This document shows positions 1-63,967 of a DNA stretch of 63,967 bases, piece by piece (position 1 is the first letter of the stretch; each line of letters opens with the position of its first letter). Position numbers and translations under genes: made by a program. Source of the DNA: Vitrella brassicaformis CCMP3155. Its lineage: Eukaryota; Protista; Chromerida. The notes beneath the pieces are model-generated. The model did no database searches, was not told the DNA's origin, and saw nothing but the letters and a program-made list of their open reading frames with translations. The DNA lies in the NCBI GenBank assembly GCA_001179505.1, contig CDMY01000313.1, positions 1-63,967 on the forward strand, written 5' to 3'.

Positions 1-1376
1 ATGTTTGTCATGGTGTTGTCTGTGTTCTCTTCTGCATGTTCGTCTGGGTCCTCTGTCGTTGTCTGTTCGCCCGTCAATGTTTCTTGGAACGTCTGTCTCA
101 CATGCACGCCGATTGGCCATGAAACACACCGTCTCGCACCTTGGGCTGTGACCGACCGACCGCCCGTACGAAACCTAAGCCATCCAAGCAGTTTACTGCT
201 GTAAGCAGACTCACAGCTGACAGAAAACAGTAATACCGTAACGATCACAGGCAATACCTTAGTAATCATCCTCTCACCTGACGCTGCTCTGGCTACTCAA
301 GAGGCTGGCTGTCCTGTCACCTCCAACGCTCTCTGGCTATTGATCTGATGACGAGGTTGCTTTGTATCGCCATGCTGTGTGTTTCTCACCCGAGTTCTGT
401 TCGCCGTTGTACGTGAGGGGCCTTCATGAGACCTCCGACGCTGCTCCTCCTTCACGCTGGGACTGATTTTGAAGGGGGGCTGGGGGCTGCATGCGCTTTT
501 CTGGCGTCTTTTCCGTTTTTGTGTTTCCGTTTTTTTCGGTCGATTTTCGGTCGATTTTTGCTCGGTCGATTGGCAACCCCGGAAGAACCGATCGGCCGAA
601 CACACGCAAAAAAAAGTCGCGTACAGCACTCCCCCAGCTGGTGCTTTTGGGGGGGTCGTGAAAACGTATTGCCATGGTTTACGAATGGCCGAAGTGGCCA
701 AGTAAGGAGCGTGTCCCCTTTGTGCCATAGATGGCTTTGCATGGCTGACCGATACGACACACATGCAGTGCAGCAGACACACAGGGAGAGGCAGCATAGC
801 ATCGATCAGGTCAGGCGGCCAGTCAGTCACCCGGCCAGCCACCCACAACACGGACAATGCAATGCAGCACCGCCAACCGACAGGAACCATCACCACATCA
901 AAAGTGATCAGAAAAAACACAGGGAGGAATCTGAGGAAAGCCGACGTGCATGTCACCCATTCGGCGGTGCATAAATGCCCATTCTGGTCACAGAGACCAG
1001 TGATTGAGTGAGTGTGGGACGAACGTCACAATGGCCACTCATTCAAACAATGGCCAATCACAGGGGCGGCAAAAAACCAGCAACGTGAGAGTCCGTCTTT
1101 TTCATGAAACACCGAGAAAAGGACACACACACGCACACCAGCCAGGGCACAGCCATTCTGGCGGGCGCATCAGAGAAAAAAAAGCCGAATGCCATGTGTG
1201 CAGTGGTCGGCATATCTCCCTAAGTAAGACCCATTCCCCCATCTCCCTCAGACATATAGAATGCCATAAGTCTTAGATCCGTCAGACGGCCCCACCTCTC
1301 CCTGGCTCTCTCCCTCCCTCAATCCTTCCCTCTATGCGTCTGCCATTCACTGGCCGGCAGCCTTTCCCTTGTGTTG

Positions 1377-4300
1377 TTATCTGCAATGCTTCGCCTCCAT
1401 CGCTCGGCGATGTCCAATAGCAGCCTGCTTGGCATCCTCATAGCCCAGCTCAGCGATTGAGAACGGCTTCTTCTTCTCTTTGCCGCCCTCCTGCCAGCCG
1501 GCCGTCCATGCGTTCGCCCTTTTCTCATAGTAGACGCCCTTGACCCCGCTCTGGTGCTTTGATAGCTTCCTCACCGGCAACCGTCCGGTGCGCTCCAGTT
1601 CACAACGATGCTCCTCCGCCAACGCCTGATAGATGGAAGCACACATATGAGACACTCAGAGGGAGAGGGCAAGAGGGGACGTTGTGCGCACCTTGGCTCT
1701 GTCGAAGCCATGCTCTTTGACGTAGAAGTCCATGTCCTTTCGCTTCGAGTCGCCCTTCTCGTACCACGATGCCCTCCAGGCCTGCCTCGCGTTGTACCAA
1801 CTAACTCCCACCACGTCAGACTGATGGTCTGCAGTTGGTACCACACATCAGCAATCGGGTTGCGTTGGATTTGCCTCTTGGTCTCCTCACCGGATTTGGT
1901 GACGACGGTCTTCCCCTTTGTGCTGGTCTTCTTGTCGGTGTCGGCGGCCCACTGGGGATTGGACGCATAAGTGGACGACCAGACATCACCGGCAGGCGCC
2001 GACGCACCATCCCTCTTGGCTGCCTTGGGCCTCCGTGGTGGCTGGGGAGATAATGAGCGGCTGCCGTCATCAGAGAGGCGGGCCGCCCGAGCCACGCTGC
2101 TCCTCTGGCGGGCACGTCGGCCCAGTGTCGCGTCGCCCTCTCGACTCATACGGGGGCGGGTCGGGAGGTGAGGAGCGGCGGGCGGGGCAGGGCGGGGACA
2201 GAGAGGGGAGTCCAACGGTGGGTCCAGCCTGGGCCCCTTGCTGCGGTTGTTGCCCCCGTGCTGCGGTTGTTGCCCCCGTGCAGATGAGTGCTGCGGTTGG
2301 GAAGCACACCAGGGACGCCGTCTTGCCCCTGCCCCTGCTGTGCTCGCTGCAGCCACGACAGATCGATGAGCATTGCCCGATCGCCCACACGCGACCGGTG
2401 GAGCGCATTGCGGTACTCGACAGCCTCACGGAAGGCCGTGAAGATGGCCGCGCGGCAGGCGCCGTAGCCGACAGGGAACTGACGCAGATCGACGGCCGTC
2501 GATGCGTCGCTGTCCCAAAAGTAAGCCTCATAACTGTAGTTGCTCCGCCACGAGATCCCGATACTGACACAGATATGACACACAGAGATGCACACGTGAC
2601 GTGAGAGCGTCATGCACTTGGTCCTGCTCACCCTCCTCTGTCTGATGCATGGAATTCGCCCGGCTGCTGGTCCCTCATCCACCGCACTAGCGCGCGAGCC
2701 AGCGCATCGCCCGTCAGTTCTGCCGCCACCTGACGGCCGGCTGGGCCGCACAGCTTGGGAGGGGGGCTGCGGTCAGCCGAGGCCACACGGCCGTTATGGC
2801 CTCTATGCCCATCGACAGAGCTGCTTGGCATGTGGCGCTCCTCTGGGTCGGTGCACCCTGACTGAATGACACACACCCAGACAGCCAGAAGAGGGCGTGT
2901 GGGAGGGCCTGCTGACCCAATCTGGCGTCTCAGTGCTGTCTGGCTCACCATTATTGCGGTGCGCTGCTGTCGATGCCTTGGCGTGGGGGAGGGGAAGTAG
3001 CCCGCTCCTCTCCTCTCTGGGATGCCGCGCCGCCCTCATGGCCTGGGCAGTCACTTGCCCATCAGACGGCACATCCACACCTGTCATCACACACACACAC
3101 ACACACCCCAATGGATGGCAGCCACTGAACGAACGAGTGAGACGCACCTGTTGGCATCCACGGAATCGCTCTCGTCTGGTGGCCGGCCACCGTCACTGTG
3201 ACGATCTCATACCGACCGCCACTCCCAGGATCGCTCGCACGCACACCCTCCAGCAAAACGGTCAGCGCGGCCATGTCAGACGTCGCGTCAAGCAGGTCGA
3301 TGTCACTGTCCGACTCGCCGACCGGCCGCCCATTGCTGTCCGTCGGTTGCGTCTCATCGGCGGGGCCGCTGTGATCCATCGCGCCCTTGCGTCGCCGCTT
3401 GCTGGTGCGGATCGGTGGACGACTGTCATCATCCAGCTCGAATGACGGGGGAGGGGGGGAGGCGGCCGGCCGATAGTCATAATGTCGTTTCTCCATCTTC
3501 CGTCTGTGACAGATGGCGGCCCGCTTGGCCCCCTCATAGCCCAACTTCCTCGCAGAAAAGTTCTTCTCTCTCTGTCTGCCGTCCTCCTGCCATGAAGCCA
3601 TCCATGAGTTGCTGGCCTTCTGATAGTAGACGCCCTTGACGCCGCTCTGGTGCTCCGATCGTGTCTTGACCGACGCCCGTCCGGTGCGCTCCATCTCACG
3701 ACGATGCTCCTCGGCCAACGCCTGACAGACGGAGGCACACACGTGAGACACTCAGAGAGAGACAGACGGGACGATTGGAGGCGTTATGCGCACCTTGGCT
3801 GTGTCGAAGCCATGGTCACTGACGTAGAAGTACTTGTGCGTCTCCTTCGTGTCGCCCTTCTCAACCCACGATGCCCTCCAGGCCTGCTTCACCTGTTGCC
3901 AACGAACACCCGCCACATCCGACTGATGCTCTGCAGTTGGCGGGACACACAAAGGTCAGTGACTGCGTTTGAATTCGCTTCTTGGGTTCCTCACCGGATT
4001 TGGTGATGACGGTCTTCCCCTTTGTGCTGGTCTTCTTGTCGGTGTCTGCAGCCCACTGGGGGTTAGACATACAGATGGACGACCAGACATCACCGGCAGG
4101 TGCCGACGCACCATCCCTCCTGGCTGCCTTGGGCCTCCAGCGTCGTGAGTGTGGAGATGACGACCGAGAGTCGACGGCCGCCACACTCGACTGGGGCTCG
4201 CGCCTGTGGGGAATCGGAGCCTTTCCGGCATCGGACGTTGCTGCTCCTGCAGATGGTGAATCCACACACAACAACCGGTTATTATCTTATACGCGGGTGG

Positions 4301-4469
4301 ACAGTGCGTCCGTACCTGATGCGTGTGGTCTCCGGCCTTCCGTCATGGCTTCCTTATGCATGGTCAGCTGCCCGGCGTCCAGATACGCCACCTCAGCCGA
4401 TGTGACCGTTTCGTTGGCTGCCTGGCCTCCGTCCGCTGCCGATGGTTGCTCAACGGTTGCCTGCTGCAT
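1377..4469 (-). CDS. ApiAP2-family transcription factor with five AP2 domains (one divergent); multi-exon; frame break near 2240-2280
   Basis: Hand-spliced with phase-consistent GT-AG introns from ATG 4469 (MQQATVEQ). AP2 motifs: HQSDVAGVRWQQVKQAWRASW...HGFDTAK|ALAEEHRR; HQSGVKGVYYQKASNSWMASW...LGYEGAKRAAICHRR; divergent GISWRSNYSYEAYFW...GYGACRAAIFTAFREAVEYRN; then a second pair ending LGYEDAKQAAIGHRRAMEAKHCR* at 1377. Could be two tandem genes instead of one. Confidence 0.85.
2239..2299. repeat. 20-bp tandem duplication (tgctgcggttgttgcccccg x2, plus a partial third copy) inside the AP2 coding region
   Basis: Exact copies at 2239-2258 and 2259-2278; partial copy at 2289-2299. Confidence 0.9.
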
Positions 4470-4807
4470 GGCCGTTCGCCCTGATAATGACTAAAGTGGC
4501 TGGCGCGTCGCTTCACAGGCTGGATGAGGGCTCCGCGCTCCTCCGAGCATCAGCTGCCGAGTGACTCGCACGCTGATCCGAGCTCAGCAATGCTGCAAGA
4601 TCAGCTCGTCGAGTTTGACGGTCTCGGTGAATCACAAGGGCGCCTGAACGTCGCAATCACAAGATCAGATCAGCTTGTTGGCAGAATTGATCGTTGGCTT
4701 CAAGCTCGCATATGGCACCTGCTGCTGAAGATTCATTGCGGAGTCGTTTTCGCACTTGGGAGGCATTGTGGTCACCATGCCCCGTTGATTCATCCCGCGA
4801 GCTGGCC

Positions 4808-7636
4808 ATGTCGGCAGCAACAGGCGGTTCGAAGAAGCGGAAGGCGAATGACGGTGATGCTGTTGACGCGGCAGGCCAGCCAGCTGATGACCACCACCCT
4901 CCCACACCTCAGATCGGCCGTCAGTCACTCGACAAGGCCATCGCCGCAGCCAGCGCCGCCCTCCTCGCCATCGAGAACCACGGGAACTCACTCTTTTGGA
5001 ATCACGAAATCACAGCATAGAAATCAGACCTTCTTGTCGTCACAGCGCACTTACTATTGAGAGTGAGAGGACGTCGTTTGGCACACGTAAAGAGTGGCCT
5101 TTGGCCGTGCTTTTGCGCCCCCGTTTGCTTCTCTGGAGTCACTGGTTGTCGAGATATGAATCAGTCCATGAACCTAAATCATGGAATCAACCGAAGAACG
5201 AAATCACCCCTCCTGTACGGGCCTAACGATTTCGATTTCTGATTCTGATTCAATGATTTCCCCTTGGGGTTTAGGGTTAGGGTTTAGGGTCTTATTCCGT
5301 GAAACCGCTCTCTCAAACCCTAGAGGTCAAATCAGAACCAAAATCACTTCGCCAGTGGGGGGTAACGATTTCGATTTCTGATTCCGTGATTCCAGGTGCC
5401 GGACAATAGAAATCAGCGCTGATTTCTATATGATCACTGTGTGATTTCGGATGCAGAATGGGTTCCCGTGGATCGAGAACGCCGCCAGGAGTGCCCGCCA
5501 GCAGCTGCAGACCAAAGCCGAGGCCATCAAACAGCTGATTGAGAACACGGGCGGCAAGTTGGAGCTGACGGGCGGCATCGATGGGGAGCCGGAGGTCAAT
5601 GTGGGCGGGCGGGTGTTGTGTGTGTCGCGCGAGGGGCTGATGATGGATCAGCTCCGCCGCACCTACTTCGCCCATCTGCTGCTGTACTGTGTGGACGCCC
5701 TGCCCCGCGATGAGGAGGGCCGGCCGTTCCTCGACGCAGATCCAAACTATGTCAAGTGGTAGGTCCAAGAAGAATGCGGGTTTGTCTGGTTTGTGTTCAT
5801 TGCGCTTTGTTTGCTGTCCTTTGTGTTATTCAGGTTGGTCAATGAGATAGCGTTGGTTGAGGGTGCTGACGCCTCAGGCGAGGAGTACGAGATCGAGTTG
5901 GACGACACACAGAAGGAGGACCCCACCTTCGCCTTTTACCACGAGCTGTTCCTCACCCAGACCACACTCGAGATCGACGTGCGATCAGAAGACACAGACA
6001 TGGACGCCAGAGAGGCGGCGGAGGGCAACAAGGAGGGCGGCGACTGCGGGGGGGGCGACAGGAAGGGGGCAGGGGATAGCAACGGGGAGGAGACTGCCGG
6101 CAGTCGGCTGCGTGAGTACGTGGATAGCTACAACGATGCGGTGACGGTGCTGGAGAAGGCGGCAGTGCATTTGGGCGGGTTCGGCAAGGCGATGGGGCCC
6201 TTCCTCCGAGCAGAGGACGGCGGCGCACACGAGGTGAAGACCGTGACCGTCCTGCGCAAGAAGGTGTCGACCACCGAGGCGACGCTGTCGCAGCTCGGCC
6301 CCGATAGCACTCTCTACAAACGATTCAGGTGAGAATGCACCCACGGCACACACATACACTGCCGCTGTGTGGACGCATTGTGTTCTTTCCTCTCCTGTGT
6401 GTGTGTGGGGTGTGTACAGTGGTGAGATTGTGCAGGGCGACGTACCCATTCGCCAGACATCCGTTGAGCACTTCACGAAGGTGACACACACGCACACACA
6501 CACACACACACACAGGAGTGAGAGAGAGAGAGAAGGAGGGCACACTGTAAGTCCTTCTGGCGGCCATTCAGGTGGTGGATTTTGCCCGAAGACAGAAGCT
6601 CGAGAGGCGACCCGGTGCCCTGGTCAAGAAGCCCACAGCCAAGCCAAAGTATATCGCTCAGCTGAAGGTATCGCTGATCCGTCCACACATGACTTCATCA
6701 AGGCGGCCATGAGCACTCAACCTGTGTGTGTGTGTGTGTGTGTGTGGAGAAGGATGTTGAAATGTATGGCCTCACGATGGAGGACGTGCAGCGGCCCCTC
6801 TCACCCATGCTCGACATCGAGGAGACGCGTGAGGTGCTGGCCATGATGGAGATACCCAACCCCTCAATCAAACTCCTCTACAGGTAAGCAGAGACAGCAA
6901 TCTGATCTCTTTGCGACACCATCAACTTATTACCCTTTTCTACTTTGCTCTCTGTCAGTTCGACGCGTGACGGTGGTGACTTCGTCACGATGGTGGACAA
7001 GGTGGGCGACGCGAGCAGTCTGCTGTTCCTCGTCAACCACGACGACACATACCGATTCGGCGCCTTCCTTGAGGGCCAACTCAAGCCGCCCACCGACCCC
7101 AAACAGACTAATGGTTACAGGTTGCCGCACTTCCTCATCTCGATCTCCGGTGCGTACGCGACACCCACGAAGGTGCTCATTCCCATGACCAGGCAGTTTG
7201 TGCACGTCGCCGGCCGCGACGCATCCATCAAGGGCATTAGGGACTCACGTGGCAAGGTGGGTGGAGGGTATACACAATTAGTGTCACTGCAGTGAATGGC
7301 ACTGGACCAACTGACTGGTTGTCACATGTCTTGTGTGCAGTTGTCTTTTGGCTGTGGGTATCTGCGGTTTGGGTGGGCCATCCCCGGCCCCTCGGATGAC
7401 GTGCGCAGCATGCATCATGGCGTCAAGAAGGACGACCTTCCCGATGGCTACATCGGCCAACGCAACGACAACGGCGACGGCATACTGGCTGGGGGCTGGG
7501 ACTTCACCGCAAAGGAGATCGCCATCTACCAGGTGAGGTACCGAGGGGAAGGCAGAGACACGACGAACGTAGATGAAGATGCACTGATGACTGACTAAAT
7601 GAATGCGTGTGTGCTCTGTAGGTCAAGTCGGCATGA
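4808..7636 (+). CDS. BTB/POZ-like + TLDc domain protein (paralogue 1); exon 1 interrupted by a transposon, possibly a pseudogene
   Basis: ATG 4808 MSAATGGSKKRK; BTB-like EVNVGGRVLCVSREGL...LPRDEEGRPFLDADPNY; TLDc LLYR|SSTRDGGDF...LFLVNHDDTYRFGAF...ISISG...FTAKEIAIYQ|VKSA* (stop 7634-7636). Introns phase-consistent. Confidence 0.85.
4978..5471. mobile_element. 494-bp non-autonomous TIR DNA transposon (MITE-like) with 8-bp target-site duplication
   Basis: TSD atcgagaa at 4970-4977 and 5472-5479. TIR ccacgggaactcactc versus reverse complement of the right end ccacgggaacccattc (14/16). Removing the element and one TSD restores the frame ...LLAIEN|AARSARQQ. No transposase ORF. Confidence 0.9.
5267..5289 (+). 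repeat. Short interstitial telomeric-type repeat (TTTAGGG-TTAGGG-TTTAGGG) inside the MITE
   Basis: gggtttagggttagggtttaggg, with an inverted copy aaacccta at 5315-5322. Confidence 0.8.
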
Positions 7637-8070
7637 GTGAAGGGACAGCCACTGTGGCAGCAGCACCGGAAGACATAGCTTTGCACAGAAATGACAGACC
7701 GATTTCCGTGTGGGCGTGGATGGATGGATGGACCTTCATGGCTGTATGTCTCAATTTTGATTCACGACCCTGCAGTCCGTTGACACACACACCAGGCAAC
7801 CTGGTGAGTCTGTGGATAGCGTCAGTGACCGTCTCAACAACATGCACACGCCACGCCTCCGCCCCGCCACCCTGTCAGACCCTCTCCATCCATCCATCCA
7901 TCCATGTCTGTCCGTCCGTCCGTCCGTCTGTCTGTCTGTCAGTCTGTCCCCACACGCCAGCATCACCACGCCCTCACATCTGGATCCCAGACCGAACAGC
8001 AGTTGATGGCGAACTCTTCTGCAGGCACATAGGATGACCCCCAGCTGCCTGAATGCCGCCCACGATGAGC

Positions 8071-10140
8071 TCAGGCCGCCTCGACCCAGCGCGACGGCCC
8101 ATGCTTGGCTGCTGGTGGACCACTGCCGTGACGCCACGTCATGCCCGCCACGCCCTGCACTGCAGCAGCGGACCGCACTCCTGAGGATGTCCGCCCATGT
8201 TCATGGCTCGACGACTTGGGAGGCCTCCGCTGTGGTCGGCTTGTGCGGCATGTGGGGGGACAGGACTGACAGGCTGACGTCGCGTCACAGAAAGTAGATG
8301 GAAGGGGGCGGCCGGGGGCGTCAATGGTGTGGGGGTGCCTGGAGAGGGAGGGAGAGGGACAAATGCAACACACACACAGGTGGGATGGATGCATCCGCGT
8401 GTGTCGGTGTGCTATGCTGACCTGAAGGTGCGTTGCAGCAGGATGGCGCATTGGCCACCTACATTCACACCGCGGTGAAGAACTGGGCGCCGACCTTTCC
8501 TGAACACGCAACACATGGCAGCCACAATACATGAGAGGGAAGGCACGGTGTTATTCTGAGTCGTCCATTTCTCGCCCACCCGTACCAGAGTGCACTATTC
8601 GCGAGCCACATGTTGCCCATCTTGGCATGCCCCTCGTCGCTTCCACCCAAGATCATGCCGATGTGTGGGAGTCGACAGCGCCCGGACCACATTAATCGTC
8701 TGGCATGGCGATCCTCTCCCACGCTGCCACGGTCCTGTCCACCCTCAGCCGCCACACGTCGCCTACCACCCGCCCGCCGCTTCCAACTCCTCCACTCAGG
8801 AAATCCTCGTTCTGGCCGCTGCTGTAGCTGCCGACCTGACACATGGCGTGTCTGTAACCAGAGGGGGGGTGGTGGAAGTCTGCCTTTCTTCTCTGCCGAC
8901 CTGCATTGTTTTCAGCTGCCGTGGCGCTTCTCGAATACGACTTTCTTGGCGTCATACATCAGCAGACCCCTCGACCTTGCCAACTGCCTTGGACCAAACA
9001 CACACGGCCTTGAGGGGTCGGCGAGGGCGACAGCCACACGATACAGCTGCAAATGGGAGGCATCATCCAGCCCCTGCGTGAGGATAGCAAGCAGTGTCTG
9101 CAGATGGAGGTGTGTCGTCTCTCTCTCTCTCTCTCTCTCTTTGTGCCTTCACTCACCTGTTGGCCGATGTCCGTCCATGTCAACAGTGGCAGATCCATCC
9201 CCTCGTTCCTCTTCCCATCATCATGCGGCCGCCTCTCTCCAGCCTCACCGACGAGCAGCTTCTCCCCCACAACTCGCCGAAAAGTCGCCAGGAAGCGGTC
9301 GATCTGAACCGTGTTCTGCTCCACCGTCCTTGGCAATGCCCACAAGCTGAGGCAAGGACTCGGTCGTCAAACAAACGGGACGGCGCGTGTAGCCGCAGAG
9401 CGCCGCGGACGGCGATGACCTTGCGCTTTGCAAAAGAGTTGGCGCCCGACTGCTTGAGGCCGCAATGGTGAGCCATAGAGAGAGATGAGAGTCTGTGACA
9501 CTCGATGTGAAGGAGATGAGCTGATGGTCGTCGGCTGGTGACGCTGGTGGCTGGGACTGGAAGTCGTCCTTTGCCGCCTCGTATAAGGCACTCCCTCGGC
9601 TTCATGGCGCCCGAAAGGGAGCCGAATGACTCAGTGCCGTCGCAGCTGGTGTCATCATCGGTCACGTCGTTGGGTGAGTGGCTGACGAAGAGCAGCCGAC
9701 GAAGAGTGGCCGACGCGGGATGGGGCGGCCGGGGCCGTCGAGGGTGTGGATGCGCCTGGAGGAGTGGGGCAACAAGGGGGGCGGCATCAGGGGGGTCTTC
9801 TGGGTCTTCCCGTAAGGTGAGTGGGTGGCCGCTAGATGATGAAACAGTCGGTCGAAGAGCTGCCTGTGCACCCTGGCAAACACACGCAGACGGGGAGGGA
9901 AGGCATGATACTGACCGCTTGTGGCACTGTGATGGCGTGATGTGTGCATTCTGACCTATAGCTGAGCTGCATCTTGACGAGATGGTTGTGTACGCCCTGC
10001 AGGAAGCAAAGAGATAAGGAAGGGATAGCACATACATGCCCGTGAGTGTTTGTCTGCGTGTGGAATACCTGCAGGCGCGTTGGGGTTGATGCCAGTGACA
10101 AGCAAAGGTACTCAATTGTTCTGCCAAAATAGACGCACAT
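8071..10140 (-). pseudogene. Probable degenerate multi-exon gene of unknown function
   Basis: Several exon-like blocks bounded by splice sites (GVHNHLVKMQLSYR|VHRQLFDRLFHHL; TVEQNTVQIDRFLATFRRVVGEKLL...IGQQ|GLDDASHLQLYRVAVALADPSRP). No single frame can be assembled without stops or frameshifts, and no domain was recognised. Confidence 0.3.
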
Positions 10141-10481
10141 ACCAATCTATCAGCTGTCGTCATGTGTGTCCCCTCCTCGGCTCACCAAGCGAAACGTGTG
10201 GACTTCGCCCCTGTGTGCCATCTATGTGTGTGTGTGATGATTGCAAAAGCGAGCAAAGAAACGGAGGGGCGAACCTCCCAACAAAACAGATGACCTGCCC
10301 GTGACCTAATCACCCTTCCCGGCCCCCATCACTCAAAACCCATTCCCTCAAAGCGGGAAACCGAGAAACTGACTGGGGGGCAAGGCAGTCGATCGTCCGA
10401 AGCAGAAGCAGCCGATTCTCACTGTGCCTTCCCCTTCTCTCTCACTCACCCATTGCCCTTCAGTCAGGCTGAGCCTGCTCA

Positions 10482-13400
10482 TCACTGCACCTCATACAAC
10501 CACACGGATGTAACTTCACCGAAGCCCTTCCCCACCCCCCACTCACTCAGGTTCAGGCTGGCCACCACCAGACAGACAGACAGACAGACAGACATACGGG
10601 CGGACGACAAGGCACGCAAACAGACAGGCAGAAAGGCAGCCGTCAAGAGCTCCTTCCAGCCACATGCAGCGCAGCCACACACAACTACACACCACAAATG
10701 GGAATGCACAAATCGTATGGGAATGCACAAATCGCACGAGAAGCGAAGTAGCAGGCCCATCAGTGCATTGCACTGATTCGGCCCGGTCAGTCAGTCAAAT
10801 TAACCACTCAGCCCAGCCCAGCCCATCGACAACGTACACGTCACCCTTCCCCCTGCCCTGCCACCCATCCCATCCGCCCATCCATCAGTCCAAATATCAA
10901 AAACAGCGGTGCCAACACTCGACCGACGCACCAGCACCCACACGCACCAAGCCCCTCTCCCCTTCCAGCGCGCCTCACCTGGCGCAGCATTTGGACCGTC
11001 GGCCCGCCCTCGCCTCTCTCGCCGGCAGGGGAAGCCTGGCAGGCTGCGGTGGGGGGAGCTGTGGCAGCCAAACCGGCGGCCGCGGAACCATCTGCGACGA
11101 GACGAGATGCCGCGGGAGGAAGTGGATGTGGGAGGGAGGATGCCCGATGAGGGGAGGGGGGATGAGGGGAGGGGGCGGGCTGACGGGCACAGGTCGTGCA
11201 GCGGCAGGAGCGGCAGAAGCCGGAGATGGCCGAACAGGTTGTGGCATGGCCGGAGGCGGCATGATGGGGGTCTCCTGCGGAATGAGGTCACTGTCTTGGT
11301 CCTCCAGGTCTTCCGCCTCAGCCCTCCCACGCATCCTCATGGCTGAAACGGTCTGCCGGAGCCTGCTGATGGTCTCTTCGGACTCAATCCTGGCGAGCAA
11401 GCAAGGGCGGTATGAAAAATCGGTGTGTTCTTACTGGCTGACTAACCGACTGACCTTTCGACCTCCAGCGAAGTGCGTGCGTCCCGGAGTTGGCTGCGCG
11501 TCTCCTGCAGGGTGTCACGAACCGCCTGCAGCTCCCGCTCGTGCGCCCCCTGCAGCTCCTCCACGTCACCATGGAACGCCGCCTGAAACGGACATGCAGA
11601 GAGCAAAAGGAAAGACGAATAATACACATCCGTGAGCGGATTGATGTGTCCCATCCACCCACGCACCTGCATCTCGTTGAGCTCCTCGTCTTGCTCAGCC
11701 AGACGGTTCTGCAGGCGGGCGATGCTTGCCCTCATGGCCAGCCTCACCACAGCCTGCAGGCCGCTCCACGCACCCTGCAGCTGGCGCCGCTGCGGGGCCT
11801 GCAGGCTGCTGGCCAGGCGGAGGGGGGCCGTCTCGTCCTTGGCGAGTCGCAGCTCGTTGGCAAGACGCATGGTGGCTGTGGTGGCGCCCCGATGGGCCGT
11901 CTGCAGCCGCTCCAACTCCTGCGTCTTGGCCGCCAGCGCCTTGCCGAGCTCGCCCTTCTCCTGCACCAGCCGGCTGAAGCACCCATCACACAGAAAAGCA
12001 TAGCAGCATACAAGTCATGTGCTCAAGATGTGGTAGGTACCTACCGGATTGCGTCGTCGCGCTGGTTGACGTCGTCCGACAGCTCTCTGCGCCGCCGACT
12101 GGCGAGGTCGAGTCGACTCTCCAGCTCCCTGTCAGTTGACACAAAGCCAACAAGACAAAGAGCACATCCATCCATCCATCCATGGACGATGCAGCTGTGT
12201 CGTTTCGTCGTTCGTTATCACTCACTCGCACTGGGCCTTGTGCTCGTGCAGCTCCGCCTGGTGCCGCCGTGTGGCCTGCTCCATGGCGGCGTTGAGGTCG
12301 CGGTGAGCCTCCTCCAGCCCCCTGAAGTTACAGAGTCAAGCAAAAGGCAAGGAAAGGATGACGCCACGTCAGCTTGCGTGAATGCATCGTTGTGGAGCTT
12401 ACCAGAGCTCGTATTTGACCTCCATGAGCTCCTTGTGGTGCTCTCGGCGGGCTGTCGTCAGCTCACTGCGGACGGCCTCGAGCTCCCTGACGAAATACAC
12501 AGTGATGAAGATGAAGCGCACACTGTTAATTTTAATGTGTCTGCGCTGCCTACCGCTGCAGTGCGCTCTCGTCTTAGAGCCTGGCGAGCTCGTCTTTCAA
12601 CTTGTTGAGCTCGGACCTGCAACACAACACACCACAGCAAGAGATGGATGACTCCGTTTCGACCAAATGGGACAGGGGGAGACTGCTCGTGGGTGGACGA
12701 TTCTCTCACGTACTCACTGACACCAGGAGAGAACACACAACACACAAAGAAGGACACAAATGACATTTCTCTCTGTTTTCGTATCCAATTGGCTTACTGC
12801 AATGTGGCGCACAGCTGGCTGTCAGCCTCTTGGTCCTCGTGCTCGTGCTCGTAGGCCACCAGAAGCCGCCGCAGCTCCTCGACTCGGCTCTCGCACACAG
12901 CCGTCTTGCCCCTCGCCCTCCGCAGCTCGCCCCTCGCCCTCCGCAGCTCCTTGCGCAGCCTCGAGTTGGCGACTCGCAGGTGCTGCCGGGCTTCGTACTC
13001 CCCCCAGTCGTACGAAGCCCAGTCATCCTCCTCATCGTCGCCCTCGTCGGGCCGCTGCCACTCGTCGGAGCCCTCATGCTGCCCGCCTCCCTCCCGGCTG
13101 CTTGTCCCACCATCCGTCCTGCTGCTGCCCGTCATCACCGGGTGTGAGGGGAGGGATGGGGGAGGGGCGGGAGCGTCGTACGACGCCCCAGCAGACGGTG
13201 GCGATGACGGGTGGGGCGCCGATGCAGTGGCGCCGTCTGCCGTGGGAGCGGCTGGGGCGCCAGGTGAGAGTGCGGCAGGGGGTGCGGGTGCCTCGTGGTG
13301 GGTCTGGGCCGCATGCTGGGCAACAATGTGCCTGAGCATCTGCCACCCCTCGTCAGTCAGGCCCGCCATCTGCTGCATGAGCCGTGTTGTGGGCGGATGG

Positions 13401-13816
13401 GTGTAGACGGCCTCCGCTGCTGGGTGGTGCGTTGGGGAGGGGAGGGAGAGGGGAAGGGGCGAGGCGTCAGAGGCGGATGAGGGTGCGATGGCGGCAAGAG
13501 GGGTCGAGTCATCATGCGAGGGTCCAGGATGGGACGGCATGATGCCCAGAAACTGACATTCATCGACAGGAACACACGAGAGGTGATTCCACTGTCTGAA
13601 ATGAAAGAGTTCTGCCTATTGTGTTCCGTTGCGCACCTCCCGGTCTTCGTCTTGCTCGTCGGGACCGATTGCTCGCACGGGCGCTGGCGCTGGGTGCTGA
13701 TCTCCACTGCGGCTGTGCTGCATCATGTCCTGGGCGGCGTCTGGCTGATCCGGGCTCGCATTGTTGTCACTGTCATGGCGTCGAAAGCGGCTGGACGGCT
13801 CAGCGTGCTTCTTCAT
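10482..13816 (-). CDS. Coiled-coil protein with Pro-rich termini; in-frame TAA in one internal exon
   Basis: ATG 13816 MKKHAEPS...DRE|FLGIMPSHPG. Heptad-rich exons (LRKELRRARGELRRAR; ELEAVRSELTTARREHH; LAEQDEELNEMQ) joined by phase-consistent introns. The 3' end is uncertain (10975 if the last intron is not used). Confidence 0.65.
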
Positions 13817-13947
13817 CGAAACTCAACAATTTCCCGGCTTAGCTCGCAACTGAGGCGCGCAGACCGAAACCGCTGCTGCAGGGGCGCAGGCGTGTGATCA
13901 GAATCTTTCGTTCAAGCTCAGCCACTGACTCATCCCTGTGCGTCGTG

Positions 13948-15928
13948 ATGCTCGAGTTGATTGGCGGATGCGACACCATCGATGGCGACTTCGATGCGTC
14001 AATCGAGCGGCTCACGATGGCCAAGAGGGCGCTGACGGATGAGATCTCGCGGCTTGTTGCTTCGCGAGGCGGCGTGTCGCACCTTGCCGAGACCATTGGC
14101 GAGATGCTCGTCAATGCAGGTGTGCAGGGGAGGGGCCACGTGGGGTGTCCCAGTGATGATGTGATTGTCTGTGTTGGTCGTCGTGTGTGTATCGAACGAT
14201 CAGGTGGCGTGGTGTTCCCTGTTTCCCGTCGTGCGCTTCTTCTCCCCTGCATGAAGCATCGCTACATCTCGGTCCTGCTGATGCACTTCTCTGACGGCCT
14301 CCCGCGAGATGCCGACGGCCATGTCTATCTGGAGACCTCACCTGCATACTTTGAGGCTTTGCTGGACGAGCTGACACTCTACGAGACTGGCCGCACCAAC
14401 ACCGTTGACCTCCCGCCGTCCAAGGCGGCCGACCCGGCTTACAGCGAGTACCACTCCCTGTTCATGCGCGAGCTGCCATCCTTCTCAGCTCCGACACACA
14501 GCAGCCGCGGTGCCGCCACGACCAAGGCGGTCGATGGCGCATGCGACGAGAAGGCCCTAGCGGATGTCATCCAGACGTCGCTGAGCGACCTGGAAAAGGT
14601 CATGAAGAGGCTCACGCGGCGCAGGGAGGAGGTGGTCCGATTCCTCTCGGCCATGGAGCCCTTCATGAAGGGCCAAGACGACACTGGAGACGACCTGGCG
14701 GTGCTGAGTCTGAACGTCCTCGGCCGGCAGGTCGTCATCCAGAGGCGCACGCTGTTGCGATTGGGAGCCGACCATCCCCTGCTGACACGATTCTCAAAGT
14801 GGGCACACGCACAAAGGGCAGACGGGGCAGCACAGCAGGTCACGTTGGGTGCCTTCGGGTGTCTATGTGTGGTTGTGCAGTACTCCGCCTCGCTGGGGCG
14901 ATCGCCGTGTGCGTCAGACCCCCACCAAGCACTTCGTCAACACAGTCGAGTTCGCTCGGCGATGCGCCTGCATGCCCAAGGACCAGCTCATCCGGCCCCC
15001 GCTGATGGACGAGAGCGAGCGTGAGCTCTTCAAAGAAGATTTGGCGATGTATGGGCTCACTTACTCGCCAATCCTGGACCTGCCGGCCGGCCAGGAGTGG
15101 GTCATGCAGTCGACAGAGGAGTGGGTGGCCGTCCTCGACCTAATGGACAGGCCCACATGCAGACCATCGCTGCTCTTCAAGTGGGCTGGGGACTCACGAA
15201 GGCTCCACGATCTTGAATGGAAGCGGCTTTCCCTTGTTTGTCAGGTCTGGCAGTGACGGTGGTGACTTCGGCACGCTGCTGCAGAAGGTGGGCGACGCGA
15301 GCGGTCTGCTGTTCCTCGTCAGCCACAACGATACACACCGATTCGGCGCTTTCGTCGACGGACAACTCAAGCCGCCCAGCACACGGACCAATAAATACAA
15401 GGTGCCCTCCTTCCTCATTTCGATCAGCGGGGCATACTCTCGGCCGACCAAGGTGCCCATCCCCGAGGCCAGACAGGTGGTCGAGGTCGCCAGCCGCGAC
15501 GCGTTCATGAAAGCTAGAAATGCGGACTCACGTGGCAAGGTGTTAAGAGGGGAGGGGGGGAAGAACAAAGCAGCACAAACAGAAGGACACGGCTATTACA
15601 TTACTGCGGACAGTTGTATTTGAGTGACGGGTACCTGTGGCTTGCGTGGGCCACCCCCGGCCCGGCAGATGACGTCCGAAGCATGCATCAGTGGGTCAAG
15701 AAGGAGGACTTGCCCGACAAGGACTACCTCGGCCAATTCAACGACCACAACGACGAATGCACACTGGCGGGAGACTGGTACTTCACCGCCAAGGAGATGG
15801 AGATATGGCACATCGAGACCGCCAGGGGTGGTTGGTTTGAAGAGGCAGCACCGCACGCTGCTGTCGAGGTCGGGTCGAGGAAGCCGAAGGGTTTCATCAG
15901 CTGGCTGTGGCGGCGGGGAGATGAATAA
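13948..15928 (+). CDS. BTB/POZ-like + TLDc domain protein (paralogue 2)
   Basis: MLVNAG|GVVFPVSRRALL...HFSDGLPRDADGHVYLETSPAYF; TLDc LLFK|SGSDGGDFGTLLQKVGDASGLLFLVSHNDTHRFGAF...FTAKEMEIWHI; stop at 15928. Confidence 0.9.
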
Positions 15929-16992
15929 GTAGATGGCCGATAGTTGCGCGTGGATGCGTGGTAGGGGCCTGGCAGTCCTCCTGGTTGAGTGTGTGTGTGT
16001 GAGTGTGTTTTTCGTGCGAGTCGACCGTGGCATTAGTCGTTTTTGGCTCTCTGACCCTCCCGTGGCCTCTATAAGTACTCTCTCATGGTTTTTGCTGGCG
16101 TGAACGGGGGAAGGGTCAGAAAGCGGGCCCATGTCCGTCTGCCTGTCTGTCTGTCTGACTGACTGTGTGTATGCGCGACAGACAACAGGTGACACCGACC
16201 AGTGGTTTATTTCGCCGTCTGCATATCTGTGGAAGTGTGTCTTCCTTTGCCTCACCTGCCGTGTGTGTACAGTAAATATATCGACACGACGTGCCCCTGC
16301 GTGGCTCCATCCACCCATCCGTTCATCCGATGATCCGCCGTGCTTGTGTGTGTCCGTGTGGTGACATGTCTTGTATCGCGACTGACAGACTGACAGACAG
16401 ACAGGCAGGCAGACAGACAGACCGGTCGGTCCGTCCAAAAATACATTCATGGATGAACAGATGGATGGATAGATGGATTCTCAGTCGATGGCCATGTTGG
16501 TGTGGGTCTCATGATCGACCACTCTGCATATCAACGGGACGGTGCGGCAGCAGTCAATTTATCAATCAATCAATCTGCTGCTGGCCCGACACACTGCATG
16601 ATGGCGCATTGGCAGTGAGTGCAGTGAGTGAATCGCGGGATATGTATGTGTGTGTCTCTCTCCGTCCGGCACTAGATGTGCTTGTTAACGAAGTCTTTAA
16701 CTTCCTCCGTGTCCGTTCATTCTTTGGGCCTCAGAGGCTGCGCACGGCGCAATAGCAAATCGAAGAGGGAGGCAGGAGATTCTCTTGCAAACCAGCAAAG
16801 GTGGCTGTCTGTCTGGCTGTTTGGCTGTATGGCCATGGGAGAGAGGGAGAGAAACATGTCATACGAGAGGGGCCGTGTATGTCTGTGTGTGTGTGTGCGC
16901 GCGTATTTCTCGCCTCTCGCTTTAATTGTCTGCCCGCCGTTTCCATGCCGCAGTCCATTCCCGAGGGGCCGTGTGTGTGTTGTGCAGCTGAC

Positions 16993-17290
16993 GCAGCATG
17001 CATCAGTGGGTCGAGAAGGACGACCTTCCCGATGGCTACCTCGGCCAACGCAACGACAACGGCGAAGAGACCATTTTGCCTCCAATGAGATCGCAATCTA
17101 TCACGTGAGTGCCTTCACTGCGTGATCTTCAGGTGAAGTCGGGCTGAGTGAGTGAGAAGAGGAGCCATTGCGATGACGACAGCAGCGGCAGAGATGTATG
17201 GCCTCACACACATGTCGACATGTGCGTTGATTGATGGACGGACCTTCATGTGTGTGTCGTCGTTTGCATGTCTCATCAATTTTGACCCAC
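16993..17290 (+). pseudogene. Eroded 3' fragment of a TLDc-family gene (last exons plus 3' UTR)
   Basis: gcagcatgcatca...aaggacgaccttcccgatggctac.tcggccaacgcaacgacaacggcga is near-identical to about 7405-7475. It is followed by EIAIY(H)|gtgagt, a 28-nt remnant intron, VKSG* (paralogue 1 has VKSA*), and 3' UTR motifs shared with about 7725-7765. Confidence 0.75.
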
Positions 17291-17706
17291 ACGCGGCTCC
17301 CTCGTGGAAAGTGAATCGAGAAAACACAAGAAGCCGAGAGAAAGCTGAGCTGTGTCTCACACACCACGCAGCACCGTATAAGGGATACACACACACATAC
17401 ACACACACACACACCATTCTGGTCACAGAGACCAGTGAGTGAATGTCAATGGGTCAGTGTCACGGCCTCTGCCCATGACGTGTCGGCAGAGGCGGGAAAA
17501 CTCACATTTGCCAAACAGCCATATACACACGCGCCCACACCCACACCCACACCCGCGCCCATTGAAAGCAAACCGGACATTCAAACACACTCCCACACAG
17601 ACGGGAACGACACACACACGCCCCGATTAAAGGAACGAGCCAGCAACAAAGAACAACACAGCCTATCTCTCTATGTCTGTCTGTGGGTCCGTCTGTCAAG
17701 ATCGCT

Positions 17707-20700
17707 TCAAAGCCTGACATTGCACTCGAGCAGGGTGTTCTCGAAGGGCTCCAGGGTCACCCGCATCATCCCGTCCGCATCGATGGTGCCCCGCCTGCCC
17801 TTCTTGCCGTCGTCACGGCCGTTAAACACCTTGGACCCTGACCGGCTCGACGGCTGCACACAAAGACACACACAGTCACACTGATGGTGGAGGGGCGTGC
17901 GTGTCATCTGTATGTGAATACTGACCGTTTCGAAGACATCCTTCCAGTCTGCGATGCCGATGAGGGTGCCGGGGATCTGGTCGGTAGACGGGCGGGGGAC
18001 GGATGGACACATAAGGCCTTGTGTGGAAGAGAGTGTGTGTTGTGTGTGTGTGTGTGTGGGGGGGGGGGTGTCACCTGTATGGTGCGTCTGTATTCGGATC
18101 GGTTGAGGATGCCGATGAAGGCCTTGAGCGCCAGGAAACGGCTCATCACACACGTGTGCGTGTCAGCCACCAAGATCTGACAAAAGACGGGAGGGGGAGA
18201 AAGGAACCAATGTCATCAGATACAGCATCTCTCTCTCTCTCTCTGTGTCTGTGTGTCTGTCCGTCCGTCTGTCTGTCTGTCTGTGTGGTTGTTGGTTACT
18301 TTGAAGGAGCCCGTGTGAAGGGCCTTGTGGCTCCTCTTCAGGTAGCAGAGGGTCCTGTAGAGGTGGTAGTGCTCACTGTTCCACTTGGACCTGTCCCACT
18401 CTGATATTAACACACACACACACACCGACCTTCATGTGCGTGTCTGTGTGCCGCTAAATGAGATGACTGACCCATGCAGTATCTGCATCCCTCGAGGCTC
18501 CCCAGCCGCCCCGGTATGCCTATCTCGTCGCCATAGTATATGCTGGGCGTCCCTGGCAGCAGGAACTGGGCTATTATCATCCCTGCACACATACCACACC
18601 ACGCACACAATGAGGACTCCATGACGGCCTGTATGTGTGTGTGTGCGTGTGTGTGTGGGGGGGAGGGGGGGGGGTGTCCGTCAGGTGACCTCTGTAGAGG
18701 TCCCACTGGTAGGCCTCCGGGTGGTTGTGGAATCGGTGGATGTCGTGGCTGCCCATGAGGTTGAACTGCAGCCACTGCAGCTGGTTGGGCAGCCGCAAAA
18801 GGTTCTGCAGGATCTGCTCGGCCACCTGAACACACAGACAGACAGACAGACAGACCGCACCATTTATCCATCTGGACAGGTGCGTGTGTCAGGCCATGTC
18901 AGGTACCTCAGTGCCTGTGGGTGCGGGTGATGTGGGCGCGGCCTCGCCATTGGATGTGAGCAGGGCCGTGAAGTGGTCGGCCTCACCGGCGAACCGACGC
19001 AGTGGCCGGAGGCACCCGAAGTAATTCTGCAGGAGACGACACACACACACGCACACATACGCACACATACGCACACATAGCGACGTGCTGCGGTGCGCCG
19101 TCTGTCGGTGGTACCATTGATGAGTCCCACTGGTCTCCCTGGCAGTACTCAGCATAGTCCTCCCAGTGCTCGCCTGCACACACACACACACAGGCAATGC
19201 CGACAGGCAGGCGCGTTGCTGTGTATGGTATGGTGTCTTGTGCGCCACCACACCGACCGACCGATGATGTATGCGTTTCTCTTCTCGCTCTTGACGGCCG
19301 TCCGCACCGCTCGCCAGATGTCATTGGTGTACTGGTCAGAATCACGCCGACCTGCTCACACACACAACACAACATACAGCATATCATTCACACACACCTG
19401 CGCACGTGCCAGCTCGCATGGCACCTGTTTCCGATCCGACGTCAAACCGCCAGGCGTCGATCCCGAAGCGGATCCAGTGTTTGACGAGGCAGTGGGGGTT
19501 GTGTGGGTCGATGAGCTTCTCGCGCAGCAGGTGGGAGCCGAAATTTAGCTGGGGGAGGGTCTTGACGCCATACCAGCACGCGTAGTCGCCGTTGACATCC
19601 TGACCCAGACAGACAGACAGACAGGCAGACAGTTTAGAAGGATTATTGGCTGCTGGTTCTGGTCCTTACTCGGTAGTAGTATCCGGCTTCCTCTGACATG
19701 GGGTCGGCACAGGCCGTTTTGAACCACTGGTGCTCGAGGCCGGTGTGGTTGATGGACACGTCAAGCATCAGGTACATCCCCGCTCGATGCAAGTCGCCTA
19801 TCAACCGAGCTGAAGACCAAAGACCACACAGCATCCACCATCCATCCATCCACACACACGGATACGGATCTTCCCATACACGGCTACTTACCGAGTGCGT
19901 CATTGCCCCCGATATGCGGCTCGACGTTGAAGTAGTCGGTGCAGTCGTATCGATGAGTGGTGCGGGCAGCGAAGATGGGATTCAGGTACAAAGCGTTCAC
20001 ACCCAGCTCTTTGAAGTAGTCGATCGACTCGCGGATGCCGTCAAGATCGCCGTTGTAGAAGTCCTGACACACGCAGCCGCAGACACTCGTGTGGTGTGGT
20101 CTGCAGCTGGTGCGTGTTCGTTTCGCGTGTGTGCTCACTCACCATGCACCACCCCTCCTTGTACTCGAGCGGCTCCGAGCCCCACTCCATTTCCAACGCG
20201 GGATGGCCGTCGAAGTCATACTCGTTCTGACGCACACCCAGGCCACCCTCCTTCCGCCTACACACACACATACACACACATACACACACCACACGACACC
20301 CACACAGGCAGATGAACAAACGCCTAGGTCCATCCATTTGTCTCACTTCCTGAATCGGTCTGGAAAAATCTGGTAGAAGACGGCGGAGGGGACCCACTCG
20401 GGGTGCTCGAAGTCCGACATGATGAGGAAGTTGAAGGCCTCCGGAGGGTGGATCTTGTGCACGCCCCGCCGCGTGTAGAAGATGAGGCCCTCAGTGGTCT
20501 CCAGCACAAAGTGGTACGACAGTCGGGACTGACGGAAGGTGAACTCACACCTATATTGAGAGCAAGCAAAGAGAGAGAGGTGTGCTGAGTGGGCGAGGGA
20601 GGAGTGGGTAGTGTGCACCTACCTGTAGATGCTGAACACGGTTGTGGTGGCGATGGCGTCGCTGACCAGGTGCATCCGGATGTGGTGCGCTGTGCCATTC

Positions 20701-21126
20701 AGAATGGCACGCAGGAACACCTGTCAACGGTTCAATGAATGCCACACAGAAAGACAAGGGTCCGGGCGCGTGTGTGTGCATCCATCCATCCATCCATCCA
20801 TTCATGTGTGTGCGTCTGCTTACTGTTTTGACTTGGTCTGTCTTGAGGAACCTGAGATCGAGGGTGATGGTGTCAAGGAAGGAGGGGTAGGGGTTGGACA
20901 CGAAGTCAGCTGCAACACACATAGCAGGCAGACAGACAGACAGACAGATAGACAGACACACAGACACGCATCACTGCAATGACTTAGCATTTCACTCACT
21001 GTTGGTCTCATGGAAGATGGAGTCGACCCATCTTAGCTTGATCTCCCCTCCGCCCTTCCGCCACGCCACCCCGCCGCCCTCACCCTCCTCGCGCTGCTGA
21101 TGGTGGTGCGATAACGTCTCGCCCAT
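17707..21126 (-). CDS. GH13 alpha-glycosidase, maltodextrin glucosidase (MalZ)/neopullulanase-like
   Basis: WVPSAVFYQIFPDRF; FYNGDLDGI...LGVNALYLNPIF...HRYDCTDY; LDVSINHTG; GIDAWRFDVG (nucleophile D); GEHWED (acid/base E); NLMGSHD; LPGTPSIYYGDEIG. About 17 exons. Confidence 0.92.
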
Positions 21127-21602
21127 CGACACAAGTGCAGATCTTCCTCCTGTGAATAAATCGCTGTGACAGCAACACTGCAGGCACTGCAGCAGGGCGC
21201 TTCGTCGCTTTGCTTGAGCCGAGAACTTGCGAGCTTGAAGCCGACACACTTTTGAGCTCGCAGCTCTTGCAAACCGAGAAGCGCAGCCGGTAAGGGAGAT
21301 GGGGGAAGGTGTGAGAGCGACGCAGTGAGGAAAGACGGGATCTGTGACAAACACAGGCACAGACACAGACACAGACAGACAGACAGTCAGGCAGCCGAGC
21401 GAGACAGTCAGTCGCACAGCGTCCAGCAGCCACCCGCAGACGCAGGCACTCGCTTCGCCGTGCAAGATGCATCGACCCCTGTGCTTGCTGTGTGCTGTTT
21501 GTCTCGTGTGTGTCACAGCCTCAGAGGTGTCGGTCGCTGCGTGGTAGTGGCTGAGAGTGACTGACCTCTGTTTGTCTGTCGTGATCTGATCACTCAATCG
21601 CC

Positions 21603-24600
21603 ATGGAGGTACGCCGCCAAGCGAACAAGGCTCATGCACACGACGCACACGGCACATGTGCACCTGTGTATTGCTGACCGACCGACCCATCAGGCTGGCA
21701 GCAAGTTTTGGGCCAAGGGCGGCGGGTCGTCGTCGGAGGAGAGCGAGGAGGAGTCAGAGGAGGAGGAGCAGCAGGTGGGAGGCCTAGGAATGTCGTCACT
21801 CGCATCTCCTGCTCATGGGCTGGTTGGTTGGTTGGTCGATTCGTTCGTTCATCAGGTGCAGCTGCGTCCCGGGCTGGCCAAGTGGGCAGTGGAGTCGTCG
21901 AGTGATGAGGACGAGAAGCGCGTGGTCCGCAGCGCACGCGACAAACGATTCGACGAAATGAGAACCGTACGCTCACACAGATTCACGTGAATCACGTGTA
22001 CGCGGTGACGCTGTGGGATGTCTCGAGTATATGTGTCTGTCTGTGTGCTTGATTGTCTTTGTCAGGCGGTGCACAACATGCGCAACCACATCCGCATCGG
22101 CGACTTCTCTGAGCTGCTGACCGACTACGAGGATTTGCTGAAGAGCCTTGTCAAGGCCCGCCAGATCGTGGACGAACAGGGCAAACCAAAGTTCTTCGTC
22201 AAGGCCATTTACGAGCTGGAGGCAAGCAACGAAGACAGACGCATCTATGGCTGCGTGTGCAACGGTGTGTATCTGTGTGTGCAGGAGTTCATATCGACGA
22301 CGTATGCAGACCGCGTTGCCTTCAAGAAGCTGAGCAAGAGCAAGGCCATCGCCTTCAACACGCTGAGGAGCAAGGTCCGCAAGGGCAACGAGGAGTTCCG
22401 CGAGGACATCGACCACTGCAGAATGGTCAGTCGCTTGGCGCGGACGCCGACTGACCACACGGATGGCTATATCTATGTGTGTGTGTGTGTGTGTGTGGTG
22501 GCAGGACCCCGACGTGTACGACGAAGACGAGGAGGGCGGCGACGAAGACGAAGACGAAAGCGAGGTAACCTAACCTCACTCTCTCGCCCTCTCCTCATCC
22601 CCCCACCCCGCAATCGCTGGTGTGCTGGTGTGTGTGGACGTACCCATCTTAATCAATCAGTCTGAGGAGTCTGACGAGTCAGAGGAGAGCAGCGAGGAGG
22701 AGGGCGGCGGGGCCAAGGCCGGCAAGGACAAGGACGAAGACGAGGAAGACGAATCGGAGAGCGAAGACGAATCAGACTGGGACGATGACGGTAAGCACCT
22801 ATAAATGTACGCTGTACTCACACACACACACACACACACTCGCATGGTGGTTGGCTGCAGAGAACGAGGAGGCATCGGACACCGAATACGCCGACAAGCA
22901 CAGCAAGGCCCTCGCCAAATGGGGGTACGCTGCCTGTCTTGTCTGCCTGGCAAAAGGGGGAGGGAGAGCAGAGCGACATTATCGTATACATATTGTGGTG
23001 TCTGTGTTTTGCGTGCAATGCAGCGCGAAGGGCGGTGGCGGTGAGGAAAAGAAGCCCAAGAAGACCGAGGAGGAGAAGAAATTGCGACAGGCAGACAAGA
23101 AAAGTGAGCCAGCCAGGGAGACACACAGAGGGGATAGACAGAGGGAGATGAGCATGTGCATTGTGTGTCCCTCTCTGCTGCTGCACAGTCAAGGAGCCCA
23201 AAAAGATCAAGCGGGAGAGAATCGCCGAGTACGCACACACACGTGTGCTGCAATCATGCAGATCAAAAACATCACACATTCACACACGCCACACCGGCAT
23301 TGTCCCGTTGGCAGGGCCGAACGTGACATGGAGAATTTCGTCGGCTTTGAAGCCATCGATTCGCCGTCGGCACTCAAGAAGAGCGTCGCCGAAGTCATCG
23401 CATCACGGTCACTCAGCACACACACACCACACCACACCACAGCCAAGTGGTGCACACCCGTCCTCGCCGTCTGCTGTGCGCTTGTGGTTGTGCAGAGGCC
23501 GCAAGGGCACTGACCGTCAAGTGCTCATCAAGTACGTGGCAGCGAGCCAGGAGAAGGAAGGGAACCTGCACACGTGTCGAATGTGTCTCGTTGGCTGTGC
23601 CTGTCTGGTCTGCAGGCAGCTGACTCGTCTGCTGCACGTGGCCGAGAAGAACAAGCTGGGAATCGACAGCGAGCTCCTGGTAAACACACACACACTGGAC
23701 ACACACACACACACACACACACACGGGCAGCATACACACGCGTGTGTGTGTATTGTGTTCATTGCAGGTGTTGTCTCTGCTGATCTCGTCGCACTTCGAC
23801 ACTGCATCGGGAGTGTTCTCGTGCCTCACCGCCAGCATATGGGCCGACACCACCACATACGTCGACATGATGGTATGGTACCCACACACGCACACAGACA
23901 GACCCTCACTCGTTCGTTCATCTGGTCTCTCTGGGTGCGGTGCATTGATTGCGTCGAATCGAATCGCTCTGTGTGTCATCCATCCATCAGGTTGACATGC
24001 TCAAGAAGAACCCCGGCCTGTGCATCCAGTCGGTCGAGGGCGACGAGGAGGCCATCGTCGAGAAAGACGAATCCGGAAAAGAAATCGACGGTCGGTCAAG
24101 CCCCCTCCCCCCTCCCTCCCTCTACGCACACATATGTCTGTCTGTCTGTCTCACTTCTCCCTCCCTCGCAGCCAAGGCGCGCACGTTCATGGTTATGTCG
24201 TCGCACCTTGAGCGCCTCGACGACGAGCTGACCAAGGCATTGCAGTTCACGGACGTGCACACGCCCGAGTATGCGGAGCGTCTGGGTCAGTCGCTGGACT
24301 TCCTCACCCTCCTGTGGAAGGTGTACGTATGGCTCAAGGACACCGAGAAGACCCAGGAGGTCGTCAAGGTGGCGCTGCGCATACTGGAGCAGATCTACTA
24401 CAAGTGAGAGGGAGGGAGGGAGGGAGGGAGGGAGATTGGGTGTGATTGATATGTTTGTATCTCTCTATCTTTCTCTCTCTGCGTGTGTGTGTGTGTGTGT
24501 AGGCATCGTTCGATAGCGTCGCGTCAGTGGGTGCTGACCAAGAAGAGAGCGCAGGACAAGGGATGGGAAAGCGCAAACCTACTCCCAGACGTACGCAGGC

Positions 24601-26720
24601 AGCTGATCGACACACGAGCCCCCCCCCCACACACACAGGCCTGCACATGAATGAAGATGTGCACCACGAGTGCGCCCATGCTGAATGCACTGCAGCCCGA
24701 GAAAGCGGAGGATGTCGTCAAGGAGCTGGTTCAGCTGGTCTACCAACACGGTGAGTGAGCAGCCAAACAACCTGAAAACAAAGCAAAAGACAAACGAATG
24801 TCGCGCGACTCGACTGCCCTCTTGTGTGTGTGCAGGTGACGAGAAAGCCCGACTCCGCGCGATGCTCTACGAGGTGACCTTCACCGCCCACGCCCCCTGC
24901 ACACACCCACCCACCCCCACCCCCAACACACGCACATCCGTCCATCCCGTCCTGATTGCAGGCCTATCAGCATTCCCTGCACGACCGCTACGACGCCGCC
25001 AAGGACCTGCTGCGCCTCACCAACGCGCAGGACCTCGCCATGCAGTATGACGTGTCGGTGCAGATTCTCTACAACCGGAACCTCGTGCAGGCGGGGCTCT
25101 GCGCCTTCCGACACGGCAAGATCGCCGAGGCACACGCCAGCCTCATGGAGGTGTGCGCTCAGGCCAAGCTGAAGGAGCTGTTGGCACAGGTGAGCGAGTG
25201 AGTGCGTCTCTATCTATCGGTTCGGTTCGACTCGTGTGGTGGGGCGGTCGGCATCTTGCTGTCTGTGTCTGGTTGGTTGGTTGTGTTGATTGTGGGTGCC
25301 GGCAGGGTATGTCCAACCTCCGCCCAGAGCAGCGCACGCCCGAACAGGAGAGGGCGGAGAGGCGCCGGCAGCTGCCGTACCACATGCACATCTCGCTGGA
25401 GCTCATCGAATCTGTCCACCACATGTAGCCACCACAAGACACACAGAGACAGACAGACAGACAGAGAGAGAGAGAAAAAAAGGCGAGAGAGACGTGTGTG
25501 GCTGTGTGTGTGTTCCTGCCTGCCTGCCTGCCTCCTTGTCTGTCTGTGTGTCAGTTGTGCGATGCTGCTGGAGGTTCCCAATCTGGCCATGCAGCCGTAC
25601 CAGTCGCTCGACACGCGCAAGAGGGTCATCTCAAAGTACTTCAGGAAACAGCTCGACGCATACGAGAAACAGGTCTTCACCGGCCCCCCTGAGAACCCTC
25701 GCGAGACCGTCATGGCGGCCACAAGAGCCCTGCAAAAGGGTGAGTGAGGGGAGCCAAGAGCGGCACCAAGTACCTCTCTCTCTCTCGCCGTCTGGGCTGC
25801 TTGTGTGTGCGTTAGGCAACTGGCAGGAGTGTTGCGACTACCTGTTTAGCCTGCGGATCTGGGAGCTGCTGCCCAGCAGCAGCGAGGAGGAAATGAAACG
25901 CGTCAAGGCCAACGTCACCGAGCACGTCAAGAGGGAGGCCCTCAGGACATACCTCTTCACCGTAAGCTGAGCAGCGGCACCTCACCAGGCTGCAGCGAGC
26001 CAAGCAGCCTGGGGTGGCATAGCAGAGAGGGGGAGAGTGAGTGGCGGGCGATTCGGGTGAGTGCTGGATTGATTGGTTTGTGCGTGTGTGCAGTATAGCA
26101 GTTTGTATGAGTCGTTCGCGCTCACCCAGCTGTCCAAAATGTTCGACCTGCCCGTCAAGGAAATCCACCGAATCGTCAGCAAGGTCCGTCACACACACAC
26201 TCCCACTTGAACACACACAAGCCACTCCCTCCCTCCCTCCCTCTGAATGTGTGTGTGTCCATCTTTCTCTCTCTGTCAGATGATGATCTCCCAAGAGATC
26301 CCGGCCACCTGGGATGAGTCGTCGGAGTGCATCCTGGTCCACCGCATCGACCCGAACCCCATCCAGTACCTCGCCACACAGCTCGCCGAGCGCGTCGCTC
26401 AGACCGTCGAGGTCAACGAGCGCATGGCCGAGTCCAAGAAGGGCCGCGGCCCGCCTCTCGACCGCCCAATGATGTTCTTCCAGGACCGCGACGACCGCTA
26501 CGCCGAGACGTCATACGAGCGCCGGAGCGGCTATGGCCCCTCTTACGGCGGGGGGCAATACGGCGGCAGGGGCGGCGGCTTCCGGCTTGGCTACCGAGGG
26601 GGCTACGGTGGCGGCCGGGGAGAAGGCGGCCGAGGTGGCGGGTTCCGCGGGCGGGGCGGGGGCATTGGCTACGGCTACCGCGGGAGCACCGGGGGCGGCC
26701 GGGGGAGAGGGGGGTACTGA
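21603..26720 (+). CDS. EIF3C: Eukaryotic translation initiation factor 3 subunit C
   Basis: ME|[18 protein letters not shown]; [22 protein letters not shown]; [18 protein letters not shown]; LLAQG; [16 protein letters not shown]; [19 protein letters not shown]; PCI-region [15 protein letters not shown]; RGG-rich tail. Confidence 0.97.
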
Positions 26721-27360
26721 GGCGTGTGGTGAGGGGGGTGGGTGTGTTTCAAGCATTCATCGGGTGGGTGAATGGATGGGCGGTGGGGATTTTAATGAGG
26801 GGCGATGTGGCCTGTCTGTGAGTGAGCGCATGGTGCGTGGGACGGGCGGCGGGCGGTGTGTGACTCTGTGCTGGGAGTGCGTCGCACTGCTGTCTGCCTG
26901 CCTGCCTGCCTGGTTGGCGAGACATTTTTTCATGACACACCTCTCGTGGCTGCAGGATGAAGCGTAAGGTGTGTCGGTCTGAATGAATGGGCGTGTGCGT
27001 GTTGGTGAGGCCACACAACAGACACAGCTGACATTAAACATGAACACACTGGTCCTTCCACAGATACATGGACTTGTGTCAGTCGGAGCACACCGTCCAC
27101 ACCTGGACACACCCCTGCACCCTTCACAGTGTGTCCATCTCTTCCTCTGCTGCCGTGGTGAACACGTCTTAACGCGAATCGTCTTAGACACTGAACCAAC
27201 ACGTACACTCACCCACAAAGAACACACCAAGGAGCCGAGTTCTCTAACGCGCAGAGACCTATGGCTTATCGACACAGCACAGTTCACAAGGGGGCGTAGG
27301 AGGGGGCAAGAGCAGCAAGCATGAAAGACATGAACAACATGGACACGCCACGCAGGCAGG

Positions 27361-27920
27361 CTATCTGCCTCTTCTCCTTCTCAGCTCTGCGAGCTGGAGG
27401 GCAGCCGTAGCACCGAGCTTCTCTTGCCGAGCGGTGAAGTCTTGCATGCTCATGCACTGCATCATGACCTCCAAATACTTCGGAGTGCCCGGACACCTGT
27501 CCACCGCATTCAAACCCTGAACGAGACACACGAAGGAGAGAGAGACACGACAGTAATCGTCTTGTCCTTCGTCTGTTCGTCTGGCGGGGTGTTGTTTACC
27601 GCGTTAGATGGGTCGACTTGGCACTGATGGACGCCCTGGCACCAATCCCTCACCCTTTCGGTCACCTCCTCAACACAACTCGTCGAATATCCCTCAGGAG
27701 CAGGCAGCGAACCGTCACTCTCCACCGCAAGCACATCCTCCTCAGCCCCGCCCACAGAACTCGCCGCCACGTCCTCAAGCGGCGTCTCGGCCGCGGCGGC
27801 CGACGGCCGACACACAGAAAAGCCCTCCGTCCTGCCCCACACCGCCCTCTCAATAAACAGAACCTCATCTCTTGAACAAGACAACGACTTATCCACTGCG
27901 TTCGGGCAGACAATTCTCTG
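27361..27920 (-). other. SUEL/rhamnose-binding (Gal_lectin) domain, C-terminus of the mosaic gene
   Basis: [18 protein letters not shown]...C...SC..EV...[13 protein letters not shown]...[16 protein letters not shown] matches the SUEL pattern (DPCPGTxKYLEVxYxC). Confidence 0.85.
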
Positions 27921-29656
27921 CTGAATGGCAGAGGAGAGGCCTGGCGGGGACTACCCTGGAGGGGCCCTTGCTGGTCTGTCGGTCGCTTCAGCGTCTCGCC
28001 TGCACACAGCGGGCAGGTCTTGGTCGCAGGGGACCTCGGCAAGGAGGAAGAGAGGCGACCCGGCGTCCTGCGGGCCCCACCTCAGCTGCCCACACCCCCA
28101 CTGAATGCCGGCACTCCGCCTCCTGTCTCTCTCGATAAGTGACAGGTGCCAGAAGGGGGTGGGGGTGACCGGCGAGAGGGCCGCTCTTCTGTCGTGCCCG
28201 TGCCTTTGTGCTTGGTTGACTTGTATGGTCGAAGAGACGTTGTTGAAAGCCGGGTCGGTGAGGCGGTCTGGCAGGGGTCCGAGGTGCTGCGGCGGGAGTG
28301 ATCCTGGGTGGGGGTCGAGTGGCGACTGCCAGCCGGTGCCGGCCGTGCCGCCATGGTCGATGGCCGCCTCGTAGTGCCGTTTCGCGCCCACCCAGCAGCC
28401 TTGGCTCCTGATACATGCATGGATGTGTTCCAAGCCAGATGAGCAGAGAAAGGGAGAGGGAGAGTTTTCTGTCTGCTGTGGTATTCTTTCTGATCGACCT
28501 GACTGACCTGCATATTTGTGTGAGGACAAAGTAGGCCTCCTGGGGGGAGGCCACGCTCGCGAGATAGCTCTGTGTGGGTGGGTTGAGGATGTCGTCCTTC
28601 GTACAGGCCTCCCCGCCCTCAGCGAAGCTCATCTTCATGCCCGGGTGCGCCACCCGCCAGCAGGAGTACTCCTTCTCAACGCCCTTGAGACACCGTCCGG
28701 CACCGAACAGGCTGCCGGCCTCGCTGCCCTCTGACAGAGGGCTCCTGGTCTTGACGAGCGAGCCTGTGGGGGCCTCGTTGAGCGCCAGGTAGAAGATGTC
28801 CTCGGGCTCGTTTGTGAGGTGCGCGCGCTTGTCGGAAGGGTCGCCGCCGCGAGAACAGATCTCGCCGCACAGGTGGGCCTCAAACTGACAATGGCGTGTA
28901 GAGAAAGACACATAGACACACCAGGTGGGCACCAGGTCTGTGTCTGTGTCTGTGTGTGTGAGTTGTCACCCCGTTCGAGTCGGCGCTGTCGAGCCGCACT
29001 GAGACGGCGTGTGTCTCGCGGACAGTCGGTGGCACTGCGAACAGGTGGGGCTTGCTGTGGCTGGTGAAAACGATCGACCTGTCTGCTTTGGGGAACTCCA
29101 CACGCCTTCTCTGGCCGTCGATGCCCTTGCCGTCGTATGGGACCGCCATGTACTCCCTGTCGGCGAACAGACCGAAAGGCACCTTTCTCTCCCCCCCAAC
29201 AGTGGGCGCCATCGCCATCCACCCCACAACCTCATCCTGGTGCTCTCTTCCAGCCGACGGGCCGCCAAGGGTCACCTTGTCGTCTTGCAGCGCCATCCAG
29301 AAGCCGTCTTCGTGGGTCTTGTTGATGCGCACCACTAGGTAGCCCCCCTGCAAGTATGACTGCACTTGAGCGATGACCACGGGAGGCGCGTCGAACCGCT
29401 CGGGAAAGACGACCCACTGGAAGGCGCCGTCGCCGCGGACCTTTGTAGCGCCCACATGGAAGGGCAGCTTCAGCGTGGAATGTGCGTGTGCAGCAGATGT
29501 GTCGGTGGTGGGGTCGTATGGTGGTGCGGCGATGAAGCTGCCTCGGTCGATGGCGAGGATGTCGACCGTCTCGGGGTCGTGCTGCTTGTCGCGGCAAGAG
29601 GCCTCCTCCACACGAGCATCGAAGCACCAATGGTCCGGGGACGGGCACCTACAAGA

Positions 29657-29690
<34 letters not shown>

Positions 29691-32600
29691 TCGACGCGTC
29701 AGTGGGTGATCAACTCAAAGACTCACTTATAGTCGGTGCTTTGCCCCCTTCGCAGGTGTTTCAGCCTCCCCACAGCCTCGGTCGAATCACGATTGAAGGC
29801 CGGGCCCAGAAACACAACCGGCGGCAGCAGGTCAGCAAACTCGTCCGCCGCAGCACTGGCCGACGCCCCCTCCCCATGTAGAGTGCGGCGGAGCAGCACC
29901 GTCGTCCACTCGCTTGACAGCTTCAACCGGCCGCTCTCGCCGATGGTGACGAGCGCCGAGGGGGTGAATGGCTGCACGGGCTCGACGGCGATGTTCTCGC
30001 CGGGCAGCATGAGGGGGTAGTTGCTGTAGGGGACGTTCTCGAAGGCGCTGGGGGCGACAGCGAGGGCGGCGACGGTCGTGCCGTAGGGGAGGGACACCGT
30101 CCGTTCGGATTGCGAGGTCGGGGCCGTCTCGACGTCGGTGCTCTCCTCGAAGCCCGTGGCGCATCCGTGATCCTGACCGTGGTGAGACATGAACACATGG
30201 GGGCGATTGATGGATGGATGGATGGCTTCTCTCACCTCATAGACGACTTTGGCGTGTTGGCCGTCGACGTCATTGGCCCTGAGTGACGCGGGGTTGTGCT
30301 CGACATCCACAGGGGGCGGGTCAGAGTACTGCGGGGCGAGGAAGAGCATTGGGTAGCGGTTGACCAGGGTGTCGTGCTCCTCGTCCAAGAAGGGCCGGGG
30401 ATACACCAGCGACAGATGCTCGCCGCCCTTCTGCAAGTCTTCGCGGGTCTAACCAACACAGATGCATGGCGGCGAGAAAGCTGCCTGTCTCTTGCTTCTG
30501 TGCTGTGTGTGTGTCTGTATAGGTGTGTACCACTTTGAATGCAGTGAATGTCCGCCGGCCGAGGTGCCCCGATGTGGCGGCGTCGAGGGCGATGTAGCCG
30601 ACCCGCTCGGTGGGGTGAGGGATGGACCGGCCCACCTGAACAACAGCCACCCAATCATTGGCATGGATGGATCTCGAGAGAGAGAGAGATACCCTCCCTC
30701 CCTCCTCACCTCTGTGAGGGAGACATCCTTGAGGTTGAGCTTGAAGTTGTGGTCAGTGACGTTGACGATCCGCGTCTCGACGTAATCCGTCCCCTCATTC
30801 GTTTGCAGCTGACCAAAGCCAACAGAGACACAAGGCATATACTGACTGATTCATGCCGTGTGCATGGGATGCGCTGCTCCTGGCCCACTTGCCTGTGTGA
30901 GGACTAGTGGTGGCGTGCCGAACGGCGCCTTGAGTGAGACGGCGTGCATGTGTTTGTCGCCGACGACATCGGCCACATTGGCTTCCACAGTCAGCCCCTC
31001 CATGGTGCGATACCGACCTGCCTGCAGAGCGATCCAGCTGACGTGCACACGGGCTGCGGCCTTCGACTTGCGACAGGGGCTCGCCTGACCGACCATCGAC
31101 CAGCCAACCCATGACGCAACCAGGAATATTACCCCCCACCGCTCCCTCTCTCTCACCGACCTGCAGCTTGATATCAAAGCACCATGTGCCGACGTTGTCC
31201 GTGTCCAACGAGGTCCCCTGCGCAGATATCCCGCCGGCATGCATAAAGCGGCTCCCTCCCGGCGTGCACGAAGGGTCCGACGCAGACGCAGGCCGCACAT
31301 TCCTGATCCTTGGCAGCGGCAGCCCCTTGACAGGCCCGGGGAAGGCCAGCACGACGGGATAGGTGTAGACCTGCTGCAGCCTGACGGTGACCCAGCCTTT
31401 CTCCTTGAAGAGTGCTGTTGTTGTTTCGGCCTCATCGGTGCCGGTGTGGAGGTCGCTGCCGCCCGGGTGGCCAAGGGTGAGGAAGAGGGAGCCCGTTTCG
31501 CCGATGGGGATCTGGCCGGCCTGCGTGGCCGCCTCGAAGTCGCTCGGAGGGGGAATCGCCGTCGGCTGGAAAGCTGCATGCCATGTATCAGACATGAGAC
31601 ACGACGCTTCTGCGCTCCTTGCTGCCTTTGTTCCTATTTCGGCTCACTGTCCGCAACCACCTCCAGTGGCGCGCTGTCCTTCTCCTCATCCAGAACAAAG
31701 TACCCCACTGTCTCATTGTAGACCCTGCCGCTCCCCACCTCCCCGCCATCCCGCAGTGTGCGCTCCACCGTAAGGTTCGCCGTCTTGTGTGACCGGTGGC
31801 CCGCCCTCACGTGGAGGGGGGTGGTCTCGCGGTAGGTCAGGATGGAGGCCAGCACGTGGGGGCTCGTGGTCTTGCCGAAGTGGTTCCTCCGCCGCCGGTT
31901 GCCGCCTCCGAGACGCTCTTCCTCGGAGGTGACCGTATCCGTTGTGCCTTCTGCACCGGAGGCGGTCGGGGGCGCTGATTCGCCGTCTTCGGGTGGGAGC
32001 TCTTCATCGTGTGGCGGAAACTTGCCGATGGGGACAACCCTGTCATTTGCCACGTGCTGACACACACCAGAGAGAGAGGACAGAAGGATGGAGGGTCCGT
32101 GTCCGATTGGATGAAGGTGCATCGTGTCTCACCACTCGTCCAGATGAAAATGCCCGGCTGCCGAAGAAGCCCTTGGGGCTGACCTCCATGGCCATCCACC
32201 CCACACGCTCCGTCGGGTGGTTGTTGCCGAGGTCCGCACCGTCTCCCTCCAAAGCCAGCTCGAAACCTCCCGCCGTCACGTGTCTCACTCGGGAGCTCAC
32301 AAAAGACCGCCCGCGGGACGTCTGGATCTGCACACCACACGCGAAAGAAAAAGAGACAGCCATCCAGAAAGGGTCAGAGACAACAGGATGGATGGCAGTC
32401 ACCTGCAGGACGATCAGCGGTGGTGTGGGGAAAGGGTCGTCGAAGAGCACGGCGTGGAAGGCCCGGTCGCCGGGGACCTCCACCGATCCCGTCTGGAAGA
32501 GGTGGCCGTCGTCAGAGCGGAAGAGGCCGGCTTCCACGGCCAGCCAGTCCACTCGCTCCTGCTTGTGCCAGCCATCTGTCACGTTGCCAACCTAAGAAAG

Positions 32601-35600
32601 AAAGGAAGAAAGAGGGAGAATTCCCAATCCGCCAACTGCACAGGGCAATTGTGTCAAGTGCCCGACCTGAAGGTGGATGTCGAAGCACCACTTGCTGCCT
32701 GTCGGGCAGGGGGCAGGCCCGATGTCCTCTGCTGTTGCCCCCCCAGCCCCACCGCGGCGCATGTTGCCGACGCGCACCACCAGCGGGCGGATGCCGCGGG
32801 CGGTGGGTGGCCCGGCGAGGACGACGGGGTACTGCAGGTTCTCGGTGATGGACACTGTCTTGGGCTTCATGCCCAGGCGCACCTTGCCCGACTCGCCTAT
32901 GACCTTCCGGGCTGGTGATGGGCAGACAGAGACACGAAGAGACGTAAGCAGGAGGGTGGAGAGTGTTTGTTTCCTTGCTGCTGTTGTCTTCCTTGGCTGC
33001 TTACGGCATTTGGCTGCGCATGAGCCGCCACAGTCGATGCCCACTTCGTCGCCATTGCGGACGCCGTCGTTACAAGCAGCTGACAAGACAACACGCAGCT
33101 CGTGGACACAGGGATGGCACTCTCTCCCTCTCTCCCTCTCTCTCTGTCACGTACACGTGGGCCCCTTTGAGATCAGCACTTGGGGCGCAGCGAACACCAG
33201 CTCGCCCGCAGACCCCCCCTGAGCACCACACGGGCGGGCCTTGATGGACATTGCCTGCTGGGCGGTCATGTGCAGGACCGCACAGGCGTCCTTCTTCTTG
33301 TCGGGGGCGCCGGCCTCGTCGATCGAGATGTATCGGGACTTGAGGTCGTCGACGTTGACAAGCGAGCCGTCGAGCCACTTCCAGAGCTCCCCCACCTTGC
33401 GGTGCATCCCTAGCCAGAGCGATGCTGGGAGCGTGACAAGCTCCGAAGACGTCAGCAACTCCTACAAAAGACATGATGTGAAGGAGGCAGAGAGGGAGGG
33501 AGGGAGGGAGGGAGGGAGAAAGGGAGGGAAAGATGGCCTTACCTCAGCAAATTGCGAGTCGTCCCATGTCTTGAGGGCGGCCAGCCGGCCGCCTTTCTCC
33601 TGGCTCGCCTGCACCGCCTCCAAAAGGGTTGAAGCTTTCACCACCTCCACCAGTCCACAGAGCTGCGTGGTCCGTGCCTGCGGCCTGGCCTCCTGCTCCT
33701 CGGTCTCTCCATATTTGGTGAAGCCTGCCGGACAGGCCTCGCAGCGGTATCCGCCGGGGGTGTTGATGCACACGCCCCCGCCGCAGACATCCACCTTGAG
33801 CTCAAGAGTCTCGGCCTCGTCGGAGGGCTGCTCGCCGGTGCTGCGGGTCTCGACGCACTCGTTGACATCTGCATCCATCCATCCATCCATCCATCCATGG
33901 TGTGANNNNNNNNNNNNNNNNNNNNNNNNNNNNNNNNNNNNNNNNNNNNNNNNNNNNNNNNNNNNNNNNNNNNNNNNNNNNNNNNNNNNNNNNNNNNNNN
34001 NNNNNNNNNNNNNNNNNNNNNNNNNNNNNNNNNNNNNNNNNNNNNNNNNNNNNNNNNNNNNNNNNNNNNNNNNNNNNNNNNNNNNNNNNNNNNNNNNNNN
34101 NNNNNNNNNNNNNNNNNNNNNNNNNNNNNNNNNNNNNNNNNNNNNNNNNNNNNNNNNNNNNNNNNNNNNNNNNNNNNNNNNNNNNNNNNNNNNNNNNNNN
34201 NNNNNGAGGGAGAGGGACGGGGTAGGGAGGGGAGAGGGGAGGGGTACCTTTGCATGAGAGACCGTCCTCGGCCAGGACGAAGCCTTCGAGACACTCGCAT
34301 TGGAAGGACCCGGGCGTGTTGATGCAGACGTGCTCACAGCCGCCGTTGGTCACGGGGTCGGCGCACTCGTTGATGTCTGAATGCACCCACCCATGGGAAA
34401 CATTTGGAAGGTCTGACGATGTGTCTGTCTGTCTGCATTCATTGTGACGTCTGTCGTCTTGTCTTGTGGGTACCCACCTGTGCACCTTCCGCCTGGCTCG
34501 AACCTGTACCCCTGCTCAAAGCAGTGCCTGTGCTCAGCGTCCATACGGTGCGGATGATCTGCTCAACCCACCCCATCCCATACAAAGCAACCATACGCAC
34601 ATCCACCCATCCATCCCTCTTTCGCTCTCACTCGGTCCGGGTTTGCACAAGGGCTCCTTGGTGAGGTCCGCCGTAGGGTCGAGGACCCACGCGCTGTAGC
34701 AGAAGGGGTGCATCTCAGGCTCCCCATTCTGGTCGGTGTCGGTCACGTTGACCGCCCCGCCGGCCTCCACCATCTGCTACCCGCCNNNNNNNNNNNNNNN
34801 NNNNNNNNNNNNNNNNNNNNNNNNNNNNNNNNNNNNNNNNNNNNNNNNNNNNNNNNNNNNNNNNNNNNNNNNNNNNNNNNNNNNNNNNNNNNNNNNNNNN
34901 NNNNNNNNNNNNNNNNNNNNNNNNNNNNNNNNNNNNNNNNNNNNNNNNNNNNNNNNNNNNNNNNNNNNNNNNNNNNNNNNNNNNNNNNNNNNNNNNNNNN
35001 NNNNNNNNNNNNNNNNNNNNNNNNNNNNNNNNNNNNNNNNNNNNNNNNNNNNNNNNNNNNNNNNNNNNNNNNNNNNNNNNNNNNNGGTGTTTCTTTGCTA
35101 AGTCACCGCTGCAGCTTTGTCGGTCTTCGTCCAGCTCGTATCCCCAGCGGCAGGCACACACCTTGCCGCCCAGTGTGTTCTGGCACTGGTGCTCGCAGCC
35201 GCCATTGTCCGTCAGACACTCATTCAAATCTGCCACAGACACACACACAAACACACACAAACACATTCACGACAGCACTTGGCTCATGTTTCTCTCCCTT
35301 TATTTGCTAGTGTCCTCACCGTGGCACTTGGTGCTGTCTTTGCCGACGTGTGTAAACCCCGATCTGCAGACGCACTCGTGCCCGCCCAGGGTGTTGACGC
35401 AGTAGTGGTCCACATCGCAGCCGCCCCAGCTATATGTGCACTCATCGACATCCTGACAGACAGACAGGCACCCACACACACCCCTTGCAAGCCACCCCTC
35501 TGTGTGTATGGTGTCCTCTGGGCGGTCAGCTCACCTCGCAGGTCTTGGCGCGCTCATTCAGGTAGAAGCCGTGCGGGCACTCGCAGTACAAAGAGCCTAT

Positions 35601-38600
35601 GGTGTTGTGGCAGGTCTGGTTGAACTCGCACAGAGCCCTTCCCTCACTCTCTGCCTGGGCGCACTCATTGACGTCTTCGCAGCGGTCCGTCTGTGTGTTG
35701 TGTCAGTAGCCGTGCTCGCACTTGCACTCGTAGCCCTTGGGGTGCGCCGCGCTCTTGGGGAGGTTCTGGCAGGCCTGCTCACAGTCGTCCTCCTCGTGAA
35801 GACACTCGTCGTAGTCCTCACAGTGCCTTCCGTCAGGTGCCAGCTGGAAGCCCTCGTGGCAGAGACACCTGTGGCCGCCCGGGGTGTTGACGCACAGGTG
35901 CTCGCAGCCGGACTGGCCGGTGGCGCACTCGTCGGTGTCTTGGCAGGCGCCTGTGGGTGTCTGGGTGAAGCCGGGGAGGCACTGGCACTCGTAGGAGCCG
36001 ACTGTGTTGACGCACAGCTCGTTGGGGCCGCGGCAGAGGCTGCTGTTGACCAGGCACTCATCGATGTCTGCGTGTGGCAACATACACACACACACACATA
36101 GGCACAGGGGGGAGATCGTTCATTCGTTCGCTACCAGTGCAGTTGCGTCCGTTGGGTGCGAGTTTGAACCCCTCTGGGCAGGTGCACGTCTTGCCCCCAT
36201 CACTGTTGTCACAGCCGAACTCGCAGTGGTGGCGGTTCCGGGCCATCCCACACACATCCACAACCGCTGCACAGAAACCGAGCCATACCTTGCGTCACAT
36301 GGACGGACGTCTGGGTGTCTGGGTGGCTTACCGGTGCAATTGGGCTGTGCGGGTGAGGGGAAGGTCCACCCCCTGTGGCAGCGGCAGAGTGCGCCGCCGT
36401 CCGCGGTCACCTGGCAGTCGCCATGGTTGCAGTAGAAAGAATTGTCCTTGCAGGGGTTGGGTTTGGGGGGCCGGTGCTCCACTGCAGCCATCCATCCATC
36501 CATCCATCCGCAGGCACACATGTGTGTGTGTGTGTGTGTGTCTGTGTGTGGTTACCGCAAGTGAGTCCGTCTGACGTGTCGAGGGCGTATCCGTCGCTGC
36601 ACGTGCAGCCCGGCTCGACGCCATACGGGGTGAGGTACGAGTTGCAGTGGCCAACCGGCCCCAAACACTTGAGGTTTGAACACCCGTCATCCACTGCACC
36701 CCAAACCACATAGAGAGACAGACAGACAGACACTCGTACCCCTGCATGTGTGTGTGTGTGTGTGGGGGGGGGGGGACGTGGGNNNNNNNNNNNNNNNNNN
36801 NNNNNNNNNNNNNNNNNNNNNNNNNNNNNNNNNNNNNNNNNNNNNNNNNNNNNNNNNNNNNNNNNNNNNNNNNNNNNNNNNNNNNNNNNNNNNNNNNNNN
36901 NNNNNNNNNNNNNNNNNNNNNNNNNNNNNNNNNNNNNNNNNNNNNNNNNNNNNNNNNNNNNNNNNNNNNNNNNNNNNNNNNNNNNNNNNNNNNNNNNNNN
37001 NNNNNNNNNNNNNNNNNNNNNNNNNNNNNNNNNNNNNNNNNNNNNNNNNNNNNNNNNNNNNNNNNNNNNNNNNNNNNNNNNNGGGGGGGGGGGGACGTGG
37101 GTGGGTAAGTTACGGCAGGTGATGTTGTTCCATCCCAGAGTGTAGCCGGCCGCGCACTCGCAGTGATACCCGCCCTTGGTGTTGACGCACAAGCCGAATG
37201 GCGGCGAGTCGCACAGAGTGTCGTCCTTGTCGCACTCATTCAAGTCAGCCACACACCACGACGACACACCCACACGAGCCTCCTCCCTCCATGTGTCCAT
37301 CTATCTCTCCTTGCTGTGCCGGTCATGCCGACGGTACCGATGCATGTGGCGTTCTGTGGGCCGTCAGGGTCCTTCTCGTACCCCGGCTCACACACGCACT
37401 CGAAGCCCGGGAACAGGCTCCTGCAGAGGGCGTGAGGGCCACAAATGCCGCCCGACTTGGCCGTCTCGGCGCACTCGTTGATCGCTGCCACACACGCACA
37501 CAGAGAGAGAGGGAGAGAGAGAGAGAGAGAGAGAGGGTGAGACATGATCCGGAGGGCGGTGTGTGTGGATGCGTATGCGTCTGTGGGATTGGCATGTGCC
37601 AGGCTGGCTGCCTTCTCGGTACCCCGCCCCACAGCCGCATTCGAATCCGCCAGGCGTGTTGCGGCACTCCTGCCCGCACGTATTGAGCGTGCTGTCCTCG
37701 CACTCGTCTATGTCTAAACACACGAACACACACACACACACACACATTCCTGCCTCCTGTCTGTGTCTCTGCGCTGCATCATGGCTGTCGTGACGCACCG
37801 ATGCACGCGTGGCGGTCGTCCGCGAGCTTGTAGCCCTTGTCGCACTCGCACCTGTAGCTCTTGGGGAGGTTGATGCAGGTGTGGTCGCACAGAGAGGTGC
37901 CCTCCGCGCACTCGTCGACGTCCACACACTGGTTCTTGACGACGTCGTAGAACTCCCCCTTGCTGCAGCGGCACTCGTGGGAGCCCTCCTTGTTGATGCA
38001 GCTCAGGCTGGCCGGGCAGATGTTGGGCGTCAGACACTCGTCGATGTCTGCCATGAAGACATCGTTGATCATTATGTGGGAGAGGAGGGAGGTGGTGTGG
38101 GGCTGTGTGCTCACCGACACATGTCTTGTTGTCTTCTGAGAGCTCGAAGCCTGCCTCGCAGCTTCACGAGAAGCTGCCATTGGTGTTGATGCAGGCGCCG
38201 TTGCAGCCACCATTGGCATGGGAACACTCGTCTATATCTGATTGCACACCACACCACACCACACCACATGTCAACCATGGCTCCCTCTTGATGCACACAA
38301 AGTCAGTCAGGCGGGGCGGACCTTCGCAAGTGCGGTCCTCAAAACTGTAGGCGAAGCCTGGCGGGCACTCGCAGGTGTAGCGGCCCGGGAGGTTCCTGCA
38401 GCCCAACAGGGGAGGGGGGCAGACACTCCCTGGCCGCTGCTGCTGCCCCTCGGCCAATGTCTCATTGCACTCGTTGATGTCTGCGCGCACGGCCGGACAC
38501 ACAAAGGACGGCATCTGTGTGTGTGTGTGTGTGTGTTGTGTATTGTCGCGACCGACCGATGCATTGCGTGCCGTCGGTGCTGGGTCGGTATCCCGTGTCG

Positions 38601-41600
38601 CAGAGGCACTGGTACCCTCCCTCGGTGTTGGTGCAGATCCCCCCGCTGCAGACGTCCTTCTTCTCGGCACACTCGTCGACATCCTCGCACTTCATCGTCA
38701 GCTCGTTATGCCGAAACCCCTTTCTCCCACACACGCAGCTGTACTCGCCCACCGTGTTAGCGCAAGTGGCATCGTCCCCACAGAGCGGCGCTTGGGGCAG
38801 GATGAAGTCGGGGTTGACCGTGGTGTACTTGCCCCGGTTAACATGCCGGGTGGTGATGTCGCTGCGGAGCGGGGTGGCGCCGCCGGCTGTGAGAGCGCAC
38901 TCGTTGAGGTCCTCGCACTTGGTGTGGTCGAGGGAGGGGACGAACCCGGTGAGGCACTGGCACTCGAAGCCGCCTTCGGTGTTGACGCACGCCGTGGTGG
39001 TGCTGTCGCCACACACGTCCGGGGCGGCCTCACACTCGTTGATGTCTGCCCCGAAACAATACATACACACATTTCTCTGTGCGTTCACGATCTTGTCGAT
39101 GGTCGGTCACCCACCCTGGCAGATGGTTTGGCCTTCACCGGTGCCGTGTGGGTCAGGGGCCTCCTTGTATCCCTCGCGGCACCTGCACTCGAAGCCGCCC
39201 TCGTTGTTGACGCACTTGCGCTTGGGGTCCCGGCAGGCAGGAGTGCCCTTGGCGTCGATGCCGTCAACACACTCATCGATGTCTGATGATTGATGACACG
39301 AATGATGCACACATGTCTCTGTCTGTGTGGGCTGCTGGTGGCTGTAGTGTCTGTGTGTCTGTGTGCGTACCGACACACAGTGGGTGGAATTGGTCAGCGT
39401 GGGGGTCCATATGGAAGCCATCCTTGCAGCTGACACACAGACACAGCAGAGAGAGGGTGGGGCTTGGACGTGTTGTATCGTGTTGTGTTGTGTTGTGTAT
39501 TGGGGCTGACACGCATTCGTATCCCTTGGGGGTGTCCCGGCAATTGCTTTTGCCGTCCTCGCCGCAAGGGGCCTCCATGTCTCGACACATGATGGCTGCA
39601 TCACATCACACCCACACACAGCCGATGGATGGCAACATACATGCATCGATTGCTTCGTCACTTGTGAGCGTGTGATCACGTTGGCAGTCGCCGGCAAGGT
39701 CCTTCTGCATGTGCAGGGGGCACCCACACGTGTGGCCGCCAGCATAGTCGAAGCACTGGTCCTGACAGGGGTTCTTGAGACACTCGTCCTCATCTGAGCC
39801 CGCCCACATGAATGGGTTGACCCTCAATGTGCCATAGTGTGGTAGGCCCATACCGATGCATGTGGTGTTCCAGTCGTCGGCAGGGAGCCATCCGGCTCTG
39901 CATTGGCAGTAGAAGCCGCCGGGGGTGTTGATGCAGTCGGCGTGGCGGGGGCAGGGCGACGTCTCTATCGAACACTCGTCGATCTCTGACACAGATGAAA
40001 CAGATGAATGAAATCGGGAGAAAGAATGCCGGACATGGCTACCTTTGCAGGCTGTGTCGACTCTCTCGTAGCCCACCCTGAGAAGCCGGCCGGCCATGGA
40101 CAGACAGACAGACAGTGAGTGTACACACACACACACACACACATATTTCGATTGCATGCTCGCACCACCGACCTGCAGCTGCAGTGAGCTCCGTCCCTTC
40201 TGTTGTCACAGTACTGGTCGCAGTTGCCATTGTCCATCGCACAAGGGTCCTCACTCGCACCCTCTGCACACATGCACACAACAGCCTCCATCATATCGAC
40301 ATCCCAAACCAAACTCGCCTCTGCCCACGCACTTTCGCATCTGAATCCATCGTTCTGCATCCTGAAGCCCCTCTCGCACTCGCACCTGAACGAGCCAGGC
40401 TCGTCCACGCAGCCGCCGCCCCTGTCAGAGCACAGCGACACGCCGTAGTTGCTGTCGGCGTCGCAGCCCCCGGAAACGGGGCACTGGACCGTCACGCCAT
40501 CCGCCGCGGCCCACTTGACCATGGCTGCGTCCTGACGCACACGCCACTTGCCTGCAATCATCATGACATGAGACACACCCATGGGGTTATTGGTGTGGTG
40601 TCTGTCGTGTGGTTGGAATGGGATGCCATGCCTACCAGATGGCGGGAAGTCATAGCGGGATGGCGCGTACGCGAGGACCTCCCTCGTGTCGAGGTCGGTG
40701 TCGAAGACCCACCATCCGTTGGCAGTGGCGGTCGGCAGGGGCCAGCCCCGCTGCAGCCGCTCCAGCACAAAGGAGTGGTTGGCTGGGGGAATCCAATACA
40801 GATGCACGCCGCCCTTCTGCCAGTGGGGCCTGCAGAGAGAGGCGGACAGAGATGGGATGGGCAGGGGGGAGAGGTGGGTGGGTAAGGAAGCCTACTTACT
40901 TTCCGTTGAGAGGATGGCTGGCGTTGGTTTCCTCATAGGTGCCACTGAGTGTTTTGCCCAGCGCATTGGGCATCCCCAACACCTCCACAAACGGCTTGCC
41001 GAAACACGCTGAATGGGCCAACACAGAAGACACACACACATTATGTTAGTGTGTCGATACCTCTTCTGCCTGCCTGTCTGTCTGTCTGTCTGTCTGTCAC
41101 CTCCTTTCTCCTGCTGTGGTGGGTTCGATAGGTGCCGGCAGGTCAGCCGGAAGAACGCACAGTCCTCCTTGCACTCCACACCAACAATTACGCCCTCCGC
41201 CTAACAACCCAGCGCACAGCAACCATTTCTCCCTCTCCCTGTGTGGAGCATTGCATCACTTACGCCGCATGACAGATGGTCTGTCGCCCCCGTGGTGCTC
41301 CACAGAGTGGTCCACGCCCCACGGTCGATGCGTGACCTCCCAAGGGGTCGGCCACACTGAATCCGGATGGACCGGCACTTGCCCGGGTGGCGGAACTCCG
41401 ACGTGCTCTGCAAGGGTGCGGGGCAGTCGGCTGGCAGCAGCTGGAGGCGGGAGGTGGCCTGGCCGGGGGGGCAGATGGTTTGCTGGTGGGGCTGCAGCCA
41501 CTCGCCTTCGCTCAGCTTGACGTCGGACTTGATGTCAAAGCGCATCTTCATGCAGAACCTGGAGGGGGGGAAGGAGCACAGAAATGCATGGGCAGGGTGT

Positions 41601-44600
41601 TCCTGTGCTATACACTACTGACTCTTCGGTGCATCTGAGTCCCTTGTAGGCCGTGGCTGTGTAGGGACTGAGGCCCCCGTTGGCCGTGCTGAATATGTGG
41701 GTCATCTTCTTGGCTGCCGGCACGACCACAGCCGCGTAGATGCCCCACTCCTCAACGCGACACACGTTCCGACCCCTGATGGATGGATGGATGGATGGAC
41801 CACAATAAGGGAATGGTCGATGCGATTCAGCGCACCTTTCCATTTTGAAGTATCCATTTGCTGCGAATGAGGTGCCCCATGAGTTGCGCAGCAGCCAGTA
41901 GAGGGTGCCGTCCTCCTCGTCCCAGCCCACCAGCACGGCGCTCTGGCTGCCCACTGGCGAGTCACCGGATACATCATCGCGGCTGTACACACCTGCAAGA
42001 CAAAGAGAAGGTGAGAGGAGAGGAAGGGCCAATAGTGCTACTCGTCTTCTCTCTCTCTCTCTCTCTCTCTCGCCATGCAGCATAGTACCGTCCGGCACTT
42101 CGGTGAAGTACTCAAAGAAATCGGGGTAGACCTCAAACGCCACAAAGAAGGGGCCCCGCTGAGACACACAGATAGATACAAACAGAAAAAGGGAAGTACC
42201 ATGAGAGTTTTTGCGTCTCCTGTCGCTCTGTCATGTCTGTGTCTCTCTCTCACGCTGATGAGCTCCATCTGCATCTGCCGCATGACCTGCCCCACACAGG
42301 CCCGCCCGCCCGTCGCCCGCTGCTCGCCAGGGCGGGACAGACGGTAGTACTCGTTGATGAACACACGGCTGGAGGGAGTGGCGGGGTCTTTCAGCAGTAG
42401 ATCCTCGGCACAGAAGGGCATCTGGCTGATGCACTGCGGACAGTCGGGCCTGCATCAGGGAAGGGCACGAGTGCGTCCATTTGCTGGCTGCTTTGTGACC
42501 GGTCCCAATCGACCCACCTGCATCCCTCCTGAGTGGTGATGGCCTCCTCCCCACTGTCCATCTGCAGAAAGCTCTCTTGTCCCTTTGAAGACTGCCTTCT
42601 GCTGGCCTTGGAGGCGCTGTGCGTCTCGAGCATGGCGGCGTAGTTGTCGGGCGGCGGGGCGACGGTGATGGGCGACCCGTCCACGTCGATATCGGTCGGC
42701 CACCGCGCCACGTGTGGCCTGCCGTTGCCGTGCTCGCCATTGGGGCCTGGCTCGACGGTCTGTGGGGACGCTTCTCTGTGCCAGCAGTACACTGCATAGA
42801 CAGAGACAGAGACAGAGAGACATGGGACTTGCCCACGAGACGAGGGCGGATCGGAAATGTCGGCAAAGTACTCACTTTCATAAGGGTAGTCTTCGGCGAA
42901 CCCGACTCCTTTGTTGCGTATGTACTCGAGTGCGATGCTGGCCCAGCCGCCCTCACAGCCGGGCCTGAGAGACTCCTTGGCCTCGAACTCGACCTCGCTC
43001 TCGTTCATCCGGGGCCACCCAGCACATGACAGCACCTGACGTGGTACAGGAATGGTGTCAGGGGAGGGAGGGAGGGAGGGAGGGGAAGGAGGTGGGTAGG
43101 GCGTGCCCACCTGTTGGACGGAGAGGTGTCTTCTCATCTCATTGGAGATCATGCGGTCTGGGTTGGCGATGCAGGCGCGGTCACTGAGCGCACCCAGAAG
43201 CTGACCACATATCCGATGAACCAAGCACAACAGATGAACATTTAATGACAGGTGGAGAGTCGATCGGCCTACCGCAAATGCCCAGCATGCACCACAGTAG
43301 CCTGATACACGCGGCCCAACGCAACAACACACCACACCACACCACACCACAAGGAAGAGTCCGTCCTTTTTGAGCGATCCGGAGACAGAAGGACATCTGA
43401 CCTTGGCTCTGGACTTCTGAGTGGTCAGGGGGGAAGCAGAAAGGATAGTGCTTCCGAACGTCGTACTCAACGGGCAGCTTCAGATGACGGGTCACCCACG
43501 TCTCGCGAACCTGCCACACAAACAAAGACAGACAGACAGACACTTCTCATGCATTTCTGTCTGTGCGTCACTCCCTCCTCACCTGTAATAATGAGAGGTC
43601 GAGGTTCATGCCCATGCCGCCCTTGCTCATGCCCCAGAACCCCTGCGACCGCTTCACACGCTCCATCGTCCCCCCAATCCCCAGCCGAACCCCCAGCTCC
43701 TTGACCTCTTCCAGAAAGCCCGCCTGCTTCATGTCGCCCCTCGCGAGCTCGTCCCTCAGCTTGGGGTGGGGCATTCCCTCCATGTGCCTTCGCGGTTTGC
43801 GGCAGATGTAAGGGAGCGAGGTGTTGCAGTGCTGGGCCACGACCTTGGGGACGTCCAGGGTCAGGTGGCCGGGGCTGAGGGCCCCACACGATTGGTCGGG
43901 TTTGCGGCTGGTGGGCGGGCTGTAGGGGTGCAGACCAGTGGAAGCCTTCAAGGGAGTGCCGTCGAGGTACTCCCAGGCGTTAACCGACGTCTGATAATGA
44001 GCCCCTGTGAGCAAAGAACAGACGTCCATATATGTGAGACGGCTTCTGTGTGTCGGCGGTGTCTGACCGATCCAGCACAATGGCTGATTGCACAGGGGGG
44101 CGAGGAATGCGCGTTCGTTGCTGGTGACGGGCATCACAAGCTTGGCCCCGTAGTCGTCGCGGCATCGCTTGACAGCGTTGTGGAAAGACTCGGGGCGGTG
44201 GATCAGCTTGAAGCAGTAGACGCCATGCTTCGAGAAGCCCTCCTCACACGCAACTGTGCTCAGAAATGGGTCAATTGGCGGAGCTGGTGCAGTGCAGTGC
44301 ATCCATCCCTCCATGTGTATGTGTGTGTGTACGTGGCAGTGCGAATGTGGATCTGCTTGTGAGGAAGCAGACGCCAGAGGGGCCCTCCACAGTGCCCACA
44401 AGCGAAGACACTATGTGCGTCGTCGGTGCCCGGCCTTATGGAGCACAAAAAGAAAGACATACAGGGAGGAGGGATTGTCGCTGTCGATGCATCCATCCCC
44501 ATCCATTGCCATAGAGATCATTAAATGCTCACTTGAGTCTGCCCTCTTGGCGTAGACGGTCATGCTGATGAGCGGCGCGATGCTCATGTGCGGCGGGCTC

Positions 44601-46396
44601 TTGCACTGATCGGCGTCAAAGCACCGACACACACCTCCCCCAAACGGGCTCGGGTCCCAGTCACACAAACCATGCGCCCAGCAGAACTCTGACCAGCGAC
44701 ACACGAAAGCAACACGTACATGTGCATCCTCTTCCTTCAACGAGCCCACTTTTGCAAGATTCGTGATCGGCGGGAGCGTCGAGGACACGCTTGAGCATCT
44801 GCTGGCAGCCGCGGGACTCGGTGATCTGCTTGCCGGGGTAGGCCTTCCACGAAGGTCCACTCGACAACGATGCGGTGGAGATTCAAGGTGGTCGTGGTGG
44901 TGGTCGTGGCGGTCGTCTCATTGGACGGCGATCCAGGCGCAGAAGAGACGTTCACCTGGATTGCATTTAATGGAGGGATGCTCAAGTGTTGCACGAGTGC
45001 TTATTCTCTGACCTACATCGGCTCACCCTGTCCCTGACGGCGACGACCATGCTGACATCGAATCCCTGCACAATCTGGACCGACGAGCGCAGCACCTCGA
45101 CGATCTCAATCTCCTTCGAGTCGTGGCACAGCCGGCTGGTCCGCTCCCTGTTGAGCGCCGCCTCGGCAGCCATCCGCGAGCTGACCACCAGACGGCTGTC
45201 CACAGGCACCTGCCGGCCGCTCTGGGGATCTGTAGCCGTCTCCTCGCATGGAGCTGATAGACAAGCATTCGACAGATGCACACATGGCTGACATCCTTAC
45301 ACGTGGCTTACGAGGGAAAGGGCGTTGTATTTGCCATTTCCACAGTCCAGTGCGGTTCGTGAAGTGGATAAAGGTGAAGAAGGACGGTGGCTCCTCCAGC
45401 AGCAACAGGCGGTCGGAGGGGGCCTTGGCCTCGCCGACACGCCAGTGGCCGGCGATGAGCGATTGGGGTGCGATGGGGTCCAATGGGTCGGGGACACACT
45501 GCTCACGTTCTTTGTTGATCGCCCTCATTGCCTCATTGCCCAATACCTGCACACAAGACACACGTGGACAAGAGAATACACCAGAACAAAGCCAGACAGA
45601 AGGGCGACAGCCTCCGGTATACACACCAAGTCGAGTTTCTGTCTCTCCTGGCAAGACGCCGCAATCAGAGACGCCTTCGCCATGCCGTGGATCTCCAGCC
45701 ACCGCTCAAAAGCTTCGAGGGTCTCCTTGTCAACTGAACGTCCAGCACAGAACAGAACAGAAGATCCATCCATCCATCCATTCATCCATTCATCCATCCA
45801 TCCATCAACACGGGATGGATTGGCTCACGGGTGTCATCAATCGTCCTCTCAGTGCATCCCTGTGCAGCGTCTGCCGCCACAGGCTGAGAAAGGTTCGATA
45901 GCGCGGCAGACTCGTGGAGGGAGGGGATACTTCTCCTTCCCTGAGCACTGCCATCGATGGCTGCGATGGGGGGAGGGGTGGGGGGGAAGAGCAGCTCGTC
46001 AGCTGGATCGGTGCTCGGCGGTGCGTTGAGGGCGTCCTCTGGGCTCTCGAAAGGCAGAGTCGGGTCATCGACGTCAGGCTCTCTTGAGTTGATAATACCA
46101 CCTGCAGGCAACCAGGCAAGAACACCGCAGTGCAGATTTTATCGTGAGGTCTCTGCCCTTCACTGCATTCACCAGATGACCCATCTGGAAAGCCCTGCAC
46201 GCGGCGGACAGCTGCAAATCGTAAAACGGAACACAATGCATCTTTCTGATCCAGTCCAATGGCCTCGCACACCTCTTCTGGCCTCCAGCGTCTCCTTGAA
46301 GTGTCTTCCCCGCTGCGCGCCGACCGCTATCAGTCGGATGGTTGCAACGCAGAAGCAGAGCACCGCCAAGGGACGCCAGGAGCGAAGGTGGGCCAT
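27361..46396 (-). CDS. Giant secreted mosaic protein: signal peptide, cystatin-like, C-type lectin, papain-family domain (His->Gln), 25 or more EGF/cbEGF, C-type lectin, H-lectin-like repeats, C-type lectin, SUEL lectin
   Basis: ATG 46396 [27 protein letters not shown] (signal-like). The junctions I checked splice in phase (5' exons; CTL-protease; protease-linker; last exons to ...[13 protein letters not shown] at 27361-27363); most EGF and lectin-repeat junctions were not checked. One apparent frame switch near 44850 and three N-gaps. Confidence 0.75.
28850..32920 (-). other. Three tandem super-repeats of H-type-lectin-like beta modules
   Basis: Each unit begins GE(S/T)G...V.L...(Y)PVV..(G)P...WCFD, then F..PF..PP.V..Q(V/L)Q(T/S)..G...V..R...VT..(G)F...L....H..E.VG(W/Y).A. 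Confidence 0.6.
33150..33670 (-). other. Second C-type-lectin-like domain
   Basis: [19 protein letters not shown]...[19 protein letters not shown]...DACAVL...ARPC. Confidence 0.75.
33906..34205. other. Assembly gap (300 N)
   Basis: Run of n. Confidence 1.
34786..35085. other. Assembly gap (300 N); may hide an exon
   Basis: Run of n. The flanking donor is phase 1 but the downstream exon needs phase 0. Confidence 1.
36783..37082. other. Assembly gap (300 N); flanks overlap
   Basis: Run of n. Both flanks carry poly-G followed by acgtgg(g). Confidence 1.
41715..43500 (-). other. Papain-family (C1A) protease domain with catalytic His replaced by Gln
   Basis: LPVEYDVR; SQG|YCGACWAFA; LSVQQ|VLSC; GCEGGW; DYPY; [16 protein letters not shown]; [11 protein letters not shown]; YWLLRNSWG...NGYFKMER. 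Confidence 0.9.
43790..44255 (-). other. First C-type lectin domain
   Basis: [15 protein letters not shown]...SFHNAVKRC...AKLV...CWIG|AHY...WEYLDGT...SCGAL...[12 protein letters not shown]. Confidence 0.88.
45030..45200 (-). other. Cystatin-like domain
   Basis: Helix [11 protein letters not shown] followed by [23 protein letters not shown], containing a QxVxG motif (QIVQG). Confidence 0.55.
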
Positions 46397-46815
46397 TGTG
46401 ATGGGCTCTGGTCGGCCTTTGCAATGGCGTGTGGAAGACAGAAGCCCTTCCGCGCCGAGTCGCAGAGTCTGCGACTCACGGGCCGTCCTTGGGCCGTCAA
46501 GTCAGGGCTGTGCGATTGTGCGATATGGCATTCGAACTCTCCTCCCAGCAGCTGCGCAGTGTCGCGGGGAGGGAAGGGCGAATTTGGGGACAAAGCTCGC
46601 ATCCCTGCATTGGGGCCTAACAGTAGCGGTGAGGAGTGAAGGAAGCCCAAAAAGAACCATCGCGAAGCACCATATGTGCTGCTGGGTTGTTGCGCTGCTC
46701 GTTGTAGGTATCCTCTCATCCATCTGGCGTCGGCCTCCCATGTGGCAGCGCGTTTTGTCGGCCAGCCTCCTTAACGACATGAATGAGGGCTGATCTACGC
46801 CAAGGGGTCTGAGTC

Positions 46816-49800
46816 ATGCATACTAGTTTCAAATTGGCTCCTTCTCTTGCCATCCGTCTGCTCTCGTCGCCAGAGGAGCTGCACGAGGATCTCGTCGAGG
46901 GCAGCCTTAAGACGCTGGGCAGCTTGAGGCTGGACCAGGGTGAGTGCGAGGCCCTGCGGAAGAATCTCCGCAATGGGCGACTCCTGGAGCGTGTGTTTGA
47001 TGCCTTCACTAATAGCGGCAACACGGCCCGCCAGGACGACGCGGCAAACGTGCTGGCTATAGGCACAGAGGCGGACCTCACTCACCACATCATCCCGGTG
47101 TGTGGGTCGCCTCAACGGTACATCAGCAGGCTGGCCACACTGCTGACAGAGACCGACAATGACACCGTTCCGGCCATCGCCTTCGCGCTGCTGGTGGCCG
47201 CCATGATCAAGGGCCGGCATGAGGGCAATGCGGCCGACTATCGAGACCATTGTGTGCAGCACCACCCCGAAGTCTTCGGCAAGGCAGTGGCGCTTTCGGA
47301 CAAGATCCCCGGTGGGTGCAGCAAGTCGCGATCGCCCGTCACCTTCCTGCTGTCGGCCTTTTCGACGGCACGTGCATTCGGCCCGCCCTTCCCTGGCCCT
47401 TTTGTCGTGCCTCCCCTGGTGTGGGTGGGCGTGTTCCGGGTAGTCGTGCGCGTCGTGACGTGTGAGGACCAGGCAACTCGGGACGAGTTGTAAGCGACTA
47501 TATAGATGACACACATGCTGCAGACACTTCATGTATGGCTGCTTCGCTTCAGTGCTAACTGTATTCAGCACGCCACAGCATTTGTCCGCCAGCACATCCA
47601 CTGCGTGACCGGCACAGGTAGTAAGCAAAGTCAGACATACAGACAACCTCCCACCACTTTTCCGCCACTGACTCATTGTCGTCATTCGGCTGGTGCAGGG
47701 TCGGGTTCAGAAGCAGAGCGTGCTGCGTACCTGGCTGCCATCCGTGAGGACCTCTACCCCCTCGTCGACACGTTGACGGCCACCCTGACATCCTACGACG
47801 CAGACAAGGAGGTGCGCCACGGGGCTGCCGTCTGCCTCGAGTGCATCTTCGCCTTCTGCTGCAATTTCAAGAGTGACACACTCCCACAAGACAGACAGGC
47901 CCACTTCGAGTGTGGCCTCACTTGCTGAATGCGTGTGTCCGTCCGTCCTTGGTGCAGAAGCCGAGTACTTCAGTGATGCCGACGGGCCCGTCCAGCGTTT
48001 GATGAGAGCGCCCAATGCGCTGCAGGCGTACGTCGCGGCCGTCAAGAGCCCCACCAATACCCTTGCATCTACGATAACGAGTACCACCTCTCCGATTACC
48101 CTGGCTCTCCCGGAGATGCTGGCCGGTGAGCGAATCAAACGAGGGAAGTGAATGAATGCCTCCCTCCCTGTGGGTGTGCTGCATGAATGTCTGCAGCGAG
48201 TGGACATCGTGATGCCGTGTACTCTTCTGGATGCATCTCGATGGCGTCGGATATTGTCAAGCGCCTCGACAAGCAGTCAATGGCCGAGGTGGCCTACTAT
48301 GCGGCCTCTCTTCAGAACATCGTCGGAAGAGACACAGACCTCTGGGTCGAAATGGGCGCCAAGGTCAGCCCGGATGGATAAGTGGATGGATGGATGACGC
48401 GTCCATGGTCATTGTGCGGTGCTCATGTGCAGATCGCTGTACGTGACGGCCTTCCCGTAGCCCTGTGTGACGTGGCCTTGGCCTGCATCAAGAACGGTCA
48501 GCTCGACCAACAGGAGGCGGATGACTTCATAGACTTCGCCGTCAGAACCCTGCGCGTACTTGTCAGGTACGCAGACACACACACACACACACACACGCCT
48601 GTGGTGGGGGATAATGCATGCGTGTGGATGTCTTCTCGGTGCAGCTATGGCGACCGAGTGAGCAGCAAGAGGGGCGGCGTCTTCCGTCCCAATGGCGTCA
48701 CCCAGGCCGTCCTGCAGCACAACTCGGTCAAGACGATGCGCGCAGCCGAGGGGCAGCCGAAAGGACGACGAAAGGCAAACCGTCAGCATCAGGATCAGCT
48801 AGCAGTGCCCAAGAAGGTGGGAAATGATGCCCACATGACGGCTCACACGGGCAGTGTCCATCCATTGTACGTGTTGTGTGTCAGTTGTTGGACTTGTTTG
48901 ACGAGATCGAGAGGGCGGCCAACGAGCGGGCCGAGAAGATCATCGCAGAGCTGGACATTGAGGGCACACAGGAGGGGGCCGAGGACACCAACGACAGCAA
49001 GGGCGTCAAGAAGAGGTCCAAGGGCAAGAGGGGCGGCCAGGGAGCCTGTGCCAAGGAGTCGGCATCACCATCCAGGTGACCGCCAGAAAGGGAAAGAGCG
49101 CATCCACGAAAATGAAGGGGATGCGTGTGTGCGTGTGTGCGTGTGTGTGTGTGTATGTGTTTGTGTGCCGATCGACAGCTGTGGTGCCATCGGCACATGC
49201 GAAGACCACAGCGAGCAGCCGGATGAGGATGCAGAAGACCATCATGGCCACCTTCCAGGTCCCCCCAGCCCGTCGCCCCCCTCCCCTCCCCGACCCTCAT
49301 GCTCATACTCATCGTCTGCATCGGTGCCGTCGGCTGTGTCTGGTGGAAGCTCTGCTTCGGTGGGGGACGGCAGTGGGCAGCAGCAAGCAACGGCTGGTGG
49401 TGGTGGCGATGATGGCGGCGGGTTCATCACCGTCGGCCGCAAGAAGAAGGGCGGCAAAGGCGGCAATGCACTTCAGCAGCAGCAGCAGCAGCAGCAGACC
49501 AACACAGCTGACAAAGCAAACAACAAGTCAGTAAGGCCGACCAACACTCACTGAGGAGGGACAACTCCGGTGTGCTTGTGTGTTCAGCTCGGGAGTCTTC
49601 CCGTCTTCGTCTTCTTCCGAGTCGACGCGGCCATCCTCATCGCACTCGTCTGTGTCTGGCGGGCCCCACAATGCGCCGCCTCTCTTCCCTCTGGCTCCAC
49701 GCCCGGCCGTCCCGCCCCCCCAGCCTCCCAACCGACACACACCCACACCAGCACCATCCAGTAGCCGTGGTGGCTCTGACGAGCATGGCCTCGCCCCATT

Positions 49801-50450
49801 GGCAGCCGGGGACAGTAGCAGTAGCTCGTTGGAGAGGGCGGTGGAGGTGGAGGGCCGCAGTGGTCAAGACAGGTACGTATCGATGGACAGAGCAGCCGAG
49901 GAAGACGGACAGACAGACAGACAGACAGACAACGGTCACTCTCCCTGCCCCTCCATGTGTGGTTGCGTGAGCAGGTATGGTGGGGAGGTTAGTGAGTTGG
50001 ATGCGCTGCGCAAGCAGCTCGAGGCCATGCGGCTGGAGAAGGAGGCCATAGAAAGGGAGAAGAAGCGGTACGTGAGGCGACGCCACACACCTGCAGTGCA
50101 GTGGTTGCATGCCCCTCTTTCATGGGCGTCTGATGGATGGGTGGTTTGCTCCCTGCAGGCTGGAGGAGGAGCGCGAGAGCACTGAGTGTGACATCTGCAT
50201 GGCCTCAAAGAAGTCCATCGTACTCATTCCCTGCGTAAGCCAACCAACGCACAGGCACAACGACTCAACTTCCTCTCAGCCACCACGCCACGCGCTGCCC
50301 AAATATATGTGTGTTTGAGTGTGTGGTGTGTAGCGTCACTTCTGTCTGTGCGGTGTGTGTGCGACGGCCTTGATGTCCAAACCAGTGGCCGAGCGGCTGT
50401 GTCCGCGGTGCCGACAGGCCATCACGGCCACACGACACGTCTACCTGTGA
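46816..50450 (+). CDS. ARM/HEAT-like helical repeat protein with C-terminal C3HC4 RING finger (putative E3 ligase)
   Basis: Helical repeat-like N-terminal exons, low-complexity linker, coiled coil, then ECDICMASKKSIVLIPC|RHFCLCGVCATAL...LCPRCRQAITATRHVYL* (TGA 50448-50450). True start uncertain. Confidence 0.8.
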
Positions 50451-50948
50451 GTGCAGGGCCATCGTGCTACGACGCACGAGAGACACATGCTGGCGGCTGG
50501 ATGAGTGACACGCCTGTAGACGAGCCATTGATGTTGGGGGGCAGGTGTGGTGGGTGGGTGGGTGGCAGCTGTGTGTGCATAGCATAGATGTGACTGACTG
50601 GCGGACTGGCTGACAGAGCGAGAGGCGTGTACAGACTTATTTGCTTGCTTTTCCTGCATAGCGCGCGACTGGCTCGGATGCGGGACGGAGTTGATGAAAC
50701 ATGAGTCCGATTCGCCGGGTCATTCACACGAACACGAACACAATTTGCGTTCTCACACTCAGTCGTGCCTGGTGTCCAACCCGTCGACTGCCTGCACAAG
50801 GCATCCCACGTATGAACAAAGGAGTCCCGATGTCCTAAAGACCAACTTCTCACCTGAGTGCCCAGGCTGGCAGGAACTGTTTCACCGAATCGTGCCCTAA
50901 TTACAAGCTCGGTTCGCCGAGTAGTGCGTTGCTAGTCTGGTTGCGGCG

Positions 50949-53021
50949 ATGTCGGCTGCAGCAGCAGTAGCTGACGGGCGGAAAAAGCGAAAGAACCACC
51001 ACAATGGAGTAGCTGATGAGTCCGTCGCCCCATCCCGGTTGCATGGCGTGACGAGCGGCCGCGAGGACGCTGATGTGCTGCTCAAGGAGATCTCTGGATG
51101 CATGGACGGCCTGCGAGGAGCGGTCAAGACGGCAGCAGCCGCGGCAGAAGGCAAAACAGAGAAGCTGGCGGGGGAGATCAAGCAGATGATCACGTCGAAC
51201 GGCGGCACGGTTTATCCGCAGCAGACGAGCGGCAAGCTGAAGCTCAATGTGGGCGGCACCGTTTTGTCCATCCCGGTGTCGTCCCTCCTGCAGCCCAAGG
51301 TGAAGAGGACCTTCCTCTCCACCCTGCTGCTCCACTTCACGGACGCGCTGCCCAAGGACACCAACAAGGTGCCCTACCTCGAGATGCACCCGCCCTACTT
51401 CCGCTGGCTGCGCAACCAGCTGGCGCTGCTCGAGAGCCCCCACATCAGCGAGATAAAACTCCTCCCTCCCAAGAGCGACGACCCATCCCATGCCGAGTAC
51501 CACTCTCTGTTCATGCAGAAGCTGGGCAGCGACATCGAGGAGCAGCCACAGGCGCCGAGCACGTCGGCTGCAGCAGCTGCTGCTGCAGCGGCGGGAGGGA
51601 ATGGCGAGATGGCCGATGCGGGTGGAGGCGGGTCGGATGAGCTGATTCTGTTGGACGACTCCACGTCTGAGGAGGAGAGCGACGAGGGCGGGGAGGGTGG
51701 GGCGAGGGAGGCGTTTAGGGAGATAGACCAGTACGTGAGGCGGTACAAGGGCCTCGTCAGTGCACTGCGGAAGCAGAAGGAGAAGATGGAGGCGTTCCTG
51801 TCGGCGATGCGGCCGTTCGTCAAGGGGGAGAGTAGCGACGAGGATGTGGAGGTGATGACGCTGAGCGTCAACGACGAGGATGTGTCGGTCCTCCGCCGCA
51901 CCGTCGCGCCACTCGGAGCCGGCCATGCCCTCGTCAAACGCTACGACAAGTAGGAAGGCATGGGAGGGAAGGACCGAACTAAAGAAACATATGTACATGT
52001 GTGTGTATCCTTGTATGTGCTGCTGCAGGGACAAGTGGCCCGATCAGGATGTGCATCAGACGTCCGACGAATTCCTCCAACTCATCGTCGACTTCGCGCG
52101 CCGGCTGACATGCATACCAGACGGGCGATTTGTGCATCCTCCGGTCGTGGCGCAACACGACAAGGAGATATTTGCTGTGGAGCTCGGCATGTACGGCCTC
52201 AGTACGGTGCCGACCGTGGTGGGCGGGGCGGCGGAGGCCTCCACGGTCATCAGGACGGCTGACGAGTGGCTGCAGGTGATGAAGATGACGAACAAGAAGA
52301 TCGCCGTGCCTCCATCGCTGCTATACAAGTGAGACCGACTGCTGACACAGAGACGGGCAGAACGGACGACAAGCCATGAATCTAATTGCGTCATCCACGC
52401 AGGGGCAGCCGCGACACGTATGTGTTCCCCAAGATGCTCGAGTGTGTCGAGAGCAAGAGCGGCCTGCTCTTCGCCCTCCGAGATGGCGACACTCACCGAT
52501 TCGGCTGCTTCATCGACGGCCCCCTCACGCCGCCTGACGACCCCACAGATTTCCACAAGTACAAGGTGCCCGTCTTCTTCTACTCGCTCAGCGGCGCGTA
52601 TGATGCGCCGACCAAGATCGAGCCGCCCGAGGGGAGGCAGAGGGCAACTTGGCAGAGGGTGACGGTCGCCGGCACACAGGGGGCGGTGAAGGACTGTAAG
52701 GGCGAGCCGACTGCGAACGTGAGCATCGCTTGCGGTCGTCTCTGGCTGGGGTATGCCGATCCTGGTCCTGCGGCCGACCTCAGCAGCTGCCAGCAGGGAA
52801 TCGAAAAGAAGCATCTACTGGCAGCAGGGGAATACAGGGGGAAGGTCAAGCATGGCGATGGGCCACTCGCCCAGCAGCAAGACTTCACGTGCAGCGAGAT
52901 GGAAGTATGGCACATCAAGGAGGTAAGGCGCGCGCCAGCAGGACGCATGCCATGGTGGCTGTCATGTGGAGCCCTCTATGGATGTGCCTGTGCATATGTT
53001 TTGTAGGTGGTGAGTGGCTGA
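50949..53021 (+). CDS. BTB/POZ-like + TLDc domain protein (paralogue 3)
   Basis: KLKLNVGGTVLSIP...LLLHFTDALPKDTNKVPYLEMHPPYFRWL; TLDc LLYK|GSRD...LLFALRDGDTHRFGCF...FYSLSGAY...FTCSEMEVWHIKE|VVSG*. Confidence 0.92.
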
Positions 53022-53503
53022 GCGCACCGGACGGCGCCACATGGATGATGACGGCGGAGGCAGGTGGGTGAGAGGACCTTCCAAAAACAACAGAGGCCTG
53101 CCGCTCCGGTGTTCCTGTATTTGTGTGTGCCTCTCGCTATCTCTCTCTCTCTCTCTGTGTGTGTGTTGCAGAGAGTGCCGGCGCCTGATGGGTAGAGGAT
53201 GACATCTGTTGGCGCCTTAGCGATAGACGTCCCGACCCTACTTGCATGCCTATGACATGACTGACTGATTCATGATTGCTTCAAAAGCCAGTGCACAAAG
53301 ATGGTGTCGAGCCGTGATACGTGTGTGTGTGTGTGCCTCCCTCCAACCATCGCCAACACACCTGTGTGTATCAACAAATGGATTGAGAAGGCAGTCAAAA
53401 ACACAGTAAGTCGAGTAGGTCGACGCACCCCACCCCACCCCACCACCCACCCGCCCACATAAATGTACGCGCTCATCCGCCCCACCCCGGCCGTACGGTC
53501 CAG

Positions 53504-55391
53504 CTATGTCCCTTTCTTCTCCTGCTCCTTGGCCTGCACCTCCTTGAACCCCGATATGACCTTGTCGCGCTCGTCAACGCTTTCAAGCAGGACGCAGCCG
53601 TGGCCCTCCAACGCGTCGTCCGACGCTGCAAACATCATGCAAAGAGCAGGCATTGACATACCTCTCACACACTGCTGCGCTGTGCTGTGCTGTGTGCCCA
53701 CGTACACTGGGTCTCTGGCGAGTGCAACAGAGGGGCGCTGACTCGAAAAGGACGGGCACCTACAGTGCATGGGGCAGCGCATGCACTTCTTTTCCATGCT
53801 CGTTTCTGTTGGGGTCACTGGATGCAGTCAGGCATACCGATGAACAAGAGGCTGTCCCACTCATCGTCGTGCAGGGCGAGTTTGGGGTTCAGCCTCAGCA
53901 GCTCTGCCGGTCCCTCGCGAAAGGTCTGATACTTGGATGACCTCAGGTCGCACGAAAATGGGGCCTTCTTGCCCTCTGTGTCCCTGACGCACAGACACAC
54001 AACACACACACAGACAGACAGCAGAGTTGGAAATGCGCTGAGTGCAATCGACGGTGCGTGGTGTTGTGTGTTACTTGACGGTGACGAGGTACTGTTTGAA
54101 GTTGACAACGAAGGTCGCGTCATGCCGGATGCCGCTGATGAGATCAATCATCTCGACCTTGACACCCTGAATGAAGTAATTTCACCCACACCCACCAAGG
54201 ATGTTGGTCTTCCTCTCTGTCTCCTCCCGTGTCTCCGCGTCTCCGTGTCTCCTGCGCCTTACCTTCTCGAGTTTTTTCTTGAAGTCCTCGAGCTTGCCCC
54301 TGTCCCACTTGATGGTGGCCGCCCTCTCCCTCTGTGTGACGGCCCTGCCCGTCCTCTCGTCCATCAGCCACATCCGAAGCACCTCCAGACCTGCAGCAGG
54401 CAGTGAGAGCTCAGATGTCTCAGCGGTCTGTCAGTCGGTCACATCGGGAGCGCAAGGAGCACGCCGCACCTGAGCAGACCATCGCCTTCGGCACAGGCAC
54501 GCTGCCCGGCTGGGAGGGGTCCTTTGGCTTGAGCAGAATGGTCAAGCTGCACAACACCACACCACGCCGTCTGTTCTCTTCATATGTCTCCGTGACACAC
54601 AGCGATAGTGCCAAACGTACAGTGGTGTCGGGACAAATTTGAATTTGTCCGCCAGCTTGCCCTCCATATTTGGCTTGGCGGCGGTCTCCAGCACCACGAT
54701 CTGGGACAGCTGGTCTGCCGTCAGCACAAGGGTCTTGTCCTTCCGGAGCCGCTCAAGGTCTGCCCGGATGCACGTCGGCGGCGTCTCGAAGAGCCCGTGC
54801 ACATCGACCACCTCGTCAAGGGCGAGACTGAATGGGGAGAAGACAGCAAATGAGGCATTCAGGCGGGTAGTGAGACAGGCAGACAGAGAGAGAAGCGTCT
54901 CACCTGATGAGGTCTTCGCCGTCCCTCTCTCCCCTGAGCGACACTGTCTTGAGGGCATCGTCACAAAAGAAGCGGGCTGGGTGCACCTGCCCCCTCTGCA
55001 GGTCTATCAAATCAACAGGGATGCCCTTCAGCGCCGCTCTCCCAAACGCAAAAACGCAATTCTGAACGACATTCAGCACACACACACACAATGAATGGCT
55101 GACGGTGGCCTTGAAATTCCTTCTTTCTCTTCTGACCTGAAGCTCCTCGGGCGATTTGGGCACAGGCACGATCTCTGTGCCGTAAAGGCCGGAGTAGTGG
55201 ATGGACTCCTGAGCTTCTTTCGTCAGCTGGAGCGTGTTTGACTTCTCAGCAGCGGGCTTGGGGAACTTGGCAGCGGCGGAGCCCTGGCTGCCCTTGCTGG
55301 CCCTGACCTCCTCGGTAGGCTCGAATCTGGCCTCCGGCTCCTTGTCCACCTGCCCACAGCAGTTGAAGAGAGATTTGCACCAATTTGCCAT
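53504..55391 (-). CDS. Protein with N-terminal Cys-Cys motif and two tandem ISP-like (IMC sub-compartment protein) PH-fold domains
   Basis: MANWCKSLFNCCGQ; repeat 1 FGRAALKGIPVDLIDLQRG...; repeat 2 FKKKLEK|GVKVEMIDLISG...AELLRLNPKL...CVLLESVDERDKVISGF. Introns phase-consistent. The ISP assignment is pattern-based. Confidence 0.7.
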
Positions 55392-56364
55392 CGGACGGAC
55401 AAACGGGGGCGAATGGAAGGATTCGCTCGACCGTTGAAAAAACGTTCGGATCGACATTGGGTCATGCGGGTGGATTACGGCAGTCATTCCATGCACACCT
55501 GCAGTCTTGCATGAAGCGGGCTGGTTGCGTCCGTTGTCTACCTGCATGAGATCTGTCTCCGTTGCTGGCTGCCACGAGGTGCCTGCATGCTGTCTCCGTC
55601 ATGTCTACTTCGACCGACGAAAGCGCCATGCACGCCACCCAAGCAAGCCCGCAACGAGACAGTATCAATTGCATCACACGCACAGAAGAAGAGCGTCTCG
55701 ATAGCATGGACTTGCGATGCCGAGGTAGTCTGTCAGAGATGGGCAGAGAGGAAGAAAGATCAAGGTCGTCCATCCAGTGTAGTATTTTTCCACAAAGACC
55801 TGGCAAAAAAGTGGGACACAGCCAGTATTGCAATAGGGCTGTTTGATCCATTGATCAGGGTGACGGCTCGAAGACCAACAAGCAGGAGAAGCGAGGCTGC
55901 TGCTTGCCCTGCGTGTCGCCCGCCGCATCGCCACTCAGACCAACAGATAACCACACACATGTGTATCAAGCAAGGACCGAGACAGTACACCTCAAGTCCA
56001 TCATCTCGCGGGTGGTCTGTATGTGGGCATGTATCACTGATGCACAGGCACACCAGGTGACAGACCATGACGCATCTCGCTCCGTCAGGCAGTGACCTGG
56101 AGGACCCGAGAGACAGTGATGCACAACCCACACAAACACACACATGACGCAAGCCGTCGAGTCAACAAGGCAATCCATGATCGAATGAATGGTAAGGCTG
56201 CGACAAATCGGTGCCTTGCTTCCCTCCCTCCCTCCGCCCCTCACTATATATCTCACAAAACGGATATCGCGCCAAACCGGCAAAAACCACCACCTTGTGA
56301 ACACACACGTGCTGAATTGATGCACTTACCCACCACCTGTCTGTCTGTCTGTCTGTCCCCTCCC

Positions 56365-58845
56365 TCACACAAACGCGCCCAGCACCTTGGACCGCTCCCT
56401 CTCCGCCTCGGTGAGGAGCGAATCGGGGATGACCTCGAGGATCTCAAAGTCGGGCTGCCGCAGCGTCCAAACGCCCCGCTTGAAGCGGCCCTCCCACCCC
56501 CGCCGGTCACTGCACACCTGCATCAGCGTCTCAGGCTTGGCGCCGGGGTCGAAGATGAGCAGGAAGCGCTCAACTTCAGACCCCTTGCTGCGCTTCTGTG
56601 CGCCGATTATGGTGCGTGAGTGGCCCTGGTGCTGGAAGTAGAGAGGGGGGCGGCTGGTGCGGCGGACGGCCCCGGGGCGCAGTCCCTTCTTCTCGTGCTC
56701 GGGAAGGTCGCGGCCGTAGTAGTTCCACACGTACTCGAACATGCGATCGGTCATCCGCTGGTGGGCCGGGTCGACGGGCTTCTTGTTGCCGTTGTTGTTC
56801 TGCCCGCCCTTGCCGCGTCCCCGCCCTCGCCTGCCTCGCCCGCGACCCCCCCTGCCGCCCCGATGGTTGCCGCCGTTGCCCTGCTCGTTGAATGGGTGAT
56901 GGCGGTTGTCCTTGTTGCGGCCATTGCGCTCTGGCTGGAAGTAGTCGCGGATGTCCGACGAGGGGGGCGCCTTGGAAGCGGTGATGAGGGGCAGCCAGTC
57001 GGATTTCTTCTGCTTCTGCTTGCCGTTGCCGGGTGCCCAGTCGGAATCGCCGTCGACGTCGTCGTCCGAGTCGCCACCGTCCTCCTTCTCTGTCTCGTCG
57101 TCTTCGATGGCGCGTGGCTTGCGATCGGCCGGGGAGGGCGAGCCGTCCAGGACGATCGCATCATCGTCATGCCCCTTGCCGGCACCGCTGGATGGAGGGG
57201 CTGGGGGAGGGGGAGGGGCGGCAGCCGCAGCCGCCGATGAGGATGCGCCGGCATTGGTGTTCTTGTAGAGGTCACTGTCTGCGCCGTTGTCGATGGCCGG
57301 CGGCGCGTCACTGGAGCCGGCGCCGTCGCCCTGCGGACCCCACACGCGCTGCGTCCGGGAGGTGAATGCGTGGATGTTGCACCGAATGTCCATCGAACGG
57401 AGCAGCGCCGCTACCTCAGTCGTACCTGCACACACCCACACACACAAGACATCCGCCTCAATTGCGCCCTCCCTCTCTGGCATCACCCCTCCCCTCCCCG
57501 CCCCTTCGCTCGCTCACCGATCCAGACATCTCTGTTGGCGAGCTGGCCTTGGAAGTGGAGGCATCCCTCGGGGTCCCAGCCGCCCTTCCACGCCCTCTCG
57601 ATGTAGAGCTGCATGGCGGCCACACACGGCACGAACCCTCGACCGCCGAACAGACGATTGCTGATGTGGGGATAGGCCTTGAGCAGGTGACTCATGACCA
57701 TCTGGGCGTTCTTGTACCCACACGCCCACCTGACAGACGGAAGGAGGCAGACAGACAGACAGACAGATGTGTCGGTGTGTGCGATGCTGGTCATGGTAAT
57801 GTCTGTCTGTGTGTGAGTGTGTGTGAGTGTGCAGCGGGGTGTGGCCCTCACCCCGCCTCCCCCTCGTCACGAGATGAATGGTAGTATGTGATGTCCGTCG
57901 ACCCCAGACGATACTCAGAGAAGCCCCCGTCGTTGGCCTCGCCCACTGCGGCACTCAGCTCACTCATGAGCGCGTCCACCCCGCCCACCTCCTGCGTGAG
58001 GACGTCCTCAGGGTTGGCGGGCGACATGTTGTGCAGTGCCTGCTGGAACAGCTGCGTGTCTGCCAGGGCGCCGCCGCCACCGTCCGCCCTGCCCGTGCCG
58101 AAGAGGGCGGCCTCCTGTTGCTGGATCTGCTTGGCGAGGGCGAGCGATGCTTCCTCCTGCTCCCGTTCCATGACCTTCCGGGCCATGAGGGCGTCTGTAT
58201 GGGGTGGGAGGTGAGGGAGGTGAGGGAGGTGAGAGAGGTGAGAGAGGGGGGAGGGGGAAGAGGGAGAGCGGATAGTGTGGCTTAAGTTGATGTGGGGTGG
58301 GGTCTGTGGTGGGCTGTGGGGTGTGTGGTTGGCTACCTGATGAAGACGATGGCCACTGTGCGTTTCCTTCCTCGTGTTGTGGCGTGTTGTTGTGCTGCAG
58401 CTGCTCTAGGTCCTTCCGCTCCAGCCGCTTGGCCAACTCCACTGACGAAGGGCCCTCTGCAAGACAACAGAGAGCACAGAGGGGGGGTGTCTTGTAGGTT
58501 AATGGATTTGCCATCTCACGCAGTCACCTGCACTTGCTGACGCTGCGGCTGCAGCATTCCGTCCGCGTGATGACGGTCTCCGCTCAAACTCCTCCGCCAG
58601 CTGCCGTGCCAGTGCCTCGTCAGAGAGTTGTTGCCCACCACCAGCACCAGCACCACCAGCACCAGCACCAGCACCAGCACCACCACCACCAGCAGCACCT
58701 TGGCCATACTCATCATACTGACAGAACACACACAGCGAGCAGAGAGGCACGTGTGCTGCCTGGGGCAGCACAGCCGCCAGAGGCGTTAGCTGCCTGTCCT
58801 GCGCCTGACCTGCAGTTTCAACGCCAGCTCCTCGTCTGACGTCAT
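56365..58845 (-). CDS. ZUP1: ZUP1/ZUFSP-like peptidase C78 deubiquitinase with N-terminal MIU-like ubiquitin-binding repeats
   Basis: Cys box G|WACGYKNAQM, WIG|TTEVAALL, His box LYFQHQGHSRTIIG, LLIFDPG. N-terminal repeats SDEELALKLQ, SDEALARQLAEEF, SVELAKRLE, ASLALAKQIQQQE. Confidence 0.9.
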
Positions 58846-59075
58846 GAGTGACCGACGACGACGAGTCATTACACAAGTCCAATTACGCTTACAGCGAACT
58901 GAACGAGTTCAACGATATAGGAAAGCCGATATGGACGGCTTCTCAGGACTCTGACGTACGAGGAAAACTCTCAGGATTCACGCCAACACGTGGCGATTTC
59001 ATTCTCGCAGCTCGCAATCGTTGGCCGGTTTTCCTGGGCCGGCCGATTTCTCGCCAAAGAAGAGGAAAGATCAGA
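58846..59075. promoter_or_regulatory. Probable bidirectional promoter between ZUP1-like and SLD5
   Basis: Divergent ATGs 230 bp apart; contains a CACGTG motif and a TGACGT motif. Function inferred from geometry only. Confidence 0.45.
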
Positions 59076-60665
59076 ATGGATACTGGCGCTGATGACGAGT
59101 TTCTGTACGGCGAGGGTGCCAACTACGGCAACCAAAACGACGACGAGCAGATGCCCGAGTACACGCCCCGGGCCGAGTCGGATGAGCACAACGGCGGCTT
59201 CGCCCAGGTAGGGGGCTTCGAGAGCAGCTACGCGGCCGACGAGCGCAAGATCCGTCAGCCTGACGGGGATGACATTGACGGGGGAGATCCGCATGACCGT
59301 GCGGTGGCGGTGCTGCGTGTGTACCACATGAATGAGAAGGCGGCGCCTGAGCTGCTGAAGATGCGGCAGGAGGTGATCGACGCCATTTCCGACGTGGCCA
59401 GCATCGCGTTGATGGAGGTGCGCAGGGGAGGACACCACATGGGCGGACGGGCCGATGGGTGCATGGGTTGCTCTGTGTGTCCGGGCGTGGTATGTGTTCA
59501 TGCAGCTGGAGATGGCTTCTCGGAAGCCTTGGTCGGATTTCCTGGGCCGCATGCAGATGCTGGACAGCAGGAGGGTCCTCTACATCATACACGACCTGTT
59601 CAGAGCCAGAATGAGCAAGGTAGGTACTGACTGGCAATACGCCTATCGCACGACACCACACCACACCACACCACCACACCACAACCCACACCCCATTTGT
59701 GTGTGTATGTGTGTGGGGGGATGGATGGTCAGATATTGTCGAACCTGCGGTACTACGTGACGACTGCCGAGGACCGCCTCTCAGAGGCCGAGAAGAAATT
59801 CGCCAGACGGTACATTGATCGGCCGATCAAGTGAAGGCCTCTCCTCGTCCGGCCCTCTCACCATCCGTGTGTGTGTGTTGCTGCTGCTGTTGCTGTCGCT
59901 ATCGCTGTGTGCAGTGTGTTGAAGCTGACGGATGAGCACTTGGGTGTGCTGTTCGTCAGCAAGCTCGACCGCCTGAGGGCGCGCGACGGCGTCAGGAAGA
60001 AGGTCAAGGCCCTGGACGAACCAAGGATGAGTACGCACGCGTAGAGGCGGGGGAAGGCAGCCAGCCAGCGGGGTGCAGGGCAGGAGGGGATCTGTCTGTG
60101 TGTGTGTGTGTGTGCAGTATCGAAGCCGAAGATGCACACACACGTCTTCTGCAGAGGTGGGTGGGAGAGGTGCGCGAGGCGGGGCGGGGCGGGGCGGGGC
60201 GGTAGCACACACATCCTGATTGACGTCTGTCTTTCCTCCGCCCTTTTCTGTCTTTGTCCCTCTCTTTGCCAGTGGTTGAGGACGTCGGCACCAAGAGATT
60301 CACCACACAGTGAGGGAGCGAGCGAGAAACGCACTCACTCGTACACACAAGTGTGTTTGGATCCATGTGTCCGTCCGTACGTCGGTGGCTGGGTGGATGC
60401 GGATGGATGGATGGATTCTGCGTGTCTGTCTGCACACAAAGGAGTGGTGGTGAGGAGAGCGAGACTCTGATGACGGGGGAGACCCTGGTGATCAACTACA
60501 GCGCCATCAGGCGAGTTGGTGGGCTGGTTGGAGAGAGACTGCACATGTGGTCTGACACTTGCGTGGTGGATCTCTCCTTCTGTGTTTGTGTGCAGGGACG
60601 AGGTAGAGAGGGGCAGCGTACGGCTCGTCAAGGCCAGGGCCACACACAAGGCCGCACCCGTATAG
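59076..60665 (+). CDS. SLD5: GINS complex subunit 4 (Sld5)
   Basis: MNEKAAPELL; LDSRRVLYIIHDLFRARMSK|I; LSEAEKKFA; B-domain KPKMHTHVFCR|VVEDVG...GETLVINYSAIR|DEVERGSVRLV (last intron GC-AG); TAG 60663-60665. Confidence 0.92.
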
Positions 60666-61488
60666 ACCGAATGAACGAACAGAATGACGCGTAATGGTAG
60701 ATGACGTGTGCGGGTGCGAAGCTGACCACACGGATGGCAATACCCATGTATGTGTGTGTGGAGGCTGGCAGAATGGATGGACGCAATTGCTTTCTGACGC
60801 TTGATTGACCCAGCCCACCCACCCACCCACAGCACACAGCGTCGCGTCGGTCGCATCGCTCGACACCTCACCACAGGCAGCACACACATCAACACAGCAC
60901 GACAGACAGTAAGTCAGACAGTCAGTCAGACAGCGCCTGAGGATACTCAGTCAGTATGGATGGACTCTCAAAGCTCACACACATCCACACACGTCGAGGG
61001 AGGCGGGCACAGACACACGCAGAGAGCAGACAGACAGACAGACAGACAGGCAGGACGGGCAGCTGGAGTAGAGCAAGGAAGAGTGAGTGGGTGGATGGGA
61101 TGAATGGGGCGAGGGGCCGGCGTCGACGAGTTAGTTAGCTGCAGAGCGCTGCCTGCCGGAGCACACGCACCCTCACACACGCACATACACATGCAGACGG
61201 GAAAAAACACAGCGATCCACAACACGCAACACAGAAAGAGCGAGTAGGGACCACCGCCCACCCCGGTTGCCCCAACCTAGCTATCCGATCGGCTGCATGT
61301 CGGGTGCCCCTCCCCTCCCTCCCTCCCTCTGTCATGTGGCGATTCGCGTCCACGTCACACATCTCATTAGAGAGCCACCGCACACACAAACACAAACACA
61401 CACACGTACAGGGACTCTCAGGCAAACAGACGGAAAAATCGCCACAGACAGACAGACATACTGATCCGACCCTCCCATCCACTCCACC

Positions 61489-61788
61489 NNNNNNNNNNNN
61501 NNNNNNNNNNNNNNNNNNNNNNNNNNNNNNNNNNNNNNNNNNNNNNNNNNNNNNNNNNNNNNNNNNNNNNNNNNNNNNNNNNNNNNNNNNNNNNNNNNNN
61601 NNNNNNNNNNNNNNNNNNNNNNNNNNNNNNNNNNNNNNNNNNNNNNNNNNNNNNNNNNNNNNNNNNNNNNNNNNNNNNNNNNNNNNNNNNNNNNNNNNNN
61701 NNNNNNNNNNNNNNNNNNNNNNNNNNNNNNNNNNNNNNNNNNNNNNNNNNNNNNNNNNNNNNNNNNNNNNNNNNNNNNNNNNNNNNNN
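61489..61788. other. Assembly gap (300 N), intergenic
   Basis: Run of n. Confidence 1.
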
Positions 61789-63543
61789 CCCCATATGCAG
61801 TGCAGCCACTCACTCTCAGCTAACGGGTGCCAGGACTCTCAGCTAATGCTGCTGCTGGCCTGTGTGTACTAGGTACAGAGAGAGAGGGGGAAGGGGCGGA
61901 GAGAAGGAAAGGCATGGAAGAGAGAGGAAAGGCCGCAAGGCAAGAAACCAAGAAGGATGTAGGACAAAACTGTTGGCGCTCGGCGTCTCTTTGTTGTTTG
62001 CTGTAGAAGGAAGGATAAGACGCGGCACTTCTTTCTTTCACACACACGACAAACCCCCCCCTCATCCCTCTCTCTGCTTTGGCGCTCTCGATCTCTCTAC
62101 CGACTCGCCCGGCCATCCATCAATTGGTGAGTGTGTGTATGTGTGTGTGAGTGTGTGCGTGTGTGTGTGTGTGTGTGTGCGTGTGTGGGCAGCAGTCACG
62201 TCACATGTTTGATGAGACAAAACGGCTGGCCGCCCACACCACACACACGCACACGAGAGCGGTGGCACTTCCGGCACTCTCCTGCACTGCCTCTCTCCCG
62301 TCCCCTTCCCCCTCCCCTCTGCACCCATAAATTGTGTCTCGGTGCGGATCAGTGAGTGGGTGGCCAGAACGTGTCAGGCAGGCCGTCCGTAGCTCTACAG
62401 CAGCAGCAGCACATGGACATACACATACACATACACATACACGCGGATTGGAAGAGGGACGAAGGAAGGCATGGAGGCGCCAAGACGGCGCCAAAAAATC
62501 GGAGCAGCGTAGCGTGCGTGGGGGCAGCTGCTCTCTGTTGTGCTCTCCTCTCCCCCTCTCTCTTTCTCTTGCGTGTGGTATGCACGGCTCGCCGCACTCG
62601 TGTAAGTCATACGGGCTGGTATGGCTGGATGTCTGTGTGTGGGCGCCACACTGCTGCTGGCCCAAGGGCCGCCCGATGAATGGAGATCGTTAGGAACCCC
62701 CCCTCTCCCCCTTCATTCATGCGCACGCAAGAAGCCAGCCAGAAGAAGCCCAGTGGAATGGAAGACAGAAGCAAGAAAGAAGGAAAGCGGCTGCACATGG
62801 ATTGGATTGCCCCACACACAACATCTCTCTACAATACAACGAAAGCGCTACCAGTCAATTCAAAGGTAGGTGTTTCAAAGCAACACACCCCAGCCAACCC
62901 CGGGACTTGACATAGAAAAAACAACAACACCACAGCGCCACTTCCTTTGGTTGTGTCCCTCTGGGCTGGGTGGAGTCTGCTCGGCAGAGTCCAAGGCCGC
63001 CATCTCATTTGAGAGCAGAGGTAGTGGGTTCCTCTGGTCGCAAACAGGATGGCTGACACAGACCTTGACGCGCAAACACCTCACCCAACGAGGGAAGACC
63101 GTCACCCGGTCTGTCTGTCTGTCTGCCGTCCTCGTGTGTCTCTGCCCTGTGTGTGGGGGCTGTGTACTGCTCGGTTCGCCGCCCAGCGCGCCGGCAGCAC
63201 ACTTATGAGAAGAGAGTGGCTCGTCTCTTCCCGTCAGTGAAGCGGCCGCACCGAGCGGCGCACCAAGCAACACACACACACACGCGGGAGGCTGGCAGAT
63301 TTACGTTTGGGCAAAACTGATATGGATACACACAGCAGAGAGGGTGCAACACAACTCAGCTCAGGCAGGAAACACCCTCCCCCCCTCCATCTCTCTCTCC
63401 CCTCCCTCCCTCCCTCCCTCCCTCACTACATCCCTCTCTCCCTCCCTCTCTCTACAGGCGCCTTCCGTGAAGGCACCACAGACTGCCCCCAGATGTCAGA
63501 TGTCATCCACACATCGTCCGTCGATTGTCTGTCTGTCTATCGT

Positions 63544-63886
63544 CTAGCTGGCGTTGGCCTTGGTGAAGGTGAGGTTGTTCTCCTCCGCGAACCGCTCCAT
63601 GAACCGCATGAACCGCGACCAACCGTCGGGGCCCTGCATCACATACGTCGCCTGCACCACACACATCACAACACACATCACACAACACACACACACACAT
63701 GCAGCTGTCCCCGGGGGGCCTTTGTGTGGGGCGGATCGGTCGCTTACTGACCTCTATAGCGTTTGGCACATTGTCGACGAACCGTGCCTTGACGTCCCGC
63801 GTGAGCAGGACGCCCTCCTCGTCTATCAGGTACATGCCCGTCACCTCGCCCAACTGCGGATCGACCTCACGGAACAAATCCGGGTC
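63544..63886 (-). CDS. psb28: Photosystem II assembly factor Psb28, last two exons (5' part outside the window)
   Basis: [34 protein letters not shown]|[31 protein letters not shown], matching the Psb28 signature [13 protein letters not shown]...[16 protein letters not shown]. Confidence 0.93.
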
Positions 63887-63967
63887 CTTACAGACACAGA
63901 CACACAGACACAGAGGCAGGTGAGGAGGGCAATGATGAGAGAGAGGGGGGGGGGGGGGGGGGGGGGG

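Follow-up and report, generated by a model that had tools for sequence, protein, structure and literature searches.

What is the 494-bp block that divides the first exon of a TLDc-domain gene in the chromerid Vitrella brassicaformis CCMP3155, and by what route did it come to lie within codon 57? The locus is found on contig CDMY01000313.1 of assembly GCA_001179505.1, in a stretch of 63,967 nucleotides that was analysed as a whole and is referred to here as the window. An initial annotation of the letters alone had taken the insert for a DNA transposon, and this interpretation is supported by the presence of further copies in the genome, by undisturbed paralogous targets and by the non-coding nature of the element. 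The preferred reading, with a probability put at roughly 0.88, is that positions 4978-5471 of the window hold a member of a non-autonomous class II family (TIR, cut-and-paste) that is present in V. brassicaformis in low copy number.

Boundaries and Internal Anatomy of the Element

Along the window the order is flank, ATCGAGAA, element, ATCGAGAA and flank (Table 1). The perfect 8-bp target-site duplication that had been claimed for the insert is seen on both sides, and the claimed length of 494 bp is likewise borne out. The inverted termini, CCACGGGAAC, are perfect at 10 of 10 positions and agree at 14 of 16 over 16 bp and at 15 of 17 over 17 bp. Terminal inverted repeats of 16 bp had been proposed; the inverted ends stand, but the match over the full 16 bp is not a perfect one. 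The CCACGGGAAC 10-mer occurs at just two sites in the 64-kb window, against 0.18 expected, and these are the two ends of the element. The G+C content is 47% in the element and 60% in the flanks.

Table 1. Coordinates of the element, its target site and the interrupted host gene, given as positions of the window
Feature	Position	Strand	Remarks
Exon 1, upstream part, with ATG at 4808	4808-4977	+	paralogous matches
Left target-site duplication ATCGAGAA	4970-4977	.	perfect 8 bp
Non-autonomous TIR element	4978-5471	+	494 bp
Left terminal inverted repeat CCACGGGAACTCACTCT	4978-4994	+	
Left subterminal cluster	4999-5026	+	three RAATCA motifs
Premature in-frame TAG	5018-5020	+	exon 1 frame read into the element (ORF 4694..5020)
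Internal direct duplication, 45 bp	5201-5245 and 5341-5384	+	repeat identities 93% and 71%
Telomere-like run TTTAGGG-TTAGGG-TTTAGGG	5270-5289	+	
Right subterminal cluster	5406-5447	.	24-bp palindrome ATAGAAATCAGC/GCTGATTTCTAT and inverted TGATTY motif
ATG in the right end of the element	5451-5453	+	frame shared with downstream exon 1 (ORF 5451..5762)
Right terminal inverted repeat, minus-strand reading CCACGGGAACCCATTCT	5455-5471	-	
Right target-site duplication ATCGAGAA	5472-5479	.	perfect 8 bp
Exon 1, downstream part	5480-5755	+	paralogous matches
Intron 1	5756-5833	+	ordinary GT..AG
Remaining host exons	~5834-6326, 6415-6483, 6572-6667, 6750-6884, 6957-7258, 7345-7535 (span 5834-7538)	+	tblastn with paralogues P0001 and P0004
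TLDc domain PF07534	6954-7259		24.6 bits, cut-off 24.5

The interior is rich in short repeated motifs. The hexamer RAATCA or its complement is present 17 times in the element against an expectation of 1.2, and the maximum reached in 2000 first-order simulations was 7. Within the right subterminal cluster, the 24-bp palindrome occupies 5406-5429. At 5315-5322 lies AAACCCTA, which is inverted relative to the telomere-like run, and the run itself is partly retained in the other full copies. As single-stranded DNA, the element shows strong fold-back (z=-5.4). A comparison with Rfam returned no match above threshold, the sole sub-threshold result being a miRNA look-alike. The longest open reading frames inside the element are of 76, 66 and 61 amino acids and have no Pfam match at E<=1, in agreement with the earlier statement that the insert is without coding capacity.

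Further Copies in the Genome

The DNA search covered the whole assembly of V. brassicaformis CCMP3155, namely 72,700,666 bases in 1064 contigs. Two further full-length copies were recovered, at C676:18301-18795 and C738:121166-121661, both with 92% identity to the one in the window. The loci and flanks of the three are mutually unrelated, which makes it unlikely that the copies belong to a larger segmental duplication. The initial annotation had looked to copies with different 8-bp duplications as a check, and both of these are of that kind: the C676 copy has TTGATTCT on either side (element orientation) and the C738 copy has GCGACGAG, each a perfect 8 bp. Thus, in all three full copies, different perfect 8-bp duplications abut the same inverted ends. 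The terminal inverted repeats are kept in each of them, with one mutation, CCCGTAG, carried by the right end of the C738 copy. At C676 and C738 the insertion points lie in apparently non-coding DNA, with no convincing open reading frame across them.

The C676 and C738 copies are 98.8% identical, being separated by 6 substitutions and 1 indel, and this indicates recent mobility. Approximately 40 positions distinguish the window copy from both. The three copies therefore fall into two sublineages, and one of these has transposed recently. The window copy stands 8% apart from the other pair, and a recent date for its own insertion is no more than plausible.

A scan of the whole genome with the 17-mer end, allowing <=2 mismatches, located paired ends at the same three loci only, together with solo ends at C293, C591, C686, C204 and C430. 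Small internal fragments of the element are found at C392 and C305. The family therefore numbers three full copies, with five or more fragments or solo ends besides; both counts are lower bounds. In metagenome scans the element had no counterpart; a single 21-bp match, in a contig of bacterial appearance, is put down to chance.

The incomplete copies are the material on which a different origin could be argued, in which the repeat would be a dispersed satellite or a recombination product and its flanking repeats would arise by chance or through microhomology-mediated repair. Some fragments are flanked by direct repeats longer than 8 bp (12 bp at C591 and ~15 bp at C293), and the internal pieces at C392 and C305 stand alone in unrelated DNA, as such an origin would allow. 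This explanation is scarcely credible for the locus, as the regularity of the duplications in the three full copies speaks against it and the single-copy target in the paralogues, described below, fits integration at a staggered cut precisely. For the full copies it is refuted by these two lines of evidence.

Paralogues as Empty Sites

The two halves of exon 1 were searched against the genome separately and not as a joined sequence. The upstream half (4808-4975, 56 aa) has 15 matches in the genome, with amino acid identities of up to 93%. The downstream half (5481-5756, 92 aa) has 89, twelve of which are at 76-100% identity. In close paralogues the two half-matches are separated by exactly one codon, for example at C553 (244788-244952 and 244956-245228). 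In the DNA alignment with this closest paralogue, the left flank ends at locus position 1499, and the right flank preceded by ATCGAGAA begins at 1492, an overlap of exactly 8 bp.

At least seven paralogues have an exon 1 that is uninterrupted at the insertion point. A single ATCGAGAA is present in five of the seven, and the other two carry the one-base variants ATGGAGAA and ATCAAGAA. The alignments with the paralogues establish that the target is undisturbed there and that both flanks are conserved coding sequence. The seven uninterrupted paralogues are empty sites, paralogous rather than allelic. Paralogues that share the insert had been named by the initial annotation as the case that would count against a transposon, and what was found is seven paralogues without it.

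The course of events proposed for the preferred reading, an integrated class II element, is as follows. A DDE-type transposase, supplied in trans, would recognise the terminal inverted repeats of 10-17 bp and would probably also bind the RAATCA motifs that are clustered under both ends. The enzyme would excise the element and cut ATCGAGAA with a stagger of 8 bp, inside codon 57 of the first exon of a paralogue with a TLDc domain. Repair of the gaps left by integration would then duplicate the 8-bp ATCGAGAA.

The Interrupted Gene

The insertion point is within codon 57 (Asn). With the element present, the exon 1 frame runs through 13 element codons to the TAG, giving a product of 70 aa in total. 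Owing to this stop inside the element, a transcript that is not processed cannot give rise to the normal protein. In-silico deletion of 4978-5479, that is, of the element and one duplication, yields an open exon 1 of 150 codons from the ATG at 4808 to the donor of intron 1; the claim that exact removal restores the reading frame is therefore confirmed. The in-frame ATG at 5451, in the right end of the element, is a possible candidate for a start that bypasses the stop, judging from the reading frame. The open reading frame that begins there (5451..5762) had no match in the protein database.

The gene had been described as encoding a BTB-TLDc protein. The TLDc part of this description holds, with a PF07534 score just above the cut-off (Table 1); the paralogue P0001 scores 29.2 bits, and the six-frame Pfam search returned 71 TLDc matches in the genome. 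The BTB part is not upheld by Pfam, as no BTB match was obtained in the host gene even at E<=10. When a profile built from seven paralogues was searched, the BTB region of Kelch13 from Plasmodium (4yy8) was matched weakly (E=0.047).

Beyond intron 1, the later exons are all open and collinear. Across the ~1.6 kb of coding sequence that they provide there is neither a stop nor a frameshift, and full-length paralogues can be aligned with it over its entire length; tblastn with P0001 and P0004 did not reveal the very small final exon. P0004, a protein derived from a JGI contig of 1784 nt, agrees exactly with exons 6-7 and differs in exons 1, 2 and 5. It starts downstream of the insertion and is for that reason uninformative about the insertion site. 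The intact downstream coding sequence behind a disabling insertion suggests either that the insertion is young or that the gene is still functional. A recent insertion is plausible.

It may also be asked whether this paralogue had died or become redundant beforehand, so that the element entered a pseudogene, with neutral effect, and did not cause a fresh knockout. The family is very large, as seen from the 89 exon-1 and 71 TLDc matches, and truncation is found in some of its members (P0008, 243 aa). When annotated proteins were retrieved with a 381-aa paralogue ORF, 9 family members were obtained, none of which derives from the interrupted gene; a paralogue at 107 kb on the same scaffold is likewise absent among them. 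These points are compatible with a gene that had lost its importance before the insertion, but the undamaged ~1.6 kb downstream speaks against it, and this account is regarded as unlikely.

Splice Signals and the Introner Reading

An exonic insert with an otherwise intact gene could also be an introner, removed from the transcript through cryptic canonical sites or by repeat-guided non-canonical excision, with the gene remaining functional. The introner elements of Amoebophrya have direct and inverted repeats, and non-canonical removal has been proposed for them (PMC7789003). The Vitrella element is similar to these in having direct and inverted repeats at its boundaries and no transposase. 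The other approximately seven host exons are undamaged, as would be the case in a functional gene, and an acceptor-like TTTCGGATGCAG ends at 5456.

The splice signals tell against this explanation. A splice scan was made of all GT and GC donors upstream of the stop and of all AG acceptors in the open downstream frame. GT is absent between 4925 and the stop codon, and the 5′ border itself offers neither a GT nor a GC donor. The exact removal of 502 bp is achieved by no canonical GT-AG or GC-AG pair. The in-frame GT-AG options make use of poor donors (GTTGAC at 4862 and GTCACT at 4924) and entail the loss of conserved residues. Intron 1 of the same gene is an ordinary GT..AG intron, and a genic location is seen in one of the three full copies only. 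The lack of fitting splice sites and the two copies outside genes together argue that the element is not built as an introner, and the introner reading is held to be very improbable.

Search for a Transposase

Duplications of 8 bp are made by hAT and P elements, by Merlin (8-9 bp), by some MULEs (8-10 bp), and by Zisupton/KDZ and Novosib elements. In a six-frame search of the genome, there was no match to the hAT domains PF05699 and PF14372, to the MULE domain PF10551, to Merlin (IS1595) PF12762, to the P domains PF21787 and PF12017 or to KDZ/Zisupton PF18758. We know of no Pfam model for Novosib. The TLDc control was positive 71 times in the same pipeline, which lends the transposase negatives some weight. 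A transposase gene that is intron-rich, diverged or unassembled could have been missed by a six-frame search.

An autonomous partner was sought through the ends of the element. Neither the whole-element DNA search nor the 17-mer scan (<=2 mismatches) of the genome revealed a further pair of ends. A transposase reading frame between the same terminal repeats, which the initial annotation had marked out for a search, was not found genome-wide, and the solo ends lead elsewhere: beyond them lies unrelated DNA, an assembly gap or a retrotransposon. Two of these were considered as the autonomous partner and rejected. The C204 solo end runs into an assembly gap, with a GH97 gene as its sole neighbour, and the C430 fragment adjoins a gypsy-type retrotransposon. 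Look-alike 17-mers recur at C753, C916, C1010 and C304. They lie within a different repeat that is conserved on both sides of them, have no RAATCA and are attributed to chance.

There is a slim chance that the locus points to something less familiar. The combination of 8-bp duplications, CCACGGG ends and no hAT, P, Merlin, MULE or KDZ domain may reflect a divergent or unrecognised transposase that was recently active. Alternatively, the exonic copy may be subject to repeat-guided, non-canonical removal from RNA, as has been proposed for the introners of Amoebophrya.

Previous Knowledge and Significance

According to the genome paper of 2015, transposable elements account for 1.5 Mb in Vitrella (PMC4501334). 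Non-autonomous class II elements account for 64 kb and “other transposase” sequence for 14 kb (PMC4501334, supplementary file 2), and 0 bp are listed for hAT. The table was produced with REPET and holds totals only, with no families, termini or insertion sites (PMC4501334). Full-text searches of the literature brought up no publication on Vitrella MITEs or introners. The element represents a small, previously undescribed family of a familiar type of transposon.

A mobile family in a chromerid had been put forward as a matter of interest. The mobile family is real, but the novelty is weaker than was implied, as class II elements had already been counted in bulk (PMC4501334); the overall picture is thus unchanged and the interest modest. 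What is gained is a DNA transposon that is well documented in its ends, its duplication and its paralogous empty sites, and that was recently mobile in a chromerid. Chromerids are free-living and form the sister lineage of the Apicomplexa, a group that is for the most part poor in transposons. A member of the large TLDc gene family is interrupted by a mobile element, and the termini defined here offer a means of finding the missing transposase once improved assemblies are available.

Comparison with Known Systems

The nearest previous record is that of the REPET class II elements of the same genome (PMC4501334). The family shares with these the broad class and may belong to the 64 kb reported. 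MITEs in the strict sense are present in high copy number, whereas the Vitrella family has few full copies by comparison, namely three.

Introners are known from Micromonas, Aureococcus, dinoflagellates and Amoebophrya. The Vitrella element has in common with them a MITE-like unit, direct and inverted repeats, a position within coding sequence and its occurrence in a myzozoan relative. Unlike introners, it bears no splicing signals at its termini or close to them, presents a stop on read-through, and is found in three copies rather than hundreds, two of the three being outside genes.

With P, Merlin, MULE, Zisupton/KDZ and Novosib elements, the common feature is the length of the duplication. 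A hAT-like identity is the leading guess for the superfamily, tentative and held at less than even odds, and is based on the 8-bp duplication, the short repeats and the subterminal motifs. The terminal consensus of hAT elements is YARNG, whereas the ends of the Vitrella element read CCACG; these termini and the lack of a hAT domain in the genome argue against the assignment. The hAT target pattern nTnnnnAn is fitted by four of six half-sites in three duplications, a post hoc comparison with n=3 that amounts to no more than a hint. The likeness to hAT MITEs of the Ac/Ds type extends to an 8-bp duplication at every copy, terminal inverted repeats of 10-17 bp, subterminal motifs in both orientations, a length of a few hundred base pairs and an interior free of any ORF.

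The host gene family

The TLDc-domain gene interrupted by the element belongs to a very large family, with 89 matches to the exon 1 piece and 71 TLDc matches genome-wide. Its members are frequently clustered (scaffolds C242, C306, C326, C488 and C553), and two weaker ones lie within the window itself. The N-terminal domain of this family is not recognized by Pfam. The scaffold that carries the window gene holds a further paralogue 100 kb downstream, whose intron 1 is open in frame, resulting in a read-through ORF of 381 amino acids. A database search of annotated proteins returned neither this paralogue nor the window gene.

The family members P0002 and P0004 come from two JGI contigs (1562 and 1784 nt, respectively) that are transcript-like and free from introns. 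Both contigs are mosaic, with some segments identical to the window gene and others belonging to different paralogues. This pattern could reflect a chimeric assembly, a different strain, or gene conversion between paralogues.

Telomere-like motifs within the element

Midway along the element, TTTAGGG, TTAGGG and TTTAGGG form a telomere-type run, accompanied by an inverted AAACCCTA. These sequences are partially retained in the other element copies and in the fragments on C293 and C392, and may represent captured telomeric DNA or a protein-binding site.

Features of the window, the downstream paralogue and the element fragments
Feature	Location	Strand
Telomere-type run	window 5270-5289	
Inverted AAACCCTA	window 5315-5322	
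Weaker host-family members	window 14200-14352 and 51135-51401	
Downstream paralogue	L057 (C313:105807-109082) 826-1971	minus
C591 solo end	L039 2246-2330	
C293 derivative	L009 1480-1735	
Gypsy-type pol ORFs (protease, reverse transcriptase, integrase-like)	L047 (C430:18300-28299) 3302-6610	minus
Two 1.1-kb direct repeats	L040 (C204:109000-118999) 5459-6565 and 7639-8734	

Fragments and solo ends

The fragment on C430 adjoins the pol ORFs of a gypsy-type retrotransposon, and its neighbourhood looks like a patch rich in transposons. The direct repeats on C204, which share 94% identity and are 2.2 kb apart, are found near a GH97 glycoside hydrolase gene. On C591, a single 18-bp element end gives way to a stretch of unrelated DNA approximately 50 bp long. 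The 12-bp direct repeat GCAGAGATGGCC, within which the start codon of the adjoining gene resides, bounds the unit on both sides. This structure is possibly the relic of an insertion that was aborted or internally deleted.

The C293 copy is a rearranged derivative of approximately 220 bp in which one end is well preserved and an internal segment is inverted. Its flanking direct repeat (CACGAATGGCAGCCC) measures approximately 15 bp, longer than the 8-bp target-site duplication of the family.

Follow-up and report, generated by a model that had tools for sequence, protein, structure and literature searches.

A giant mosaic gene of Vitrella brassicaformis CCMP3155 is interrupted, not intact. The locus lies at 46396-27361 on the minus strand of the window, the 63,967-nucleotide stretch that forms the beginning of contig CDMY01000313.1, and spreads ~75 exons over ~19 kb from an ATG at 46396 to a TAG stop at 27363-27361. 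It is one transcription unit. On balance we favour the reading that this is a single ancestral gene whose frame has been broken by four lesions, leaving an mRNA that codes only for the N-terminal 1,772 residues. An earlier note on the sequence had placed a string of domains at 27361-46396, which we also find there on the minus strand, and had proposed one continuous spliced reading frame encoding one giant protein. That proposal is not supported: two in-frame TGAs, a lost splice donor and a lost splice acceptor are carried by the mRNA itself.

In the public annotation the locus appears as five genes on one strand (412, 1441, 153, 323 and 1910 aa). Transcript evidence joins them. RNA run X5 contains a spliced contig of 10,991 nt with at least eight GT..AG joints, which covers 33542-38449 and adds 5,550 nt 3' and 2,762 nt 5' of this interval; it extends from the 3' UTR through the gaps and the EGF stalk and, by exon arithmetic, to ~42.3 kb, inside the cathepsin-like domain. 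We conclude that the locus is one transcription unit because this contig crosses four of the five annotated genes and all three assembly gaps. The RNA evidence consists of assembled contigs of one run, a form in which rare isoforms are lost, and all runs apparently come from one culture strain.

The 5' end is consistent with the same conclusion. Run X5 contains 0.55 of 37100-46500, where 0.50 is expected with all model exons and 0.41 with only the exons below 44600; this share fits the all-exon expectation, so the upstream model exons are present in X5. The earlier note, which had predicted a single transcript, named ~44850 as a point where it might split. The boundary between annotated genes A and B coincides with a putative 61-nt intron (44749-44689), and none of nine sampled overlapping words of this intron was found in X5; DNA-like runs have them. 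Nor does the locus split at the gaps, the other place the note had singled out. Two gaps are intronic: RNA splices from 37114 to 36693 over the gap at 36783-37082, and the 214 transcript letters between the pieces flanking the gap at 33906-34205 are known exons. The third conceals 68 nt belonging to an exon; with 34785-34632 this exon comes to 222 nt and keeps the frame. Exon borders in 38449-33450 are set by RNA joints, and the 5' exon model (46396-38480) is our own dynamic-programming model, ~43 aa off each of two public models there.

The ancestor would have been a single gene of ~4,250 codons and ~75 exons, encoding a secreted, anchorless mosaic protein. Its head would open with a signal peptide and a Cys-rich EGF-like linker, followed by a C-type lectin-like domain, a cathepsin-B-like domain in which Gln replaces the catalytic His, and an unnamed domain. 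Next would come a rod of ~28 EGF modules and C-type lectin-like domain 2, then three H-type-lectin units of three domains each, a third region resembling a C-type lectin, and a SUEL lectin. The features, from the N-terminus, are as follows.

46273..46396, minus strand: exon 1, with the ATG and a signal-peptide-like hydrophobic segment (residues 6-29), from hydrophobicity
45027..45253, minus strand: exon with a QIVQG motif, called cystatin-like in the earlier note, from the motif alone
44533..44843, minus strand: six-Cys EGF-like linker across the 61-nt GT..AG intron (44749-44689), which is canonical and in frame
43700..44253, minus strand: C-type lectin-like domain 1 (Pfam Lectin_C, E = 1.5e-9, 39 bits)
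41623..43510, minus strand: cathepsin-B-like papain-family domain, ~10 exons, from Pfam pieces, PDB alignments and the exon model
40470..41558, minus strand: unnamed Cys-rich / beta-rich region of ~250 aa, 5 exons, between the protease-like domain and EGF1
33650..40465, minus strand: EGF stalk of ~28 EGF-like modules, mostly phase-1 exons, from regular expression, Pfam and RNA joints
34786..35085, no strand: assembly gap hiding 68 nt of an exon (joint from 34785 to 35107 with 68 letters between)
33155..33650, minus strand: C-type lectin-like domain 2 (Pfam Lectin_C, 20.6 bits on one exon piece, under the 22.6-bit cut-off)
33005..33079, minus strand: CxDG..NGDE.G.DCGGSC motif exon, from sequence
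28970..32911, minus strand: three H-type-lectin 'super-repeats', from Pfam, an iterated profile and a structure model
~32911-31648, minus strand: H-lectin unit 1 (P0001 448-792)
~31573-30236, minus strand: H-lectin unit 2 (P0001 835-1130)
~30172-28970, minus strand: H-lectin unit 3 (P0001 1235-1530)
28008..28884, minus strand: C-type lectin-like domain 3, from Atlas neighbours
27361..27917, minus strand: SUEL (Gal/Rha-binding) lectin with a long acidic insert, basic tail RRRRGR and TAG stop, from Pfam halves

Most of the domain string described earlier is borne out: the signal peptide, the first C-type lectin, the papain-family domain, the EGF modules, the H-lectins and, in two halves, the SUEL lectin. 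The inhibitor-like cystatin domain drops out, its exon giving no cystatin signal in Pfam, PDB phmmer (E <= 10) or Atlas features (best 0.56), and the third C-type lectin is weak. Apart from residues 6-29, no hydrophobic segment occurs in P0001 or in the first ORF of 1,772 aa, so neither a transmembrane segment nor a GPI tail is predicted, as the note had said. Domain 1 is the one of its three C-type lectins that clears the Pfam Lectin_C cut-off; its acceptor is in frame at either 44253 or 44283. The translation has KPD in place of EPN/QPD and no WND, so that the sequence supports the fold and not canonical Ca-sugar binding. The unnamed ~250-aa region, split over five exons, matches no Pfam family.

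The cathepsin-B-like domain belongs to the papain family by descent and is predicted to be inactive. Two exon pieces match Peptidase_C1 (PF00112) at 25.9 and 47.2 bits (cut-off 20.7), and the closest PDB sequences are mostly cathepsin B (E = 6e-8). Gln19 and Cys25 are kept in a Q-G-x-C-G-x-C-W context, the Cys being read across exons 43510-43402 and 43301-43273 and dependent on the splice model. Asn175 is also kept (RNSWG against ANSWN in a PDB alignment). We predict inactivity because Gln aligns at the catalytic His159 (cathepsin B His199), opposite GGHAIRILGW in two PDB alignments. The domain also carries an insert of ~100 aa. The note's papain domain thus keeps its family and loses its catalytic His; it is probably a pseudoprotease that serves in binding.

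The EGF stalk is long and of mixed type. Twenty-two regular-expression matches, together with split or damaged modules, give ~28 in total, and P0001 matches Pfam EGF_CA, cEGF and FXa_inhibition at 68, 65 and 74 bits, respectively. The calcium-binding start D-x-[DN]-E-C is present in 21 of the ~28. An array of '25 or more cbEGF' had been reported; the 21 modules of the calcium-binding type fall short of that number.

The 3' half carries the H-type-lectin super-repeats, every one of which is a unit of three domains that is conserved. Pfam H_lectin (PF09458) matches P0001 at 27.2 bits (cut-off 24), a local iterated profile finds seven domains, and the family is matched by 52 of 73 aligned relatives (best E = 1e-13). 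In relatives the number of domains is mostly 3, 6 or 9, and the three-domain unit also occurs in bacteria, phages and other alveolates. An AF2 model of the single-chain three-domain unit has pLDDT 79 and pTM 0.81, and full-length three-domain AFDB matches reach TM 0.65-0.71. The modelled domains have the six-stranded beta-sandwich fold of HPA, discoidin and SLL-2: Foldseek matches 3wmp (TM by target 0.66, probability 1.0), 6cl6 (rmsd 2.4 over 86 columns) and 2vm9. Family-invariant R/H/E residues are mostly retained in all three units. Pfam, profile and structure matches all agree with the three H-lectin-like super-repeats noticed earlier.

Of the other 3' modules, domain 2 is a weak C-type lectin-like candidate. 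The CxDG..NGDE.G.DCGGSC motif that the note had picked out is indeed encoded in its small exon, which has no Pfam match; the motif is missing from 151 H-lectin relatives. Domain 3 also has no Pfam match and is weakly supported as C-type lectin-like by its language-model neighbours (Lectin_C accounts for 95 of the 100 closest named clusters in the Atlas, score 0.90) and by BLASTP against domain 1 (E = 0.03-0.06). The SUEL lectin seen earlier is recovered as two ordered halves, profile positions 1-31 (29.3 and 27 bits) and 32-80 (26.5 bits), neither of which reaches the 31.4-bit cut-off, since the 80-position domain is interrupted by introns and a long insert. The public model lacks the N-terminal half; we propose a canonical, in-frame 90-nt intron at 28007-27918.

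Four lesions interrupt the frame.

38164..38166, minus strand: lesion 1, in-frame TGA replacing Cys4 of EGF11 (GSFS*SCEAGF), from sequence and RNA contig
37485..37622, minus strand: lesion 2, loss of the EGF14 donor, with cryptic GT 37622 used, from sequence and RNA
37246..37337, minus strand: lesion 3, EGF15/EGF16 intron retained in the mRNA, from acceptor comparison and RNA
35703..35705, minus strand: lesion 4, in-frame TGA in EGF22, from sequence and RNA contig

All four are the same in DNA and RNA, lie within EGF modules 11-22 and show no variant letter across four runs. Lesion 1 terminates both annotated gene B and the first ORF, of 1,772 codons; the RNA contig includes its exon (38237-38115), and none of the runs has another letter at the TGA. 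EGF14 has no GT past its sixth Cys, where one is expected near 37588. The cryptic donor gives a 91-nt exon (37713-37623), which shifts the frame by +1 and leads to a stop at 37390-37388; in the RNA, 91 record letters lie between 37484 and 37799, and depth bins match 37623-37713 exactly. At lesion 3 the acceptor reads cTG, against cAG in 13 sister exons, and the contig piece 37114-37484 is unbroken at full depth. Lesion 4 terminates annotated gene D, and the RNA piece 35534-36067 spans the site with no other letter. Annotated gene ends fall at the lesion-caused stops 38164, 37388 and 35703, and the five annotated genes are, in our judgement, probably fragments that the lesions produced.

Because the lesions sit in the mRNA, only the first 1,772 residues can be translated from the assembled message. 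Translation of this poly(A) mRNA would be limited to the head and 10.5 EGF modules, and the lectin-rich 3' half (~1,930 codons, still open) would not be produced from it; exon skipping would be needed for its translation. The gene has the ORF-disabling mutations of a unitary pseudogene (two nonsense, one donor loss, one acceptor loss). It does not have the spread of lesions along its length expected of neutral decay: all four lie in 12% of the CDS, 1.57 kb of ~12.8 kb (p ~0.007), with both flanks open, and the downstream 5.8 kb, ~28 exons, has no lesion (p ~0.008 for the three later lesions). A lesion-free 3' part would be unexpected if untranslated after the first TGA, which hints that selection on the 3' half may be ongoing.

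This clustering suggests another reading, which we consider rather unlikely yet worth weighing: productive mRNAs skip the damaged EGF cassette and yield a secreted protein of ~3,400-3,700 aa with the head and all lectins, the assembled transcript being a non-productive isoform. Confinement of the lesions to EGF11-22 between intact flanks of 1,772 and ~1,930 codons, with dozens of canonical splice sites, speaks for skipping, as do the retained family-invariant residues of the H-lectins. Since the majority of EGF exons are of phase 1-1, in-frame skips are possible, for example from 38322 to 35229 or of the 533-nt and 133-nt exons jointly. However, among the joints listed for RNA run X5 none is a bypass, the 11-kb contig passes all damaged exons without a branch, and skipping would take either several separate events or a single one of 3.1 kb.

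The remaining readings are far less probable. That one intact ORF merely looks broken through sequencing or assembly errors, in a region rich in repeats and gaps, is very improbable, even though there are three gaps within 3.3 kb of the lesions, DNA contigs of the runs end at the same repeats and the public annotation was automatic (PMC4501334). The independent RNA assembly X5 and the DNA-like runs X1, X3 and X4 match the window, with no other letter at either TGA, and the mRNA uses a cryptic donor and retains an intron, which is expected only where splice sites are truly lost. We give still less credence to five independent genes as annotated. These are Augustus models built with RNA-seq intron hints (PMC4501334), but their boundaries fall within EGF modules or introns, and four of the five have no signal peptide despite disulfide-rich extracellular domains, with starts in introns or another frame. 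Moreover, one spliced contig joins four of the models, and what separates A from B is a canonical in-frame intron missing from the RNA run. Scarcely credible is recoding of both TGAs, by selenocysteine or programmed readthrough: TGA1 does take the place of EGF11's fourth Cys, and the C that follows TGA2 makes a leaky context, but no SECIS or other Rfam match occurs in 24000-48000 (E <= 1), and recoding would leave the frameshift and retained intron unrepaired and three further in-frame stops (TGA, TGA, TAG) to pass.

For the ancestral or full-length protein we infer a scaffold or adhesion function. It may have been a multivalent glycan-binding extracellular scaffold in which the calcium-stiffened EGF rod would separate the protease-like head from the lectin cluster. 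TINAG and TINAGL1 are secreted matricellular proteins in which a crippled cathepsin-B-like domain, fused to Cys-rich EGF-like modules, is thought to bind and not to cleave; TINAG lacks the catalytic Cys. The Vitrella protein resembles them in being secreted, as predicted, and in setting a probably inactive cathepsin-B-like domain beside such modules. The likeness is functional: the Vitrella domain keeps its Cys and has Gln for His, and size, lectin modules and lineage are unrelated. The stalk recalls the cbEGF arrays of fibrillin and LTBP in its long run of tandem D-x-[DN]-E-C modules, from which a rigid rod is expected, but it has no TB/8-Cys modules, mixes in non-calcium EGFs and a 74-codon non-EGF insert, and has four genetically damaged modules.

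The H-lectin units match known sugar-binding and fibre-tip proteins domain by domain: SLL-2 (3wmp), discoidin II (2vm9), R-pyocin fibres (6cl6, 6ct8) and phage AP22 gp53 (4mtm), with Foldseek probabilities for single-domain matches of 0.4-1.0 (0.87-1.0 except discoidin II, 0.4-0.5). Helix pomatia agglutinin, discoidin I/II, SLL-2 and the pyocin and phage fibre tips are homotrimers with one domain per chain; Vitrella, by contrast, has three diverged domains on one chain.

Among alveolates, Toxoplasma Tg247195, a TSP1 and H-type lectin protein of the CRMP rhoptry-secretion complex (PMC9670195), is likewise an extracellular protein with an H-type lectin domain beside adhesive modules. Orthology is not implied, and Tg247195 differs in that it is membrane-bound and combines TSP1 repeats with a single H-lectin domain. 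Woo et al. 2015 (PMC4501334) report that in chromerids secreted sugar-binding mosaic proteins are numerous and EGF proteins are expanded. The Vitrella locus shares with chromerid and apicomplexan secreted mosaics (PMC4501334 Appendix 5; CCp/LCCL; EGF/TSP1 microneme-type) a signal peptide followed by strings of animal- or bacterial-like extracellular modules, but is without LCCL, TSP1 and vWA domains, and its ORF is interrupted. A cathepsin-B-like pseudoenzyme with 28 EGF modules, three H-lectin triplets, CTLDs and a SUEL lectin is not described in PMC4501334. A search of 5.8 billion proteins found none that shares the whole architecture, which the annotation holds as five fragments; the earlier impression that it was uncatalogued as one protein was right. 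The class to which it belongs, the sugar-binding secreted mosaics of chromerids, is already known (PMC4501334).

The gene that the earlier note had placed at 27361-46396 does lie between those coordinates, on the minus strand, so that it must be read downward. Scanning all six frames turned up 22 EGF patterns and the ...RRRRGR* terminus, all on the minus strand; a plus-strand reading, whose translation holds neither EGF modules nor LRRRRGR, was rejected. The start ATG is at 46396 (the protein opens with 28 letters not shown here) and the stop, a TAG on the minus strand, is at 27363-27361. One exon used as query against a representative library retrieved P0001, a protein of 1,910 aa with 100% identity across that exon. 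P0001 is CEM01905.1 / A0A0G4EU29 of Vitrella brassicaformis CCMP3155, encoded on CDMY01000313.1 of GCA_001179505.1, and contig numbering equals window numbering. Its cluster, checked for transcript-derived proteins, has a single member. The public annotation divides the locus into five genes on the same strand, of which only gene A has a signal peptide:

...-44661, minus strand: annotated gene A, 412 aa
44587-38164, minus strand: annotated gene B, 1441 aa
38072-37388, minus strand: annotated gene C, 153 aa
37300-35703, minus strand: annotated gene D, 323 aa
35668-27361, minus strand: annotated gene E (P0001), 1910 aa

P0001 starts inside an EGF module, in a different frame.

We compared four sequencing runs with 33450-38449. 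The spliced-RNA run, X5, yields a contig of 10,991 nt whose joints read CT..AC, or GT..AG on the minus strand:

34376/34478, 34558/34632, 35452/35535, 36067/36135, 36266/36332, 36693/37114 and 38047/38115, minus strand: joints of the X5 RNA contig

These joints expose as artefacts the micro-exons and the 84-nt 'intron' that our first dynamic-programming gene models had invented to avoid TGAs. They also place the assembly gap 36783-37082 within an intron (37113-36694). The gap 33906-34205 is intronic as well, since known exons account for the full 214 letters of contig that separate 33864 from 34632. A third gap, 34786-35085, conceals 68 nt of an exon that totals 222 nt, and the frame is therefore kept. 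Across this gap the public model splices 35162 to 34776; the RNA contig instead has an exon at 35229-35107 and another running from inside the gap to 34632. A fourth 300-N gap, 61489-61788, lies outside the locus.

The X5 contig extends 5,550 nt 3' of 33542, reaching the 3' UTR, and 2,762 nt 5' of 38047; exon-model arithmetic would put its 5' end at about 42.3 kb, in the cathepsin-like domain. Across 37100-46500 the X5 share of sampled words is 0.55, against an expectation of 0.50 with every model exon up to 46396 included and of 0.41 with only the exons below 44600. At the break between genes A and B we queried 44659-44779, in which each 31-mer overlaps a putative 61-nt intron (44749-44689): this stretch is present in six DNA-like runs and absent from X5. 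This putative intron has canonical borders, keeps the frame and completes a six-Cys EGF-like module. Further on, donor 44533 is in frame with acceptor 44253 or 44283, a junction that retains the lectin domain's first Cys. On the strength of the contig, the word shares and the in-frame A/B intron, the locus behaves as one transcription unit, and the five public models, CEM01905.1 / A0A0G4EU29 included, are pieces of it.

Several observations accompany the transcript data. Two of nine sampled words of the intron-containing stretch 44659-44779 also occur in X10, a 2025 marine-sediment metagenome run, where they may stem from an environmental Vitrella-like organism. The transcript contig implies a 3' UTR of ~760-810 nt, which would overlap the convergent eIF-3c gene (21603-26720, plus strand) that ends ~640 nt from the locus stop. 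Introns across 46396-27361 are short (~57-183 nt), with a tendency to CA-rich tracts following the donor and (TG)n or (TGGA)n preceding the acceptor; these repeats are also where breaks occur in the DNA contigs and in the assembly. Examples are:

acceptors 33868, 36481, 37713 and 35229, and donors 38557 and 36556, minus strand: polarised intron repeats

The reading frame carries four lesions, all inside EGF modules 11-22, and the ends of the annotated genes are these lesions:

38166-38164, minus strand: lesion 1, a TGA exactly at the fourth Cys of EGF11 (GSFS*SCEAGF)
37622, minus strand: lesion 2, EGF14 without GT after its sixth Cys (TGCCAA/tcccacag); the cryptic GT at 37622 is used in the mRNA
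EGF16, minus strand: lesion 3, acceptor cTG versus cAG in thirteen sister exons, by sequence comparison
35705-35703, minus strand: lesion 4, a TGA in EGF22 (13 protein letters not shown), in a contig piece with zero differences

We sought another letter at either TGA in the runs and saw none. Elsewhere, at 37120, 37 nt from the contig end beside a gap and in EGF16 coding sequence, the DNA-like run X4 reads G at full depth against T in the assembly. The lesion 2 exon, 37713-37623, fits exactly both the depth bins and the 91 letters of contig that separate 37484 from 37799, and its frameshift leads to the stop at 37390-37388, the end of annotated gene C. Because the X5 contig is unbroken over 37114-37484, the intron at ~37337-37246 is retained; it measures ~92 nt by sequence reading and 98 nt against the exon model, both 2 mod 3. 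The retained intron happens to compensate for the +1 shift, which restores the frame. Nonetheless, the mRNA has five in-frame stops, and its first ORF is 1,772 codons long. Selenocysteine recoding of the TGAs was considered and rejected: Rfam gave no SECIS match, and the splice lesions are beyond repair by recoding.

What do the lesions mean? They span 1.57 kb of a CDS of ~12.8 kb (probability ~0.007 that four uniform points lie so close), and the three later ones are confined to the first fifth of the CDS downstream (probability ~0.008). The 3' 1,930 codons, in ~28 exons, are still open, and most residues invariant in the family are retained in the H-lectin units. Taken together, these facts speak against an old neutral decay affecting the entire gene. 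We lean towards a recent truncation of the gene product. Skipping of the damaged exons in a productive isoform is favoured by the phase symmetry of most of these exons, and we nevertheless think it unlikely; since rare isoforms are invisible in contigs, we rank truncation first and skipping second. More doubtful again is a fuller proposal, in which the EGF11-22 block would be a decaying, normally skipped cassette and Vitrella would still secrete a protein of ~3,500 aa: a His-less cathepsin-B-like binding head, a calcium-EGF rod, three single-chain pseudo-trimeric H-type lectin units (nine domains), and C-type and SUEL lectins. Such a protein would represent a new class of alveolate matrix or adhesion proteins that crosslink glycans, with an H-lectin triplet shared with, and possibly acquired from, bacterial secreted enzymes and phage tail proteins.

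The 5' half of the locus was analysed exon by exon, and the domains listed in the earlier note fared unequally. The first C-type lectin is confirmed (Pfam, 39 bits); it has KPD in place of EPN/QPD and no WND, so that support for the fold does not extend to canonical sugar binding. The second has a borderline Pfam score, and the third draws support from a language model only; an AF2 model of that region made without an alignment was unusable (pLDDT 42.8). The papain domain is cathepsin-B-like and keeps Gln19, Cys25 and the Asn, but has Gln at the catalytic His, and is predicted to be a pseudoenzyme. The '25 or more cbEGF' become ~28 EGF modules, only 21 of the calcium-binding type. The cystatin-like domain found no support in Pfam, PDB sequences or Atlas features, and neither Pfam nor PDB supported an I29 propeptide-like reading of exons 45733-45312. 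The CxDG..NGDE..DCGGSC motif is present, with no Pfam match, and is absent from 151 H-lectin relatives. The SUEL lectin is probable, with profile matches in two halves, each of them below the cut-off. CEM01905.1 lacks the N-terminal half (27917-27831) because the in-frame stop 27953-27951 sits in a probable 90-nt intron (28007-27918), which the model reads through to that stop before jumping ahead.

The H-lectin-like repeats also stood: a profile iterated over 152 retrieved proteins detects seven domains in P0001. Relatives (P0002-P0150, retrieved with 28970-29647) mostly have 3 (24 proteins), 6 (74) or 9 (25) domains. Position-specific signatures mark an alignment of 73 three-domain segments, 52 of which match Pfam H_lectin, and AF2 run with this alignment gave a model of the first unit (P0001 448-792) with pLDDT 79.4 and pTM 0.81. 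Taken singly, the domains of the model match SLL-2 (a coral lectin), discoidin II and the tips of pyocin and phage tail fibres (Foldseek, PDB). Against the PDB the three-domain model obtained single-domain matches alone, and the global E-values were poor, because each chain of a solved H-lectin has just one domain. The whole unit does match AFDB models (TM 0.65-0.71, E down to 7e-18): secreted peptidases of bacteria, one phage tail protein, and entries with chromerid- and dinoflagellate-looking accession series. The proteins to which this conserved unit of ~270 aa is appended are peptidases of bacteria and archaea, phage tail proteins and proteins of alveolates. The H-type lectins and fibre tips with solved structures form homotrimers, and by this analogy the three-domain unit is a putative single-chain pseudo-trimer.

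We see the value of the locus in annotation correction, the clustered-lesion puzzle and the H-lectin triplet module. One public model without half its SUEL domain needs correcting, and the locus is a worked example of how in-frame stops and lost splice sites can split giant mosaic genes in the automatic annotation of chromerids, whose genomes serve to infer the origin of apicomplexan adhesins. Lesions clustered in mostly phase-symmetric EGF exons with intact flanks raise the question of whether repeat cassettes can decay while a gene survives by exon skipping. Structural biologists working on lectins may find the triplet of interest, since it is likely to be a single-chain counterpart of the H-lectin trimer. 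A search of 5.8 billion proteins returned none with the same layout. Numerous secreted mosaics of sugar-binding and EGF domains have already been described in chromerids (Woo et al. 2015, PMC4501334), and the locus is a mosaic of this described type, with a broken ORF.
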